Under the pieces are notes generated by a model. It was not told where the DNA came from, made no database searches, and saw only the letters and a list, made by a program, of their open reading frames with translations. A DNA stretch of 34,053 nt from Candidatus Limnocylindria bacterium (lineage in GTDB: Bacteria > Chloroflexota > Limnocylindria > QHBO01), in contig DATAKU010000084.1 of the NCBI GenBank assembly GCA_036261425.1, forward strand, positions 1 through 34,053, in the 5' to 3' direction. This document shows positions 1 to 34,053 of the stretch, piece after piece. Position 1 is the first letter of the stretch. Each line of letters opens with the position of its first letter. The position numbers and the translations under genes were made by a program.

Positions 1-1
1 C

Positions 2-283
2 AGGGTTGCGGCGGGCGGCACGGTGATCGACCCCGAGGTGGTGGCTCGGTTGCTCGCGGATCGTGCCGACCGGTCAACGCTGGCGGACCTCACGCCACGC
101 GAACACGAGGTGCTGAGTCTCATGGCCGAGGGCCACTCGAACGGAGCCATCGGCCAGCGGCTGTTCATCGGTCAGAAGACGGTCGAGACGCACATCGGCA
201 CGATCTTCAGCAAGCTGGAGCTCTTTCCCGCGCCCGAGGTCGACCGTCGAGTGCGTGCTGTCCTGGCGTACCTCCGCGGCTGA
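2..283 (+). CDS. LuxR/NarL-family response regulator, C-terminal HTH domain (5' end outside window)
   Basis: Frame is open from base 2. TPREHEVLSLMAEGHSNGAIGQRLFIGQKTVETHIGTIFSKL is a textbook LuxR-type HTH. The preceding RVAAGGTVIDPEVV resembles a NarL-type receiver/HTH linker. TGA at 281-283. Confidence 0.8.
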   Translation, partial: RVAAGGTVIDPEVVARLLADRADRSTLADLTPREHEVLSLMAEGHSNGAIGQRLFIGQKTVETHIGTIFSKLELFPAPEVDRRVRAVLAYLRG

Positions 284-522
284 CTGGAGAGCCGCCCATC
301 GGTGGGCGAAGGTTCACCAGCCGCCCACCGGGTGCGCTTCCGTCACTCCGTGGAACAACCCGGAGCGTGAACCGCACCCACGGGCGCGGTCCGTGGCTCA
401 ACGATCTTCACTCCATTGACGAACTGCAGCCCGCGCGGCTCTCGCCGGTGCATGCGCGGCGATGAAGCGAAGGCGCCGGCGGCGGTGCGAGCCGCCGCCG
501 CGCGAACGCGGAGAGGGGCGGC

Positions 523-897
523 TCAGAACTTGTTGAGGTCCACCGTCCACTCGTCGCAGTCGCTGGTGACGGTGATGGTGTACTCCCCGGCCGGCAGGTT
601 GCTGATGAAGGTGGAGTACCCGCGCGGCTGCTGGTTGTAGACCTCGGTGCCGGTGGCGTCGGTGATGTTGATGATCACCTCGTCGCAGCTTGGCGCGCGA
701 TACGCGAGCCGGTACCGGCCCTCGGCCAGCGGGAAGACCGTGCCCTCCTCGTCCTCCGACGTCGCCTTGGCCGCGGTCGGGAACTCGTCTCCGCCCCCTC
801 CTCCGCCGCCGCCGCCGTTCGCCTGCCCACCGCATGCGGCGAGCCCCATCGCAACCACGAGCAAGCCGAAAAGCAGAATGCGCGACCGTCGAATCAC
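523..897 (-). CDS. Small secreted lipoprotein, function unknown
   Basis: N-terminus MIRRSRILLFGLLVVAMGLAAC has a basic n-region, a hydrophobic core and a lipobox (LAAC). A Gly9 linker follows, then a beta-rich ~85-aa body with two similar Cys motifs (SCDEV, DCDEW). Confidence 0.6.
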   Translation of the reverse strand: MIRRSRILLFGLLVVAMGLAACGGQANGGGGGGGGGDEFPTAAKATSEDEEGTVFPLAEGRYRLAYRAPSCDEVIINITDATGTEVYNQQPRGYSTFISNLPAGEYTITVTSDCDEWTVDLNKF

Positions 898-1105
898 CAG
901 AGCCTCCTACCCTCCACGCGTATGGGCGCCCGGTCGCAGGCGTCGGGTGAGCGTCCCGACCGACCGGGATGCCGCGTACCCTAGCGGTCCGCCCACGCGC
1001 GCGCAACGGTCTCGGTGCCTGCGCTAGAATCGTGCCCGGCCTCCTCCGGGGGCCCAGAGCGCTCACAACCTTCCAAGGGAGCCAACGACCCTGGACATTT
1101 CCAGC

Positions 1106-1600
1106 GTGCTCTTCTTCCTGCTCGCCGTCGGCGTGGTGGGAGGGGGCATAGCCGTCGTCACCCTGCGCAACATCATCCACTCGGCCGTGGCCATGATGGT
1201 CTGCTTCGGGTCCCTGGCCGGGTTGTACGCGCTTCTCGGCGCACCGATCGTGGCGGCCGCCCAGGTGCTGATCTACCTGGGCGCCATCAGCGTGCTCATC
1301 CTGTTCGCCATCATGCTGACCCAGGCCGGCGACGCCAACCTTCCGGCCCCCTTCCACCGCCAGGGACCGATCGCCCTCATCGTGGGCCTCACCATCTTCG
1401 GCCTGGTGACGTGGGCCGTGGTCCAGACGGACTGGGGACTGGCGGCCGAGGCGGCCGGCGCCGCCGTGGACGCCATCGCCACCGCGGTCTTCACCGAGTT
1501 CGCCCTGCCGTTCGAGATCATCAGCCTGCTCCTGCTGGTTGCGATCATCGGCGCCATCTACCTGGCGCGCCGGCCGGAAGAAGACGAGCGGGCGAACTGA
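1106..1600 (+). CDS. nuoJ: NADH-quinone oxidoreductase subunit J
   Basis: LFFLLAVGVVGGGIAVVTLRNIIHSAVAMMVCFGSLAGLYALLGAPIVAAAQVLIYLGAISVLILFAIML matches the conserved NuoJ N-terminal pattern. It sits immediately upstream of nuoK. Start is uncertain: GTG at 1106, or in-frame CTG at 1091, which lies 9 nt after AAGGGAG (1075-1081). Confidence 0.88.
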   Translation: MLFFLLAVGVVGGGIAVVTLRNIIHSAVAMMVCFGSLAGLYALLGAPIVAAAQVLIYLGAISVLILFAIMLTQAGDANLPAPFHRQGPIALIVGLTIFGLVTWAVVQTDWGLAAEAAGAAVDAIATAVFTEFALPFEIISLLLLVAIIGAIYLARRPEEDERAN

Positions 1601-1603
1601 CCG

Positions 1604-1909
1604 ATGGGCATCGAGGGCTACCTGATCGTCTCGGCGCTCCTGTTCGCCATCGGCACCTTCGGCTTCATGGCGCGGCGCAACGCCATCCTGATGCTGATCA
1701 GCATCGAGCTCATGTTCAACGCGGTGAACCTGAGCCTGGTCGCGTTCAACGCCTACCTGCCGCCGGACTCGAACGCGGGGGCCGTGTTCGCGCTCATGAT
1801 CATGGCCGTGGCCGCGGCCGAGGTGACCGTCGGCCTGGCCCTGGTCATCGCGATCATCCGCACCCGTCAGACCGCCCAGGTCGACCAGTACTCCGACCTC
1901 AAGGAGTAG
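1604..1909 (+). CDS. nuoK: NADH-quinone oxidoreductase subunit K
   Basis: 101 aa with 3 TM segments. RRNAILMLISIELMFNAVNLSLVAF and the later ALMIMAVAAAEVTVGLALV are typical of NuoK. Synteny is J-K-L. Confidence 0.93.
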   Translation: MGIEGYLIVSALLFAIGTFGFMARRNAILMLISIELMFNAVNLSLVAFNAYLPPDSNAGAVFALMIMAVAAAEVTVGLALVIAIIRTRQTAQVDQYSDLKE

Positions 1910-1919
1910 CGAGAGACCG

Positions 1920-4163
1920 ATGGAGCTGCTGATCGCCCTGATTCCCGCGCTGCCCCTCGCCGGCTTCCTGTTCGCCGTCCTGGTCGGCCCGCGGCTCGAC
2001 CGCGTCCCGGTCCACGGCCACGGCCACGGGGACGGCGACCATGGGACCGACGCGCACGACACGCACGACGCGCACGACGCGCACGACGCGCACGACGCGC
2101 ACGACATCGACGACTCCGGGTTCCGCTCCATCCCGACCGAGGAGGAGCAGCGCGCCACGAGCCCGCACGCCGGCCACGCCGACGACCTCGCCAACGCGGA
2201 GGGCGCGGCCGGGGTCATCCCGCCGGACCTGAACGACGGGATCGGGCAGGCGGGTCACGTGGTCCCCGGCGCCGAGAAGCCGCGCTATCGGTCCTGGATC
2301 GTCCCGACCGCCCTGGTGGGCATCACCTGGGTGCTGAGCATGATCGCCTTCGTCCAGGTGATCTTCGGCGGCCAGGAGCTCGACGTCACCGTCTACGAGT
2401 GGATCGTGTCGGGCGACTTCAGGATCGAGATCAGCTTCCTGGTCGACGCCCTGACGGCGATGCTCCTCCTGGTGGTGAGCACCGTCGGCTTCCTCGTCCA
2501 CGTGTACTCGATCGGCTACATGGACGGGGACCGCGGGTTCTGGCGCTTCTTCGCCTACCTGAACCTGTTCATGTTCAGCATGCTGCTGCTCATCCTGGGC
2601 GACAACTTCCTCATGCTCTACGTGGGCTGGGAGGCGGTCGGCCTGTGCAGCTACGCGCTCATCGGCTTCTGGTACAAGAAGCCCTCGGCGGCCGGCGCGG
2701 CGAAGAAGGCCTTCGTCGTCAACCGCATCGGCGACTTCGGGTTCGGCCTGGGGATCATGATGATCTGGGTCAACCTGGGCACGCTGTCGTTCCGCGAGGT
2801 CTTCGCCCAGATCGGCACGCTCGACGAGGGCACGATCACGATCATCGCCCTCCTCCTGTTCGCCGGTGCCGTCGGCAAGAGCGCCCAGTTCCCGCTCCAC
2901 GTCTGGCTGCCGGACGCCATGGAGGGCCCGACGCCGGTCAGCGCCCTCATCCACGCGGCGACCATGGTGAACGCCGGCGTCTACATGGTCGCCCGCGCCA
3001 ACCCGATCTTCGCCGAGGCACCGATCGCCATGTGGACGGTGGCGATCATCGGCACCTTCACCGCCATCCTGGCCGCGGCCATCGCGCTGACCCAGAACGA
3101 CATCAAGAAGGTGCTGGCCTACTCGACCGTGAGCCAGCTGGCGTACATGTTCCTGGCGCTCGGCATCGGCGCCTGGGTGGCGGCCATCTTCCACCTCGTG
3201 ACGCATGGCTTCTTCAAGGGCCTGCTGTTCATGGGCTCCGGCTCGGTGATCCACGGCGCCGGTGGCGAGCAGGACATGCGCCTCATGGGCAACCTGCGGG
3301 CGAAGATGCGAACGACCTATTGGACCATGGTGGTCGGCTCGCTGGCCCTGGCCGGCATCCCGATCTTCGCCGGCTTCTTCAGCAAGGACGAGATCCTGGC
3401 CGAGGCCTTCAACCGCGGCTATCTCGTCTTCTACCTGGTCGGGATCATCGTGGCCTTCATGACCGCCTTCTACACGTTCCGCATGATCTTCATGACCTTC
3501 TGGGGCGAGTGGCGCGGGCCGGCCGACGCGTGGCACCACGTCCACGAGAGCGCCATGAGCATGGTGGCGCCACTCGTCATCCTGGCCGTGCCGACCGCCC
3601 TGTTCGGCCTCCTGCTCGGCATCCCGCCGGAGGAGGGCGTGATCCACACCTGGCTGGAGGAGGTCTTCCACGGGGCGGAGGAGGCGCACGCCGGCGTCCT
3701 GCCCGGATCGATCCTGGACGGCTATCACGCCAGCGGGGAGGCGCACCACTTCGAGCTCTTCGGGCTGGGCGGCCTGCTGCTGCTGGTCGGCGCGGCCGTG
3801 GCGACGGCCGGCGTGTGGATGGCCTATCGATGGTACGTCCAGCGACCCGGCACGGCCGAGCGCTTCGTCGAGCGCATCCCGCTGGGCCTGGGTCCGGGGA
3901 TGTACCGCGCCAGCGTGAACAAGTACTACATCGACGAGATCTACCAGCTGGCCTTCGCGCGGGGCGGCGTGATCATCGCCAACGCCCTGTGGTGGTTCGA
4001 CGCCAAGGTCATCGACGGCGCGGTCAACGGCGCCGGCTGGCTGGCCTCCCGGATCGGCGGGATGACGCGCAAGCTCCAGACCGGCCGGGTCGAGAACTAC
4101 GGCCTCGGGATCGCCGCCGGGCTGGTCGTCGTGCTCCTGGTGTTCGCCACGGTGGCGCGCTAG
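1920..4163 (+). CDS. nuoL: NADH-quinone oxidoreductase subunit L with a ~93-aa His/Asp-rich insertion after TM1
   Basis: Conserved antiporter-like core: GYMDGDRGFWRFFAYLNLF, YVGWEAVGLCSYALIGFWY, GKSAQFPLHVWLPDAMEGPTPVSALIHAATMV. The C-terminal region fits the NuoL lateral helix and last TM. Residues ~31-123 are absent from canonical NuoL. Confidence 0.95.
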   Translation: MELLIALIPALPLAGFLFAVLVGPRLDRVPVHGHGHGDGDHGTDAHDTHDAHDAHDAHDAHDIDDSGFRSIPTEEEQRATSPHAGHADDLANAEGAAGVIPPDLNDGIGQAGHVVPGAEKPRYRSWIVPTALVGITWVLSMIAFVQVIFGGQELDVTVYEWIVSGDFRIEISFLVDALTAMLLLVVSTVGFLVHVYSIGYMDGDRGFWRFFAYLNLFMFSMLLLILGDNFLMLYVGWEAVGLCSYALIGFWYKKPSAAGAAKKAFVVNRIGDFGFGLGIMMIWVNLGTLSFREVFAQIGTLDEGTITIIALLLFAGAVGKSAQFPLHVWLPDAMEGPTPVSALIHAATMVNAGVYMVARANPIFAEAPIAMWTVAIIGTFTAILAAAIALTQNDIKKVLAYSTVSQLAYMFLALGIGAWVAAIFHLVTHGFFKGLLFMGSGSVIHGAGGEQDMRLMGNLRAKMRTTYWTMVVGSLALAGIPIFAGFFSKDEILAEAFNRGYLVFYLVGIIVAFMTAFYTFRMIFMTFWGEWRGPADAWHHVHESAMSMVAPLVILAVPTALFGLLLGIPPEEGVIHTWLEEVFHGAEEAHAGVLPGSILDGYHASGEAHHFELFGLGGLLLLVGAAVATAGVWMAYRWYVQRPGTAERFVERIPLGLGPGMYRASVNKYYIDEIYQLAFARGGVIIANALWWFDAKVIDGAVNGAGWLASRIGGMTRKLQTGRVENYGLGIAAGLVVVLLVFATVAR
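2052..2105 (+). repeat. Six tandem copies of 9-bp unit GCGCACGAC (one copy ACGCACGAC) inside nuoL
   Basis: Read directly: gcgcacgac acgcacgac gcgcacgac gcgcacgac gcgcacgac gcgcacgac. In frame it encodes AHD THD AHD AHD AHD AHD. Confidence 0.9.
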
Positions 4164-5684
4164 ATGAACGGCCTGCCGATCCTGTCGCTCATCGTCCTGG
4201 CCCCGCTCCTCGGGGTGCTGGCGCTGCTCTTCGTGCCGGGCGGGGCGCATCGGGCCATCCGCTGGATCGCGCTGCTGGCCGCCCTCGCCAGCTTCGGGTT
4301 CTCGCTGGCGCTGCTGGGCTACGACCCGGCCGGGAGCGAGTTCCAGTTCCGAGAGGACCTGGCGTGGATCGAGGCCTTCGGCATGCGCTACACGCTGGGC
4401 GTGGACGGCATCTCGGTGGTGCTCGTCCTGCTGACCACCATCCTGTCGGTGGTAGCCCTGTTCTACAGCTGGGACCCGATCCAGACGCGCGTGAAGGAGT
4501 ACTACATCAGCCTGCTGGTGCTCATGACCGGCATGCTCGGCGTCTTCGTCGCGCTGGACCTGTTCCTCTTCTACGTCTTCTGGGAGATCAGCCTGATCCC
4601 GATGTACATCATCATCGGGGTCTGGGGCGGCCCGCGGCGCATCTACGCCACGGTCAAGTTCGTCATCTACACCCTGGTCGGCTCGCTGCTGATGCTCGTC
4701 GCGATCCTGGCCCTGGCCATCGCGCACGCGTCGACCGGACAGCCCTTCACCTTCAGCTACGAGGCGCTGCGCGGCTTCGCCTACACCGATACGCTCCAGG
4801 TCCTGGCCTTCGTCGCCTTCTTCCTGGCGTTCGCCATCAAGGTGCCGATGTGGCCGTTCCACACCTGGCTGCCGGACGCCCACGTCGAGGCACCGACCGC
4901 CGGCTCGATCATCCTGGCCGGCGTGATGCTGAAGCTCGGCGGGTACGGATTCCTGCGCTTCAGCCTGCCGATGCTGCCCGATGCGTCGGCCAGCTTCGCC
5001 CCGATCATCATCGGCCTGGCCATCATCGCCATCATCTACGGCGCGCTGGTCTCGATGGTGCAGCCGGACCTCAAGAAGCTGATCGCCTACTCGAGCGTCA
5101 GCCACATGGGCTTCGTCATGCTCGGGGCGTTCGTGTTCAACGAACAGGGACTCCAGGGCGCCGTGTTCCAGATGGTGAGCCACGGCGTGACGACCGGCGC
5201 GCTCTTCCTCCTGGTCGGGGTGCTCTACGAGCAGACCCACGATCGGACCATCGCGCACATGGGCGGACTCAACGCGCGGCTGCCGCACTATGCGGCGATG
5301 TTCGGGCTGTTCACCTTCGCCAGCATCGGCCTGCCGGGCCTGTCGGGCTTCGTCGGCGAGTTCCTGGTGGTGCTGGGCGCGTTCCGCTATCACGGCCTGG
5401 TGGCGGCCGGGGCGATGTTCGTGGTCATCCTGAGCGCCGTCTACATGCTCTGGATGTTCCAGCGCGTCTTCTTCACCACGCCATCCGACTGGATGCGGCG
5501 CTTCTGGCCGTCGTTGCGCGACATGAGCCGCAACGAGTGGCTGGCCCTTGCCCCGTTGGTCGTTCTGGTCGTGGCGCTGGGCGTCTATCCCGGGCCGGTG
5601 CTGGAGATGATCGCCGCGCCGGTGGAGCGCATCGTCGAAGCGGTGAACGGAGCCGGCCTCACCGGCTTCGGGCCGGTCTGGTAG
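4164..5684 (+). CDS. nuoM: NADH-quinone oxidoreductase subunit M
   Basis: ATG directly follows the nuoL stop. Motifs FLFYVFWEISLIPMYIIIGVWGG, KVPMWPFHTWLPDAHVEAPTAGSIILAGVMLKLGGYG and KKLIAYSSVSHMGFV are characteristic of NuoM. Confidence 0.95.
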   Translation: MNGLPILSLIVLAPLLGVLALLFVPGGAHRAIRWIALLAALASFGFSLALLGYDPAGSEFQFREDLAWIEAFGMRYTLGVDGISVVLVLLTTILSVVALFYSWDPIQTRVKEYYISLLVLMTGMLGVFVALDLFLFYVFWEISLIPMYIIIGVWGGPRRIYATVKFVIYTLVGSLLMLVAILALAIAHASTGQPFTFSYEALRGFAYTDTLQVLAFVAFFLAFAIKVPMWPFHTWLPDAHVEAPTAGSIILAGVMLKLGGYGFLRFSLPMLPDASASFAPIIIGLAIIAIIYGALVSMVQPDLKKLIAYSSVSHMGFVMLGAFVFNEQGLQGAVFQMVSHGVTTGALFLLVGVLYEQTHDRTIAHMGGLNARLPHYAAMFGLFTFASIGLPGLSGFVGEFLVVLGAFRYHGLVAAGAMFVVILSAVYMLWMFQRVFFTTPSDWMRRFWPSLRDMSRNEWLALAPLVVLVVALGVYPGPVLEMIAAPVERIVEAVNGAGLTGFGPVW

Positions 5685-5694
5685 CGGAGGACCC

Positions 5695-7158
5695 ATGGAC
5701 CTCGCCAACGACCTGCCCACGATCCTGCCAGAGCTGATCCTCACCGGCCTGGTGCTGGTGCTCATCACCGCCGACCTGTTCCTGTCGCGCGCGAACAAGT
5801 GGCTGCTCACCCCGCTGACGGTGGCCGGACTGGTCCTGGCCGGCGCGGCCTGTGTCCCGGTCTGGGGCATCAACGAGACGGTCTTCGGCGGCTTCTACGT
5901 GGTCGATGACCTGTCCGTCTTCTTCAAGGCCACCACCATCGTCATCGGCATCCTGAGCGTCCTGTTCGCGCCGGCGTACCTGGCCACCCGCCGCATCCCG
6001 ATGGGCGAGTTCAGCGTGATCCTGGTCAGCGCGCTCATCGGCATGAGCGTGCTGGCCTCGAGCAGCGACCTGATCACCCTGTTCCTGGGCCTCGAGCTGA
6101 TGACGATGCCCTCGTACCTGCTGACCGGGCTCCACAAGACCGACCGCTACAGCAACGAGGGCGGCCTGAAGTACTTCCTGCTCGGCAGCTTCGCCAGCGC
6201 CCTGCTCCTGTTCGGCGTGGCCTGGGTCTATGGCCTGACCGGGTCCACGAACATCGGCGAGATCGCCGACGCCTTCGCATCAGGTGAGACGAACGCGGCC
6301 GCGCTGGTGGCCATCGCCTTCCTGCTGGTCGGGGGTACCTTCAAGATCGCGGCGGTCCCGTTCCACTACTGGACGCCGGACGCCTATCAGGGCGCGCCGA
6401 CGCCGATCACGGGATTCCTCTCCGCCGGGCCGAAGCTCGGTGCCTTCGCGCTCCTCATCCGGGTCTTCGTCGAGGCGCTCGGCCCGCTGCGCGCCGACTG
6501 GCTGGGGCTGTTCCTGGTCCTGACCGTGCTCACCATGACGATCGGCAACATCGTGGCGCTGACCCAGGTGAACGTGAAGCGAATGCTCGCCTACTCGAGC
6601 ATCGCCCACACCGGCTACATCATGACCGGGCTGGCCGCCTTCGCCAACGCGCCCGACGCCGAAGTGGCGGCCCAGGGCATCGAGTCGGTCCTGTTTTACA
6701 TCTTCGGCTACGCGCTCATGAACATCGCGGCCTTCGCCGTGGTCGCCAGGCTCCAGCGAGACACGAATCGGTATGGCGGGCTGAATTCGTTCGCCGGCCT
6801 GGCCGGACGGGCACCGGGCCGCGCCGCGGCCATGGCCATCCTCATGCTCAGCCTGACCGGCATCCCGCCCACCGTCGGCTTCTTCGCCAAGCTCTACGTC
6901 CTGCTCGCCGCGGTCGACGCGGGCCTGGCGTGGCTGGCGGTGATCATCGTGCTCAACGCCGCGCTGGCGGCCTTCTACTACCTGCGCGTCATCGTGTACA
7001 TGTACATGCGCGACCCCGAGCCACAGCCCGCCTCCCTCGACAGCTCGCCATTCGGCTCGGTCGCGCTCGTGCTGTCCGTGGCCGCCGTGGTCGTGCTGGG
7101 GATCTTCCCCGGCGCGATCCTCGGCCTGCTCGAGGTGTCGGCGGCGAGCATCTTCTAG
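5695..7158 (+). CDS. nuoN: NADH-quinone oxidoreductase subunit N
   Basis: GGAGGA lies 4 nt upstream of the ATG. Motifs LGLELMTMPSYLL, FKIAAVPFHYWTPDAYQGAPTPITGFLS and KRMLAYSSIAHTGYI match NuoN. It is the last gene of the J-K-L-M-N run. Confidence 0.95.
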   Translation: MDLANDLPTILPELILTGLVLVLITADLFLSRANKWLLTPLTVAGLVLAGAACVPVWGINETVFGGFYVVDDLSVFFKATTIVIGILSVLFAPAYLATRRIPMGEFSVILVSALIGMSVLASSSDLITLFLGLELMTMPSYLLTGLHKTDRYSNEGGLKYFLLGSFASALLLFGVAWVYGLTGSTNIGEIADAFASGETNAAALVAIAFLLVGGTFKIAAVPFHYWTPDAYQGAPTPITGFLSAGPKLGAFALLIRVFVEALGPLRADWLGLFLVLTVLTMTIGNIVALTQVNVKRMLAYSSIAHTGYIMTGLAAFANAPDAEVAAQGIESVLFYIFGYALMNIAAFAVVARLQRDTNRYGGLNSFAGLAGRAPGRAAAMAILMLSLTGIPPTVGFFAKLYVLLAAVDAGLAWLAVIIVLNAALAAFYYLRVIVYMYMRDPEPQPASLDSSPFGSVALVLSVAAVVVLGIFPGAILGLLEVSAASIF

Positions 7159-7162
7159 CCGC

Positions 7163-8665
7163 ATGTCACCGGACCTGGACTCCGCCCTCGGGACCGCCGC
7201 CGCGGCCCTGCTGGGGGATCGCCGCCTCATCATCGCCACCAACCGCGGGCCGGTGACCTTCACCACGGCCGCCGACGGGTCGCTGCGCCCGCGTCGCGGA
7301 TCCGGCGGCCTGGTCACCGCCCTGAGCCAGGTCAACCGGCACGTGCCGCTGACCTGGGTGGCCGCCGCGATGAGCGAGGGTGACCGTCGTGCGGCGGTCG
7401 ACCCCAAGCTCCTGCGGGACGTGGCCGGCGAGGACGACAACCTGCGCCTGCGGTTCGCGACCGTCGAGCGCTCCGTCTTCGAGCAGGCCTACAACGTCAT
7501 CGCCAACCCGCTCCTGTGGTTCCTGCAGCATCAGATGTGGAACCTGCCGGAGCGCCCGGTCATCGACGCCGGCACGATGCGCGCCTGGGAGCGCGGCTAC
7601 GTGGCGATGAACGACGCGTTCGCGCGCGCCGTCCTGACCCAGGCGCGCCAGGAGCGGCGGCCGCGGATCATGCTGCACGACTATCACCTCTACCTCGCCG
7701 CCGGACCGATCCGCCGCGCTCGTCCGGGCGCGATCCTCAGCCACTTCACCCACATCCCCTGGCCGCCGTCGTCGATCTGGCAGATCGTCGCCCCGCCGAT
7801 CCGCGAGGCGATCGCCACCGGGCTGCTGGCCAACGACGTCGTCGGCTTCCACACCGACCGCTATGCCCACAACTTCCTGCGCATGGTGGAGAGCTTCGTG
7901 CCCGACGCGAAGGTCGACTACGAGGCCAGTACCGTCCGCTGGCGTCGCCGCACGGTGCTGGTGCGGTCGTATCCCATCAGCATCGACGTGGAGGCCACGC
8001 GGCGGGTGGCGAACTCCCGCGCGGCGCGGCGGCGCGCCGAGCAGCTCATGGCCGCCACCCGGCAGCGGGTCATCGTGCGAGTCGACCGGCTGGAGCCCTC
8101 GAAGAACATCCTGCGCGGTTTCCTCGCGTTCGAGACGCTCCTCCAGCGCGCGCCGCGGCTCCGCGGCCGGATCAGCTTCCTCGCCTTCCTCGTTCCGTCG
8201 CGGACCGGCCTGCGGGAGTACAGCCACTACGGCCGCGAGGTCCAGAACGCGGTCGACCGCATCAACGCGCGCTACGGACGGGCCGACTGGAGACCGGTGC
8301 ACCTCTACTACGAGAACGACTACGCCCAGGCCCTCGCGGGCCTGTCGATCGCCGATGTCGTGCTCGTCAACCCGCTGATCGACGGCATGAACCTGGTGGC
8401 CAAGGAGGCCGCGGTGGTGAGCCAGCGGGACGCGGCGCTCGTCCTGTCGGAGACCGCCGGCGCGTTCGACCAGATGGCCGGCGGCGTGCTGCCGGTGGCG
8501 CCGGCCGACGTGCTGGGGACGGCCGACGCGCTGGCCACCGGGCTGGCCATGCCGCTCGAGGAGCGCCGCGAACGCCTGGCCCGCCTGCGGGAGGGCGTCG
8601 AGCGCGAGGACATCTCCTGGTGGCTGCGGCGCCAGTTCGAGGACCTCGCCGGGCTCACCGGCTGA
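7163..8665 (+). CDS. otsA: Trehalose-6-phosphate synthase (GT20)
   Basis: Collinear with E. coli OtsA: LIIATNRGPV, GGLVTAL, YNVIANPLLWFLQH, MLHDYHLYL, THIPWPP, VRVDRLEPSKNILRGF, NPLIDGMNLVAKE. Starts 4 nt after the nuoN stop. Confidence 0.85.
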   Translation: MSPDLDSALGTAAAALLGDRRLIIATNRGPVTFTTAADGSLRPRRGSGGLVTALSQVNRHVPLTWVAAAMSEGDRRAAVDPKLLRDVAGEDDNLRLRFATVERSVFEQAYNVIANPLLWFLQHQMWNLPERPVIDAGTMRAWERGYVAMNDAFARAVLTQARQERRPRIMLHDYHLYLAAGPIRRARPGAILSHFTHIPWPPSSIWQIVAPPIREAIATGLLANDVVGFHTDRYAHNFLRMVESFVPDAKVDYEASTVRWRRRTVLVRSYPISIDVEATRRVANSRAARRRAEQLMAATRQRVIVRVDRLEPSKNILRGFLAFETLLQRAPRLRGRISFLAFLVPSRTGLREYSHYGREVQNAVDRINARYGRADWRPVHLYYENDYAQALAGLSIADVVLVNPLIDGMNLVAKEAAVVSQRDAALVLSETAGAFDQMAGGVLPVAPADVLGTADALATGLAMPLEERRERLARLREGVEREDISWWLRRQFEDLAGLTG

Positions 8666-8682
8666 CGCGCCCGGATCCCCGA

Positions 8683-10032
8683 ATGCCACCGCATCCACCT
8701 GCGGACGGACCGTCGACCGGCCGCCACTTCCCCGGCATCGGCCGCATCGGCTCGTTCCACCGCGACGCGAAGGTCTTCCTGGTCACGACCCTCGTCGCGG
8801 GCGCCGCGCTGAGCCTGTACTGGATCGACTTCAACCTGTACCTGGCCTCGCTCGGCTACTCGACCGCGACCATCGGCGTGGTGGCCACCATCGGCTCCAC
8901 CGCGGGCGCGCTCACCGCATTCCCGGCAAGCGCGCTGTCGGACCGGATCGGGCGTCGCGCCATCCTGGGCGGGGGCATGGCCCTGGCCGTGGTCGCGCTG
9001 CTCGGCCTGCTGACCTTCGACGCGCTGCCCCTCATCATCGTCTTCGCGGCGACCTGGGCCGTGGCGCAGCAGGCGTTCATGGTCGTCCAGATGCCGTTCC
9101 TGGCCGAGCACAGCGAGCCGGAGCACCGCAACGAGCTCTTCGCCCTGCAGGCGGCCATCCAGAGCGTGACCAACGTGCTGGCCGCGGCGCTCGGCGGCCT
9201 GCTCGCGACCAGCATCGCGCGAGCCGCCGGGCTGGACCCGGACGGGACCGATACCTATCGCCTGATCCTGGTGATGATGACCGTGCTGCTGGTCATCGGG
9301 CTGGGAACCATCGCCCTGCTCAGCGACGATCGGCCGCGCGCGGTCCGCGGGCCCGAGCGGCTGCGCTCGCTGGGGGAGCCGGCGGCCTTTCCGCCCGTCA
9401 GCCAGCGGCCGCGGACCTTCATGGGCGTGGTCATCCGCGACCGCGGTCGAGTCGTGCGGCTCCTGCTGCCCGGCTTCCTGATCGCGGTGGGCGCAGGCCA
9501 GGTGATCCCGTTCCTCAACCTGTTCGTGCAGGGCAAGTTCGGCCTGGACCTGGCCTCGCTGAACGCGCTCTTCGCCCTGACCAGCCTGGGGACCGTGGCC
9601 GCCATGCTGTTCCAGCCCACGTTGGCGCGCCGCTTCGGCCAGATCGGCTCGGTGGTCATCGTGCAGTCGGTCAGCATCCCGTTCCTGGTGGTGCTCGGCT
9701 TCTCGCCACTGCTGTGGACCGTCATCCTGGCCATGGTCGTCCGCAACTCGCTGATGAACGCGGGCAATCCGATCTTCTCCGCGTTCGCCATGGAGCAGGT
9801 GACGCCGGTCGAGCGCGCCACCCTGGCGGCGGCGATGAGCGTGCTCTGGCAGCTCGGCTGGGTGATCGGCGGCGCGTGGTACGCCACGCTGCAGGCTGTG
9901 CTCGGCTTCGACGCCGGCTACGCGGTGAACTTCCTGACCGTCATCACGCTCTACTCGGTCGCCACGATGCTCTACTGGCTCTGGTTCCGGGAGGTCGATC
10001 GACGGGCACTCGAGGCTCGGCGCGCCGCCTGA
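8683..10032 (+). CDS. MFS transporter (12-TMS type), substrate unknown
   Basis: Only the part of track ORF 7516-10032 from ATG 8683 onward is protein-like. It has multiple TM segments and MFS motif A (ALSDRIGRRAILGGG). Located between otsA and otsB. Confidence 0.75.
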   Translation: MPPHPPADGPSTGRHFPGIGRIGSFHRDAKVFLVTTLVAGAALSLYWIDFNLYLASLGYSTATIGVVATIGSTAGALTAFPASALSDRIGRRAILGGGMALAVVALLGLLTFDALPLIIVFAATWAVAQQAFMVVQMPFLAEHSEPEHRNELFALQAAIQSVTNVLAAALGGLLATSIARAAGLDPDGTDTYRLILVMMTVLLVIGLGTIALLSDDRPRAVRGPERLRSLGEPAAFPPVSQRPRTFMGVVIRDRGRVVRLLLPGFLIAVGAGQVIPFLNLFVQGKFGLDLASLNALFALTSLGTVAAMLFQPTLARRFGQIGSVVIVQSVSIPFLVVLGFSPLLWTVILAMVVRNSLMNAGNPIFSAFAMEQVTPVERATLAAAMSVLWQLGWVIGGAWYATLQAVLGFDAGYAVNFLTVITLYSVATMLYWLWFREVDRRALEARRAA

Positions 10033-10069
10033 CCGGGACGGATGGCCCGAGCTGGCGTCCGACGGACCC

Positions 10070-10888
10070 TCAGCTCCGGACCAATTTGGCGAGGAAGACC
10101 GCCGCCTCGGCCGGGTCAGCCAGGGTGACGTCGGCCGCCTCGATCACCGCGTCCGGGGCCTCGTGGTCCGCGCCACCGACCGCCACAACCACGCCCCGCA
10201 GCCGCCCGGCCCGCCGGGCCTCGGTCACGGCCGCGAACATGTCGAGGTCGGTGAGGTCGTCGCCCATCACGACTGCGCCGCGCAGCCCGAACCGCTCGAT
10301 GATCGCCCGCGTGGCGCTGCCCTTGTCCCCCAGGCCGGTGGGTCGCAGCTCCACGATCATGCGCCCGTGCCGCAGCTCGATGCCGTGGGCCACCGCGTCG
10401 CCCAGCGCATCGAGGATGGCCGCGCGCGCCGCGCCGGGATCCGGCGCGCCTCGATAGTGGACCGATGCGGAGATGCCCTTCGGCTCCTGGACGACGCCCG
10501 GAAGCCGCGGAATCCGAGCGAGCAGGCCGTCCAACCGCCCCTGGATGGCGGCCAGGTCCGGGCTGGTCGTGGGCTCGTCCGCGTCCGGCTCCAGCCACTC
10601 GGTCCCGTGGTTGCCGGCCACCAGGATGCCGGGGACGCCGACCATGCGGCGCGCATCGAGTGGCGCCCGGCCGGTGACGATGGCCACCACGGCGAGGCGT
10701 CGTGACAGCTCGGCCAGCGGCCCCTCGGCGCCCTCCACCAGCCGGGCCAGGGCCGGATCGGAGACGATCGGCGACAGCGTGCCGTCGAAATCGGTCAGGA
10801 GGCCTGCCGGCGACTCCGCCAGTGCCTCCCGCGCCAGCCCCAGGGCGCGGGACAGCGGTGCATCGGTGCTGCGGCTAGACTCGGGCAC
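10070..10888 (-). CDS. otsB: Trehalose-6-phosphate phosphatase (HAD superfamily)
   Basis: HAD motif I LLTDFDGTLSPIV, motif II IVTGR, a GNHG segment, and motif IV VVMGDDLTDLDMF. Size and order match OtsB. Start is uncertain; the GTG at 10888 abuts the neighbouring gene. Confidence 0.8.
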   Translation of the reverse strand: MPESSRSTDAPLSRALGLAREALAESPAGLLTDFDGTLSPIVSDPALARLVEGAEGPLAELSRRLAVVAIVTGRAPLDARRMVGVPGILVAGNHGTEWLEPDADEPTTSPDLAAIQGRLDGLLARIPRLPGVVQEPKGISASVHYRGAPDPGAARAAILDALGDAVAHGIELRHGRMIVELRPTGLGDKGSATRAIIERFGLRGAVVMGDDLTDLDMFAAVTEARRAGRLRGVVVAVGGADHEAPDAVIEAADVTLADPAEAAVFLAKLVRS

Positions 10889-11611
10889 GTGAAGCGTCTC
10901 TCCTCCTGGGCGCTGCCGATCGTCCTGGCGGTGGCGGGGGTCACCCTCATTATCGTCGGCTCGCTGGACCTCGACGGCGCGACGATCCCGAGCCTGGCAC
11001 CGATCGCCACGCCGACCCCGGTGGCCCGGGCATCCGACACGCCATCGCCGAGCGGGTCCTCGTCGGCGTCGACGGCTCCGAGCGGAACACCGATACCGTC
11101 GGCCTCGCCCACCGCCACGCCGAGCCGGTCACCCCTGCCCGATGACGTGGTCGCGGTCCAGCTCGACGTGCCCGCGGTCGGCATCCAGGTCCTGGTCAGG
11201 CAGTCGACCGGCGGCGGCGTGGACGTGTTCCCGCCTTCCGACGCGGCCTACATCCTGGCCGACAGCTCGCAGCCCGGGCGCGGAACGAACTCGTACGTCT
11301 TCGCGCACGCGCTGAACACGCTGTTCAAGCCGCTGTGGAACGTCCAGCTCGGTGACGAGGTGCTGGTGCGGATGTCGAACGACCAGGTGCTCAGCTACGT
11401 CGTGACCGAGGTGCGACCCAACGTCGCCTGCCCGGACGAGAGCGCCGAACCGCATCCGAACCCGCCGCTGCCGCTCCAGATCCACACGACCTGCGACGAG
11501 GCCCTCTTCTGGACGGAGCCGACCGACCACGAGCGGCTCACGCTGCAGACGTCGCAGGGCTACAACCGCAACTGGGGCGAGCTCGTCGTCATCGCCGAAC
11601 CGGCGGGCTGA
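10889..11611 (+). CDS. Membrane-anchored sortase-fold protein with a non-canonical active-site motif (TLQTS)
   Basis: N-terminal TM anchor (WALPIVLAVAGVTLIIVG), then a Pro/Ser/Thr linker. The sortase-like core has TNSYVFAHALNTLFKPLWNVQLGDEVLV...LSYVVTEV...PTDHERLTLQTSQGYNRNWGELVVIA. His and Arg sit at the expected positions, but Ser sits where the catalytic Cys of TLxTC is expected. Confidence 0.55.
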   Translation: MKRLSSWALPIVLAVAGVTLIIVGSLDLDGATIPSLAPIATPTPVARASDTPSPSGSSSASTAPSGTPIPSASPTATPSRSPLPDDVVAVQLDVPAVGIQVLVRQSTGGGVDVFPPSDAAYILADSSQPGRGTNSYVFAHALNTLFKPLWNVQLGDEVLVRMSNDQVLSYVVTEVRPNVACPDESAEPHPNPPLPLQIHTTCDEALFWTEPTDHERLTLQTSQGYNRNWGELVVIAEPAG

Positions 11612-13217
11612 CCTCGGGGTCGGGCACCGATGCCGGCGGCGGCTCGTCGGACGGTGACCGGCCGCGGACAAACCAGGCCGGGACCAGGGTGGCCAGCGCG
11701 ACCCCGACGGCGATGGTGAAGACGAGCTGGAGCACCGATGCGGCCTCGCCTCGCGACCACGTCTCGAGGATGCCCACCAGCTCCAGCGACGTGTTGGGGT
11801 CGACGCCCACGAACTCGGGCCGCCCCAGCTGGCGCACCAGCTCGTCGCGCCGGACAGGGTCGTTGACGAGCTCGGAGGCCTCGTCGATCCGGTTCTGCCC
11901 GATCGACGTGAGCAGGGCCAGCCCGACGCTCATCCCGATCGTCCTGGTGATCTGGAGCATCGCGCTGGCCACGCCGTAGGCTCCGGCACCGGCCGCCTCC
12001 ACGGCGGCGGTGGCCCGCGGCGAAACGGTGAGGCCGAATCCGGCACCGAAGACCGCCAGGTCCCGCACCAGCATGTCGCGGTCGGTCGTCATGCCCCAGC
12101 CCAGCGCCAGGGCCAGGCCGGCGGCGCTGACGAGCACCCCCACCACGGTGACGATCCGCTCGCCGATGAAGCCGCTCAGCACCCCACCGACCACCGCGGT
12201 GGCGGCGATGGCCAGGGTCAGGGCGGTCAGGGCGATCGACGCATCGGCCTCACCGGCGAACAGGACCCGGTTGACGAACACCGGCCCGCCGATCACCGCG
12301 GTGGCCAGGGTGTACCCGGTGAGCAGGCTGACGCCGTTGGCCGCGCTGAAGGCGCGGTCGGCGAACAGGCGAAGGTCGACCAGCGGTGCCCGCGAGCGCA
12401 GTTCCCACCCCGCGAAGGCAGCGAATGCCACCACGCCCAGGCCGATGCCCCCGAGAACCAGCGGGTCGCTCCAGCCCGCGGCGCCCGAGAGGGTCACCGC
12501 ACCGATGCCGGCGACGAGCGCCAGGCTCAGCAGGAGCGCGCCGAGCAGGTCGAGCCCGCCCCGCACCCGAGGCGTTTCGATGCCCCCGGCAACCACGTAG
12601 ATGAGGAGCAGCGTGACGATCCCGATCGGCACGTTCAGCAGGAAGATCCACTGCCAGCTGGCCATGTCGAGCCCGGGGATGGGCAGGTGGAAGTTGAGGA
12701 GCACCCACGCCCCGTAGGCCGGACCGATGGCCATGCCGACGTAGGTCGCCGCGCCCTCCACGCCCAGGGCGGTCGCTCGGGCACGGCCGACGAACAGGTG
12801 GCTGGCGAGGGCCATCGAGAGCGGCACCAGCGCGCCGCCGCCGAACCCCTGGACGACGCGCCAGCCGATGAGCCAGGTCAGCCCGTCCTCCGGGCCGGCC
12901 ATGCGCGACAGCCCGGCGCCGGCGCTGCCGATCACGAACAGGAGCAGCGCCACCACGTACAGCCGCAGCGCGCCCCACAGGTCGGCGCCGCGTCCGGCCA
13001 GGGGCATGGCGACCACGTAGGCGAGCAGGTAGGCGTTGACGATCCAGCTGACCCGCGCGAGGTCGGTCCATCCGCCGAAGTCGGCCACGATGGCGGGCAG
13101 GGCGATGGCCACCACCATGAGCTCGGCGCCGCCGAGGAACACCCCCAGGCTGGCGAAGGCCAGCGCGGCCCATGCCGCCACCGGGTGGAGCCGGACCGTC
13201 GGCACCGGACCGCTCAC
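11589..13217 (-). CDS. MFS transporter, DHA2 (EmrB/QacA-like, ~14 TMS)
   Basis: 542 aa. LPAIVADFGGWTDLARVSWIVNAYLLAYVVAMPLAGRGADLWG resembles the EmrB-family N-terminal signature. Many TM segments. Its start overlaps the stop of the upstream permease by 4 nt. Confidence 0.8.
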   Translation of the reverse strand: MSGPVPTVRLHPVAAWAALAFASLGVFLGGAELMVVAIALPAIVADFGGWTDLARVSWIVNAYLLAYVVAMPLAGRGADLWGALRLYVVALLLFVIGSAGAGLSRMAGPEDGLTWLIGWRVVQGFGGGALVPLSMALASHLFVGRARATALGVEGAATYVGMAIGPAYGAWVLLNFHLPIPGLDMASWQWIFLLNVPIGIVTLLLIYVVAGGIETPRVRGGLDLLGALLLSLALVAGIGAVTLSGAAGWSDPLVLGGIGLGVVAFAAFAGWELRSRAPLVDLRLFADRAFSAANGVSLLTGYTLATAVIGGPVFVNRVLFAGEADASIALTALTLAIAATAVVGGVLSGFIGERIVTVVGVLVSAAGLALALGWGMTTDRDMLVRDLAVFGAGFGLTVSPRATAAVEAAGAGAYGVASAMLQITRTIGMSVGLALLTSIGQNRIDEASELVNDPVRRDELVRQLGRPEFVGVDPNTSLELVGILETWSRGEAASVLQLVFTIAVGVALATLVPAWFVRGRSPSDEPPPASVPDPEVSPPVRR

Positions 13218-13912
13218 AGCTCGACGCGCTCGAGCAGCGCTCGGGCGATCACCGTCATGACGGCGGCCATGGCCAAGCTCATCCCTGCGGCGCGGAGGGC
13301 CGGTCCGGCCAGGGCCGGCATCTCGGCCGCGCGAGCGAGGAGCGGCAGCGCGGCCCCGGGCACGACCTCAGGCACGGACCAGGACCAGGCGGCCACCACG
13401 ACACCAGCGCCGATGGCGCCGGTGACCACCGCGGCTGCGAGCGGCACCGGCAGCGCGATGCCCACGACCAGCCCACTCGCGACGACGGTCACGCACCAGC
13501 CGCCGATGGCCGCCATGGCGGCCGCATAGCCGGCGGGCGTCAGCTGGGGCAGCAGCGGCGCGACGGCGACCCACACCAGCGTCGCCGCGGCGACCAGGCC
13601 GGCCAGGGCGGCAATGCCGAAGGCCCCCAGCCATCCGGCGACGATGCTGCCACGACCGACCGACCGCGCGGCGAGCCAGCCAGCGCGGCCGCTGCGGCGC
13701 TCCTCGGCCATCGACCACGCCGCCATGGCTCCGGTCAGCGCCACGGCGACGGCCAGTCCCAGGGCGAGCCATTCGAGGGTGACGCTGGCGCCGCGGGCGA
13801 CGAAGGTGGCCACGGTGCCCCCGGCGACGAACGCGACCAGGATCAGCAGCAGGCGGAACGAGATCCACAGCTCCCGCAGGGCGAGCCAGGCGACGACGGT
13901 GGTGTGGCTCAC
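13214..13912 (-). CDS. ABC-2-type transporter permease (6 TM)
   Basis: Only the C-terminal 232 codons of track ORF 13214-14455 are membrane-protein-like (VSHTTVVAWLALRELWISFRLLLILVAFV...). GTG at 13912-13910 overlaps the stop of the upstream NBD gene (GTGA). Confidence 0.6.
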   Translation of the reverse strand: MSHTTVVAWLALRELWISFRLLLILVAFVAGGTVATFVARGASVTLEWLALGLAVAVALTGAMAAWSMAEERRSGRAGWLAARSVGRGSIVAGWLGAFGIAALAGLVAAATLVWVAVAPLLPQLTPAGYAAAMAAIGGWCVTVVASGLVVGIALPVPLAAAVVTGAIGAGVVVAAWSWSVPEVVPGAALPLLARAAEMPALAGPALRAAGMSLAMAAVMTVIARALLERVEL

Positions 13913-14739
13913 TGCGCGCGGGCCGCCTCGTGAAGCGGCGGCACCGGGCCGGACGCGCGGGGGATGCGCCGCGCCAGCGCCCCGATCCCGTCGGCGGAGA
14001 GGGGCAGTCCGGCCGACTCCAGCTCCGCCATCGGCGCCAGCAGGGCCAGGCCCCGCGCGCGCACCAGGGCCACGTGGCTGAACAGCCCGGCCTCGCGCTC
14101 CGGGTACCGGCTGGCCAGGATGACCGTGCGGCGCGGACCGGGCAGCCGCAGGAGACGCGTCCGCTCGTGGAGCGCCACCGAGCGCAGCGGATCCTCGAGC
14201 AGGAGCACCTCGGGGTCGCCGACCAACGCGGCCGCGAGTGCGGTCCGCTCGGCCAGCGCGTGCCCGCCGTGCCGCACGGCGCGCTCGGCTGCCCCGGGGT
14301 CGATCCGGGTCCAGGCCAGGGCGCGCGCGATCCGCCGCTCGGCGTCGGGGTCGGACAGTCCCAGCAGGTCGGTGGCGAGGGACAGTACCTCCCGTGGCGT
14401 CATCCACGGCCGAATGCCGGCGCGCGGGCCGAGGTAGGCGACGCGGCGGCCCCACCCGTCGATCGAGGGGTCGTCGAGCCCGGCCAGTCGCATGCGCCCG
14501 GCGGAGGCTCGCACCAGGCCGGCGAGCACGCGGATCAGGGCCGATGCGGCGGTCGGCGGGTCGCCCACCAGGAGGAGGCGCATGCCGACCGGCACGGACA
14601 GCGTCAGCCCGGTGAGGCGGCCATCAACCCGGATGCCGCTGCAGCCGACGGCGGTCGGGCGCAGGCGTCGGGCCGACGCCGTGCTCCACAGCGCATCGGG
14701 GGTCGAGCTGGTCAGGAACGCACCTCCTCCTCGAGCCAT
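13909..14739 (-). CDS. ABC-type nucleotide-binding-domain homologue with degenerate catalytic motifs
   Basis: Collinear with ABC NBDs, but Walker A is GDPPTAAS (no Lys), the signature is HGGHALAERT instead of LSGGQ, Walker B is VLLLEDP, and the H-loop region is ASRYP. Coupled to the downstream permease. Confidence 0.6.
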   Translation of the reverse strand: MARGGGAFLTSSTPDALWSTASARRLRPTAVGCSGIRVDGRLTGLTLSVPVGMRLLLVGDPPTAASALIRVLAGLVRASAGRMRLAGLDDPSIDGWGRRVAYLGPRAGIRPWMTPREVLSLATDLLGLSDPDAERRIARALAWTRIDPGAAERAVRHGGHALAERTALAAALVGDPEVLLLEDPLRSVALHERTRLLRLPGPRRTVILASRYPEREAGLFSHVALVRARGLALLAPMAELESAGLPLSADGIGALARRIPRASGPVPPLHEAARAQ

Positions 14740-14774
14740 CGCCTCGGCGGCCGGCCGATGCTAGCACTGCGTCC

Positions 14775-14803
14775 TTGACGCGGTGGGGGCCGGTCCATAT
14801 GAT
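14775..14803 (+). promoter_or_regulatory. Sigma-70-like promoter for the arsR-PI/PIM operon
   Basis: TTGACG (14775-14780), a 17-nt spacer, then TATGAT (14798-14803). It lies in an AT-rich island that stands out in this GC-rich sequence, ~27 nt upstream of the first candidate start. Confidence 0.5.
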
Positions 14804-14817
14804 AAGCGCCTGCTTAT
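14802..14817. promoter_or_regulatory. Inverted repeat ATAAGC-N4-GCTTAT, candidate ArsR-family operator
   Basis: Perfect 6-bp arms, read directly. It overlaps the -10 element and the predicted transcription start, and lies in the shared intergenic region of two divergent operons. Confidence 0.4.
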
Positions 14818-14829
14818 ATAAATCCGCAT

Positions 14830-15210
14830 TTGATAAAGAAGCGCTTTGTGATCAGCCCCGCGCCGGAATCCCCCGGCGAGCAGGACCTCCGCCGGCTTCG
14901 CACCCTGTACCGCGCCCTGGGCGACGAGACGCGCCTGCGCGTCATCGGCGTCCTGGCCGAGGTCGGACCCGTGCCCGTGCGCGAGCTGTCCGCTCGCGTC
15001 GGGCTGTCGCAGCCGCTCATCAGCTGGCACCTCCGCATCCTGCGTCTCGCCGGCCTCATCGACACGCGGCGCCAGGGCCGAGAGGTCATCTGCCGCCTGC
15101 GGACGGCCGCGTTCGAGGAGCTTCACGAGGCCGAGGCGCGCCTGGTCGCCGGCACCGCCGGCATTGCGTCGGCGCCCGCATCGGCCGGGGAGGTCCCGGA
15201 TGTCGGCTAG
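14830..15210 (+). CDS. ArsR/SmtB-family winged-helix transcriptional regulator
   Basis: LYRALGDETRLRVIGVLAEVGPVPVRELSARVGLSQPLISWHLRILRLAGLIDTRRQGREVICRL is the ArsR HTH_5 pattern. There is no ELCVCDL-type metal site. Start is TTG 14830, or GTG 14848 preceded by AAGAAG. Confidence 0.85.
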   Translation: MIKKRFVISPAPESPGEQDLRRLRTLYRALGDETRLRVIGVLAEVGPVPVRELSARVGLSQPLISWHLRILRLAGLIDTRRQGREVICRLRTAAFEELHEAEARLVAGTAGIASAPASAGEVPDVG

Positions 15211-15877
15211 CAGCCGCGAGGGGACACCGGAGCTCCGACGCAGCCAGTCGGCGCTGCCTCCCGGCGTGAAGGAGGCGGGACGCGCCGTCCTGACCCCGGT
15301 CGTGCGCCTGGCCATGGCGCTGCACCTGACGCCGAACCGCATCACCGTCATCGGCCTGGGCATCACGATCGTGGCGTCGGCGCTGGTCGCGGCCGGCTGG
15401 CTGGTGCTGGCCGCCGCCATCCTGACCGCCGGCTCGCTGCTGGATGCGGTCGACGGCGCGCTGGCCCGGGCGCAGGGCAACGTGACCGCCTTCGGCGGCT
15501 TCCTCGACTCGACCCTTGACCGGGCCGGCGAGGCCATCATCTACATCGGCGTCGGCGCCTGGCTCCTCAGCGCGCTGGAGGAGCCGCTGTGGCCGGTCGT
15601 GGCCGCCATGACCGCCCTGGCCGCATCGTTCCTGGTCAGCTACGCGCACGCGCGCGCCCAGGGCATCGGTCTGGCCGCGGACATCGGGCTCGCCCCCCGG
15701 ACCGAGCGCCTGGTCCTCGTCATCGCCGGCATCGCGCTCGCCGGCATCGGCTTCACCGCCGGCCTGGTGGGGGCCCTCGTCATCATCGCCGCGCTGGCCG
15801 CGGTGACCGTCTTTCAGCGGATCCGGCACGTCTGGCACCTGAGCCGGGCCGCCGGCAGCGACAGCAAGGAGAACTGA
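15200..15877 (+). CDS. CDP-alcohol phosphatidyltransferase, probable phosphatidylinositol-phosphate synthase (PgsA1-like)
   Basis: Signature DAVDGALARAQGNVTAFGGFLDSTLDR fits D-x2-D-G-x2-A-R-x8-G-x3-D-x3-D. About 6 TM. ATG 15200 is preceded by GGGGAGG and overlaps the arsR stop by 11 nt. ino1 is the next gene. Confidence 0.8.
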   Translation: MSASSREGTPELRRSQSALPPGVKEAGRAVLTPVVRLAMALHLTPNRITVIGLGITIVASALVAAGWLVLAAAILTAGSLLDAVDGALARAQGNVTAFGGFLDSTLDRAGEAIIYIGVGAWLLSALEEPLWPVVAAMTALAASFLVSYAHARAQGIGLAADIGLAPRTERLVLVIAGIALAGIGFTAGLVGALVIIAALAAVTVFQRIRHVWHLSRAAGSDSKEN

Positions 15878-15883
15878 CCGACC

Positions 15884-17113
15884 GTGGCAACGACCACCGA
15901 CAAGGCCGCCAGCAACGGCCACAAGCCCAGCGACGGCAAGGTCCGCGTCGCCATCGTCGGCGTCGGCAACTGCGCCAGCAGCCTGGTCCAGGGCCGCTAC
16001 CACTACGCCGATGCGAAGGACGGCGACTTCATCCCGGGGCTCATGCACGTGAACCTGGGCGGGTATCACATCCGCGACATCGAGTTCGTCGCCGCCTTCG
16101 ACATCGACCGCAACAAGGTCGGCAAGGACCTCTCCGAGGCGATCTACACCGAGCCGAACAACACGTTCCGCTTCGCCGACGTGCCGCACCTGGGCGTGCC
16201 GGTCGAGCGCGGCATGACGCACGACGGCCTGGGCAAGTACCTGTCGGAGATCATCGAGAAGGCGCCCGGCCCGACGGCCGACATCGTGGGCATCCTCAAG
16301 GAGCGCGAGGTCGACGTCATGGTCAGCTACCTGCCGGTCGGCAGCGAGCAGGCCACCAAGTGGTACGCCGAGCAGGCGATCCAGGCCGGCGTCGCCTTCG
16401 TGAACGCCATCCCGGTCTTCATCGGCCGCGAGCCGTACTGGCAGCGGCGCTTCGCCGAGGCCGGCCTGCCGATCATCGGCGACGACATCAAGAGCCAGGT
16501 CGGCGCCACCATCACCCACCGCGTGCTCACCCGCCTGTTCATGGACCGCGGCGTGAGGATCGACCGCACCTACCAGCTGAACTTCGGCGGCAACACCGAC
16601 TTCCTCAACATGCTCGAGCGTGAGCGCCTCGAGTCGAAGAAGATCAGCAAGACCAACGCGGTGACCAGCATGATCGACTACGAGGTCGCCGACGAGGACG
16701 TCCACGTCGGGCCGTCCGACTACGTGCCGTGGCTGAAGGACCGCAAGTGGTGCCACATCCGGATGGAGGGCACCACCTACGGCGACGTCCCGCTCAACCT
16801 CGAGCTCAAGCTCGAGGTGTGGGACTCCCCCAACAGCGCCGGCGTCATCACCGATGCCATCCGCTGCGCGAAGCTCGGCCTCGACCGCGGCCTGGCCGGG
16901 ACGCTCGTCGCGCCGAGCTCCTACTTCATGAAGAGCCCGCCGATCCAGATCCACGACGACGTCGCCCACAACCGGGTGGAGGACTTCATCCGCGGCGACG
17001 ACAACGAGACCCTGGTCGGCACCGAGAAGCTCGAGGCGCGCAAGCCGAAGCGCGTCGCCGCCCCGAAGGGGAAGGCGGCCAAGGCCCGCGCCGAGACCGC
17101 GGACGTCGGCTGA
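15884..17113 (+). CDS. ino1: myo-Inositol-1-phosphate synthase
   Basis: [19 protein letters not shown] (NAD-binding N-terminus, as in actinobacterial Ino1), SYLPVGS and [19 protein letters not shown]. Has a Lys-rich ~35-aa C-terminal tail. Confidence 0.9.
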
Positions 17114-17177
17114 GATCGCATCCCCAGGGTGGCGGGCGTGAGCAGCGTCCGCCGCTTCCGGGGATAATCGCTCGCAG

Positions 17178-18194
17178 ATGTACGTCCCCAGGGTGGCGTC
17201 GGGGATCCTTCGCCGCCTGAGCCGCCCGTCCACGCCGGACGGGTCCGCCGCCCCCGAGCGCCGGCGCGAGGTGCTCACCTACTGGCTCTACCGCGCGGCC
17301 GAGCGGCTGATCAACGCCCTCCCGCGCCGGGTGGCGCTGGCCGCCGCGACGGCCGTCGGCAACGTGGCCTACGACCTGGCCGGCCCCAAGGGCCGCCTCA
17401 TCCGCGAGAACCTGTCGCGCCCCATGCGCCTGCCGGTAGACGATCCCCGCGTCGCCGCGGCGGCGCGCCGCGCGTTCCGCAACTACGCGAAGTACCTGGT
17501 CGACATGATGCGGATCGGCGAGATCGGCGAGGAGGAAGCGCATCGGCTCATCCTCATCGAGAACATCGAGCTCCTGCGGTCCGCGCGGGCGGAGGGCAAG
17601 GGCGTCATCATCAGCACCGTCCACGTCGGCGGCATGGACCTCATCGGTGCCGCCCTCAAGGCCCACGGCGAGACGCTCCACGTCGTCGCCGACGACACGA
17701 CCTACGGTCGCCTGTACGACCACCTGTCGGCCCAGCGCGCCAAGCAGCACGTCTTCCTCATCGGCTGGCGCAACCTGCGCGGCCTGTTCCGCGCCCTGCG
17801 CGGCGGCGGCAACCTCGTCCTGTTCTGCGACGGCGGCTATCGCCGAGGGGACGTCCCGGTCGAGTTCTGCGGGGAGGCCACCACCTTTCCGATCGGTCCG
17901 GCCACCCTGTCGGCCAAGACCGGAGCACCGATGCTGCCGGTCACCTGCCGTCGCCTCGAGGACGACCGCTTCCACGCCGGGGCCCTGCCGCTCGTCCACT
18001 GCGCCGGCACCGACCCGGCGGAGCTGTACCGCGCCACCCAGACCGTGGCGGACGAGCTCGGCGGGGTCATCGCCGCCGACCCGGGCCAGTGGTACATGTT
18101 CCGCCCGGTCTGGCCCCAGACCGATGCCGAACGCGAGCACGCCGCGCACGCCCTCGCCGCGGCCCGCCGCGGCGAGGACTGGACCCGGATCTGA
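17178..18194 (+). CDS. LpxL/HtrB-family lipid acyltransferase (PatA-like)
   Basis: N-terminal LYRAAERLINALPRRVALAAATAVGNVAYDL and the H-x4-D catalytic motif in STVHVGGMD. Its position next to the PI synthase and pimA mirrors the mycobacterial pgsA1-patA-pimA arrangement. Confidence 0.75.
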   Translation: MYVPRVASGILRRLSRPSTPDGSAAPERRREVLTYWLYRAAERLINALPRRVALAAATAVGNVAYDLAGPKGRLIRENLSRPMRLPVDDPRVAAAARRAFRNYAKYLVDMMRIGEIGEEEAHRLILIENIELLRSARAEGKGVIISTVHVGGMDLIGAALKAHGETLHVVADDTTYGRLYDHLSAQRAKQHVFLIGWRNLRGLFRALRGGGNLVLFCDGGYRRGDVPVEFCGEATTFPIGPATLSAKTGAPMLPVTCRRLEDDRFHAGALPLVHCAGTDPAELYRATQTVADELGGVIAADPGQWYMFRPVWPQTDAEREHAAHALAAARRGEDWTRI

Positions 18195-18199
18195 CGGGG

Positions 18200-19096
18200 A
18201 TGCTCCTTCGCTTGGCCCTCGAGCTCGCCGATCGCGTCGCGACGGCTCTGCCGCCCGGTGCCGCCTACCGCCTGGCCGACCTGGCCGGCGATGCGTGGCG
18301 CCGGTTCGCCCCCGCGCGGCGCCGCCTGGTCGCCGCGAACCTGCGTCGCGTGTGCGAGGCGACCGGCCGCCCGAGCTCGGGGCCGTCCTTCCTCCGGCTG
18401 GTGCGCGACGCGTTCCGCCACCACGCGCGCTACTACCTCGAGATCCTGCGCGGCCCGCACTACCCGATGGAGCAGATCGAGGAGATCGTGCAGGTGCCGC
18501 GCTGGGCGACCTTCGAGCCGCTCGTCCGCGATCGAGCCTCCATCCTCGTCAGCTGGCACTTCGGGAACCCGGAGCCGTTCGCCTCGTTCCTGGTGGCGCA
18601 GCGGATCCCCGTCCTGGCGCCGATCGAGGTCATCGAGCCGCGCGTCCTGTTCGACTTCCTGGTGGCCCGCCGCGGAGCGGGGCATCCCGAGCTCGTCGAC
18701 GTGCGGCGGGCGGCGCGACCCCTGGCCGAGCGCCTGCGGAGCGGGGGCATGGTCGGCGTGGTCGCCGACCGTGACCTGTCCGGCGATGGGTTGCCGGTCA
18801 CGATCTTCGGCCACCTCACCACCATGCCGGCCGGCCCGGCCTGGCTGGCGCTGGCGCATCGGTCCACCCTGCTCGCCGGCAGCGCCGTGCGCGTCGCACC
18901 GGAGCGCTTCGTTGCCGACGGCGAGCTGGTCGAGCTGCCCGACAGCGGCGATCGGCGCGCCGACATCCTGGAGCTGACGCGGCGGCTGGCCGCCCGGTTC
19001 GAGGCGGACGTGGCCGCGGCTCCCGAGCAGTGGTGGGGCGCCTTCCAGCCGGTCTGGCCTGACCTGCCCTCCGGCGGTGCGGGGGAGGTGGAGTGA
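18200..19096 (+). CDS. Second LpxL/HtrB-family lipid acyltransferase (paralogue)
   Basis: ATG 18200 lies 5 nt after the upstream stop. ALELADRVATALPPGAAYRLADLAGDAWRRF has the same layout as the upstream gene. Catalytic motif SWHFGNPE (H-x4-E). Confidence 0.7.
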   Translation: MLLRLALELADRVATALPPGAAYRLADLAGDAWRRFAPARRRLVAANLRRVCEATGRPSSGPSFLRLVRDAFRHHARYYLEILRGPHYPMEQIEEIVQVPRWATFEPLVRDRASILVSWHFGNPEPFASFLVAQRIPVLAPIEVIEPRVLFDFLVARRGAGHPELVDVRRAARPLAERLRSGGMVGVVADRDLSGDGLPVTIFGHLTTMPAGPAWLALAHRSTLLAGSAVRVAPERFVADGELVELPDSGDRRADILELTRRLAARFEADVAAAPEQWWGAFQPVWPDLPSGGAGEVE

Positions 19097-19884
19097 GCGA
19101 TTCGCCCACGGTCAGCGCAGGTCGGGCACGGGACGCGCGACCCCGGTCCGGCGGCGAGTGGGGCTGGGCCGACATGCACATCCACTCCCTCTACTCCGAT
19201 GGGACCGCGTCGGTCCGACAGATCCTGGATCACATCGAGCGCCACACCGAGCTCGACGTGGCGGCCATCACCGACCACGAGCGCATCGACGGCGCGCTGC
19301 GAGCCGCGGACCTCCACGCGGCCGGCGACTACTCGTTCGACCTGGTCGTGGGGGAGGAGGTCACCACGCGCCAAGGCCACGTGGTGGCCCTGTTCATCAC
19401 CGAGCGCATTCCTGCCCTGCGGCCCATCGAGGAGACGCTCCACCGCATCCACGCCCAGGGCGGCATCGCCATCGCGGCCCACCCCATGGCGCCGGTGCCG
19501 CTGAGCCTCGGAAGGCGGAGCCTGCGGCGCGTGCGCGACCACGAGCACGAGGACGTCTACCTCGACGCCATCGAGCTGTTCAACCCGAGCTACGCCGGGC
19601 GCGTTCGCCAGGGCGCACGGCTGGCGCTCAACGCCGCCGAGCTCGGTCTACCCGGCGTCGGCAACTCGGACGCCCACGTCCTGGCCGGCATCGGCACCGG
19701 GTTCACCGCCTTCCGCGGGAGCACCGCCCAGGAGTACCGACGCGCCATCGAGGCGGGGGAGGTCGCCGCCGAGGGGTCCCACTGGTCGTCGGTGCACAAC
19801 GTCGACGTCTACCGGCGCCAGCTCCACGCCAAGCTGCGACACCTCTGGCACACCCTGAAGCCCGGCGACGAGGACTGGCGCTGA
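19093..19884 (+). CDS. PHP-domain (TrpH/YciV-like) metal-dependent phosphoesterase
   Basis: PHP motifs appear in order: DMHIHSLYSDG, AITDHE, GEEVTT, IAIAAHP, NSDAHV. GTG 19093 overlaps the upstream stop (GTGA) and is preceded by GGGGGAGG. Confidence 0.8.
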   Translation: MSDSPTVSAGRARDARPRSGGEWGWADMHIHSLYSDGTASVRQILDHIERHTELDVAAITDHERIDGALRAADLHAAGDYSFDLVVGEEVTTRQGHVVALFITERIPALRPIEETLHRIHAQGGIAIAAHPMAPVPLSLGRRSLRRVRDHEHEDVYLDAIELFNPSYAGRVRQGARLALNAAELGLPGVGNSDAHVLAGIGTGFTAFRGSTAQEYRRAIEAGEVAAEGSHWSSVHNVDVYRRQLHAKLRHLWHTLKPGDEDWR

Positions 19885-19933
19885 TCCGGTACGCGCGTCG
19901 CGACCATGACGGAGTTCCGGCATACTCGGTCGC

Positions 19934-21106
19934 GTGACGTCGCTCGCCCCCTCGCCGACGACGACCGCGACGCGGCCACCGCTCCGCATCGGCATCGTCA
20001 GCCCGTACGGCTACCCGCACCCTGGGGGCGTCAACGAGCACGTCCACCACACCTACCAGGCCATGCGGCGCATGGGGCACGACGCCTGGGTCATCACCAG
20101 CAAGTACGGCCGCGAGCGCGAGAGCGAGGGCCATGTCATCCGGCTCGGGACCGGCTGGGCCTTCCCGGCCAACGGCAGCGTCGGACGCGTCACCCTGGGC
20201 CTGCGCTTCAAGCGTCAGGCGCGCGAGGTGCTCCAGGCGCATCGGTTCGACATCCTCCACTTCCACGAGCCCTTCGTGCCGTTCCTGTCCCCGACCGTGC
20301 TGGAGGCGTCGGAGACGGTCAACATCGCCACGTTCCACGCCTTCGGCGGATTCAGCCCCAGCTACTGGATCGGCCGGCGCTTTGCCGGGCCGCTGGCTGA
20401 GCTGCTCCACGGCCGGATCGCGGTCTCCGGCGCGGCCCGGCACTTCATCAGCCGCTACTTCCCGGGCGACTACGAGATCATCCCGAATGGCGTGGACGCG
20501 GACCTCTACGCCGGTGCCGAACCCTACGAGGAGCTCCGGGACGGAACGCTGAACATCCTGTTCGTCGGACGCTTCGAGGAGCGCAAGGGACTGATCCACC
20601 TCCTCAAGGCCTATCACCGGCTCCGTAAGCGCAAGGTCGACGCTCGACTGCTGGTGGTGGGAGCCGGGCCGAAGGAGCGCGAGTACCGGCGCTTCGTCGG
20701 GCTGCGCGGCATCCGCGACGTCGAGTTCCTCGGACGCGTCAGCGACGAGGAGAAGCGCCGCTACTTCGCGTCGGCCGACATCTTCTGCGCCCCGAACACC
20801 GGCCAGGAGTCCTTCGGCATCGTCCTGCTGGAGGCCATGGCCGCCGGTGTCCCGATCGTGGCCAGCGACATCCACGGCTTCAAGAACGTCATCCAGCGCA
20901 ACGTCCAGGGGATCCTGGTCGAGCCGCGCAACCCGCGGGCCCTCGCGGCCGCGCTCTACGCGCTGGCGCGCGACCCCGACCTCCGCCACGAGATGGGCGA
21001 TGCGGGCCGAGCACGCGCTCCCGAGTACAGCTGGGAGCGCGTCACCGAGCGTGTCATCGACTACTACCACGAGGTCCGTGACCGGGTCCTGTCCGACCGA
21101 ACCTGA
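19934..21106 (+). CDS. pimA: GT4 glycosyltransferase, PimA-like phosphatidylinositol mannosyltransferase
   Basis: N-terminus LRIGIVSPYGYPHPGGVNEHV parallels mycobacterial PimA (RIGMVCPY..PGGVQSHV). GT4 C-terminal motif ESFGIVLLEAMAAGVPIVASD. Genomic context with the PI synthase and acyltransferases. Confidence 0.75.
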   Translation: MTSLAPSPTTTATRPPLRIGIVSPYGYPHPGGVNEHVHHTYQAMRRMGHDAWVITSKYGRERESEGHVIRLGTGWAFPANGSVGRVTLGLRFKRQAREVLQAHRFDILHFHEPFVPFLSPTVLEASETVNIATFHAFGGFSPSYWIGRRFAGPLAELLHGRIAVSGAARHFISRYFPGDYEIIPNGVDADLYAGAEPYEELRDGTLNILFVGRFEERKGLIHLLKAYHRLRKRKVDARLLVVGAGPKEREYRRFVGLRGIRDVEFLGRVSDEEKRRYFASADIFCAPNTGQESFGIVLLEAMAAGVPIVASDIHGFKNVIQRNVQGILVEPRNPRALAAALYALARDPDLRHEMGDAGRARAPEYSWERVTERVIDYYHEVRDRVLSDRT

Positions 21107-21116
21107 GCGAACCGAC

Positions 21117-21848
21117 TCAGGACTCGAGATGCCACAGGGCGCGGTAGTACCGGATGCGCTCGTCGTCCGGCTCGACCCCGTAGGCCCGGAAGAACTCGGC
21201 TTGGTGGCCCGGCCCGAAGTTCCAGTCGAGGCTCATCGAGGCGACCGCCAGATCGGCCCAGCGGTCTCCCACGGCCAGGTCGCCGAAGTCGACGTTGCCC
21301 GTCCATTGCCCCTCCGCCGAGATCAGCGTGTTCGGGGCGCACGCGTCACCGTGGACAAGCACCGGCTCCTTCACGGGCGGTCGCGGCCCGAGCCCTTCCG
21401 GGGATCGGCCGACCCACACCTCCGCAGTCCACTCCGCCGGGAAGGCCTCCACGGCGGTGGCGTGGAGGGCCCGGAGCCCCGCAGCGATCGCCCGGATCGC
21501 CTCCGCTCGCCGTGCGCGCCATGTGTCGCCCACCGCGCTTTCCCCGGGCAGCGCGGCCGTCATGAGCCACTGCGCCCCGCCGTCACGGCCATGGTCGATC
21601 AGACGTGGCGCCGGATGCCGATCGGAGAGCCACTCGAGGCGAACGCGCTCGCGCTCCAGGTCCACGCCGGTCGCCGCGGGATTCCACTTCACGAAGGCGT
21701 CGCCGATCCGGAAGGTCAGCCCTCCCAGCTCGTTGCGCCACGCAAGTTCGACGGGGCGACCAGCCGCGATCGCCAGCACGATGTCGGGAATCGGGTCGTC
21801 CCCGAGGGTATGGAAGGCTGCGAGCGAGGCGAGGTCCGGCTGCGTCAC
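21117..21848 (-). CDS. Aminoglycoside-phosphotransferase (APH(3')-like) family kinase
   Basis: Brenner motif VLVHGDACAPNTLI, activation segment NVDFGDLAVGDRWADLAVAS, and C-terminus FFRAYGVEPDDERIRYYRALW, all as in APH(3') enzymes. GTG 21848 overlaps the upstream stop. The upstream part of track ORF 21117-22442 is not protein-like. Confidence 0.75.
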   Translation of the reverse strand: MTQPDLASLAAFHTLGDDPIPDIVLAIAAGRPVELAWRNELGGLTFRIGDAFVKWNPAATGVDLERERVRLEWLSDRHPAPRLIDHGRDGGAQWLMTAALPGESAVGDTWRARRAEAIRAIAAGLRALHATAVEAFPAEWTAEVWVGRSPEGLGPRPPVKEPVLVHGDACAPNTLISAEGQWTGNVDFGDLAVGDRWADLAVASMSLDWNFGPGHQAEFFRAYGVEPDDERIRYYRALWHLES

Positions 21849-22840
21849 AGCGGCTTGCGGTACGCCATGAACGTCTGCTTGGCGGCGTAGCCGAGCGACT
21901 CGTACAGGCCGAGCGCCCCGGTGGGGTTCTGCGCGTCGACCCCCAGGCTGGCCGAGGTGAAGCCCGCCTCTCGCGCCGCCACCATCGAGTCGGCCAGGAG
22001 CGCCCGGGCCAATCCGCGCCGGCGCCACGGCCGACGCGTGGCGACCGACGCCACGTATACGCGCCGCCGGTGGTGGCGCTCGTTCTCCTCCTCCGGCACG
22101 ACCGTGACGATGACCGACGCGACCTGGTCGCCGTCCCAGGCCACGCGCCAGAAGCGCGGGTCGGCGTTCTGGGGGTCGCCGTCGAAGGTCCTCCACTCCT
22201 CCTCGGTGCCCGGGGTTGCGCCCCAGTGGTCCCGGAACGCCTCCTCCATGGCGTCCCAGATGGCGCGGTACTGGTCGCGCGTCACGGGCCGCACCTCGAG
22301 GCCATCGGCGATGGGCAGGGACGGGAGGTCGTCGAGCGACGGTGCCACCATCTCGAAGAAGTAGCGCACCACGCCGTACCCGTCGGCAGTGAGCATGGCG
22401 TGGTTGCCCGGATCGGCCTCCGCGCCCTCGGAGGAGAGCCACTTCGGCCCGACGCCCGCATGGCTCTCGGCGATCTGCCGGAGGCGGGCCTCGTTGCGGC
22501 GGTGCAACTCGCTGCCAATCCCTCGCCGCCGCCAGTCGGGATGCACGAAGCCGAAGTTCTCATACGCTCGCCCGCCCTCGACCAGCTCCGTCCAGAAGAC
22601 GCGCGAGTAGGCGACCAGCCTGCCGTCGACCTCGGCCAGCAGGATGTCGCGTTCGTGGTCGCAGTTGGTGTGGTTCGCGTAGGACAGGTCGAACTGCTCC
22701 AACGTGGTGACCTCGTCCGAGCCGTTCGCCACGGCCGCGGCCTGGTGCACCCGGTGCATCTCCGGGTGGTCCTCCGGGCCGCGGTAGTGACGGATCCGCA
22801 ATCCGGGGACGTCCGGGGCGCGCGCGTGCTGGTCGATCAC
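21845..22840 (-). CDS. Tandem-GNAT (MshD-like) acetyltransferase, copy 2
   Basis: Two GNAT motif-A segments (VHPDWRRRGIGSEL and ATRRPWRRRGLARALL). C-terminus LGVDAQNPTGALGLYESLGY. GTG 22840 overlaps the stop of copy 1. Confidence 0.75.
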   Translation of the reverse strand: MIDQHARAPDVPGLRIRHYRGPEDHPEMHRVHQAAAVANGSDEVTTLEQFDLSYANHTNCDHERDILLAEVDGRLVAYSRVFWTELVEGGRAYENFGFVHPDWRRRGIGSELHRRNEARLRQIAESHAGVGPKWLSSEGAEADPGNHAMLTADGYGVVRYFFEMVAPSLDDLPSLPIADGLEVRPVTRDQYRAIWDAMEEAFRDHWGATPGTEEEWRTFDGDPQNADPRFWRVAWDGDQVASVIVTVVPEEENERHHRRRVYVASVATRRPWRRRGLARALLADSMVAAREAGFTSASLGVDAQNPTGALGLYESLGYAAKQTFMAYRKPL

Positions 22841-23853
22841 GCCGCACCCCCGTCCAGCGGCCGGCGCCACGCGATGAAGCGCTCGGTGGGGGCGAAGCCG
22901 GCCGACTCGTACAGGCCGAACGCGCCATTGGGGTTGTCGGCGTCGACGCCCAGCACGGCGACCTCCATGCCCCGCTCGCGGAGCAGGTGCAGGGAGCGAA
23001 CGATGAGGCCGCGCGCCAGCCCGCGTCGCCTCCACGCCCGACGCGTGAAGACGCTGTCAAGCCAGCCGCGCCGAATGCCCAGCGCGGCGTTCTCCGCCGG
23101 GTAGATCGCGTTCAGCACTCCCCCGGCGATCTCGTCGCCGTCCCAGGCGACCAGCATCAGCTCCGGCTGAAACTCGGGAGAGTCGACCCAGCGCCGGAAG
23201 CTGGCCTCCGACTGGTCCCAACCGCCCCAGTGGTCGCGGAAGGCGTCGATGTCCGCCTCCCAGACCCGATGGGCCATCTCGCGCGTCACCGGACGGAGCT
23301 CCAGCCCGTCGGGAAGGGGCTCGATGGCGGGCAGGTCCCCGTCGATGCGGCGCTCCATATCGGCGAACCAGCGCACCGGCCGGTAGCCGGCGCGGCGGGC
23401 GAGTGCCTGCGCCCCCAGGTTCGTCTCCGCGGTGCCCATGCCGAGGACCATCGGTCGGTCGGTCTCGTGGCTCGCCGCCGTGGCACGCCTGCGGTCCTCG
23501 CTGCGCATCAGCAGCATGGTCCCGATGCCGCGCCGCCGGTAGGCGGGATCCACCCAGCATCGGGAGCGGTACTCGCGCACGCCATCGGTCGCGTCGATCC
23601 AGTCCAGCTGGCCGAAGGCAACCGGCCGTCCATCGACTTCGACCACGGTGACGTCGCGGGACGGGTCGAACTGCTCGGACGGGTGGCCCCACCAGGCGGC
23701 CATCTCCTCGACGGTCGAGCGGCCGCGAACGCCGTCCGCCTCCCACTCGGCGTTCTGGATCCGCACGAGCTCGGCGTAGTCGGCCGGTCCCGCGAAGGCG
23801 CGCAGGACCAGGCCGGAGGTGACGGCCGCCGGGGCGGCCGGTTCGGTCTTCAT
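22837..23853 (-). CDS. Tandem-GNAT (MshD-like) acetyltransferase, copy 1
   Basis: Two GNAT motif-A segments (VDPAYRRRGIGTML and FTRRAWRRRGLARGLI). Clear paralogue of the downstream gene (DGLELRPVTRE..DAFRDHWG, LGVDADNPNGAFGLYESAGF). ATG 23853 lies 5 nt after GGAGAG. An alternative start is at 23895. Confidence 0.75.
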   Translation of the reverse strand: MKTEPAAPAAVTSGLVLRAFAGPADYAELVRIQNAEWEADGVRGRSTVEEMAAWWGHPSEQFDPSRDVTVVEVDGRPVAFGQLDWIDATDGVREYRSRCWVDPAYRRRGIGTMLLMRSEDRRRATAASHETDRPMVLGMGTAETNLGAQALARRAGYRPVRWFADMERRIDGDLPAIEPLPDGLELRPVTREMAHRVWEADIDAFRDHWGGWDQSEASFRRWVDSPEFQPELMLVAWDGDEIAGGVLNAIYPAENAALGIRRGWLDSVFTRRAWRRRGLARGLIVRSLHLLRERGMEVAVLGVDADNPNGAFGLYESAGFAPTERFIAWRRPLDGGAA

Positions 23854-23884
23854 GTCATCTCTCCGTGAGTGGAGCGAGGCGGCA

Positions 23885-24685
23885 TCAGCCGACACGCTTG
23901 AGCTTCCCGGTGCGCTTCGCGTAGCGCTCGGCCAGGCCGAACACGTAGACGCCCAGCGGGATGAGGACCACGCCCATGAGGAGCAGCGGCCAGACGTTGT
24001 GCAGCAGCTCGCCCACCGACTGGTTGTGGATGAGCCCGCCGCGAATCCCGTCCAGCACGTAGGTGCCGGGGCTGAACTGCGAGACGAACTGCATCCACTC
24101 GGGCAGGACGTCGGTGCCGTAGTAGACGCCGCTGAAGAGCAGGATGATCGACTGGATGACGAAGACCATCTGGTCGCCGCGCTCCACGTACAGCAGCGGC
24201 AGGATCGCCGCCATCATCCCGACCCCGACGAAGCTGATCGACCCGAGCGCCAGGAACACGGCCGCGGTCACGAAGTTGCCGCCGTCGAACCGGACGTCGA
24301 AGAAGAGCAGCATCACCGCCAGGATGATCACCATCTGGATCACCGCGTAGGCCACGGCGAAGAAGGTGGAGCCGATCAGCTGGGTCCAGCGCCGCACCGG
24401 CGCCATGAACGTGTACTCCAGCGTTCCCTCCCAGCGCTCCCAGGTGACCGTCTCGCCGATGAAGCCGAAGACGATCGACAGGAAGTTCCAGAAGATGGTG
24501 CCGATGATCAGCGTCTGGAGCAGGATCGGGTCGCCCTGGGCCACGCCGATGAAGGCCACCGCCAGGGCGGCGGCCAGCGAGTAGATCAGCCAGGCGACCT
24601 CCCAGCCCCAGTACCGCTTGGTCAGGTTGAAGTTGCGCTCGACGAAGGCGAAGCTCGCCTTGAGCTCGCGCGTGGCAATGGTCAT
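23885..24685 (-). CDS. ABC-2-type exporter permease
   Basis: From ATG 24685: MTIATRELKASFAFVERNFNLTKRYWGWEVAWLIYSL..., 6 TM, typical DrrB/ABC-2 layout. Upstream codons of track ORF 23885-24886 are not protein-like. Confidence 0.75.
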   Translation of the reverse strand: MTIATRELKASFAFVERNFNLTKRYWGWEVAWLIYSLAAALAVAFIGVAQGDPILLQTLIIGTIFWNFLSIVFGFIGETVTWERWEGTLEYTFMAPVRRWTQLIGSTFFAVAYAVIQMVIILAVMLLFFDVRFDGGNFVTAAVFLALGSISFVGVGMMAAILPLLYVERGDQMVFVIQSIILLFSGVYYGTDVLPEWMQFVSQFSPGTYVLDGIRGGLIHNQSVGELLHNVWPLLLMGVVLIPLGVYVFGLAERYAKRTGKLKRVG

Positions 24686-24740
24686 CGGTGTCGGTTCCCG
24701 AGCGAATGGATGGATGGATGGCCGATGGACCGGCCGGACC

Positions 24741-24935
24741 CTATCGGGCCCGGACCGGCCGCATCGTGGGATCGTTCGCCAGCCAGGTGCCGGTTCGCAC
24801 CAGTTGTCGCCCGATCCAGCGTCGCAGCGGGCGCCGCTGATGACCGACTCCCACCAGGAGGGTCGTGCGGCGCAGCTCCGCCTCACGCTCCTTCGCCAGC
24901 TGGCGCAGGACGTGAACGTTCTGAACGCTCTGCAC
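24741..24935 (-). CDS. Small basic protein (64-66 aa) between the ABC ATPase and permease genes
   Basis: Strong SD AAAGGAGG (24951-24944) in an AT-richer patch. GTG 24935 has 8-nt spacing; ATG 24941 is only 2 nt from the SD. Product is VQSVQNVHVLRQLAKEREAELRRTTLLVGVGHQRRPLRRWIGRQLVRTGTWLA... Confidence 0.45.
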   Translation of the reverse strand: MQSVQNVHVLRQLAKEREAELRRTTLLVGVGHQRRPLRRWIGRQLVRTGTWLANDPTMRPVRAR

Positions 24936-25002
24936 GGTCATCACCTCCTTTCCTTTCGTTCCTTCATCTCTGCGACGAACGCGGGTCGTCGTGGTCGACG
25001 GC

Positions 25003-25917
25003 TCACGCCTCGTCTCCTTCCTCGGTCTCGAGATCGTCGTCGAGACTCCTGCCAGTGAATGTCATGAACACGTTCTCGAGCGTCGGCTCCTTGCCGTAGT
25101 CGCGGGCCACCAGGCTCTTCAGCTCGTCCGGCGTTCCCTCGGCCACCACGCGCCCGTCGTTGATGAGCGCGATCCGGTCACAGAGCCGCTCCGCCTCGGC
25201 CAGGTCGTGCGTGGTCAGCACGATCGTTGCGTCGTGCGTGTCACGCACCTCCTCGACGAAGGTCTGGACGTCGAGCTTCGAGCGCGGGTCCAGGCCGGTC
25301 GTCGGCTCGTCGAGCAGGAGGACCGTCGGGCTCGTCAGCAGGGCTCGCGCGATCGCGACCTTCTGCTGCATGCCCCGGCTCATCTGCTCGAGCGGCCGGT
25401 CCAGCCGCTTCTCGCCGATGCCCAGGCGAGCGAGGATGGCGATGACCTGCGTCCGGGCCTTCTTGGCGTCCATCCCGTAGAGCCGTGCCGCGTACGACAG
25501 GTTCTCGTGGGGTGACAGCTTCTTGAAGAACGCCGCGTCCACGCTCACCCGGTTGATGAGCCGCTTGACCGCCATCTCGTCGCGCGCGATGTCGTGGCCA
25601 AGGACCTCGACCCGCCCGGTGTCGAGGGTCAGCAGCGTGCTGACCAGCCGGATGAGCGTGCTCTTGCCTGAGCCGTTCGCGCCGAGGACGCCGTAGATCT
25701 CCCCGCGGCGGATCGACATGCTCACGTCCTCCACGGCGGTGACCGGCTTCTTGCTGCGACCGACCACGAACCGCTTGGTGGCATGCTCGATCAGCAGCGC
25801 CGGCTGCTCCCCGGCCGGCGGCGGACCGACCCGGCGAACGGGCGCAACGGCCGGAGCGGCCGGCATTGCCGCCGTGCGGGTCGCTGCCGTCTTCGGTTCC
25901 TTCGCTACCTGGACCAT
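25003..25917 (-). CDS. ABC transporter ATP-binding protein (DrrA/ABC-2 type)
   Basis: Intact Walker A GANGSGKST, Q-loop, signature MSRGMQQKV, Walker B VLLLDEPTTGLD and H-loop LTTHDL. Has a ~40-aa Ala/Pro-rich N-terminal extension. Confidence 0.9.
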   Translation of the reverse strand: MVQVAKEPKTAATRTAAMPAAPAVAPVRRVGPPPAGEQPALLIEHATKRFVVGRSKKPVTAVEDVSMSIRRGEIYGVLGANGSGKSTLIRLVSTLLTLDTGRVEVLGHDIARDEMAVKRLINRVSVDAAFFKKLSPHENLSYAARLYGMDAKKARTQVIAILARLGIGEKRLDRPLEQMSRGMQQKVAIARALLTSPTVLLLDEPTTGLDPRSKLDVQTFVEEVRDTHDATIVLTTHDLAEAERLCDRIALINDGRVVAEGTPDELKSLVARDYGKEPTLENVFMTFTGRSLDDDLETEEGDEA

Positions 25918-26007
25918 CGTTCCTGCATCCCGCTGCTTGCTCTAGGGACCGGACACCAGAAGAGCCGCGGTCCGGTGATATCGGTCCGCGGCCCTGTGCC
26001 CGTGGGC

Positions 26008-26040
26008 AAGAAAAAACCGTGGACCCGATCTGGCCCACGG
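26008..26040 (-). terminator. Rho-independent terminator inside the leader of the ABC/GNAT/APH operon
   Basis: Minus strand reads CCGUGGGCC-AGAUCG-GGUCCACGG, a 9-bp stem with one G-U pair and a 6-nt loop. It is followed directly by UUUUUUCUU. A run of six T is very unusual in this GC-rich window. Confidence 0.65.
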
Positions 26041-26077
26041 CTCGTGGTGTCTGCTGGGCGGCCTTGCCGCCCGGGCT

Positions 26078-26164
26078 TCACCTCGACCAGGGCACAGATC
26101 TCCCGTCGACTCCGCCGCCGATAGGCGCGAGCCGGTGCGCTGAGGCACGCATGAGGAGATTCAT
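26078..26164 (-). CDS. Candidate 28-aa leader peptide (MNLLMRASAHRLAPIGGGVDGRSVPWSR)
   Basis: ATG 26164 lies downstream of AAGGAG (26183-26178), but the spacing is a long 13 nt. An in-frame CTG at 26173 is 4 nt from the SD. The stop at 26078 is ~40 nt before the terminator stem. Weak call. Confidence 0.25.
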   Translation of the reverse strand: MNLLMRASAHRLAPIGGGVDGRSVPWSR

Positions 26165-26249
26165 TGCCGTCAGATCGCTCCTTGCTTTCAATGGGTTGTC
26201 GCCGGGCTCCACCCGCGCAGCCGAAACCGCCGTCGAGTGGTGCCGGCGG

Positions 26250-26279
26250 AGTCTACGCCCGACGTCCGACCGGTGTCAA
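26250..26279 (-). promoter_or_regulatory. Sigma-70-like promoter driving the leader / small RNA
   Basis: Minus strand reads TTGACA (26279-26274), an 18-nt spacer, then TAGACT (26255-26250). The predicted start near 26243 gives a ~235-nt transcript to the terminator, or a ~326-nt leader to ATG 25917. Confidence 0.5.
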
Positions 26280-26404
26280 CGAAACTACGTCGTTTGTCGC
26301 ATCGGTCCCGTGCCGGCCGGCGGTCGCGGAAGGGTCATTCGGCCCTGCGGCACCGACGACCGGATCGGTAAGGTGGTGCCACCCGAGCCTGGAGAATTCC
26401 GTAC

Positions 26405-27373
26405 ATGCAGGCGAATCGCGGCCTCGTCTTCTGGGGCGTCGCCCTCATCACCGCGGGCGCCGTCGCGCTCGCCATCCAGTCAGGCGTCATTTCGGGCGAG
26501 GTGGCCCGCGACGTCTGGCGCTTCTGGCCGATCGTGCTCGTCATCATCGGCCTGGCCATCATCGCGGCGCGTACCCCGTTCGCGCTGGTCGTCACCCTGC
26601 TGGCCGGCCTGGTGGTCGGCGGCCTGGGCGGCTCGCTCGTCGCGGGCTGGCCGGACGGCATCAGCATCGGCTGCGGCGGCGAGCCGACCGAGCGACTGGC
26701 CGACCAGGGCAGCTTCGCCGGTGGCGGCGCCGAGGTGGAGCTCGACTTCAACTGCGGTGAGCTGGCCGTGTCGACGGCGGCCGGGAGCGACTGGTCGCTC
26801 GATGCGCGCCACGGGTCAGGCGATGCGCCGGAGGTCCGTTCCTCCGATGACGCCCTCCGCGTCATCCACCATGGCGGCAGCGGTGCCTTCTTCAGCGCCG
26901 CCGAGGCCCGCGAGGAGTGGGACGTCACGCTGCCGGCCGATACCGAGCTGGACCTTGCCATCGACGCCAACGCGGCCTCCAGTGAGCTGGACCTGACGGA
27001 TGCGGCCTTCTCGGCCCTCGGGGTCGACGCGAACGCAGGCGAGGTCCACCTGGCGCTCGACGGCTCGTCGGTCGACGACTTCTCGATCAGCACCAATGCG
27101 GGGTCGGTCTCGATGACCGTCGACACCGAGACCGAGCTGTCCGGGTCGATCGGCATGAACGCCGGCTCCTTCGAGCTGTGCGTGCCCGATGGCGTCGCCA
27201 TCGAGATCACCGTGGAGGACGCGAACATCACGTTCAGCCACGACCTCGACGAGAGCGGCCTGTCGCAGTCCGGAGACACCTGGCGCAGCGAAGACGGCGC
27301 GGCCGACGTGCGGCTCAGCCTGGAGGGCAACGCCGCCAGCTTCAGCTACAACCCCGACGGAGGATGCTCATGA
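26405..27373 (+). CDS. LiaF-like / DUF4097 toastrack membrane protein
   Basis: N-terminal 3 TM (FWGVALITAGAVALAI, FWPIVLVIIGLAIIAA, LVVTLLAGLVVGGLGG). The C-terminal domain has repeated short strands of the toastrack type: IDANAASSELDL, VDANAGEVHLAL, ISTNAGSVSMTV, IGMNAGSFELCV. GGAGA lies 9 nt before the ATG. Confidence 0.7.
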   Translation: MQANRGLVFWGVALITAGAVALAIQSGVISGEVARDVWRFWPIVLVIIGLAIIAARTPFALVVTLLAGLVVGGLGGSLVAGWPDGISIGCGGEPTERLADQGSFAGGGAEVELDFNCGELAVSTAAGSDWSLDARHGSGDAPEVRSSDDALRVIHHGGSGAFFSAAEAREEWDVTLPADTELDLAIDANAASSELDLTDAAFSALGVDANAGEVHLALDGSSVDDFSISTNAGSVSMTVDTETELSGSIGMNAGSFELCVPDGVAIEITVEDANITFSHDLDESGLSQSGDTWRSEDGAADVRLSLEGNAASFSYNPDGGCS

Positions 27374-27861
27374 ACCGCCGCCTCTATCGCTCCCGCACCG
27401 ATCGCGTGCTGGGGGGCGTGGCCGCTGGCGTGGCCGACTACGTGAACGCCGATCCGGCGCTGGTCCGCATCGCATGGGCGATCCTCGTGCCGCTCACCAG
27501 CGGCCTGGCGCTGCTCGTCTACATCGTCGCCTGGATCGCGGTGCCGGAGGCCCCGGTCGACGCCCCGATGGTGCAGCCCCTCGTCGGCGACGCGACCGGC
27601 ACCGAGGGCCTCGACGCGGGCGCGGAGCGCGGGGCCGCGGAGCCCGGGTCGGCATGGACGCCGCCGGCGCCGGTGGAGCGCCGCGACGGCAACGCCGGCC
27701 TGATCATCGGCGCGGGCCTGGTCATCCTCGGGCTGTGGTTCCTGCTGCGCGAGTACCTGCCGGGCATCGACTGGGGTCTGATCTGGCCGCTGTTCATCGT
27801 GGGTGTCGGCGTGGTCATCCTCGTCAACGCGACGCGCAACCGCAGCGGGCCGGCGGCCTAG
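27370..27861 (+). CDS. PspC-domain membrane protein
   Basis: MNRRLYRSRTDRVLGGVAAGVADYVNADPALVRIAWAILVPLTSGLALLVYIVAWIAVPE is the PspC domain. C-terminal LiaI/LiaF-like double TM. The ATG overlaps the upstream stop (ATGA). Confidence 0.85.
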   Translation: MNRRLYRSRTDRVLGGVAAGVADYVNADPALVRIAWAILVPLTSGLALLVYIVAWIAVPEAPVDAPMVQPLVGDATGTEGLDAGAERGAAEPGSAWTPPAPVERRDGNAGLIIGAGLVILGLWFLLREYLPGIDWGLIWPLFIVGVGVVILVNATRNRSGPAA

Positions 27862-30800
27862 CCGCCCTCGGGCATCGGATCCGGGGCGGGCGGCGCGGCG
27901 GCCGCCTGTCGTCGCTCCCACCAGTCGCGTCCGGCGAGCGCGAAGAGCATCGCCCCGGCCGCCACGGCCGCCCCGGCGGCGAGCTTGAGCCCGCTCAGGG
28001 TGAGCAGCTCGGCGCGCTCGCCCTGCGGCGGATCGGGGAACTGGAAGCCGAAGTTCCAGGGCGGTAGCGCGCGCGCGGCGTTGACGTACCAGTCCGGCAT
28101 GGCCAGCGCCGAGTTCAGCGGGAAGATCAGGATGCCGGCCACCACCACCAGCGCGAGGTAGCCGATGGCGATGTCGCGCCACGCCGGCCGGCGCAGGAGC
28201 TCGTCGACGACGTAGGCCACGGCAACCATGGCGAAGATGACCGCCGTGAGGTAGTGGTACGCGAACGTCGCGCGTTCGATGCGGATCCACGGCACGTACT
28301 GGAAGGCGAAGGCCGCGACCAGGAGCACGAGCGCCGGCGAGCGGCGCTTCCAGGCCAGCACGCCGATGGTGACCACGGCCGGGATGCCGGCCCAGAACAG
28401 GAGCGGGTTGCCGCCGTTGTAGATGACCGCGATCTGGTCGGCGTCGTACGCGGTGCCGCCGAAGAACCAGGTCGGCTTGAGGGCCAGCGGCCAGCTCCAC
28501 CACGGCGAGGCGCTGTCGTGGCCCGCGGTCAGGTTGAAGTGGTAGCCGAACATCTGGGCGTGGAGCTCGTCGAGCGACCATCCGTACCCCGGACCGCCGC
28601 CGACCGCCCACTCGTGGCCCAGCTGCAGGTAGGGCAGGTAGCTCAGGCCGTAGACGACGAGCGGCACGACGAGCAGGCTGGCGCCGACCCAGGCCCACGC
28701 GAAGCCGCCCATCTCGCCGGGCCGGAACCAGCGCGCATCGGATGACGGGTCGCGGACCGACGCCCAGGCGCGCCAGGCCAGCAGGATGGCCGCCACGCCG
28801 ACCATCAGCCACGCCGGCCAGCCGGCCTGGACGCCCCGAGCCAGGAGGCCGAACAGGTACTCGACCGCGCTGCCCGGGGTCCGACCCTCGACGCTGCCGA
28901 AGCCGAGGACGAAGGCCAGCGTCACGCCACTCACCACGACGGCCGTGGCCGACAGCGCCACCAGCGCCTCGCGCCAGGGCATGCGGATCGGCCGCGCCCA
29001 GGCGATGACCAGGGCCAGGGCCAGGACGCCGAGCATCGTGACCAGGAACGGCCACGGCGCGCCGATGCCGCCCACGACGGCGGACAGTGCCGCCAGGCCG
29101 ACCAGGACCAGGCGCCCGAGCGACGAGCGCGCCAGCACCAGCACCAGCAGCCCGAAGAGCGCGTAGAAGCCGACCCACTTGGTGGCGGCCGCCAGGCCGA
29201 TGAGGACGCCGACGAGCGGCAGCACCCACCACGCGCTCCGGCTCCAACGCCCCGACCAGACCTGCCAGAAGAGCAGGTAGGCGGCCACGATGAAGACCGC
29301 GACGAAGATGTCGTTCATCGCGATCCGGCTCATCACGTAGCTCATGCCGTCGACCGCCACGAAGGCCGCCGCCAGCAGGGCGATGCCCCGGCGGCTGAAC
29401 ATCGTGGCCGCCAGCAGGTAGACGAGGCCGACGAGGATGGCCCCGAAGACCACGCCCGCCAGCCGCCAGGCGAAGGCGGTGCTGCCGGCATCGATGTGGA
29501 CGAGCGTGCCGTCAGCGGTCGCAACGAGGAGCCGGCCGTGGTCGTCCGCCTGGCCCGTGGTGGCGATGTCGAAGGCCATGGCCACCGGCGTGCCGGGCAG
29601 GTCCGTGGCGTCGAAGGTGGCCATGCCGATCGTCCCGTCGCCGCGGCGCTCGACGTGCGGCTCCACCACCCAGACCTGCGCGTCGCCCTCCGGCGTCGTG
29701 CCGGCGACGTAGACGAGGTTCGCGAGCCGCTGGTCGGCGATGAGCGTCGGCGCTCCGGGAAGCGGCACCAGCCCGACCAGACGCTCCTCGTCGGCGTCCA
29801 CGGCCGCGATCCCACCCCGTGTGGCGGGATGCTCCTCGGTGGCCGGCAGCGGGCCGGTGAGGGCCAGGAGCTGCTGATCGTCGCCGCCGCCCCGGACCAG
29901 GATCGGTCCGACCAGCGCCGCCCCGATCTCGAGCGTGCCGTCCTCGAGAGGCTGGAGCGTGGCAGCGTCGAGGAAGGCGATGCTGCCCCGCTCGACGTCG
30001 CTGACCGCGACGCGGTCCGGGTCGTCCTCGGCCCCGCGCACCAGGCCGATGCCCCCGTAGGTGCCGGATGCGCGCGCGGTCACCTCGTCGCTGGCCGGGT
30101 CCACGGTGGCGACGCCGTCCGGGCCGCGGAGCAGGATGGGCGAGCCGCTGGAAGTGAGAACCACGACCTGGTTGACGGCAGCCAGGTCCACCTCGATCGG
30201 CGGCCCGGACGGCGGGGCGCGGCCGTCGGGCGAGGCCAGCAGGCCGGCCAGCTCGTACGTCTCCACGGTCCCGGCGTCGGCGCGGCCGACGAGGAGCCGC
30301 GGCGCCTCCGGATCGTAGGCCAGGGCCGCGACCGGTCCGCCCGCCTGCCAGCGGGCGAGCTCATCGCCGGACTCCGCGTCGGTGGCGACGACCGTCGAGG
30401 TGCCGGACAGCGTGAAGGCGACGGACCGGTCGCGCCCGAACGCCGCGCGGGCCGGCGCGACGGCGAGCGTCGGCGAGGGCTCGTCCAGCTCATCGCTGTC
30501 GATGACCCGGTTCGGATCGGCGAGGACGATGCCGCCGGCGATCAGGTACTTCGCCAGCATCGGGTGGGTCCACTCGTAGACGTCGCGGTCCCAGCCGTGC
30601 TGCCAGTTGGCCAGCCACTCGGCCGCCGAACGGGCGTGGTAGACCTCGTCGAAGTGGTGGCCGCGCGGCACGTCGAGCCGCCACAGGCGGAAGACCAGGG
30701 CGAACAGGACCAGGGCCAGGAGGAGCCACGCGTCGCGTCGGTCGAGGCGCCGTCCCGGCTCGCGCAGGTACGCGTCCGCCGGGTTCGGGGCGAGCCACCG

Positions 30801-32498
30801 CGGCCCGCGCCCGTCGCCTGAGGCGGCCGGGTCGACCCGGGTGGCGCCCCAGTCGGCCGGAGCCGGGGCGCGCGGGGCGATGGGGGCCGGTGCCCCGACG
30901 ACTGGTTCCGGCTCGCTGGCCGAAGGCGGGGTCGGCACGGGCTCCGACGCGTGGCTGGCCGCCAGGCGCAGGGCGTGCCAGACGACCGCGCCGAGGAGCA
31001 CCACGCTGAGGAACGAGAGCGCCCAGATCCCCGCGTCGGTCAACAGGGTGGCGCTCAGCAGGCCGTCCTGCTCCATCGGCGCGCCGCCCAGTCCCGGGTT
31101 CATGACGCGCGGGCCGGCGAAGGACCAGTCCTCGGTGTAGACCCAGTACACGTTGGCGAAGAAGCTCAGCGACAGTCCGCCGTAGATCCACGGCCACGAG
31201 CGACCGGCGAACAGGAGCGGCGCCGCCAGTGCCAGGGCCGGGAAGAGGTAGCGCTCGTGCACGCGGGTGGGGAGCACGAAGAAGGCGACCGCCAGCAGGA
31301 GCGCGGCGAGCAGCACCCCGCGCACGTCGTCGCGCCGCGCGACGACCACCAGGGCGATGATCGCGGCCGCGGCGAAGAGCACGGTGCCGACGTGCTGCCA
31401 CGTCAGGCCGATGCCGCCGAGGGTGATGGCCGCGACCGTGTCGTCGCCCCAGTGCAGCGTGTCGCCCAGTCCGCTCCACGGGTTGCGCCACAGGTTGAAC
31501 GCGTTGATGCTCAGGCCGGTGTACGTGCCGGCTGCCTCGGCCAGCTTGCCGATCAGGCTCGTCGTCGGGTCCGCCTCGGGGAACAGGCCCAGCAGGCCCC
31601 GCGGGTCGCCCCCCGCCCGCGGCGCGTAGATCGTCATGCCGAACGGCAGCATCATCGCCACGAGCGGCACCACGCCGGCGGCCAGCGAGGTCAGGACGCG
31701 CAGGAGGTCCGGCCGATCGCGGTGCAGCGGGTCCGCGGATCGAGCGAACAGGTGGCGCTTCAGCCCGACGATCGCCACGATCGGGATCAGGAACGCGAAC
31801 TGGAACTTCACCAGCAGCGCGAGCACCGCGCCGAACGCCGCCGCCTCGGTCCACCCGCGCGCGAGGGCGTAGATCGTCGCCAGCAGCACCAGCGTGCCGA
31901 CCGAGTCGATCTGGCCCCATACCGCCGAGTCGAAGATGACGCCGGGATTGAACAGGTAGGCCGTGGCGGCCACCAGGCCCAGCGCCTGCGGCGCCACGCC
32001 GAGGCGCGCGCGGTCCGCCAGCTGGCTTCCCCATCGGCGACAGGTGGCGAACAGCAGCCAGGCCACACCGATGTCGGCCAGGATGCCCGGGATCTTCACC
32101 AGCCCGCCGGTGGCGTCCTGCCCGACCAGCGGCGTCAGCGCCCCGCCGATCCCGCCGAGCAGCCAGAGCACGTAGAGGTACCCCGGCGGGTAATCGCTGA
32201 AGTAGCCCTCTTCGTAGAATGCGGCTGGCCCGACGCTTGCTAGGCGCTGGCCCCAGGCGGTGAAGTCGCCGATGTCGATGGCGAATCCGCTGAGCGGCAT
32301 GTAGACGCCGGCGATCAGGACGCGCAGGACCAGGCCGAGGACGAGGACCGTGGTGAGGATGGTGCCGGCGTCGAGCCGCCTGATCGTGTCCACAATCCCC
32401 ACGCCCCGTCGGCCGACGGGGTCGCGGGTCATCAGGTGCGGCGCCCCCGTGGAGCGCGCCGTGTCGTGTCGCACGCCAAGGTGGCGGTGAGTATACAT
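27858..32498 (-). CDS. 1546-aa fusion of two GT-C glycosyltransferase modules (DYPP-type module + PMT/GT39-like module carrying a ~345-aa beta-rich insertion)
   Basis: ATG 32498 lies 4 nt after GGAGG. Upstream codons of track ORF 27858-34016 are antisense to a real plus-strand gene. Module 1 (aa ~40-515) is multi-TM with YFSDYPPGYLYVLW and RVHERYLFP. A Pro/Ala linker spans aa 516-585. Module 2 has HHFDEVYHARSAAEW, YEWTHPMLAKYLI, FAWRLAGVVFG and a C-terminal ATFAYHYLTAV. Confidence 0.75.
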   Translation of the reverse strand: MYTHRHLGVRHDTARSTGAPHLMTRDPVGRRGVGIVDTIRRLDAGTILTTVLVLGLVLRVLIAGVYMPLSGFAIDIGDFTAWGQRLASVGPAAFYEEGYFSDYPPGYLYVLWLLGGIGGALTPLVGQDATGGLVKIPGILADIGVAWLLFATCRRWGSQLADRARLGVAPQALGLVAATAYLFNPGVIFDSAVWGQIDSVGTLVLLATIYALARGWTEAAAFGAVLALLVKFQFAFLIPIVAIVGLKRHLFARSADPLHRDRPDLLRVLTSLAAGVVPLVAMMLPFGMTIYAPRAGGDPRGLLGLFPEADPTTSLIGKLAEAAGTYTGLSINAFNLWRNPWSGLGDTLHWGDDTVAAITLGGIGLTWQHVGTVLFAAAAIIALVVVARRDDVRGVLLAALLLAVAFFVLPTRVHERYLFPALALAAPLLFAGRSWPWIYGGLSLSFFANVYWVYTEDWSFAGPRVMNPGLGGAPMEQDGLLSATLLTDAGIWALSFLSVVLLGAVVWHALRLAASHASEPVPTPPSASEPEPVVGAPAPIAPRAPAPADWGATRVDPAASGDGRGPRWLAPNPADAYLREPGRRLDRRDAWLLLALVLFALVFRLWRLDVPRGHHFDEVYHARSAAEWLANWQHGWDRDVYEWTHPMLAKYLIAGGIVLADPNRVIDSDELDEPSPTLAVAPARAAFGRDRSVAFTLSGTSTVVATDAESGDELARWQAGGPVAALAYDPEAPRLLVGRADAGTVETYELAGLLASPDGRAPPSGPPIEVDLAAVNQVVVLTSSGSPILLRGPDGVATVDPASDEVTARASGTYGGIGLVRGAEDDPDRVAVSDVERGSIAFLDAATLQPLEDGTLEIGAALVGPILVRGGGDDQQLLALTGPLPATEEHPATRGGIAAVDADEERLVGLVPLPGAPTLIADQRLANLVYVAGTTPEGDAQVWVVEPHVERRGDGTIGMATFDATDLPGTPVAMAFDIATTGQADDHGRLLVATADGTLVHIDAGSTAFAWRLAGVVFGAILVGLVYLLAATMFSRRGIALLAAAFVAVDGMSYVMSRIAMNDIFVAVFIVAAYLLFWQVWSGRWSRSAWWVLPLVGVLIGLAAATKWVGFYALFGLLVLVLARSSLGRLVLVGLAALSAVVGGIGAPWPFLVTMLGVLALALVIAWARPIRMPWREALVALSATAVVVSGVTLAFVLGFGSVEGRTPGSAVEYLFGLLARGVQAGWPAWLMVGVAAILLAWRAWASVRDPSSDARWFRPGEMGGFAWAWVGASLLVVPLVVYGLSYLPYLQLGHEWAVGGGPGYGWSLDELHAQMFGYHFNLTAGHDSASPWWSWPLALKPTWFFGGTAYDADQIAVIYNGGNPLLFWAGIPAVVTIGVLAWKRRSPALVLLVAAFAFQYVPWIRIERATFAYHYLTAVIFAMVAVAYVVDELLRRPAWRDIAIGYLALVVVAGILIFPLNSALAMPDWYVNAARALPPWNFGFQFPDPPQGERAELLTLSGLKLAAGAAVAAGAMLFALAGRDWWERRQAAAAPPAPDPMPEGG

Positions 32499-34053
32499 CG
32501 AGCCTCCGACGGCTCCGGGACGCGCACCGATGCGCCGGACGGACGCCGCTGGATCCCCTACAGCCGCAACAGCGTCGCCTTCGCCGCGGCGCTGGTCAGC
32601 GTGCTCGCGCTGGCCCTGTACCTGCGCACCATGCTGCCTTCGACCGGCTTCTGGGACACGGGGGAGGCACAGACGGTGCCGCCCACCCTGTCGATCTTCC
32701 ACCCGACCGGGTTCCCGTTCTACTCGCTCCTCGGCTGGGCCTGGAGCCAGCTGCCCATCGGCGAGGTGGCGTGGCGCATGAACCTGCTCTCGGCGGGCTG
32801 CGTCGCGCTGGCGGCCGGGCTGGTGACGCTCATCGCCGGCCACCTCGTCGTCGAGCGCCACCGTTGGCTGGCGGGGTCGGCCGTGGCGGTGGCCGGGCTG
32901 GCCTTCGCCTTCGCCTCCGAGCCCTGGCAGAACGGGACGCGGGCGGACGTCCATGCCATCAACGTCCTCTTCGTGGCGCTGGTCGTCTGGCTCCTCCTGG
33001 CCTGGGGGGCCGCGGAGCGCGCCGGGGGCCCTCGCGCCGGTCGCTGGCTGGCCGCGGCCGCGGCCGCGTTCGGGCTCGGGCTGGCCACGCATCCGCTCTC
33101 GGGCCTCGCCGCCTTCGGCATCGCCGTCTGGCTGCTGGTGGTCGACCCGGCCATCTGGCGCCGATGGCGGCTGGTGCTGGGCTCGGCCGTGCTCATCGGC
33201 TTGGGCATCGCGCTGTACGGGACGATCTACCTGCGAGCCGTCATCGAGCCGGCACCGCCGCTCTTCTACGCCCACCCCAACACCTGGGAGAACTTCCGCT
33301 ACCTCGTCTTCGCCGAGCAGTTCCGCGGCCTGTTCGAGGAGTTCGGCTCGCCCCTCGCCGACCTCGGCCGGAAGTGGGTTGGCGCCGAGCGAGTCCTCGC
33401 CGCCCAGCTGTCCGGCCCCGGCTGGCTGCTGGTCGCGATGGGGGCGGCCGTGACCGCCACCAGGCGGCCGGGCGTGGTCGCGTTCCTCGGCCTGGTGGCG
33501 GTGGCCACCACCCTCTACGCGGTGAACTTCCGCGACGGGGACATCGATCGCTACTACCTGCCGGTCCTGGTGGTGACGATCCCGTTCCTCGGCGTGGCGG
33601 TGGCCGCGATCGGCGCAGCCGCGGCGTCGGCCCTGGCGGAGATCGGCCGGCGGATGGTCGCTTCCCGCGCGGCGCGGCACCGGCTGGCGAACCTGGCGGG
33701 GGCGATCGTGGTCGCCCTCGGAGCCGCGGTGCCGATCGCATCGCTCGTCACCGGCTACGAGGCGAACGACCAGAGCGCCAACCGCGAGGCCGATGCGTGG
33801 GTCGCATCGGTCCACGCCCAGCTGCCGCCGAACGCGGTGGTCATCAGCTGGTGGAGCTACAGCACGCCGCTCTGGTACCACCGATGGGTCCTGGGGGAGC
33901 GGCCGGACGTGACGATCGTCGACGAGCGCAACATCCTCGACGATGGGTACCGTACGATGCACAACGCCATCCGGACCTTCCTCGGCGAGCGGCCGGTGTA
34001 CGTGGTGCCGCCGCACTGGGAATGGGCCGATCTCGCCCGGGAATGGAGCTTCC
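32487..34053 (+). CDS. DUF2723 (TMEM260-like) GT-C family glycosyltransferase, 3' end outside window
   Basis: This open frame is not listed in the track. It reads WIPYSRNSVAFAAALVSVLALALYLRTMLPSTGFWDTGEAQTVPPTLSIFHPTGFPFYSLLGW, the DUF2723 signature. It stays open to 34053 (...VISWWSYSTPLWYHRWVLGERPDVTIVDERN...). There is no ATG. Candidate GTG starts are at 32487 and 32481, so the start is uncertain. Confidence 0.65.
   Translation, partial: MSIHRASDGSGTRTDAPDGRRWIPYSRNSVAFAAALVSVLALALYLRTMLPSTGFWDTGEAQTVPPTLSIFHPTGFPFYSLLGWAWSQLPIGEVAWRMNLLSAGCVALAAGLVTLIAGHLVVERHRWLAGSAVAVAGLAFAFASEPWQNGTRADVHAINVLFVALVVWLLLAWGAAERAGGPRAGRWLAAAAAAFGLGLATHPLSGLAAFGIAVWLLVVDPAIWRRWRLVLGSAVLIGLGIALYGTIYLRAVIEPAPPLFYAHPNTWENFRYLVFAEQFRGLFEEFGSPLADLGRKWVGAERVLAAQLSGPGWLLVAMGAAVTATRRPGVVAFLGLVAVATTLYAVNFRDGDIDRYYLPVLVVTIPFLGVAVAAIGAAAASALAEIGRRMVASRAARHRLANLAGAIVVALGAAVPIASLVTGYEANDQSANREADAWVASVHAQLPPNAVVISWWSYSTPLWYHRWVLGERPDVTIVDERNILDDGYRTMHNAIRTFLGERPVYVVPPHWEWADLAREWSF

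What the first reader, a model, noticed from the sequence alone, without database searches (positions are those of the whole stretch)
25918..26279. About 330-nt leader with its own promoter, an SD-preceded mini-ORF and a canonical intrinsic terminator upstream of the exporter/GNAT/APH operon (attenuator, riboswitch or small RNA)
Seen on the minus strand:
- Promoter TTGACA-18-TAGACT at 26279-26250.
- About 235 nt downstream, a 9-bp stem CCGUGGGCC/GGUCCACGG with a 6-nt loop, followed by UUUUUUCUU (26040-26008). This is the only clean hairpin-plus-U-tract I found in the window.
- Between them, AAGGAG (26183-26178) and a 28-codon ORF (26164-26078). The GGAG of that SD can pair with CUCC in codons 3-4 of the ORF.
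- A GGGCGGC/GCCGCCC hairpin directly after the mini-ORF stop.
- The 5' arm of the terminator can alternatively pair with CCACG immediately upstream, or with GCCCACGG just after the U-tract.
- A second strong near-palindrome, GCCGCGGUCCG-N7-CGGUCCGCGGC (25964-25992), lies between the terminator and the ATPase start at 25917.

Established knowledge: a terminator inside a 5' leader is the hallmark of riboswitch or ribosome-mediated attenuation. Antibiotic-induced leader-peptide attenuation controls several resistance genes (erm, cat, bmrCD-type exporters).

Inference: expression of the exporter, acetyltransferases and kinase is conditionally released from premature termination. I could not match the RNA to a riboswitch class I know.
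Basis: partly seen in the sequence, partly recalled or inferred. Interest (0 to 1): 0.65.

Follow-up and report, generated by a model that had tools for sequence, protein, structure and literature searches.

The report
Leader-peptide attenuator before ABC exporter operon
A short translated leader, with a transcription terminator and a competing antiterminator, precedes a drug-exporter-like ABC transporter operon in every relative examined of an uncultured soil Chloroflexota lineage, so the operon is probably switched on when translation of the leader falters.

Summary
The window resembles a Candidatus Limnocylindria (Chloroflexota) genome. The leader lies directly upstream of a DrrAB-like ABC-2 ATPase/permease pair in all 80 related genome loci. 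It also precedes that gene in 60 of 60 genuine metagenome hits found by searching with the leader alone.

- **The mini-ORF is real but its peptide is not selected.** SD, start, length (26-34 codons) and stop position are conserved, and five of six gap blocks inside it are 3 nt long. Variation has no codon periodicity, and one clade reads the near-invariant 15-nt box GGGAGAUCYGYGCCC in another frame.
- **The box is an antiterminator strand.** It pairs with the top of the terminator's 5' arm plus its loop. Five of 10 pairs show compensatory changes (0 of 500 shuffles match).
- **The two folds are nearly isoenergetic.** The antiterminator is the predicted fold of the nascent RNA in 75 of 76 variants.
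- **No Rfam family matches.**

Best reading: a ribosome-dependent transcription attenuator of the bmrB/trp kind. A ribosome finishing the uORF covers the box and termination follows. Slowed or absent translation gives read-through. The natural signal is unknown. This is a new member of a known kind.

The parts
26250..26279 (-). Sigma-70-like promoter: TTGACA (26279-26274), 18-nt spacer, TAGACT (26255-26250). Predicted transcription start near 26243.
   Evidence: It is the only promoter-like hit in 20-34 kb. The hexamers are conserved with a variable spacer in most of 61 related loci. A strict promoter pattern is found upstream of the uORF in 70 of 79 loci and between T1 and the ABC gene in 0 of 79. 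The start site is inferred, not mapped.
26200..26248 (-). 5'-terminal stem-loop domain of the leader (CGCCGG...CCGGCG closing stem).
   Evidence: Predicted in the minimum-free-energy fold. Between clades the inner arms change together by eye (GGCACC/GGUGCC versus GGCGGC/GCCGCC). It is shorter or absent in distant clades. Not formally tested.
26178..26183 (-). Shine-Dalgarno sequence AAGGAG of the uORF, 13 nt before the AUG.
   Evidence: An SD-like motif 12-13 nt upstream of the start is kept in all clades, even where the surrounding sequence differs.
26078..26164 (-). Leader uORF of 28 codons plus TGA. It is translated, but its peptide sequence is not under selection.
   Evidence: An ORF of 26-34 codons with a start and a conserved stop position is found in 75 of 80 box-containing sequences. 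Inside the ORF, five distinct gap blocks are 3 nt long and one is 1 nt; outside it gaps take all lengths. Column entropy by codon position is 1.05/1.05/0.91, so there is no periodicity. Nine loci read the box in the +1 frame. Rare codons make up 20% of the uORF against 5.8% in the ABC gene.
26090..26104 (-). Near-invariant box GGGAGAUCUGUGCCC. Its 3' part is the core of the antiterminator 5' strand.
   Evidence: The box matches exactly, once per locus and at the same place, in 69 of 80 genome loci. It occurs once in the window. It is read in two different frames in different clades, so it is an RNA-level element.
26079..26100 (-). Antiterminator 5' strand, made of the last 7-8 codons of the uORF including part of the stop codon: GAUCUG.GCCC UGG UCG . 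GGUG.
   Evidence: The constrained fold of 26110-26008 gives -50.8 kcal/mol for the antiterminator conformer and -51.1 for the T1 conformer. The antiterminator is the minimum-free-energy fold before the T1 3' arm exists. The core helix was tested for covariation.
26027..26049 (-). Antiterminator 3' strand: CACC . CGA . CCG . GGGC CAGAUC. This covers the spacer, the whole T1 5' arm and most of the T1 loop.
   Evidence: On 26 distinct sequence types from 80 loci, 91.2% of cells are paired. Five of 10 pairs have changes on both sides (13 cells). 0 of 500 shuffles reach this, and slid controls give 14-52%. It shares bases 26040-26032 with T1, so the two folds exclude each other.
26056..26072 (-). 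Hairpin H (GGGCGGC-AAG-GCCGCCC), lying inside the antiterminator loop.
   Evidence: RNAalifold predicts it, with compensatory changes at two pairs. In distant clades the same position holds hairpins of different sequence, by eye (GACGC/GCGUC, GGCGC/GCGCC, GGGGC/GCCCC).
26008..26043 (-). Intrinsic terminator T1: stem 26040-26032 / 26025-26017, loop AGAUCG, U-tract 26016-26011 followed by CUU.
   Evidence: It is the only terminator-like site in 20-34 kb. All 40 sequence variants fold to -17 to -29 kcal/mol and are followed by a U run. The arms change together between clades (CCGUGGGCC/GGUCCACGG versus GCCGGAGGGCC/GGGCCCCCCGGC).
25964..25992 (-). Second conserved hairpin T2 (GCCGCGGACCG-N7-CGGACCGCGGC). 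Its tail is only moderately U-rich. It may be a back-up terminator.
   Evidence: A strict pattern finds it in 46 of 80 loci, about 24 nt after the T1 U run. The tail has a mean of 4.3 U in 10 nt. Its arms resemble the T1 arms. Function not tested.
25003..25917 (-). First regulated gene: an ABC-2-type (DrrA-like) ATPase. It is followed by a conserved small ORF, a DrrB-like permease, two double-GNAT genes and an APH(3')-like gene.
   Evidence: Assignments come from Pfam and NCBIfam, where all hits fall below the curated cut-offs. No promoter lies between T1 and this gene in 0 of 79 loci.

Best explanation
The 25918-26279 region is a ribosome-dependent (leader-peptide type) transcription attenuator. 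It controls a DrrAB-like ABC-2 exporter operon.

How it is built. A strong promoter makes a leader RNA. This RNA carries a 28-codon uORF, an intrinsic terminator T1 about 38 nt after the uORF stop, and a second hairpin T2. The last 7-8 codons of the uORF contain the near-invariant box GGGAGAUCUGUGCCC. These codons form the 5' strand of a long antiterminator helix. That helix pairs with the whole 5' arm and loop of T1.

How it most likely works.
- If a ribosome translates the uORF to its end, it sits on this strand while RNA polymerase makes T1. Very rare codons (AGA-UCU) lie there and would lengthen the dwell. T1 then folds and transcription stops, leaving a leader RNA of about 235 nt.
- If the uORF is not translated, or the ribosome is held up before about codon 18, the box is free. 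The antiterminator forms first and polymerase reads through into the ABC operon.

Shown by analysis: conservation, the translated-ORF signature, mutually exclusive folds with covariation, and linkage to the ABC gene.

Inferred: the polarity (translation gives termination), the timing, and that the natural trigger is translation stress such as ribosome-targeting antibiotics or starvation.
For: Conservation and linkage
- The leader is present upstream of the ABC gene in all 80 genome loci (79 loci by the box regex, L058).
- A search with the leader alone gave 63 metagenome loci with room downstream. Sixty have the ABC gene 177-285 nt downstream. The other three are chance matches inside coding sequence.
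- No promoter-like site lies between T1 and the ABC gene in 0 of 79 loci.

uORF
- SD, start, length and stop position are conserved.
- Five of six distinct gap blocks inside it are 3 nt long.
- There is no codon periodicity, and the box is read in two frames. What is selected is therefore the act of translation and the RNA sequence, not the peptide.

Antiterminator
- Covariation: 5 of 10 pairs with double changes, 13 cells, 0 of 500 shuffles, 91% paired against 14-52% when slid.
- Independent compensations occur in L032, L034, L038, L042/L069 and L070/L073.
- The antiterminator and terminator conformers differ by a mean of 1.6 kcal/mol.
- The antiterminator core is in the minimum-free-energy fold of the nascent RNA in 75 of 76 variants.
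- In full nascent leaders its probability has a median of 0.98 and exceeds 0.5 in 62 of 76.

Terminator and codons
- All 40 T1 variants are stable hairpins followed by a U run.
- Rare codons are enriched in the uORF. AGA and UCU (relative usage 0.01) sit in tandem on the box.

Expression
- Soil metatranscriptome contigs cover the leader core.
- In run X25 the only contigs longer than about 30 nt at 97% identity or more in 12 kb are in the leader.
Against: - There is no direct mapping of the 5' end or 3' end, and no measurement of read-through. The RNA evidence consists of low-depth assembled contigs, some from libraries with ambiguous labels.
- Equilibrium folding with simulated ribosome footprints did not give a consistent switch across relatives. 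The window itself, L004 and L067 switch strongly, L078 and L014 partly, and most others do not.
- An anti-antiterminator (start-codon region pairing with the box) is the best upstream partner in many loci, but it is no better than shuffled sequence.
- In 14 of 76 leaders the box is predicted to pair upstream instead, so the polarity may differ.
- In the experimentally studied bmrB system, abolishing leader translation lowered expression (PMC4191407).
- The near-invariance of the box across a whole class is more than a helix alone requires.
Confidence: 0.75

Rival explanations
1. The same terminator/antiterminator switch is set by a small-molecule ligand (a new riboswitch) or by an RNA-binding protein that recognises the invariant box and/or the T1 loop. 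Under this reading the uORF is auxiliary.
For: - The box and the T1 top/loop are near-invariant across the class, more than base pairing needs.
- Both carry an AGAUC motif.
- The leader has further conserved hairpins.
- The whole leader folds only modestly better than shuffles (z = -2.0).
Against: - No Rfam family matches, even at a permissive threshold.
- Outside the switch strands, the SD and the start, the leader sequence is variable. Indels inside the uORF are in threes. This fits a coding frame rather than an aptamer.
- The antiterminator 5' strand coincides with the uORF 3' end and stop codon in both reading-frame clades.
- No candidate binding protein is conserved next to it: the upstream neighbours vary.
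Confidence: 0.1
2. The region is an independent gene for a highly expressed small RNA or small protein that simply ends at T1. The ABC operon is transcribed separately, and the adjacency is only conserved gene order.
For: - It has its own strong promoter and its own strong terminator.
- Leader RNA is detected in metatranscriptomes without detectable flanking mRNA.
- Terminated leaders can act in trans in other bacteria (for example rnTrpL/peTrpL, PMC7298713).
Against: - No promoter-like site lies between T1 and the ABC start in 0 of 79 loci.
- The leader is never found away from the ABC gene: 60 of 60 genuine leader-anchored hits have it downstream.
- A conserved, covarying antiterminator that is isoenergetic with T1 has no purpose at the end of a stand-alone gene.
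- The peptide is not under amino-acid selection.
Confidence: 0.07
3. The uORF encodes a specific arrest peptide (GRS[V/A]P, reminiscent of the RAGP/RAPP motifs) or an amino-acid-sensing leader. Stalling at that motif or at particular codons would then be the signal.
For: In 66 of 75 loci the box is read as G-R-S-V/A-P, three codons before the stop. AGA and UCU are extremely rare codons.
Against: - Nine loci with the same box read it in the +1 frame (as ...GDPCPS* in the largest subclade), with the stop closer to the box.
- The wobble positions of the box are invariant, which is an RNA-level constraint.
- No codon runs for any amino acid are present.
- A ribosome arrested on the box would cover the antiterminator strand, so such a stall would favour termination rather than induction.
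Confidence: 0.04
4. The mini-ORF is the precursor of an exported or modified peptide (RiPP-like). It would be followed by a leaky terminator and by its exporter, acetyltransferase and kinase genes.
For: The gene order (small ORF, hairpin terminator, ABC exporter, GNATs, kinase-like APH) resembles some peptide gene clusters.
Against: - There is no third-position excess of variation.
- The C-terminal part is read in two frames.
- The APH gene is present in only 3 of 70 relatives.
- The locus is a core, class-wide feature rather than a sporadic cluster.
Confidence: 0.02

Closest known systems
bmrB-bmrCD ribosome-mediated transcriptional attenuation of Bacillus subtilis (PMC4191407)
   Same: - A promoter drives a short leader ORF, then an intrinsic terminator with a competing antiterminator, then ABC exporter genes that lack their own promoter.
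- Rare codons are enriched in the leader ORF.
- The ribosome acts as the sensor of translation efficiency.
   Different: - bmrB has 53 codons and its terminator lies inside the coding region. Here the uORF has 28 codons and T1 lies about 38 nt after the stop.
- BmrCD is a heterodimeric multidrug ABC exporter. Here the target is a DrrAB-like ABC-2 ATPase with a separate permease.
- No sequence similarity between the leaders was sought or noticed.
- Loss of bmrB translation lowered expression, whereas folding here predicts read-through without translation.
- A second hairpin T2 follows T1 here.
- The host is Chloroflexota rather than Bacillota.
Classical leader-peptide attenuators of amino-acid operons (trp, his, phe, ilv). 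This comparison rests on established knowledge; see also PMC10272879 for a Corynebacterium ilvB uORF.
   Same: A translated leader ORF overlaps one strand of an antiterminator that competes with an intrinsic terminator. The position of the lead ribosome decides which fold forms.
   Different: - There are no runs of regulatory codons.
- The regulated genes are an exporter operon, not a biosynthetic operon.
- No convincing anti-antiterminator (1:2 pairing) was found, so absence of translation is predicted to give read-through rather than super-attenuation.
Antibiotic-responsive leaders of resistance genes with short uORFs (vmlR PMC9226507, msrD, mef/mel PMC4335068). The tet(M) leader of Tn916 is recalled from memory only.
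   Same: A short uORF plus a terminator/antiterminator stands in front of a resistance-type gene. Induction is expected when ribosomes stall.
   Different: - Those uORFs are usually much shorter or carry drug-specific arrest motifs. Here the peptide is not conserved.
- Their targets are ABC-F or MFS proteins.
- No experimental inducer is known for the present element.
Rfam families (4227 models, release 15)
   Same: Only the terminator part gives weak similarity, to terminator-containing sRNA models (Xoo2 E = 0.21, BcKCsr2 E = 2.7).
   Different: No match reaches any gathering score in the whole window. The element is not a described RNA family.

Membership tests
Ribosome-dependent (leader-peptide) transcription attenuator | A short ORF with a ribosome-binding site and start codon in the 5' leader, conserved as an ORF. 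| tested here: met
   SD plus ATG/GTG, 26-34 codons and a conserved stop position are found in 75 of 80 box-containing sequences. Five of six distinct gap blocks inside it are 3 nt long.
Ribosome-dependent (leader-peptide) transcription attenuator | An intrinsic terminator between the leader ORF and the regulated gene. | tested here: met
   T1 at 26040-26008. All 40 variants are stable hairpins with a U run.
Ribosome-dependent (leader-peptide) transcription attenuator | An antiterminator that excludes the terminator and has one strand lying where the translating ribosome sits. | tested here: met
   The box:T1-5' arm helix has 5 of 10 covarying pairs, with 0 of 500 shuffles reaching this. The strand 26100-26079 is the uORF 3' end. 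The antiterminator is in the nascent minimum-free-energy fold in 75 of 76 variants, and the two conformers differ by a mean of 1.6 kcal/mol.
Ribosome-dependent (leader-peptide) transcription attenuator | The regulated genes depend on read-through, with no promoter of their own. | tested here: met
   0 of 79 loci have a TTGAC[AG]-N16-19-TAnnnT site between T1 and the ABC gene, against 70 of 79 upstream of the uORF. This is a pattern test only.
Ribosome-dependent (leader-peptide) transcription attenuator | Read-through changes when leader translation is changed, and a terminated short transcript exists in vivo. | tested here: inconclusive
   Metatranscriptome contigs cover the leader core but not the less conserved flanks. 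No 3'-end mapping or genetics is possible with these tools.
Amino-acid-sensing attenuator (trp/his type) | Tandem or clustered codons for the regulatory amino acid in the leader ORF. | tested here: not met
   The peptide alignment shows no conserved codon runs, and the N-terminal two-thirds is variable.
Nascent-peptide arrest leader (SecM/TnaC/Erm type) | A conserved arrest peptide motif read in a fixed frame. | tested here: not met
   The box is read as GRS[VA]P in 66 loci and in the +1 frame (GDPCPS* in the largest subclade) in 9 loci. There is no codon periodicity.
Riboswitch or other described RNA family (Rfam 15) | A match to a curated covariance model at its gathering score. | tested here: not met
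   There are 0 matches in the window at gathering thresholds. Only terminator-driven hits with E >= 0.2 appear at the permissive threshold.
bmrB-bmrCD system | Homology of the leader and of the regulated transporter (a type I heterodimeric ABC exporter), with the terminator inside the leader ORF. | tested here: not met
   The transporter here is ABC-2/DrrAB-like (Pfam PF01061; TIGR01188/TIGR01247). T1 lies after the uORF stop. The resemblance is in mechanism, not in membership.
RiPP or exported-peptide precursor gene | Purifying selection on the peptide, seen as an excess of third-position variation. | tested here: not met
   Entropy by codon position is 1.05/1.05/0.91. Two reading frames are used over the conserved box.

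The most novel reading that the evidence does not exclude
The element may be more than a standard attenuator. It could be a class-wide translation-surveillance switch whose default without ribosomes is ON.

It could also have a two-stage relay. When the box captures the T1 5' arm, the freed T1 3' arm would pair with the look-alike 5' arm of T2 and disarm this back-up terminator too. Polymerases that merely leak through a folded T1 would still be stopped at T2.

The abundant terminated leader RNA of about 235 nt, or the invariant box, might in addition act in trans or contact a factor.
Probability: 0.2. Interest if true: 0.65.

Novelty: new member of a known kind. Interest (0 to 1): 0.5.

Why it matters
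Limnocylindria are abundant soil and freshwater Chloroflexota that are known essentially only from metagenomes. Nothing is known experimentally about their gene regulation.

This leader is a clear, covariation-supported cis-regulatory RNA that is universal in the lineage. It is absent from Rfam, and three searches of the held literature returned no description of it.

It links the state of translation to expression of a core DrrAB-like exporter, which is often followed by MshD-like acetyltransferases. It therefore gives a testable handle on how these organisms respond to ribosome-targeting antibiotics or to starvation in soil.

It is also a compact example in which one 15-nt box serves as coding sequence in two different frames and as an antiterminator strand.

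The mechanism class itself, leader-peptide attenuation, is long known. The finding extends that class and does not overturn it.

Tried and rejected
- **Rfam.** Gathering and permissive thresholds gave nothing beyond terminator-driven noise.
- **RNAalifold on MAFFT alignments.** On the whole leader it recovered only a 3-bp hairpin within the box (GGG/CCC), hairpin H and T1. On the T1 variants it failed because two stem registers were misaligned. I replaced these with anchored blocks and per-sequence folds.
- **Equilibrium probability of T1 with simulated ribosome footprints.** The first run timed out. The second showed strong switching in the window, L004 and L067 and weaker effects in L078 and L014, but not in most others. 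I judged it uninformative for a kinetic switch and replaced it with nascent-RNA folds.
- **Anti-antiterminator.** The start-codon region is the best upstream partner of the box in many of 75 loci, but its energy is no better than shuffles (mean z about 0). I kept it only as a weak possibility.
- **GRSVP arrest-peptide idea and RiPP-precursor idea.** Both were rejected on the two reading frames and the lack of codon periodicity.
Present in the window, but by eye not kept in distant clades.
Present in the window; it is also compatible with a small local hairpin just after the U tract. Conservation not assessed.
- **Automated scan for T2.** It was noisy and was replaced by a strict pattern.
- **Metatranscriptome depth over the ABC gene at 85% identity.** It is confounded by other ABC genes, with peaks at the conserved ATPase motifs. 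I did not use it as a read-through measure.
- **The 5' stem domain.** Formal testing on alignment A1 was abandoned because the MAFFT columns are ambiguous.
Full report
**1. The observation**

- Promoter: TTGACA (26279-26274), an 18-nt spacer, TAGACT (26255-26250).
- SD: AAGGAG (26183-26178).
- ORF: 28 codons from ATG 26164 to TGA 26080-26078.
- Hairpin H: GGGCGGC-AAG-GCCGCCC (26072-26056).
- Terminator T1: 9-bp stem with a 6-nt loop (26040-26017), followed by UUUUUUCUU.
- A second near-palindrome at 25992-25964.

A consensus scan of 20000-34053 finds one promoter-like and one terminator-like site, and they are these two. The first 20 kb hold only a poor 6-bp candidate. Within a single window these counts are not above shuffled expectation. 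The case for reality rests on the comparative evidence below.

**2. Context and organism**

The region is a 487-nt divergent intergenic spacer.
- On the plus strand lie a LiaF-like/toastrack membrane protein (26405-27373) and a PspC-domain protein.
- On the minus strand lie an ABC ATPase (25917-25003), an ABC-2 permease, two proteins with tandem GNAT domains and an APH-family kinase (Pfam).
- NCBIfam places these nearest DrrA/DrrB, MshD and APH(3'), all below the curated cut-offs.

The ATPase has thousands of relatives at more than 80% identity. Those that carry a source name are annotated as Candidatus Limnocylindria bacterium, a class of Chloroflexota. DNA metagenomes from soil hold the window at about 30-fold depth.

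**3. The leader is conserved and tied to the ABC gene**

- A scan of one genome per species returned 80 loci encoding the ATPase.
- BLASTN of the spacer found the leader just upstream of the gene in 66 of them. Its core (window 26127-26004) is 70-90% identical.
- The other 14 carry more divergent versions of the same element. The box regex recovers the box and T1 in 79 loci plus the window; it misses only L058, whose leader is seen.
- The -35 and -10 hexamers are kept while the spacer varies, as expected of a real promoter.
- The reverse test searched metagenome contigs with a box...T1 pattern only and gave 76 loci. Of the 63 with at least 350 nt downstream, 60 have the ATPase gene starting 177-285 nt after the match. 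The 3 exceptions are chance matches inside coding sequence and have no U run.
- A strict sigma-70-like pattern occurs upstream of the uORF in 70 of 79 loci and between T1 and the ABC gene in none.
- Downstream synteny:

| Feature | Loci with it / loci with room |
|---|---|
| Permease follows the ATPase | 101 / 101 |
| A GNAT gene follows the permease | 65 / 79 |
| Two GNAT genes | 45 / 70 |
| APH gene | 3 / 70 |
| LiaF-like gene divergent upstream | 29 / 96 |

The conserved regulated unit is therefore the ABC-2 transporter, usually with GNATs.

**4. The mini-ORF is translated, but the peptide is not what is conserved**

- An SD-like motif, a start codon 12-13 nt downstream, an open frame of 26-34 codons and a stop at a conserved place are found in 75 of 80 box-containing sequences. 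This holds across clades whose uORF sequences otherwise differ.
- In the 45-sequence alignment, five distinct gap blocks between the ATG and the box are 3 nt long and one is 1 nt. The 5' leader and the part after the box have gaps of all lengths.
- Column entropy is the same at the three codon positions (1.05, 1.05, 0.91).
- The 15-nt box GGGAGAUCYGYGCCC is exact in 69 of 80 genome loci. It is read as G-R-S-V/A-P in 66 loci. In a clade of 9 it is read in the +1 frame (...GDPCPS* in the largest subclade), with the stop only 4 nt after the box.

The box is therefore an RNA-level element. What is selected in the uORF is that a ribosome travels through it and stops just behind it. This rules out an arrest-peptide motif and a peptide-precursor gene.

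**5. The box is an antiterminator strand**

- The 3' part of the box (5'-GAUCUG(U)GCCC, 26100-26090) is complementary to 5'-GGGCCAGAUC (26036-27). That sequence is the top of the T1 5' arm plus its loop.
- I cut two anchored blocks from each of the 80 sequences: 13 nt ending at the box, and 12 nt starting at the GGG of T1. This gave 26 distinct types.
- Counting the 10 proposed pairs on these types gave 91.2% paired cells. Five pairs have changes on both sides (13 cells). None of 500 shuffles reached any of these values, and sliding the partner gave 14-52% pairing.
- The compensations arise in separate lineages:

| Lineage | Box strand | T1 strand |
|---|---|---|
| L032 | GAUGUG | CACA |
| L034 | GACGUG | CACG |
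| L042/L069 | GGACCG | CGGUC |
| L070/L073 | GAGGUG | CACC |
| L038 | GUCC | GGAC |

- The only variable base inside the box (Y) is the predicted bulge.
- In the window the helix continues through UGG:CCG, UCG:CGA and GGUG:CACC. The whole T1 5' arm is sequestered, and the 5' strand (26100-26079) is exactly the last 7-8 codons of the uORF, including part of the stop codon.
- For 26110-26008 the antiterminator conformer has -50.8 kcal/mol and the terminator conformer -51.1.
- Over 76 distinct leaders the difference averages 1.6 kcal/mol. The antiterminator core is in the minimum-free-energy fold of the RNA that exists before the T1 3' arm is made in 75 of 76.
- In full nascent leaders, from the predicted start, its probability has a median of 0.98 and exceeds 0.5 in 62 of 76.
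- All 40 T1 variants remain stable hairpins with a U run.

**6. Mechanism proposed**

Shown: a translated uORF, a terminator, and a covarying, isoenergetic antiterminator whose 5' strand lies under a ribosome that is finishing the uORF.

Inferred:
- A ribosome that reaches the last codons or the stop covers roughly 26098-26068. This blocks the antiterminator while polymerase transcribes T1, so transcription ends near 26010.
- If the uORF is untranslated, or the ribosome is delayed before about codon 18, the antiterminator forms first and polymerase continues into the ABC operon.
- The uORF is rich in rare codons (20% against 5.8% in 28-codon windows of the ABC gene). In the main frame the two rarest codons, AGA and UCU, lie in tandem on the box. 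This would lengthen ribosome dwell on the antiterminator strand.
- Nothing in the sequence points to a specific amino acid or drug. The most economical reading is a sensor of general translation efficiency, as shown for bmrB-bmrCD of B. subtilis (PMC4191407).

The polarity is uncertain.
- A start-region:box pairing is the most frequent best upstream partner, but it is no better than chance.
- 14 of 76 leaders are predicted to pair the box upstream.
- In bmrB, loss of translation lowered expression.

**7. Expression**

- Contigs from several soil and rhizosphere RNA libraries cover the leader core (about 26004-26222) at depth 5-48. The less conserved flanks 25740-25991 and 26244-26411 have essentially none.
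- At 97% identity or more, run X25 has error-free contigs over 26027-26177 and no other contig longer than about 30 nt in the 12 kb around it.
- This fits an abundant short leader RNA. However, these are low-depth assemblies, some library labels are ambiguous, and no ends can be mapped.

**8. Other parts**

- A 5'-terminal stem domain (26248-26200) and hairpins inside the uORF are predicted and appear to covary by eye. They were not tested formally.
- Hairpin H sits in the antiterminator loop and is replaced by hairpins of other sequence in distant clades.
- T2 (25992-25964) is found about 24 nt after the U run in 46 of 80 loci, with a moderately U-rich tail. Its arms look like copies of the T1 arms, so the T1 3' arm could pair with the T2 5' arm. 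This suggests a relay that I did not test.

**9. Comparison with known systems**

The element works like ribosome-mediated attenuators (trp type, bmrB-bmrCD, antibiotic-responsive uORF leaders). It meets the sequence-level defining features of that class. It is not a member of any of those particular families.
- The transporter is ABC-2/DrrAB-like, not BmrCD-like.
- The terminator follows the uORF and is not inside it.
- There are no regulatory codon runs and no fixed arrest peptide.
- No Rfam model matches.
- Three searches of the held literature returned no description of such a leader in Limnocylindria or Chloroflexota.

**10. Verdict**

The element is a new, class-wide member of a known kind of regulator. 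It is of moderate interest, mainly as a first regulatory RNA for an uncultured dominant soil lineage and as a clean example of a box that serves both as coding sequence in two frames and as a switch strand. The natural signal, the polarity and the role of T2 need experiments.

Noticed in passing
window 24741-24941 (-): A conserved small ORF of about 66 aa (MTVQSVQNVHVLRQLAKEREAELRR...) with a strong SD lies between the ABC ATPase and the permease. BLASTN of the 325-nt spacer hits 39 related loci at the same place. No function was sought.
   Followed up: partly
window 21117-21893 (-): The APH(3')-like kinase gene at the end of the operon (NCBIfam NF033068, 145 bits, below the cut-off of 205) is present in only 3 of 70 related loci. 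It looks like a recent addition and not part of the conserved regulated unit.
   Followed up: partly
window 25964-25992 (-) and 26017-26040 (-): The T2 arms resemble the T1 arms in each clade (main clade GAGCCGUGGGCC versus GAGCCGCGGACC). The T1 3' arm could therefore pair with the T2 5' arm, which would be a possible relay between two terminators.
   Followed up: no
window 26162-26183 (-): The spacing between the SD and the start of the uORF is 12-13 nt in all clades. By eye this is longer than the roughly 3-8 nt seen before the ABC genes.
   Followed up: no
window 26405-27861 (+): A LiaF-like/toastrack membrane protein and a PspC-domain protein (cell-envelope stress types) lie divergent from the leader. 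This neighbourhood is kept in only 29 of 96 (LiaF-like) and 37 of 96 (PspC) related loci.
   Followed up: partly
window 27858-34016 (-): A very long ORF (up to 2052 aa as listed). Its C-terminal two-thirds looks like a hydrophobic, membrane-protein-like sequence. Not analysed.
   Followed up: no
window 14775-14803 (+): This is the only other sigma-70-like promoter match in the window: TTGACG-17-TATGAT.
   Followed up: no
loci L008, L020, L043, L048, L053, L061, L065, L066: These contigs carry the Limnocylindria-type leader and ABC gene, with an ATPase 71-84% identical to the window's. They sit in MAGs labelled Steroidobacteraceae, Binatia, Zixiibacteriota, Sulfotelmatobacter, Anaerolineaceae or Dormiibacterota. 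They are probably mis-binned.
   Followed up: no

Follow-up and report, generated by a model that had tools for sequence, protein, structure and literature searches.

In mycobacteria, Pmt (Rv1002c) forms a complex with the GT87-like protein Rv0051, the beta-propeller Rv3212, and the DivIVA-like protein Rv1209 (bioRxiv 10.64898/2026.07.15.738315). A GT87-like GT-C and a periplasmic beta-propeller came down with Pmt in M. smegmatis, as did a DivIVA-like protein, and AlphaFold3 puts the mycobacterial propeller above the Pmt active site (bioRxiv 10.64898/2026.07.15.738315). Rv0051 was reported to be without catalytic residues yet to contribute to Pmt function, the second GT-C was read as an obligate partner in a Pmt dimer, and a Paenibacillus GT39 fused to a GT87 was described in the same work (bioRxiv 10.64898/2026.07.15.738315). 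In MtPMT, the catalytic Asp is located in external loop 1 (EL1), on the periplasmic side, and the GT-C PimE elongates O-mannose in M. tuberculosis (PMC12331936). The eukaryotic Pmt1-Pmt2 pair (PDB 6P25, GT39), which uses a dolichol carrier, is also a GT-C pair, and a beta-rich accessory domain lies on its luminal side close to the active site. Extracytoplasmic O-glycosylation is likewise carried out by S. mutans Pgf, which consists of the GT-A PgfS and the GT-Cs PgfM1 and PgfM2; there, as in other three-component GT2/flippase/GT-C systems and at the locus described below, a GT2 that is, or is predicted to be, a lipid-P-sugar synthase is clustered with at least two GT-Cs.

The protein described herein comes from a soil Chloroflexota bacterium, and the window is the whole 34,053-nucleotide stretch of DNA that was analyzed. 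A minus-strand frame runs without a stop from position 34016 to 27858. The 506 codons located 5' of the ATG at 32498 are rich in R, G, D, and H and are the antisense of a divergent plus-strand gene; the coding part is therefore 32498-27858, which encodes 1546 aa. The database gene call begins at Met23 (32432), 22 codons downstream of this ATG, with a product of 1524 aa. The uninterrupted 1546-codon frame of the original prediction was borne out as one intact gene, and the motifs quoted from it were all found in place. In the encoded protein, a GT-C module of 12 helices is followed by a Pro/Ala-rich linker and then by a GT39/PMT module with a 345-aa insertion in EL1. This agrees with the predicted anatomy, in which a single chain combines two GT-C modules of different kinds, the first ALG6-like and the second a PMT split by a propeller. 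The features are collected in Table 1. The C-terminal tail, with a hydropathy peak at aa 1513, has low conservation among orthologues.

Table 1. Coordinates of the fusion gene, its parts, and the divergent neighbor in the window.
Feature	Position	Strand	Description
Whole gene	27858..32498	-	1546 aa from ATG 32498; alternative Met23 (32432) gives 1524 aa; stop codon 27858-27860
C-terminal tail	27861..28001	-	One additional hydrophobic segment at ~aa 1505-1525, Pro/Ala-rich end
PMT_4TMC four-helix C-terminal region (aa 1311-1459)	28122..28568	-	Pfam PF16192, 3.7e-19, 69.5 bits vs 32.4
PMT module part 2 (aa 1006-1300)	28599..29483	-	TM2 onward; Arg1012 aligned with Pmt1 Arg138
7-bladed WD40-type beta-propeller (aa 661-1005)	29484..30518	-	In external loop 1; AF2 pLDDT 94.8, pTM 0.93
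PMT module part 1	30519..30743	-	TM1 and start of external loop 1, DE motif, YEWTHPMLAKYLI helix; Pmt1 48-117 aligned
Pro/Ala-rich variable linker (aa 516-585)	30744..30953	-	Least conserved stretch, inferred cytoplasmic
N-terminal GT-C module (aa 35-515)	30954..32396	-	~12 TM helices, ALG6/GPI-MT-I/PIG-U-like; AF2 pLDDT 90.5
RVHERY motif (aa 412-417)	31248..31265	-	His414 aligned with ALG6 His378 (ALG6 VHEK)
DYPPGY motif (aa 102-107)	32178..32195	-	Asp102 aligned with ALG6 Asp99
EL1 motif SGFAIDIGDF (aa 70-79)	32262..32291	-	Asp75 aligned with ALG6 Asp69; invariant in 24 diverse family members
TMEM260-like GT-C neighbor	32490..34053	+	Divergent, cut by window end; Pfam PF11028, 2.2e-27

The linker is GC-rich and of low complexity, and the gene is split in 7 of 80 related loci, both of which could point to an artefact in which an assembly error or frameshift wrongly joined two neighboring genes on the contig. 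The comparative data reject this explanation and leave it a negligible probability. A survey of fused versus split homologues among species-level (GTDB) Limnocylindria loci found the complete fusion in a single ORF in 48 of the 80, each an independent assembly, and 20 further loci agree with the fusion as far as the contig end. Six of the seven split genes have scattered multi-frameshift patterns and the seventh (L045) has a single in-frame stop; moreover, Clostridia carry the same fusion. Several of the six multi-frameshift splits are found in MFD 'uncultured Chloroflexia' MAGs. A total of 119 further homologues of 1371-1573 aa (1483-1573 aa for 117 of them), with 64-77% identity, conserve both modules, and 116 of these cover 89-100% of the query. 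Outside this class, the N-terminal module and PMT are fused without the propeller in more than 1000 Clostridia proteins, and the fusion of two GT-C modules is kept in two phyla. The original prediction had held that no dual GT-C fusion was described. The Clostridia proteins and the Paenibacillus GT39-GT87 fusion (bioRxiv 10.64898/2026.07.15.738315) contradict this: dual GT-C fusions are frequent in sequence databases, and the propeller-bearing form is a variant in Limnocylindria. As to whether the architecture was already common and functionally annotated, it is indeed common, but the annotation consists of generic names only.

The first module had been likened to ALG6/ALG8 from its motifs, with a match to a GT-C family or fold as the check. 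The AF2 model, Foldseek, and profile searches agree with this impression and point to a GT-C fold closest to ALG6. The best Foldseek match is yeast ALG6 (GT57; 6SNH; E 4.3e-7, TM 0.63/0.64), followed by GPI mannosyltransferase I (GPI-MT-I; GT50; 9WNO, 23GF), matched through 9wno, and then by PIG-U (7w72, TM 0.50/0.56). The N-module family profile likewise matches GPI-MT-I at 1.5e-7 and ALG6 at 2e-6. In Pfam, PIG-U (PF06728) is matched at 28.2 bits (cutoff 24.5) over profile positions 79-195 of 378 only, Alg6_Alg8 (PF03155) reaches 16.9 bits, which is below its cutoff of 25, and for GT87 (PF09594; PimE/DUF2029) the window protein gives no match with the threshold relaxed to E<=10. Borderline or precomputed GT87 matches do occur in stand-alone and Clostridial relatives of the N-module, and the PimE structure was not matched by the N-module family profile in a sequence search. 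ALG6 has 14 TM helices, whereas the N-module has ~12 predicted helices, is bacterial, and is fused to a PMT. The residues aligned with the ALG6 residues D69, D99, and H378 are retained: a profile alignment pairs them with D75, D102, and H414, respectively, and H414-E-R-Y is invariant in the alignment of 24 diverse family members. Asp99 and His378 are essential in ALG6 (review PMC10859629).

Hydropathy and the AF2 model agree on ~12 helices for the N-module, with Arg-rich loops that alternate between the two sides. The linker that follows at aa 516-585 is Pro/Ala-rich as predicted, has no Pfam match, and shows the lowest identity (0.26) and the most gaps and indels among orthologues. Both of its flanks have Arg-rich ends and the number of N-module helices is even. 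Based on this helix parity and the positive-inside pattern, we infer that the linker is cytoplasmic.

The PMT/GT39-like nature proposed for the second module is supported by Pfam, in which both PMT (PF02366, 57.3 bits vs 22.7) and PMT_4TMC are above their cutoffs, and by the retained DE motif. The PMT match falls into two stretches, the best of which (aa 1007-1123) corresponds to profile positions 81-198. With phmmer, aa 588-664 align with residues 48-117 of yeast Pmt1 (6p25_A) and aa 1012-1119 with residues 138-246. The DE motif is D617-E618 (nt 30645-30650), which aligns with Pmt1 D77-E78. Part 1 of the module, with this motif and the YEWTHPMLAKYLI helix, is nearly invariant among orthologues; across 118 sequences, D617-E618 and R1012 each show conservation of 90% or more. 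With the NCBIfam equivalog of actinobacterial Pmt (NF058602) it scores only 25.1 bits, the cutoff being 800; the module is therefore a distant PMT and not an orthologue of the Rv1002c-type Pmt. A MIR domain was not matched in the window protein by Pfam. Since both modules keep their catalytic residues, an enzyme with two active sites is plausible.

The two stretches aligned with Pmt1 leave ~347 aa in place of ~20 aa of luminal loop 1. This insertion starts ~45 residues C-terminal of the DE motif and is located between the HPxLAK helix and TM2, that is, between Pmt1 residues 117 and 138. The two EL1 motifs that it separates are normally close together, as had been stated, both in yeast Pmt1 and in fused relatives without the insertion, where the gap is ~5 aa. 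The insertion had been guessed to be a beta-propeller, and AF2 and Foldseek applied to aa 661-1005 confirmed the fold. The model has 30 strands in seven blades, and the top-ranked of 1671 Foldseek matches are 7-bladed WD40-type propellers (TM 0.63-0.68, identity 9-16%). In Pfam, neither WD40, PQQ, nor another repeat family was matched, with PQQ_2 at E 0.15 only. A homologous insertion is present in divergent orthologues (hhalign probability 99.4%). Judging from its insertion point, the propeller would lie over the PMT active site.

Among the described systems, the Firmicutes GT87-like/GT39 fusions (Paenibacillus UniProt V9WAU2 and the P0264-type proteins of Defluviitaleaceae and other Clostridia) have the same order of N-module and PMT and share the DYPP, HERY, and PMT DE motifs with the Limnocylindria fusion. 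However, they are ~960-1180 aa long, have no propeller, and have a gap of ~5 aa between PMT_N and the core. In the Clostridia fusions, EL1 starts with a ~130-aa discoidin-like domain that follows PMT TM1 and precedes the DE motif; accessory domains in EL1 are a recurring feature. With Pmt1-Pmt2 the protein shares PMT_4TMC, the loop 1 DE motif, and the Arg where TM2 starts. The partner of Pmt1 is a second PMT whereas here it is an ALG6-like module, and in place of a propeller in loop 1 the eukaryotic pair has a MIR beta-trefoil as its accessory domain, located beyond TM7 in the large luminal loop. The mycobacterial complex, from another phylum, also pairs a GT39 with a second GT-C and a propeller by the catalytic loop, but the Chloroflexota version is one chain. 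Its propeller has seven blades and is inserted in EL1, whereas the mycobacterial one is a separate membrane-anchored protein (eight blades in ML0810c), and its second GT-C keeps the ALG6-type catalytic residues that Rv0051 is described as being without. A counterpart of the DivIVA-like protein is not among its identified parts. The likeness to the Rv3212 propeller, which is one of architecture, may be analogy.

The fusion is part of a conserved cluster with a GT2 and the TMEM260-like GT-C, the synteny of which is kept across the class Limnocylindria, and the TMEM260-like gene adjoins the fusion in most related loci. The best matches of the GT2 are polyprenyl-phosphate-hexose synthases, namely dolichyl-P-hexose transferase (6e-21), ArnC, PgfS, and PpgS, which makes it a candidate polyprenyl-P-hexose synthase. 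With this candidate and a third GT-C next to it, the fusion is not the self-contained machine of the original prediction. PgfS is among the best NCBIfam matches of the GT2, but the Pgf-type systems use other GT-C families encoded by separate genes and have no propeller; in contrast to the three-component systems, no flippase candidate was identified in the 34-kb window. Located 7-12 kb from the fusion is a PIM-type early-pathway set of a myo-inositol-1-P synthase, an acyltransferase (best NCBIfam match PIM acyltransferase, 6.5e-41), and a GT4. Unrelated PspC, LiaF-like, ABC transporter, and GNAT genes lie in between.

The reading that we favor, and consider reasonably likely, is that this gene specifies the bacterial Pmt holoenzyme in single-chain form. 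The GT2 would make a polyprenyl-P-hexose, most likely of mannose, at the cytoplasmic face and, once this is flipped, the PMT module would use it to glycosylate exported proteins at Ser/Thr. The propeller would sit over the catalytic pocket and select or gate the acceptor proteins; MIR domains do this in eukaryotic PMTs, and the separate mycobacterial propeller Rv3212/ML0810c has been proposed to do so. The fused N-module would stand in cis for the dimer partner of Pmt, which is Pmt2 in yeast and Rv0051 in mycobacteria. As it keeps ALG6-type catalytic residues, the N-module probably also transfers lipid-linked hexose, with extension of the O-linked sugar as the most economical guess. Rv0051 is without these residues and the N-module has them, so that being a partner and being an enzyme need to be told apart.

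The two roles are weighted differently if the first hexose is attached to Ser/Thr at the PMT site and the N-module then adds the next one to that sugar, as in the prime-then-extend scheme originally suggested. The fusion would then serve channelling rather than as a dimer scaffold, and the propeller would hold the acceptor protein during its passage between the sites. We regard this as possible, if on the unlikely side. It is consistent with the intact and conserved residues of both sites, with the retention of the fusion across two phyla, with the action of the N-module relatives ALG6 and GPI-MT-I on glycan acceptors rather than protein, and with the elongation of O-mannose by PimE. However, the mycobacterial Pmt-associated GT-C appears catalytically dead and still aids Pmt function, which indicates that physical partnership alone can explain the co-occurrence, and the TMEM260-like GT-C next door could equally be the second-step enzyme.

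It could also be that the N-module acts on a lipid-anchored glycan, either PIM/lipomannan-like or an envelope polymer, and that the fusion co-localizes two users of one polyprenyl-P-mannose pool. The tight fusion kept over two phyla suggests functional coupling with PMT instead, the PIM-type genes that would favor this reading are separated from the fusion by the unrelated genes, and the N-module profile did not find the PimE structure. We thus consider it improbable, even though ALG6 and GPI-MT-I, the closest structural relatives, glycosylate lipid-linked acceptors and ALG6 is also the closest structural homologue of PimE. Distinctly improbable, in our estimate, is that the N-module has no catalytic role and, as a pseudo-glycosyltransferase comparable to PIG-U or Rv0051, acts solely as a scaffold, lipid-binding, or acceptor-recruiting partner. 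PIG-U, a non-catalytic subunit of GT-C fold, is the sole Pfam family above cutoff for this module and the mycobacterial partner is reported as lacking catalytic residues, but the PIG-U match is partial and the fused family as a whole conserves the positions aligned with ALG6 D69, D99, and H378.

Returning to the proposed single-chain Pmt holoenzyme, its three parts (PMT, second GT-C, and propeller) are separate in mycobacteria and covalently joined in Limnocylindria. A bolder extension, which we offer tentatively and hold to be rather doubtful, is that the gene encodes a two-active-site single-chain O-glycan synthase in which particular exported proteins are captured by the propeller, the PMT module primes them at Ser/Thr, and the ALG6-like module and the TMEM260-like GT-C extend or diversify the glycan. 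It would belong to a GT2-containing, conserved, origin-proximal protein-glycosylation island of Limnocylindria and would be ancestral to the degenerated mycobacterial Pmt/Rv0051/Rv3212. If this is true, the mycobacterial proteins would be the separate, partly inactive, and degenerated subunits of a catalytically complete ancestor.

The gene lies in a minus-strand open frame that spans positions 34016 to 27858. The first 506 codons of this frame are rich in Arg, Gly, Asp, and His and run antisense to a plus-strand gene that has high third-position GC, starts near 32490, and continues past the window end; the real coding sequence is therefore 32498-27858 (1546 aa). This is the stretch named in the original prediction, and all of the motifs quoted there were found in the translated frame. 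In the database, the gene is called from Met23 (position 32432), giving 1524 aa. Because the 22 preceding residues are kept in several orthologues and one orthologue, P0005, has Thr instead of Met23, the true start may be the upstream ATG at 32498, which borders on or overlaps the region where the divergent TMEM260-like gene starts. The choice of start has no effect on the other conclusions.

Based on profile matches, the C-terminal two thirds of the protein are a protein O-mannosyltransferase (PMT, GT39) split by an insertion, as originally proposed. Pfam places PMT_4TMC at aa 1311-1459 (3.7e-19) and matches PMT in two stretches, the best of which is aa 1007-1123 (profile positions 81-198). 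Residues 588-664, which include the DE motif and the HPPLAK helix, align to yeast Pmt1 (6p25_A) 48-117, and residues 1012-1119 align to Pmt1 138-246, with R1012 opposite R138. Thus, the last part of luminal/external loop 1 (EL1) has ∼347 residues in place of ∼20. In the Mycobacterium tuberculosis enzyme, the periplasmic EL1 carries the catalytic Asp (PMC12331936). The window protein scores far under the cutoff of the NCBIfam equivalog model for actinobacterial Pmt, which indicates a distant PMT rather than an Rv1002c orthologue.

The insertion matched no Pfam family. An AlphaFold2 model of aa 655-1010, built from a 118-row alignment, is all-beta with 30 strands (pLDDT 94.8, pTM 0.93). A Foldseek search of this model against the PDB returned 1671 matches at E ≤ 1e-3 with WD40-type propellers ranked at the top. 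The best matches are seven-bladed (UTP15, TM 0.68; Groucho/TLE1, TM 0.66; and a Thermomonospora WD40 protein), at sequence identities of 9 to 16%. The insertion is thus a propeller, which agrees with the beta-propeller first guessed from its repeats.

The N-terminal third (N-module) is a GT-C module in the ALG6/GPI-MT-I/PIG-U/GT87 neighborhood. The AF2 model of aa 35-520 (pLDDT 90.5, pTM 0.92) has yeast ALG6 (6snh) as its best Foldseek match (E 4.3e-7, TM 0.63/0.64), followed by GPI mannosyltransferase I, PIG-U, and ALG3, with STT3, ArnT, and Emb weaker; the early impression of an ALG6/ALG8-like module was therefore sound. At the sequence level, Pfam PIG-U is just over cutoff across one third of the model, Pfam Alg6_Alg8 is under cutoff, and a phmmer search of the PDB with the single N-module sequence gave no matches. 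A profile built from 24 diverse members of the family matches GPI mannosyltransferase 1 (1.5e-7) and ALG6 (2e-6, profile positions 7-390). This alignment pairs window D75 with ALG6 D69, which we take to be the catalytic base, D102 (DYPP) with D99, and H414 (RVHERY) with H378. D75 and H-E-R-Y are invariant in all 24 aligned sequences, and D102 is present in all of the fused members among them. In ALG6, neither Asp99 nor His378 is dispensable (review PMC10859629). The GT-C_A subclass takes in ALG6, ArnT, PglB, and PimE (PMC12041525), which places both modules of the window protein in GT-C_A.

The N-module model has ∼12 membrane helices with Arg-rich loops on alternate sides, and the D75, DYPP, and HERY motifs are located in loops opposite the Arg-rich ones. 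This arrangement would put both ends of the N-module, and hence the linker, in the cytoplasm and would therefore turn the propeller and the two active sites outward. The Pro/Ala-rich linker, which is the least conserved and most indel-rich part of the protein among orthologues, is followed by RRLDRRD and then PMT TM1.

The fusion is real and conserved across the class. The best 119 further homologues are 64 to 77% identical to the window protein; all but one are 1483-1573 aa long, 116 cover 89 to 100% of the query, and the named ones belong to Candidatus Limnocylindria or Chloroflexota MAGs under generic protein names. Searching GTDB species genomes for the pattern TR[VMI]HERYx[FYV][PA] confirmed at least 585 stretches, and the 80 best are from Limnocylindria/Chloroflexota plus a few oddly named bins. 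Module HMMs run on these 80 loci found the complete fusion in one ORF at 48, a cut by the contig end at 20, a split gene at seven, and an N-module with a different C-terminal region at five. This survey rules out an assembly artefact, and the single polypeptide originally proposed stands. Six of the seven split loci have frameshift-like patterns, several of them in MFD "uncultured Chloroflexia" MAGs. At the seventh, locus L045, a lone in-frame stop in the linker (7555-7557) leaves the N-module and the PMT as two ORFs of one frame; the gene may be naturally split there, the stop may be a sequencing error, or it may be read through. The L045 bin is named Pleomorphomonadaceae and is probably mis-binned.

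Members of ∼1800 aa with 35 to 40% identity share the synteny of window-type loci, and hhalign shows homology between their ∼400-aa insertion and the propeller (probability 99.4%, E 1.6e-21). Both findings make them divergent orthologues, and a reading as paralogues was rejected. Separately, the products of loci L060, L063, L065, and L066 and the homologues P0139 and P0142 (∼1270-1500 aa) consist of an N-module (41 to 47% identity) followed by a ∼800-aa C-terminal region in which neither PMT nor any other Pfam family was matched.

At E ≤ 1e-3, an exhaustive search with the N-module returned 3687 cluster representatives. Of the 35 listed ones that reach 900 aa or more, ∼25 are fusions of the N-module and PMT, nearly all of which have a 300-470-aa gap at the same EL1 position; the homologues P0256 and P0264 are gapless. 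P0264 has 1024 relatives, and the best 120 are all fused, 958-1179 aa long, and without the propeller, the named ones being Clostridia (Defluviitaleaceae, Butyribacter, and Velocimicrobium). Both clostridial fusions examined, P0264 and P0281, have PMT TM1 separated from the DE motif by a ∼130-aa discoidin-like domain, at the opposite end of EL1 from the window-type propeller. Dormibacterota and Chloroflexota MAGs also encode stand-alone N-module homologues of ∼410-520 aa, which give borderline GT87, PIG-U, and Alg6_Alg8 matches. The dual GT-C fusion is thus common in databases, and it is noted once in passing in the literature, as a Paenibacillus GT39 translationally fused to a GT87 enzyme (UniProt V9WAU2; bioRxiv 10.64898/2026.07.15.738315). 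Of the original interpretation, the two GT-C modules and the propeller hold, whereas the novelty of a dual GT-C fusion does not.

The genomic context, read from the orthologues P0009 and P0002, has a class-wide order: a 741-aa protein and a BFN-domain protein (forward), a GT2 and a TMEM260-like GT-C (reverse), the fusion (forward), and PspC and LiaF-like proteins (reverse). The cluster lies ∼10 kb from rpmH/dnaA/dnaN/recF and is thus origin-proximal. The TMEM260-like protein, the third GT-C of the cluster, is kept between the GT2 and the fusion in most related loci; human TMEM260 is a protein O-mannosyltransferase (PMC10214176). The GT2 gene is expected past the window end. Its best NCBIfam matches are polyprenyl-phosphate-hexose synthases (dolichyl-P hexose transferase, ArnC, PgfS, AglJ, and PpgS), every one under its equivalog cutoff, and we regard it as a candidate donor synthase. 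The conserved 741-aa protein, located between recF and the GT2, matched no Pfam family and is a possible substrate or additional component. The 3' end of pspC overlaps the fusion stop codon by 4 nt, and many related loci show the same synteny for the PspC/LiaF-like envelope-stress pair. Elsewhere in the window, a run of genes that also encodes a PHP protein looks, from its annotations, like an actinobacterial-type early phosphatidylinositol mannoside (PIM) pathway in a Chloroflexota genome.

Coordinates of features in the window, in related loci (L001, L002), and in homologous proteins (P0264, P0281)
Feature	Location	Strand	Remarks
22 codons before Met23, MYTHRHLGVRHDTARSTGAPHL	window 32433-32498	-	
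TMEM260-like GT-C	window 32490-34053, cut by window end	+	PF11028, 2.2e-27; divergent from fusion
PspC	window 27178-27861	+	convergent to fusion
LiaF-like/DUF4097 protein	window 26372-27373	+	convergent to fusion
PIM-like stretch	window 15878-21106	+	
Myo-inositol-1-phosphate synthase	window 15878-17113	+	
Acyltransferase	window 17142-18194	+	best NCBIfam match phosphatidylinositol mannoside acyltransferase, 6.5e-41, under cutoff
GT4	window 19910-21106	+	
GT2, 251 aa	L001 7619-8374; L002 9106-9861	-	adjoins cluster in nearly all related loci
rpmH/dnaA/dnaN/recF	L001 1-7048; L002 1-8309		
Discoidin-like domain	P0264, P0281 aa ∼470-590		F5/8 type C; PF00754 precomputed for P0281 and some relatives

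A pull-down of Mycobacterium smegmatis Pmt recovered three partners: a homologue of Rv0051, a GT87-like GT-C said to be without catalytic residues; a homologue of Rv3212, an eight-bladed periplasmic propeller; and a DivIVA-like protein (bioRxiv 10.64898/2026.07.15.738315). AlphaFold3 puts this propeller directly above the Pmt active site, as are the MIR domains of Pmt1-Pmt2, and the proposal of a bacterial Pmt complex rests on AlphaFold predictions and this one pull-down (bioRxiv 10.64898/2026.07.15.738315). Whereas the mycobacterial complex is made of separate proteins, the window-type family, which belongs to another phylum, joins three of those parts into a single polypeptide. Our literature search found no paper on a PMT with an EL1 propeller or on these Limnocylindria proteins and, for propeller-bearing GT-C fusions or Limnocylindria glycosylation, nothing specific except that preprint; the in-cis propeller variant appears to be undescribed so far.

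The best-supported reading is that the window protein is a single-chain Pmt holoenzyme. The PMT module would be the catalytic unit and the N-module its covalently attached GT-C partner, the two bundles presumably packing together, while the propeller would sit over the pocket as a gate for protein acceptors built into the catalytic loop EL1. The neighboring GT2 would feed this enzyme, with a donor sugar that is most likely mannose. Rival explanations differ in what the N-module may do. The strict prime-then-extend model, put forward in the original prediction, would have the two modules act in sequence; PimE, a GT-C, is cited as the O-mannose elongator in M. tuberculosis (PMC12331936). Alternatively, the N-module could act on a lipid glycan, and the PIM-like genes 7-12 kb from the fusion leave room for such a glycolipid role. 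A purely scaffolding N-module is harder to reconcile with its conserved ALG6-type residues. Since the fused partner retains these residues, whether the Pmt partner was ancestrally an enzyme that primes and extends or a scaffold is directly testable with this family.

The fusion of three Pmt-complex parts in a different phylum, conserved class-wide, supports the complex independently, on evolutionary ("Rosetta stone") grounds. The family also shows repeated recruitment of acceptor-side accessory domains beside the PMT active site, whether MIR, discoidin-like, or a propeller in trans or in cis, and it offers a single-chain target of defined stoichiometry for studying a bacterial Pmt holoenzyme by cryo-EM and enzymology. 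Its value thus lies in evolutionary corroboration of, and an experimental handle on, the proposed bacterial Pmt complex.
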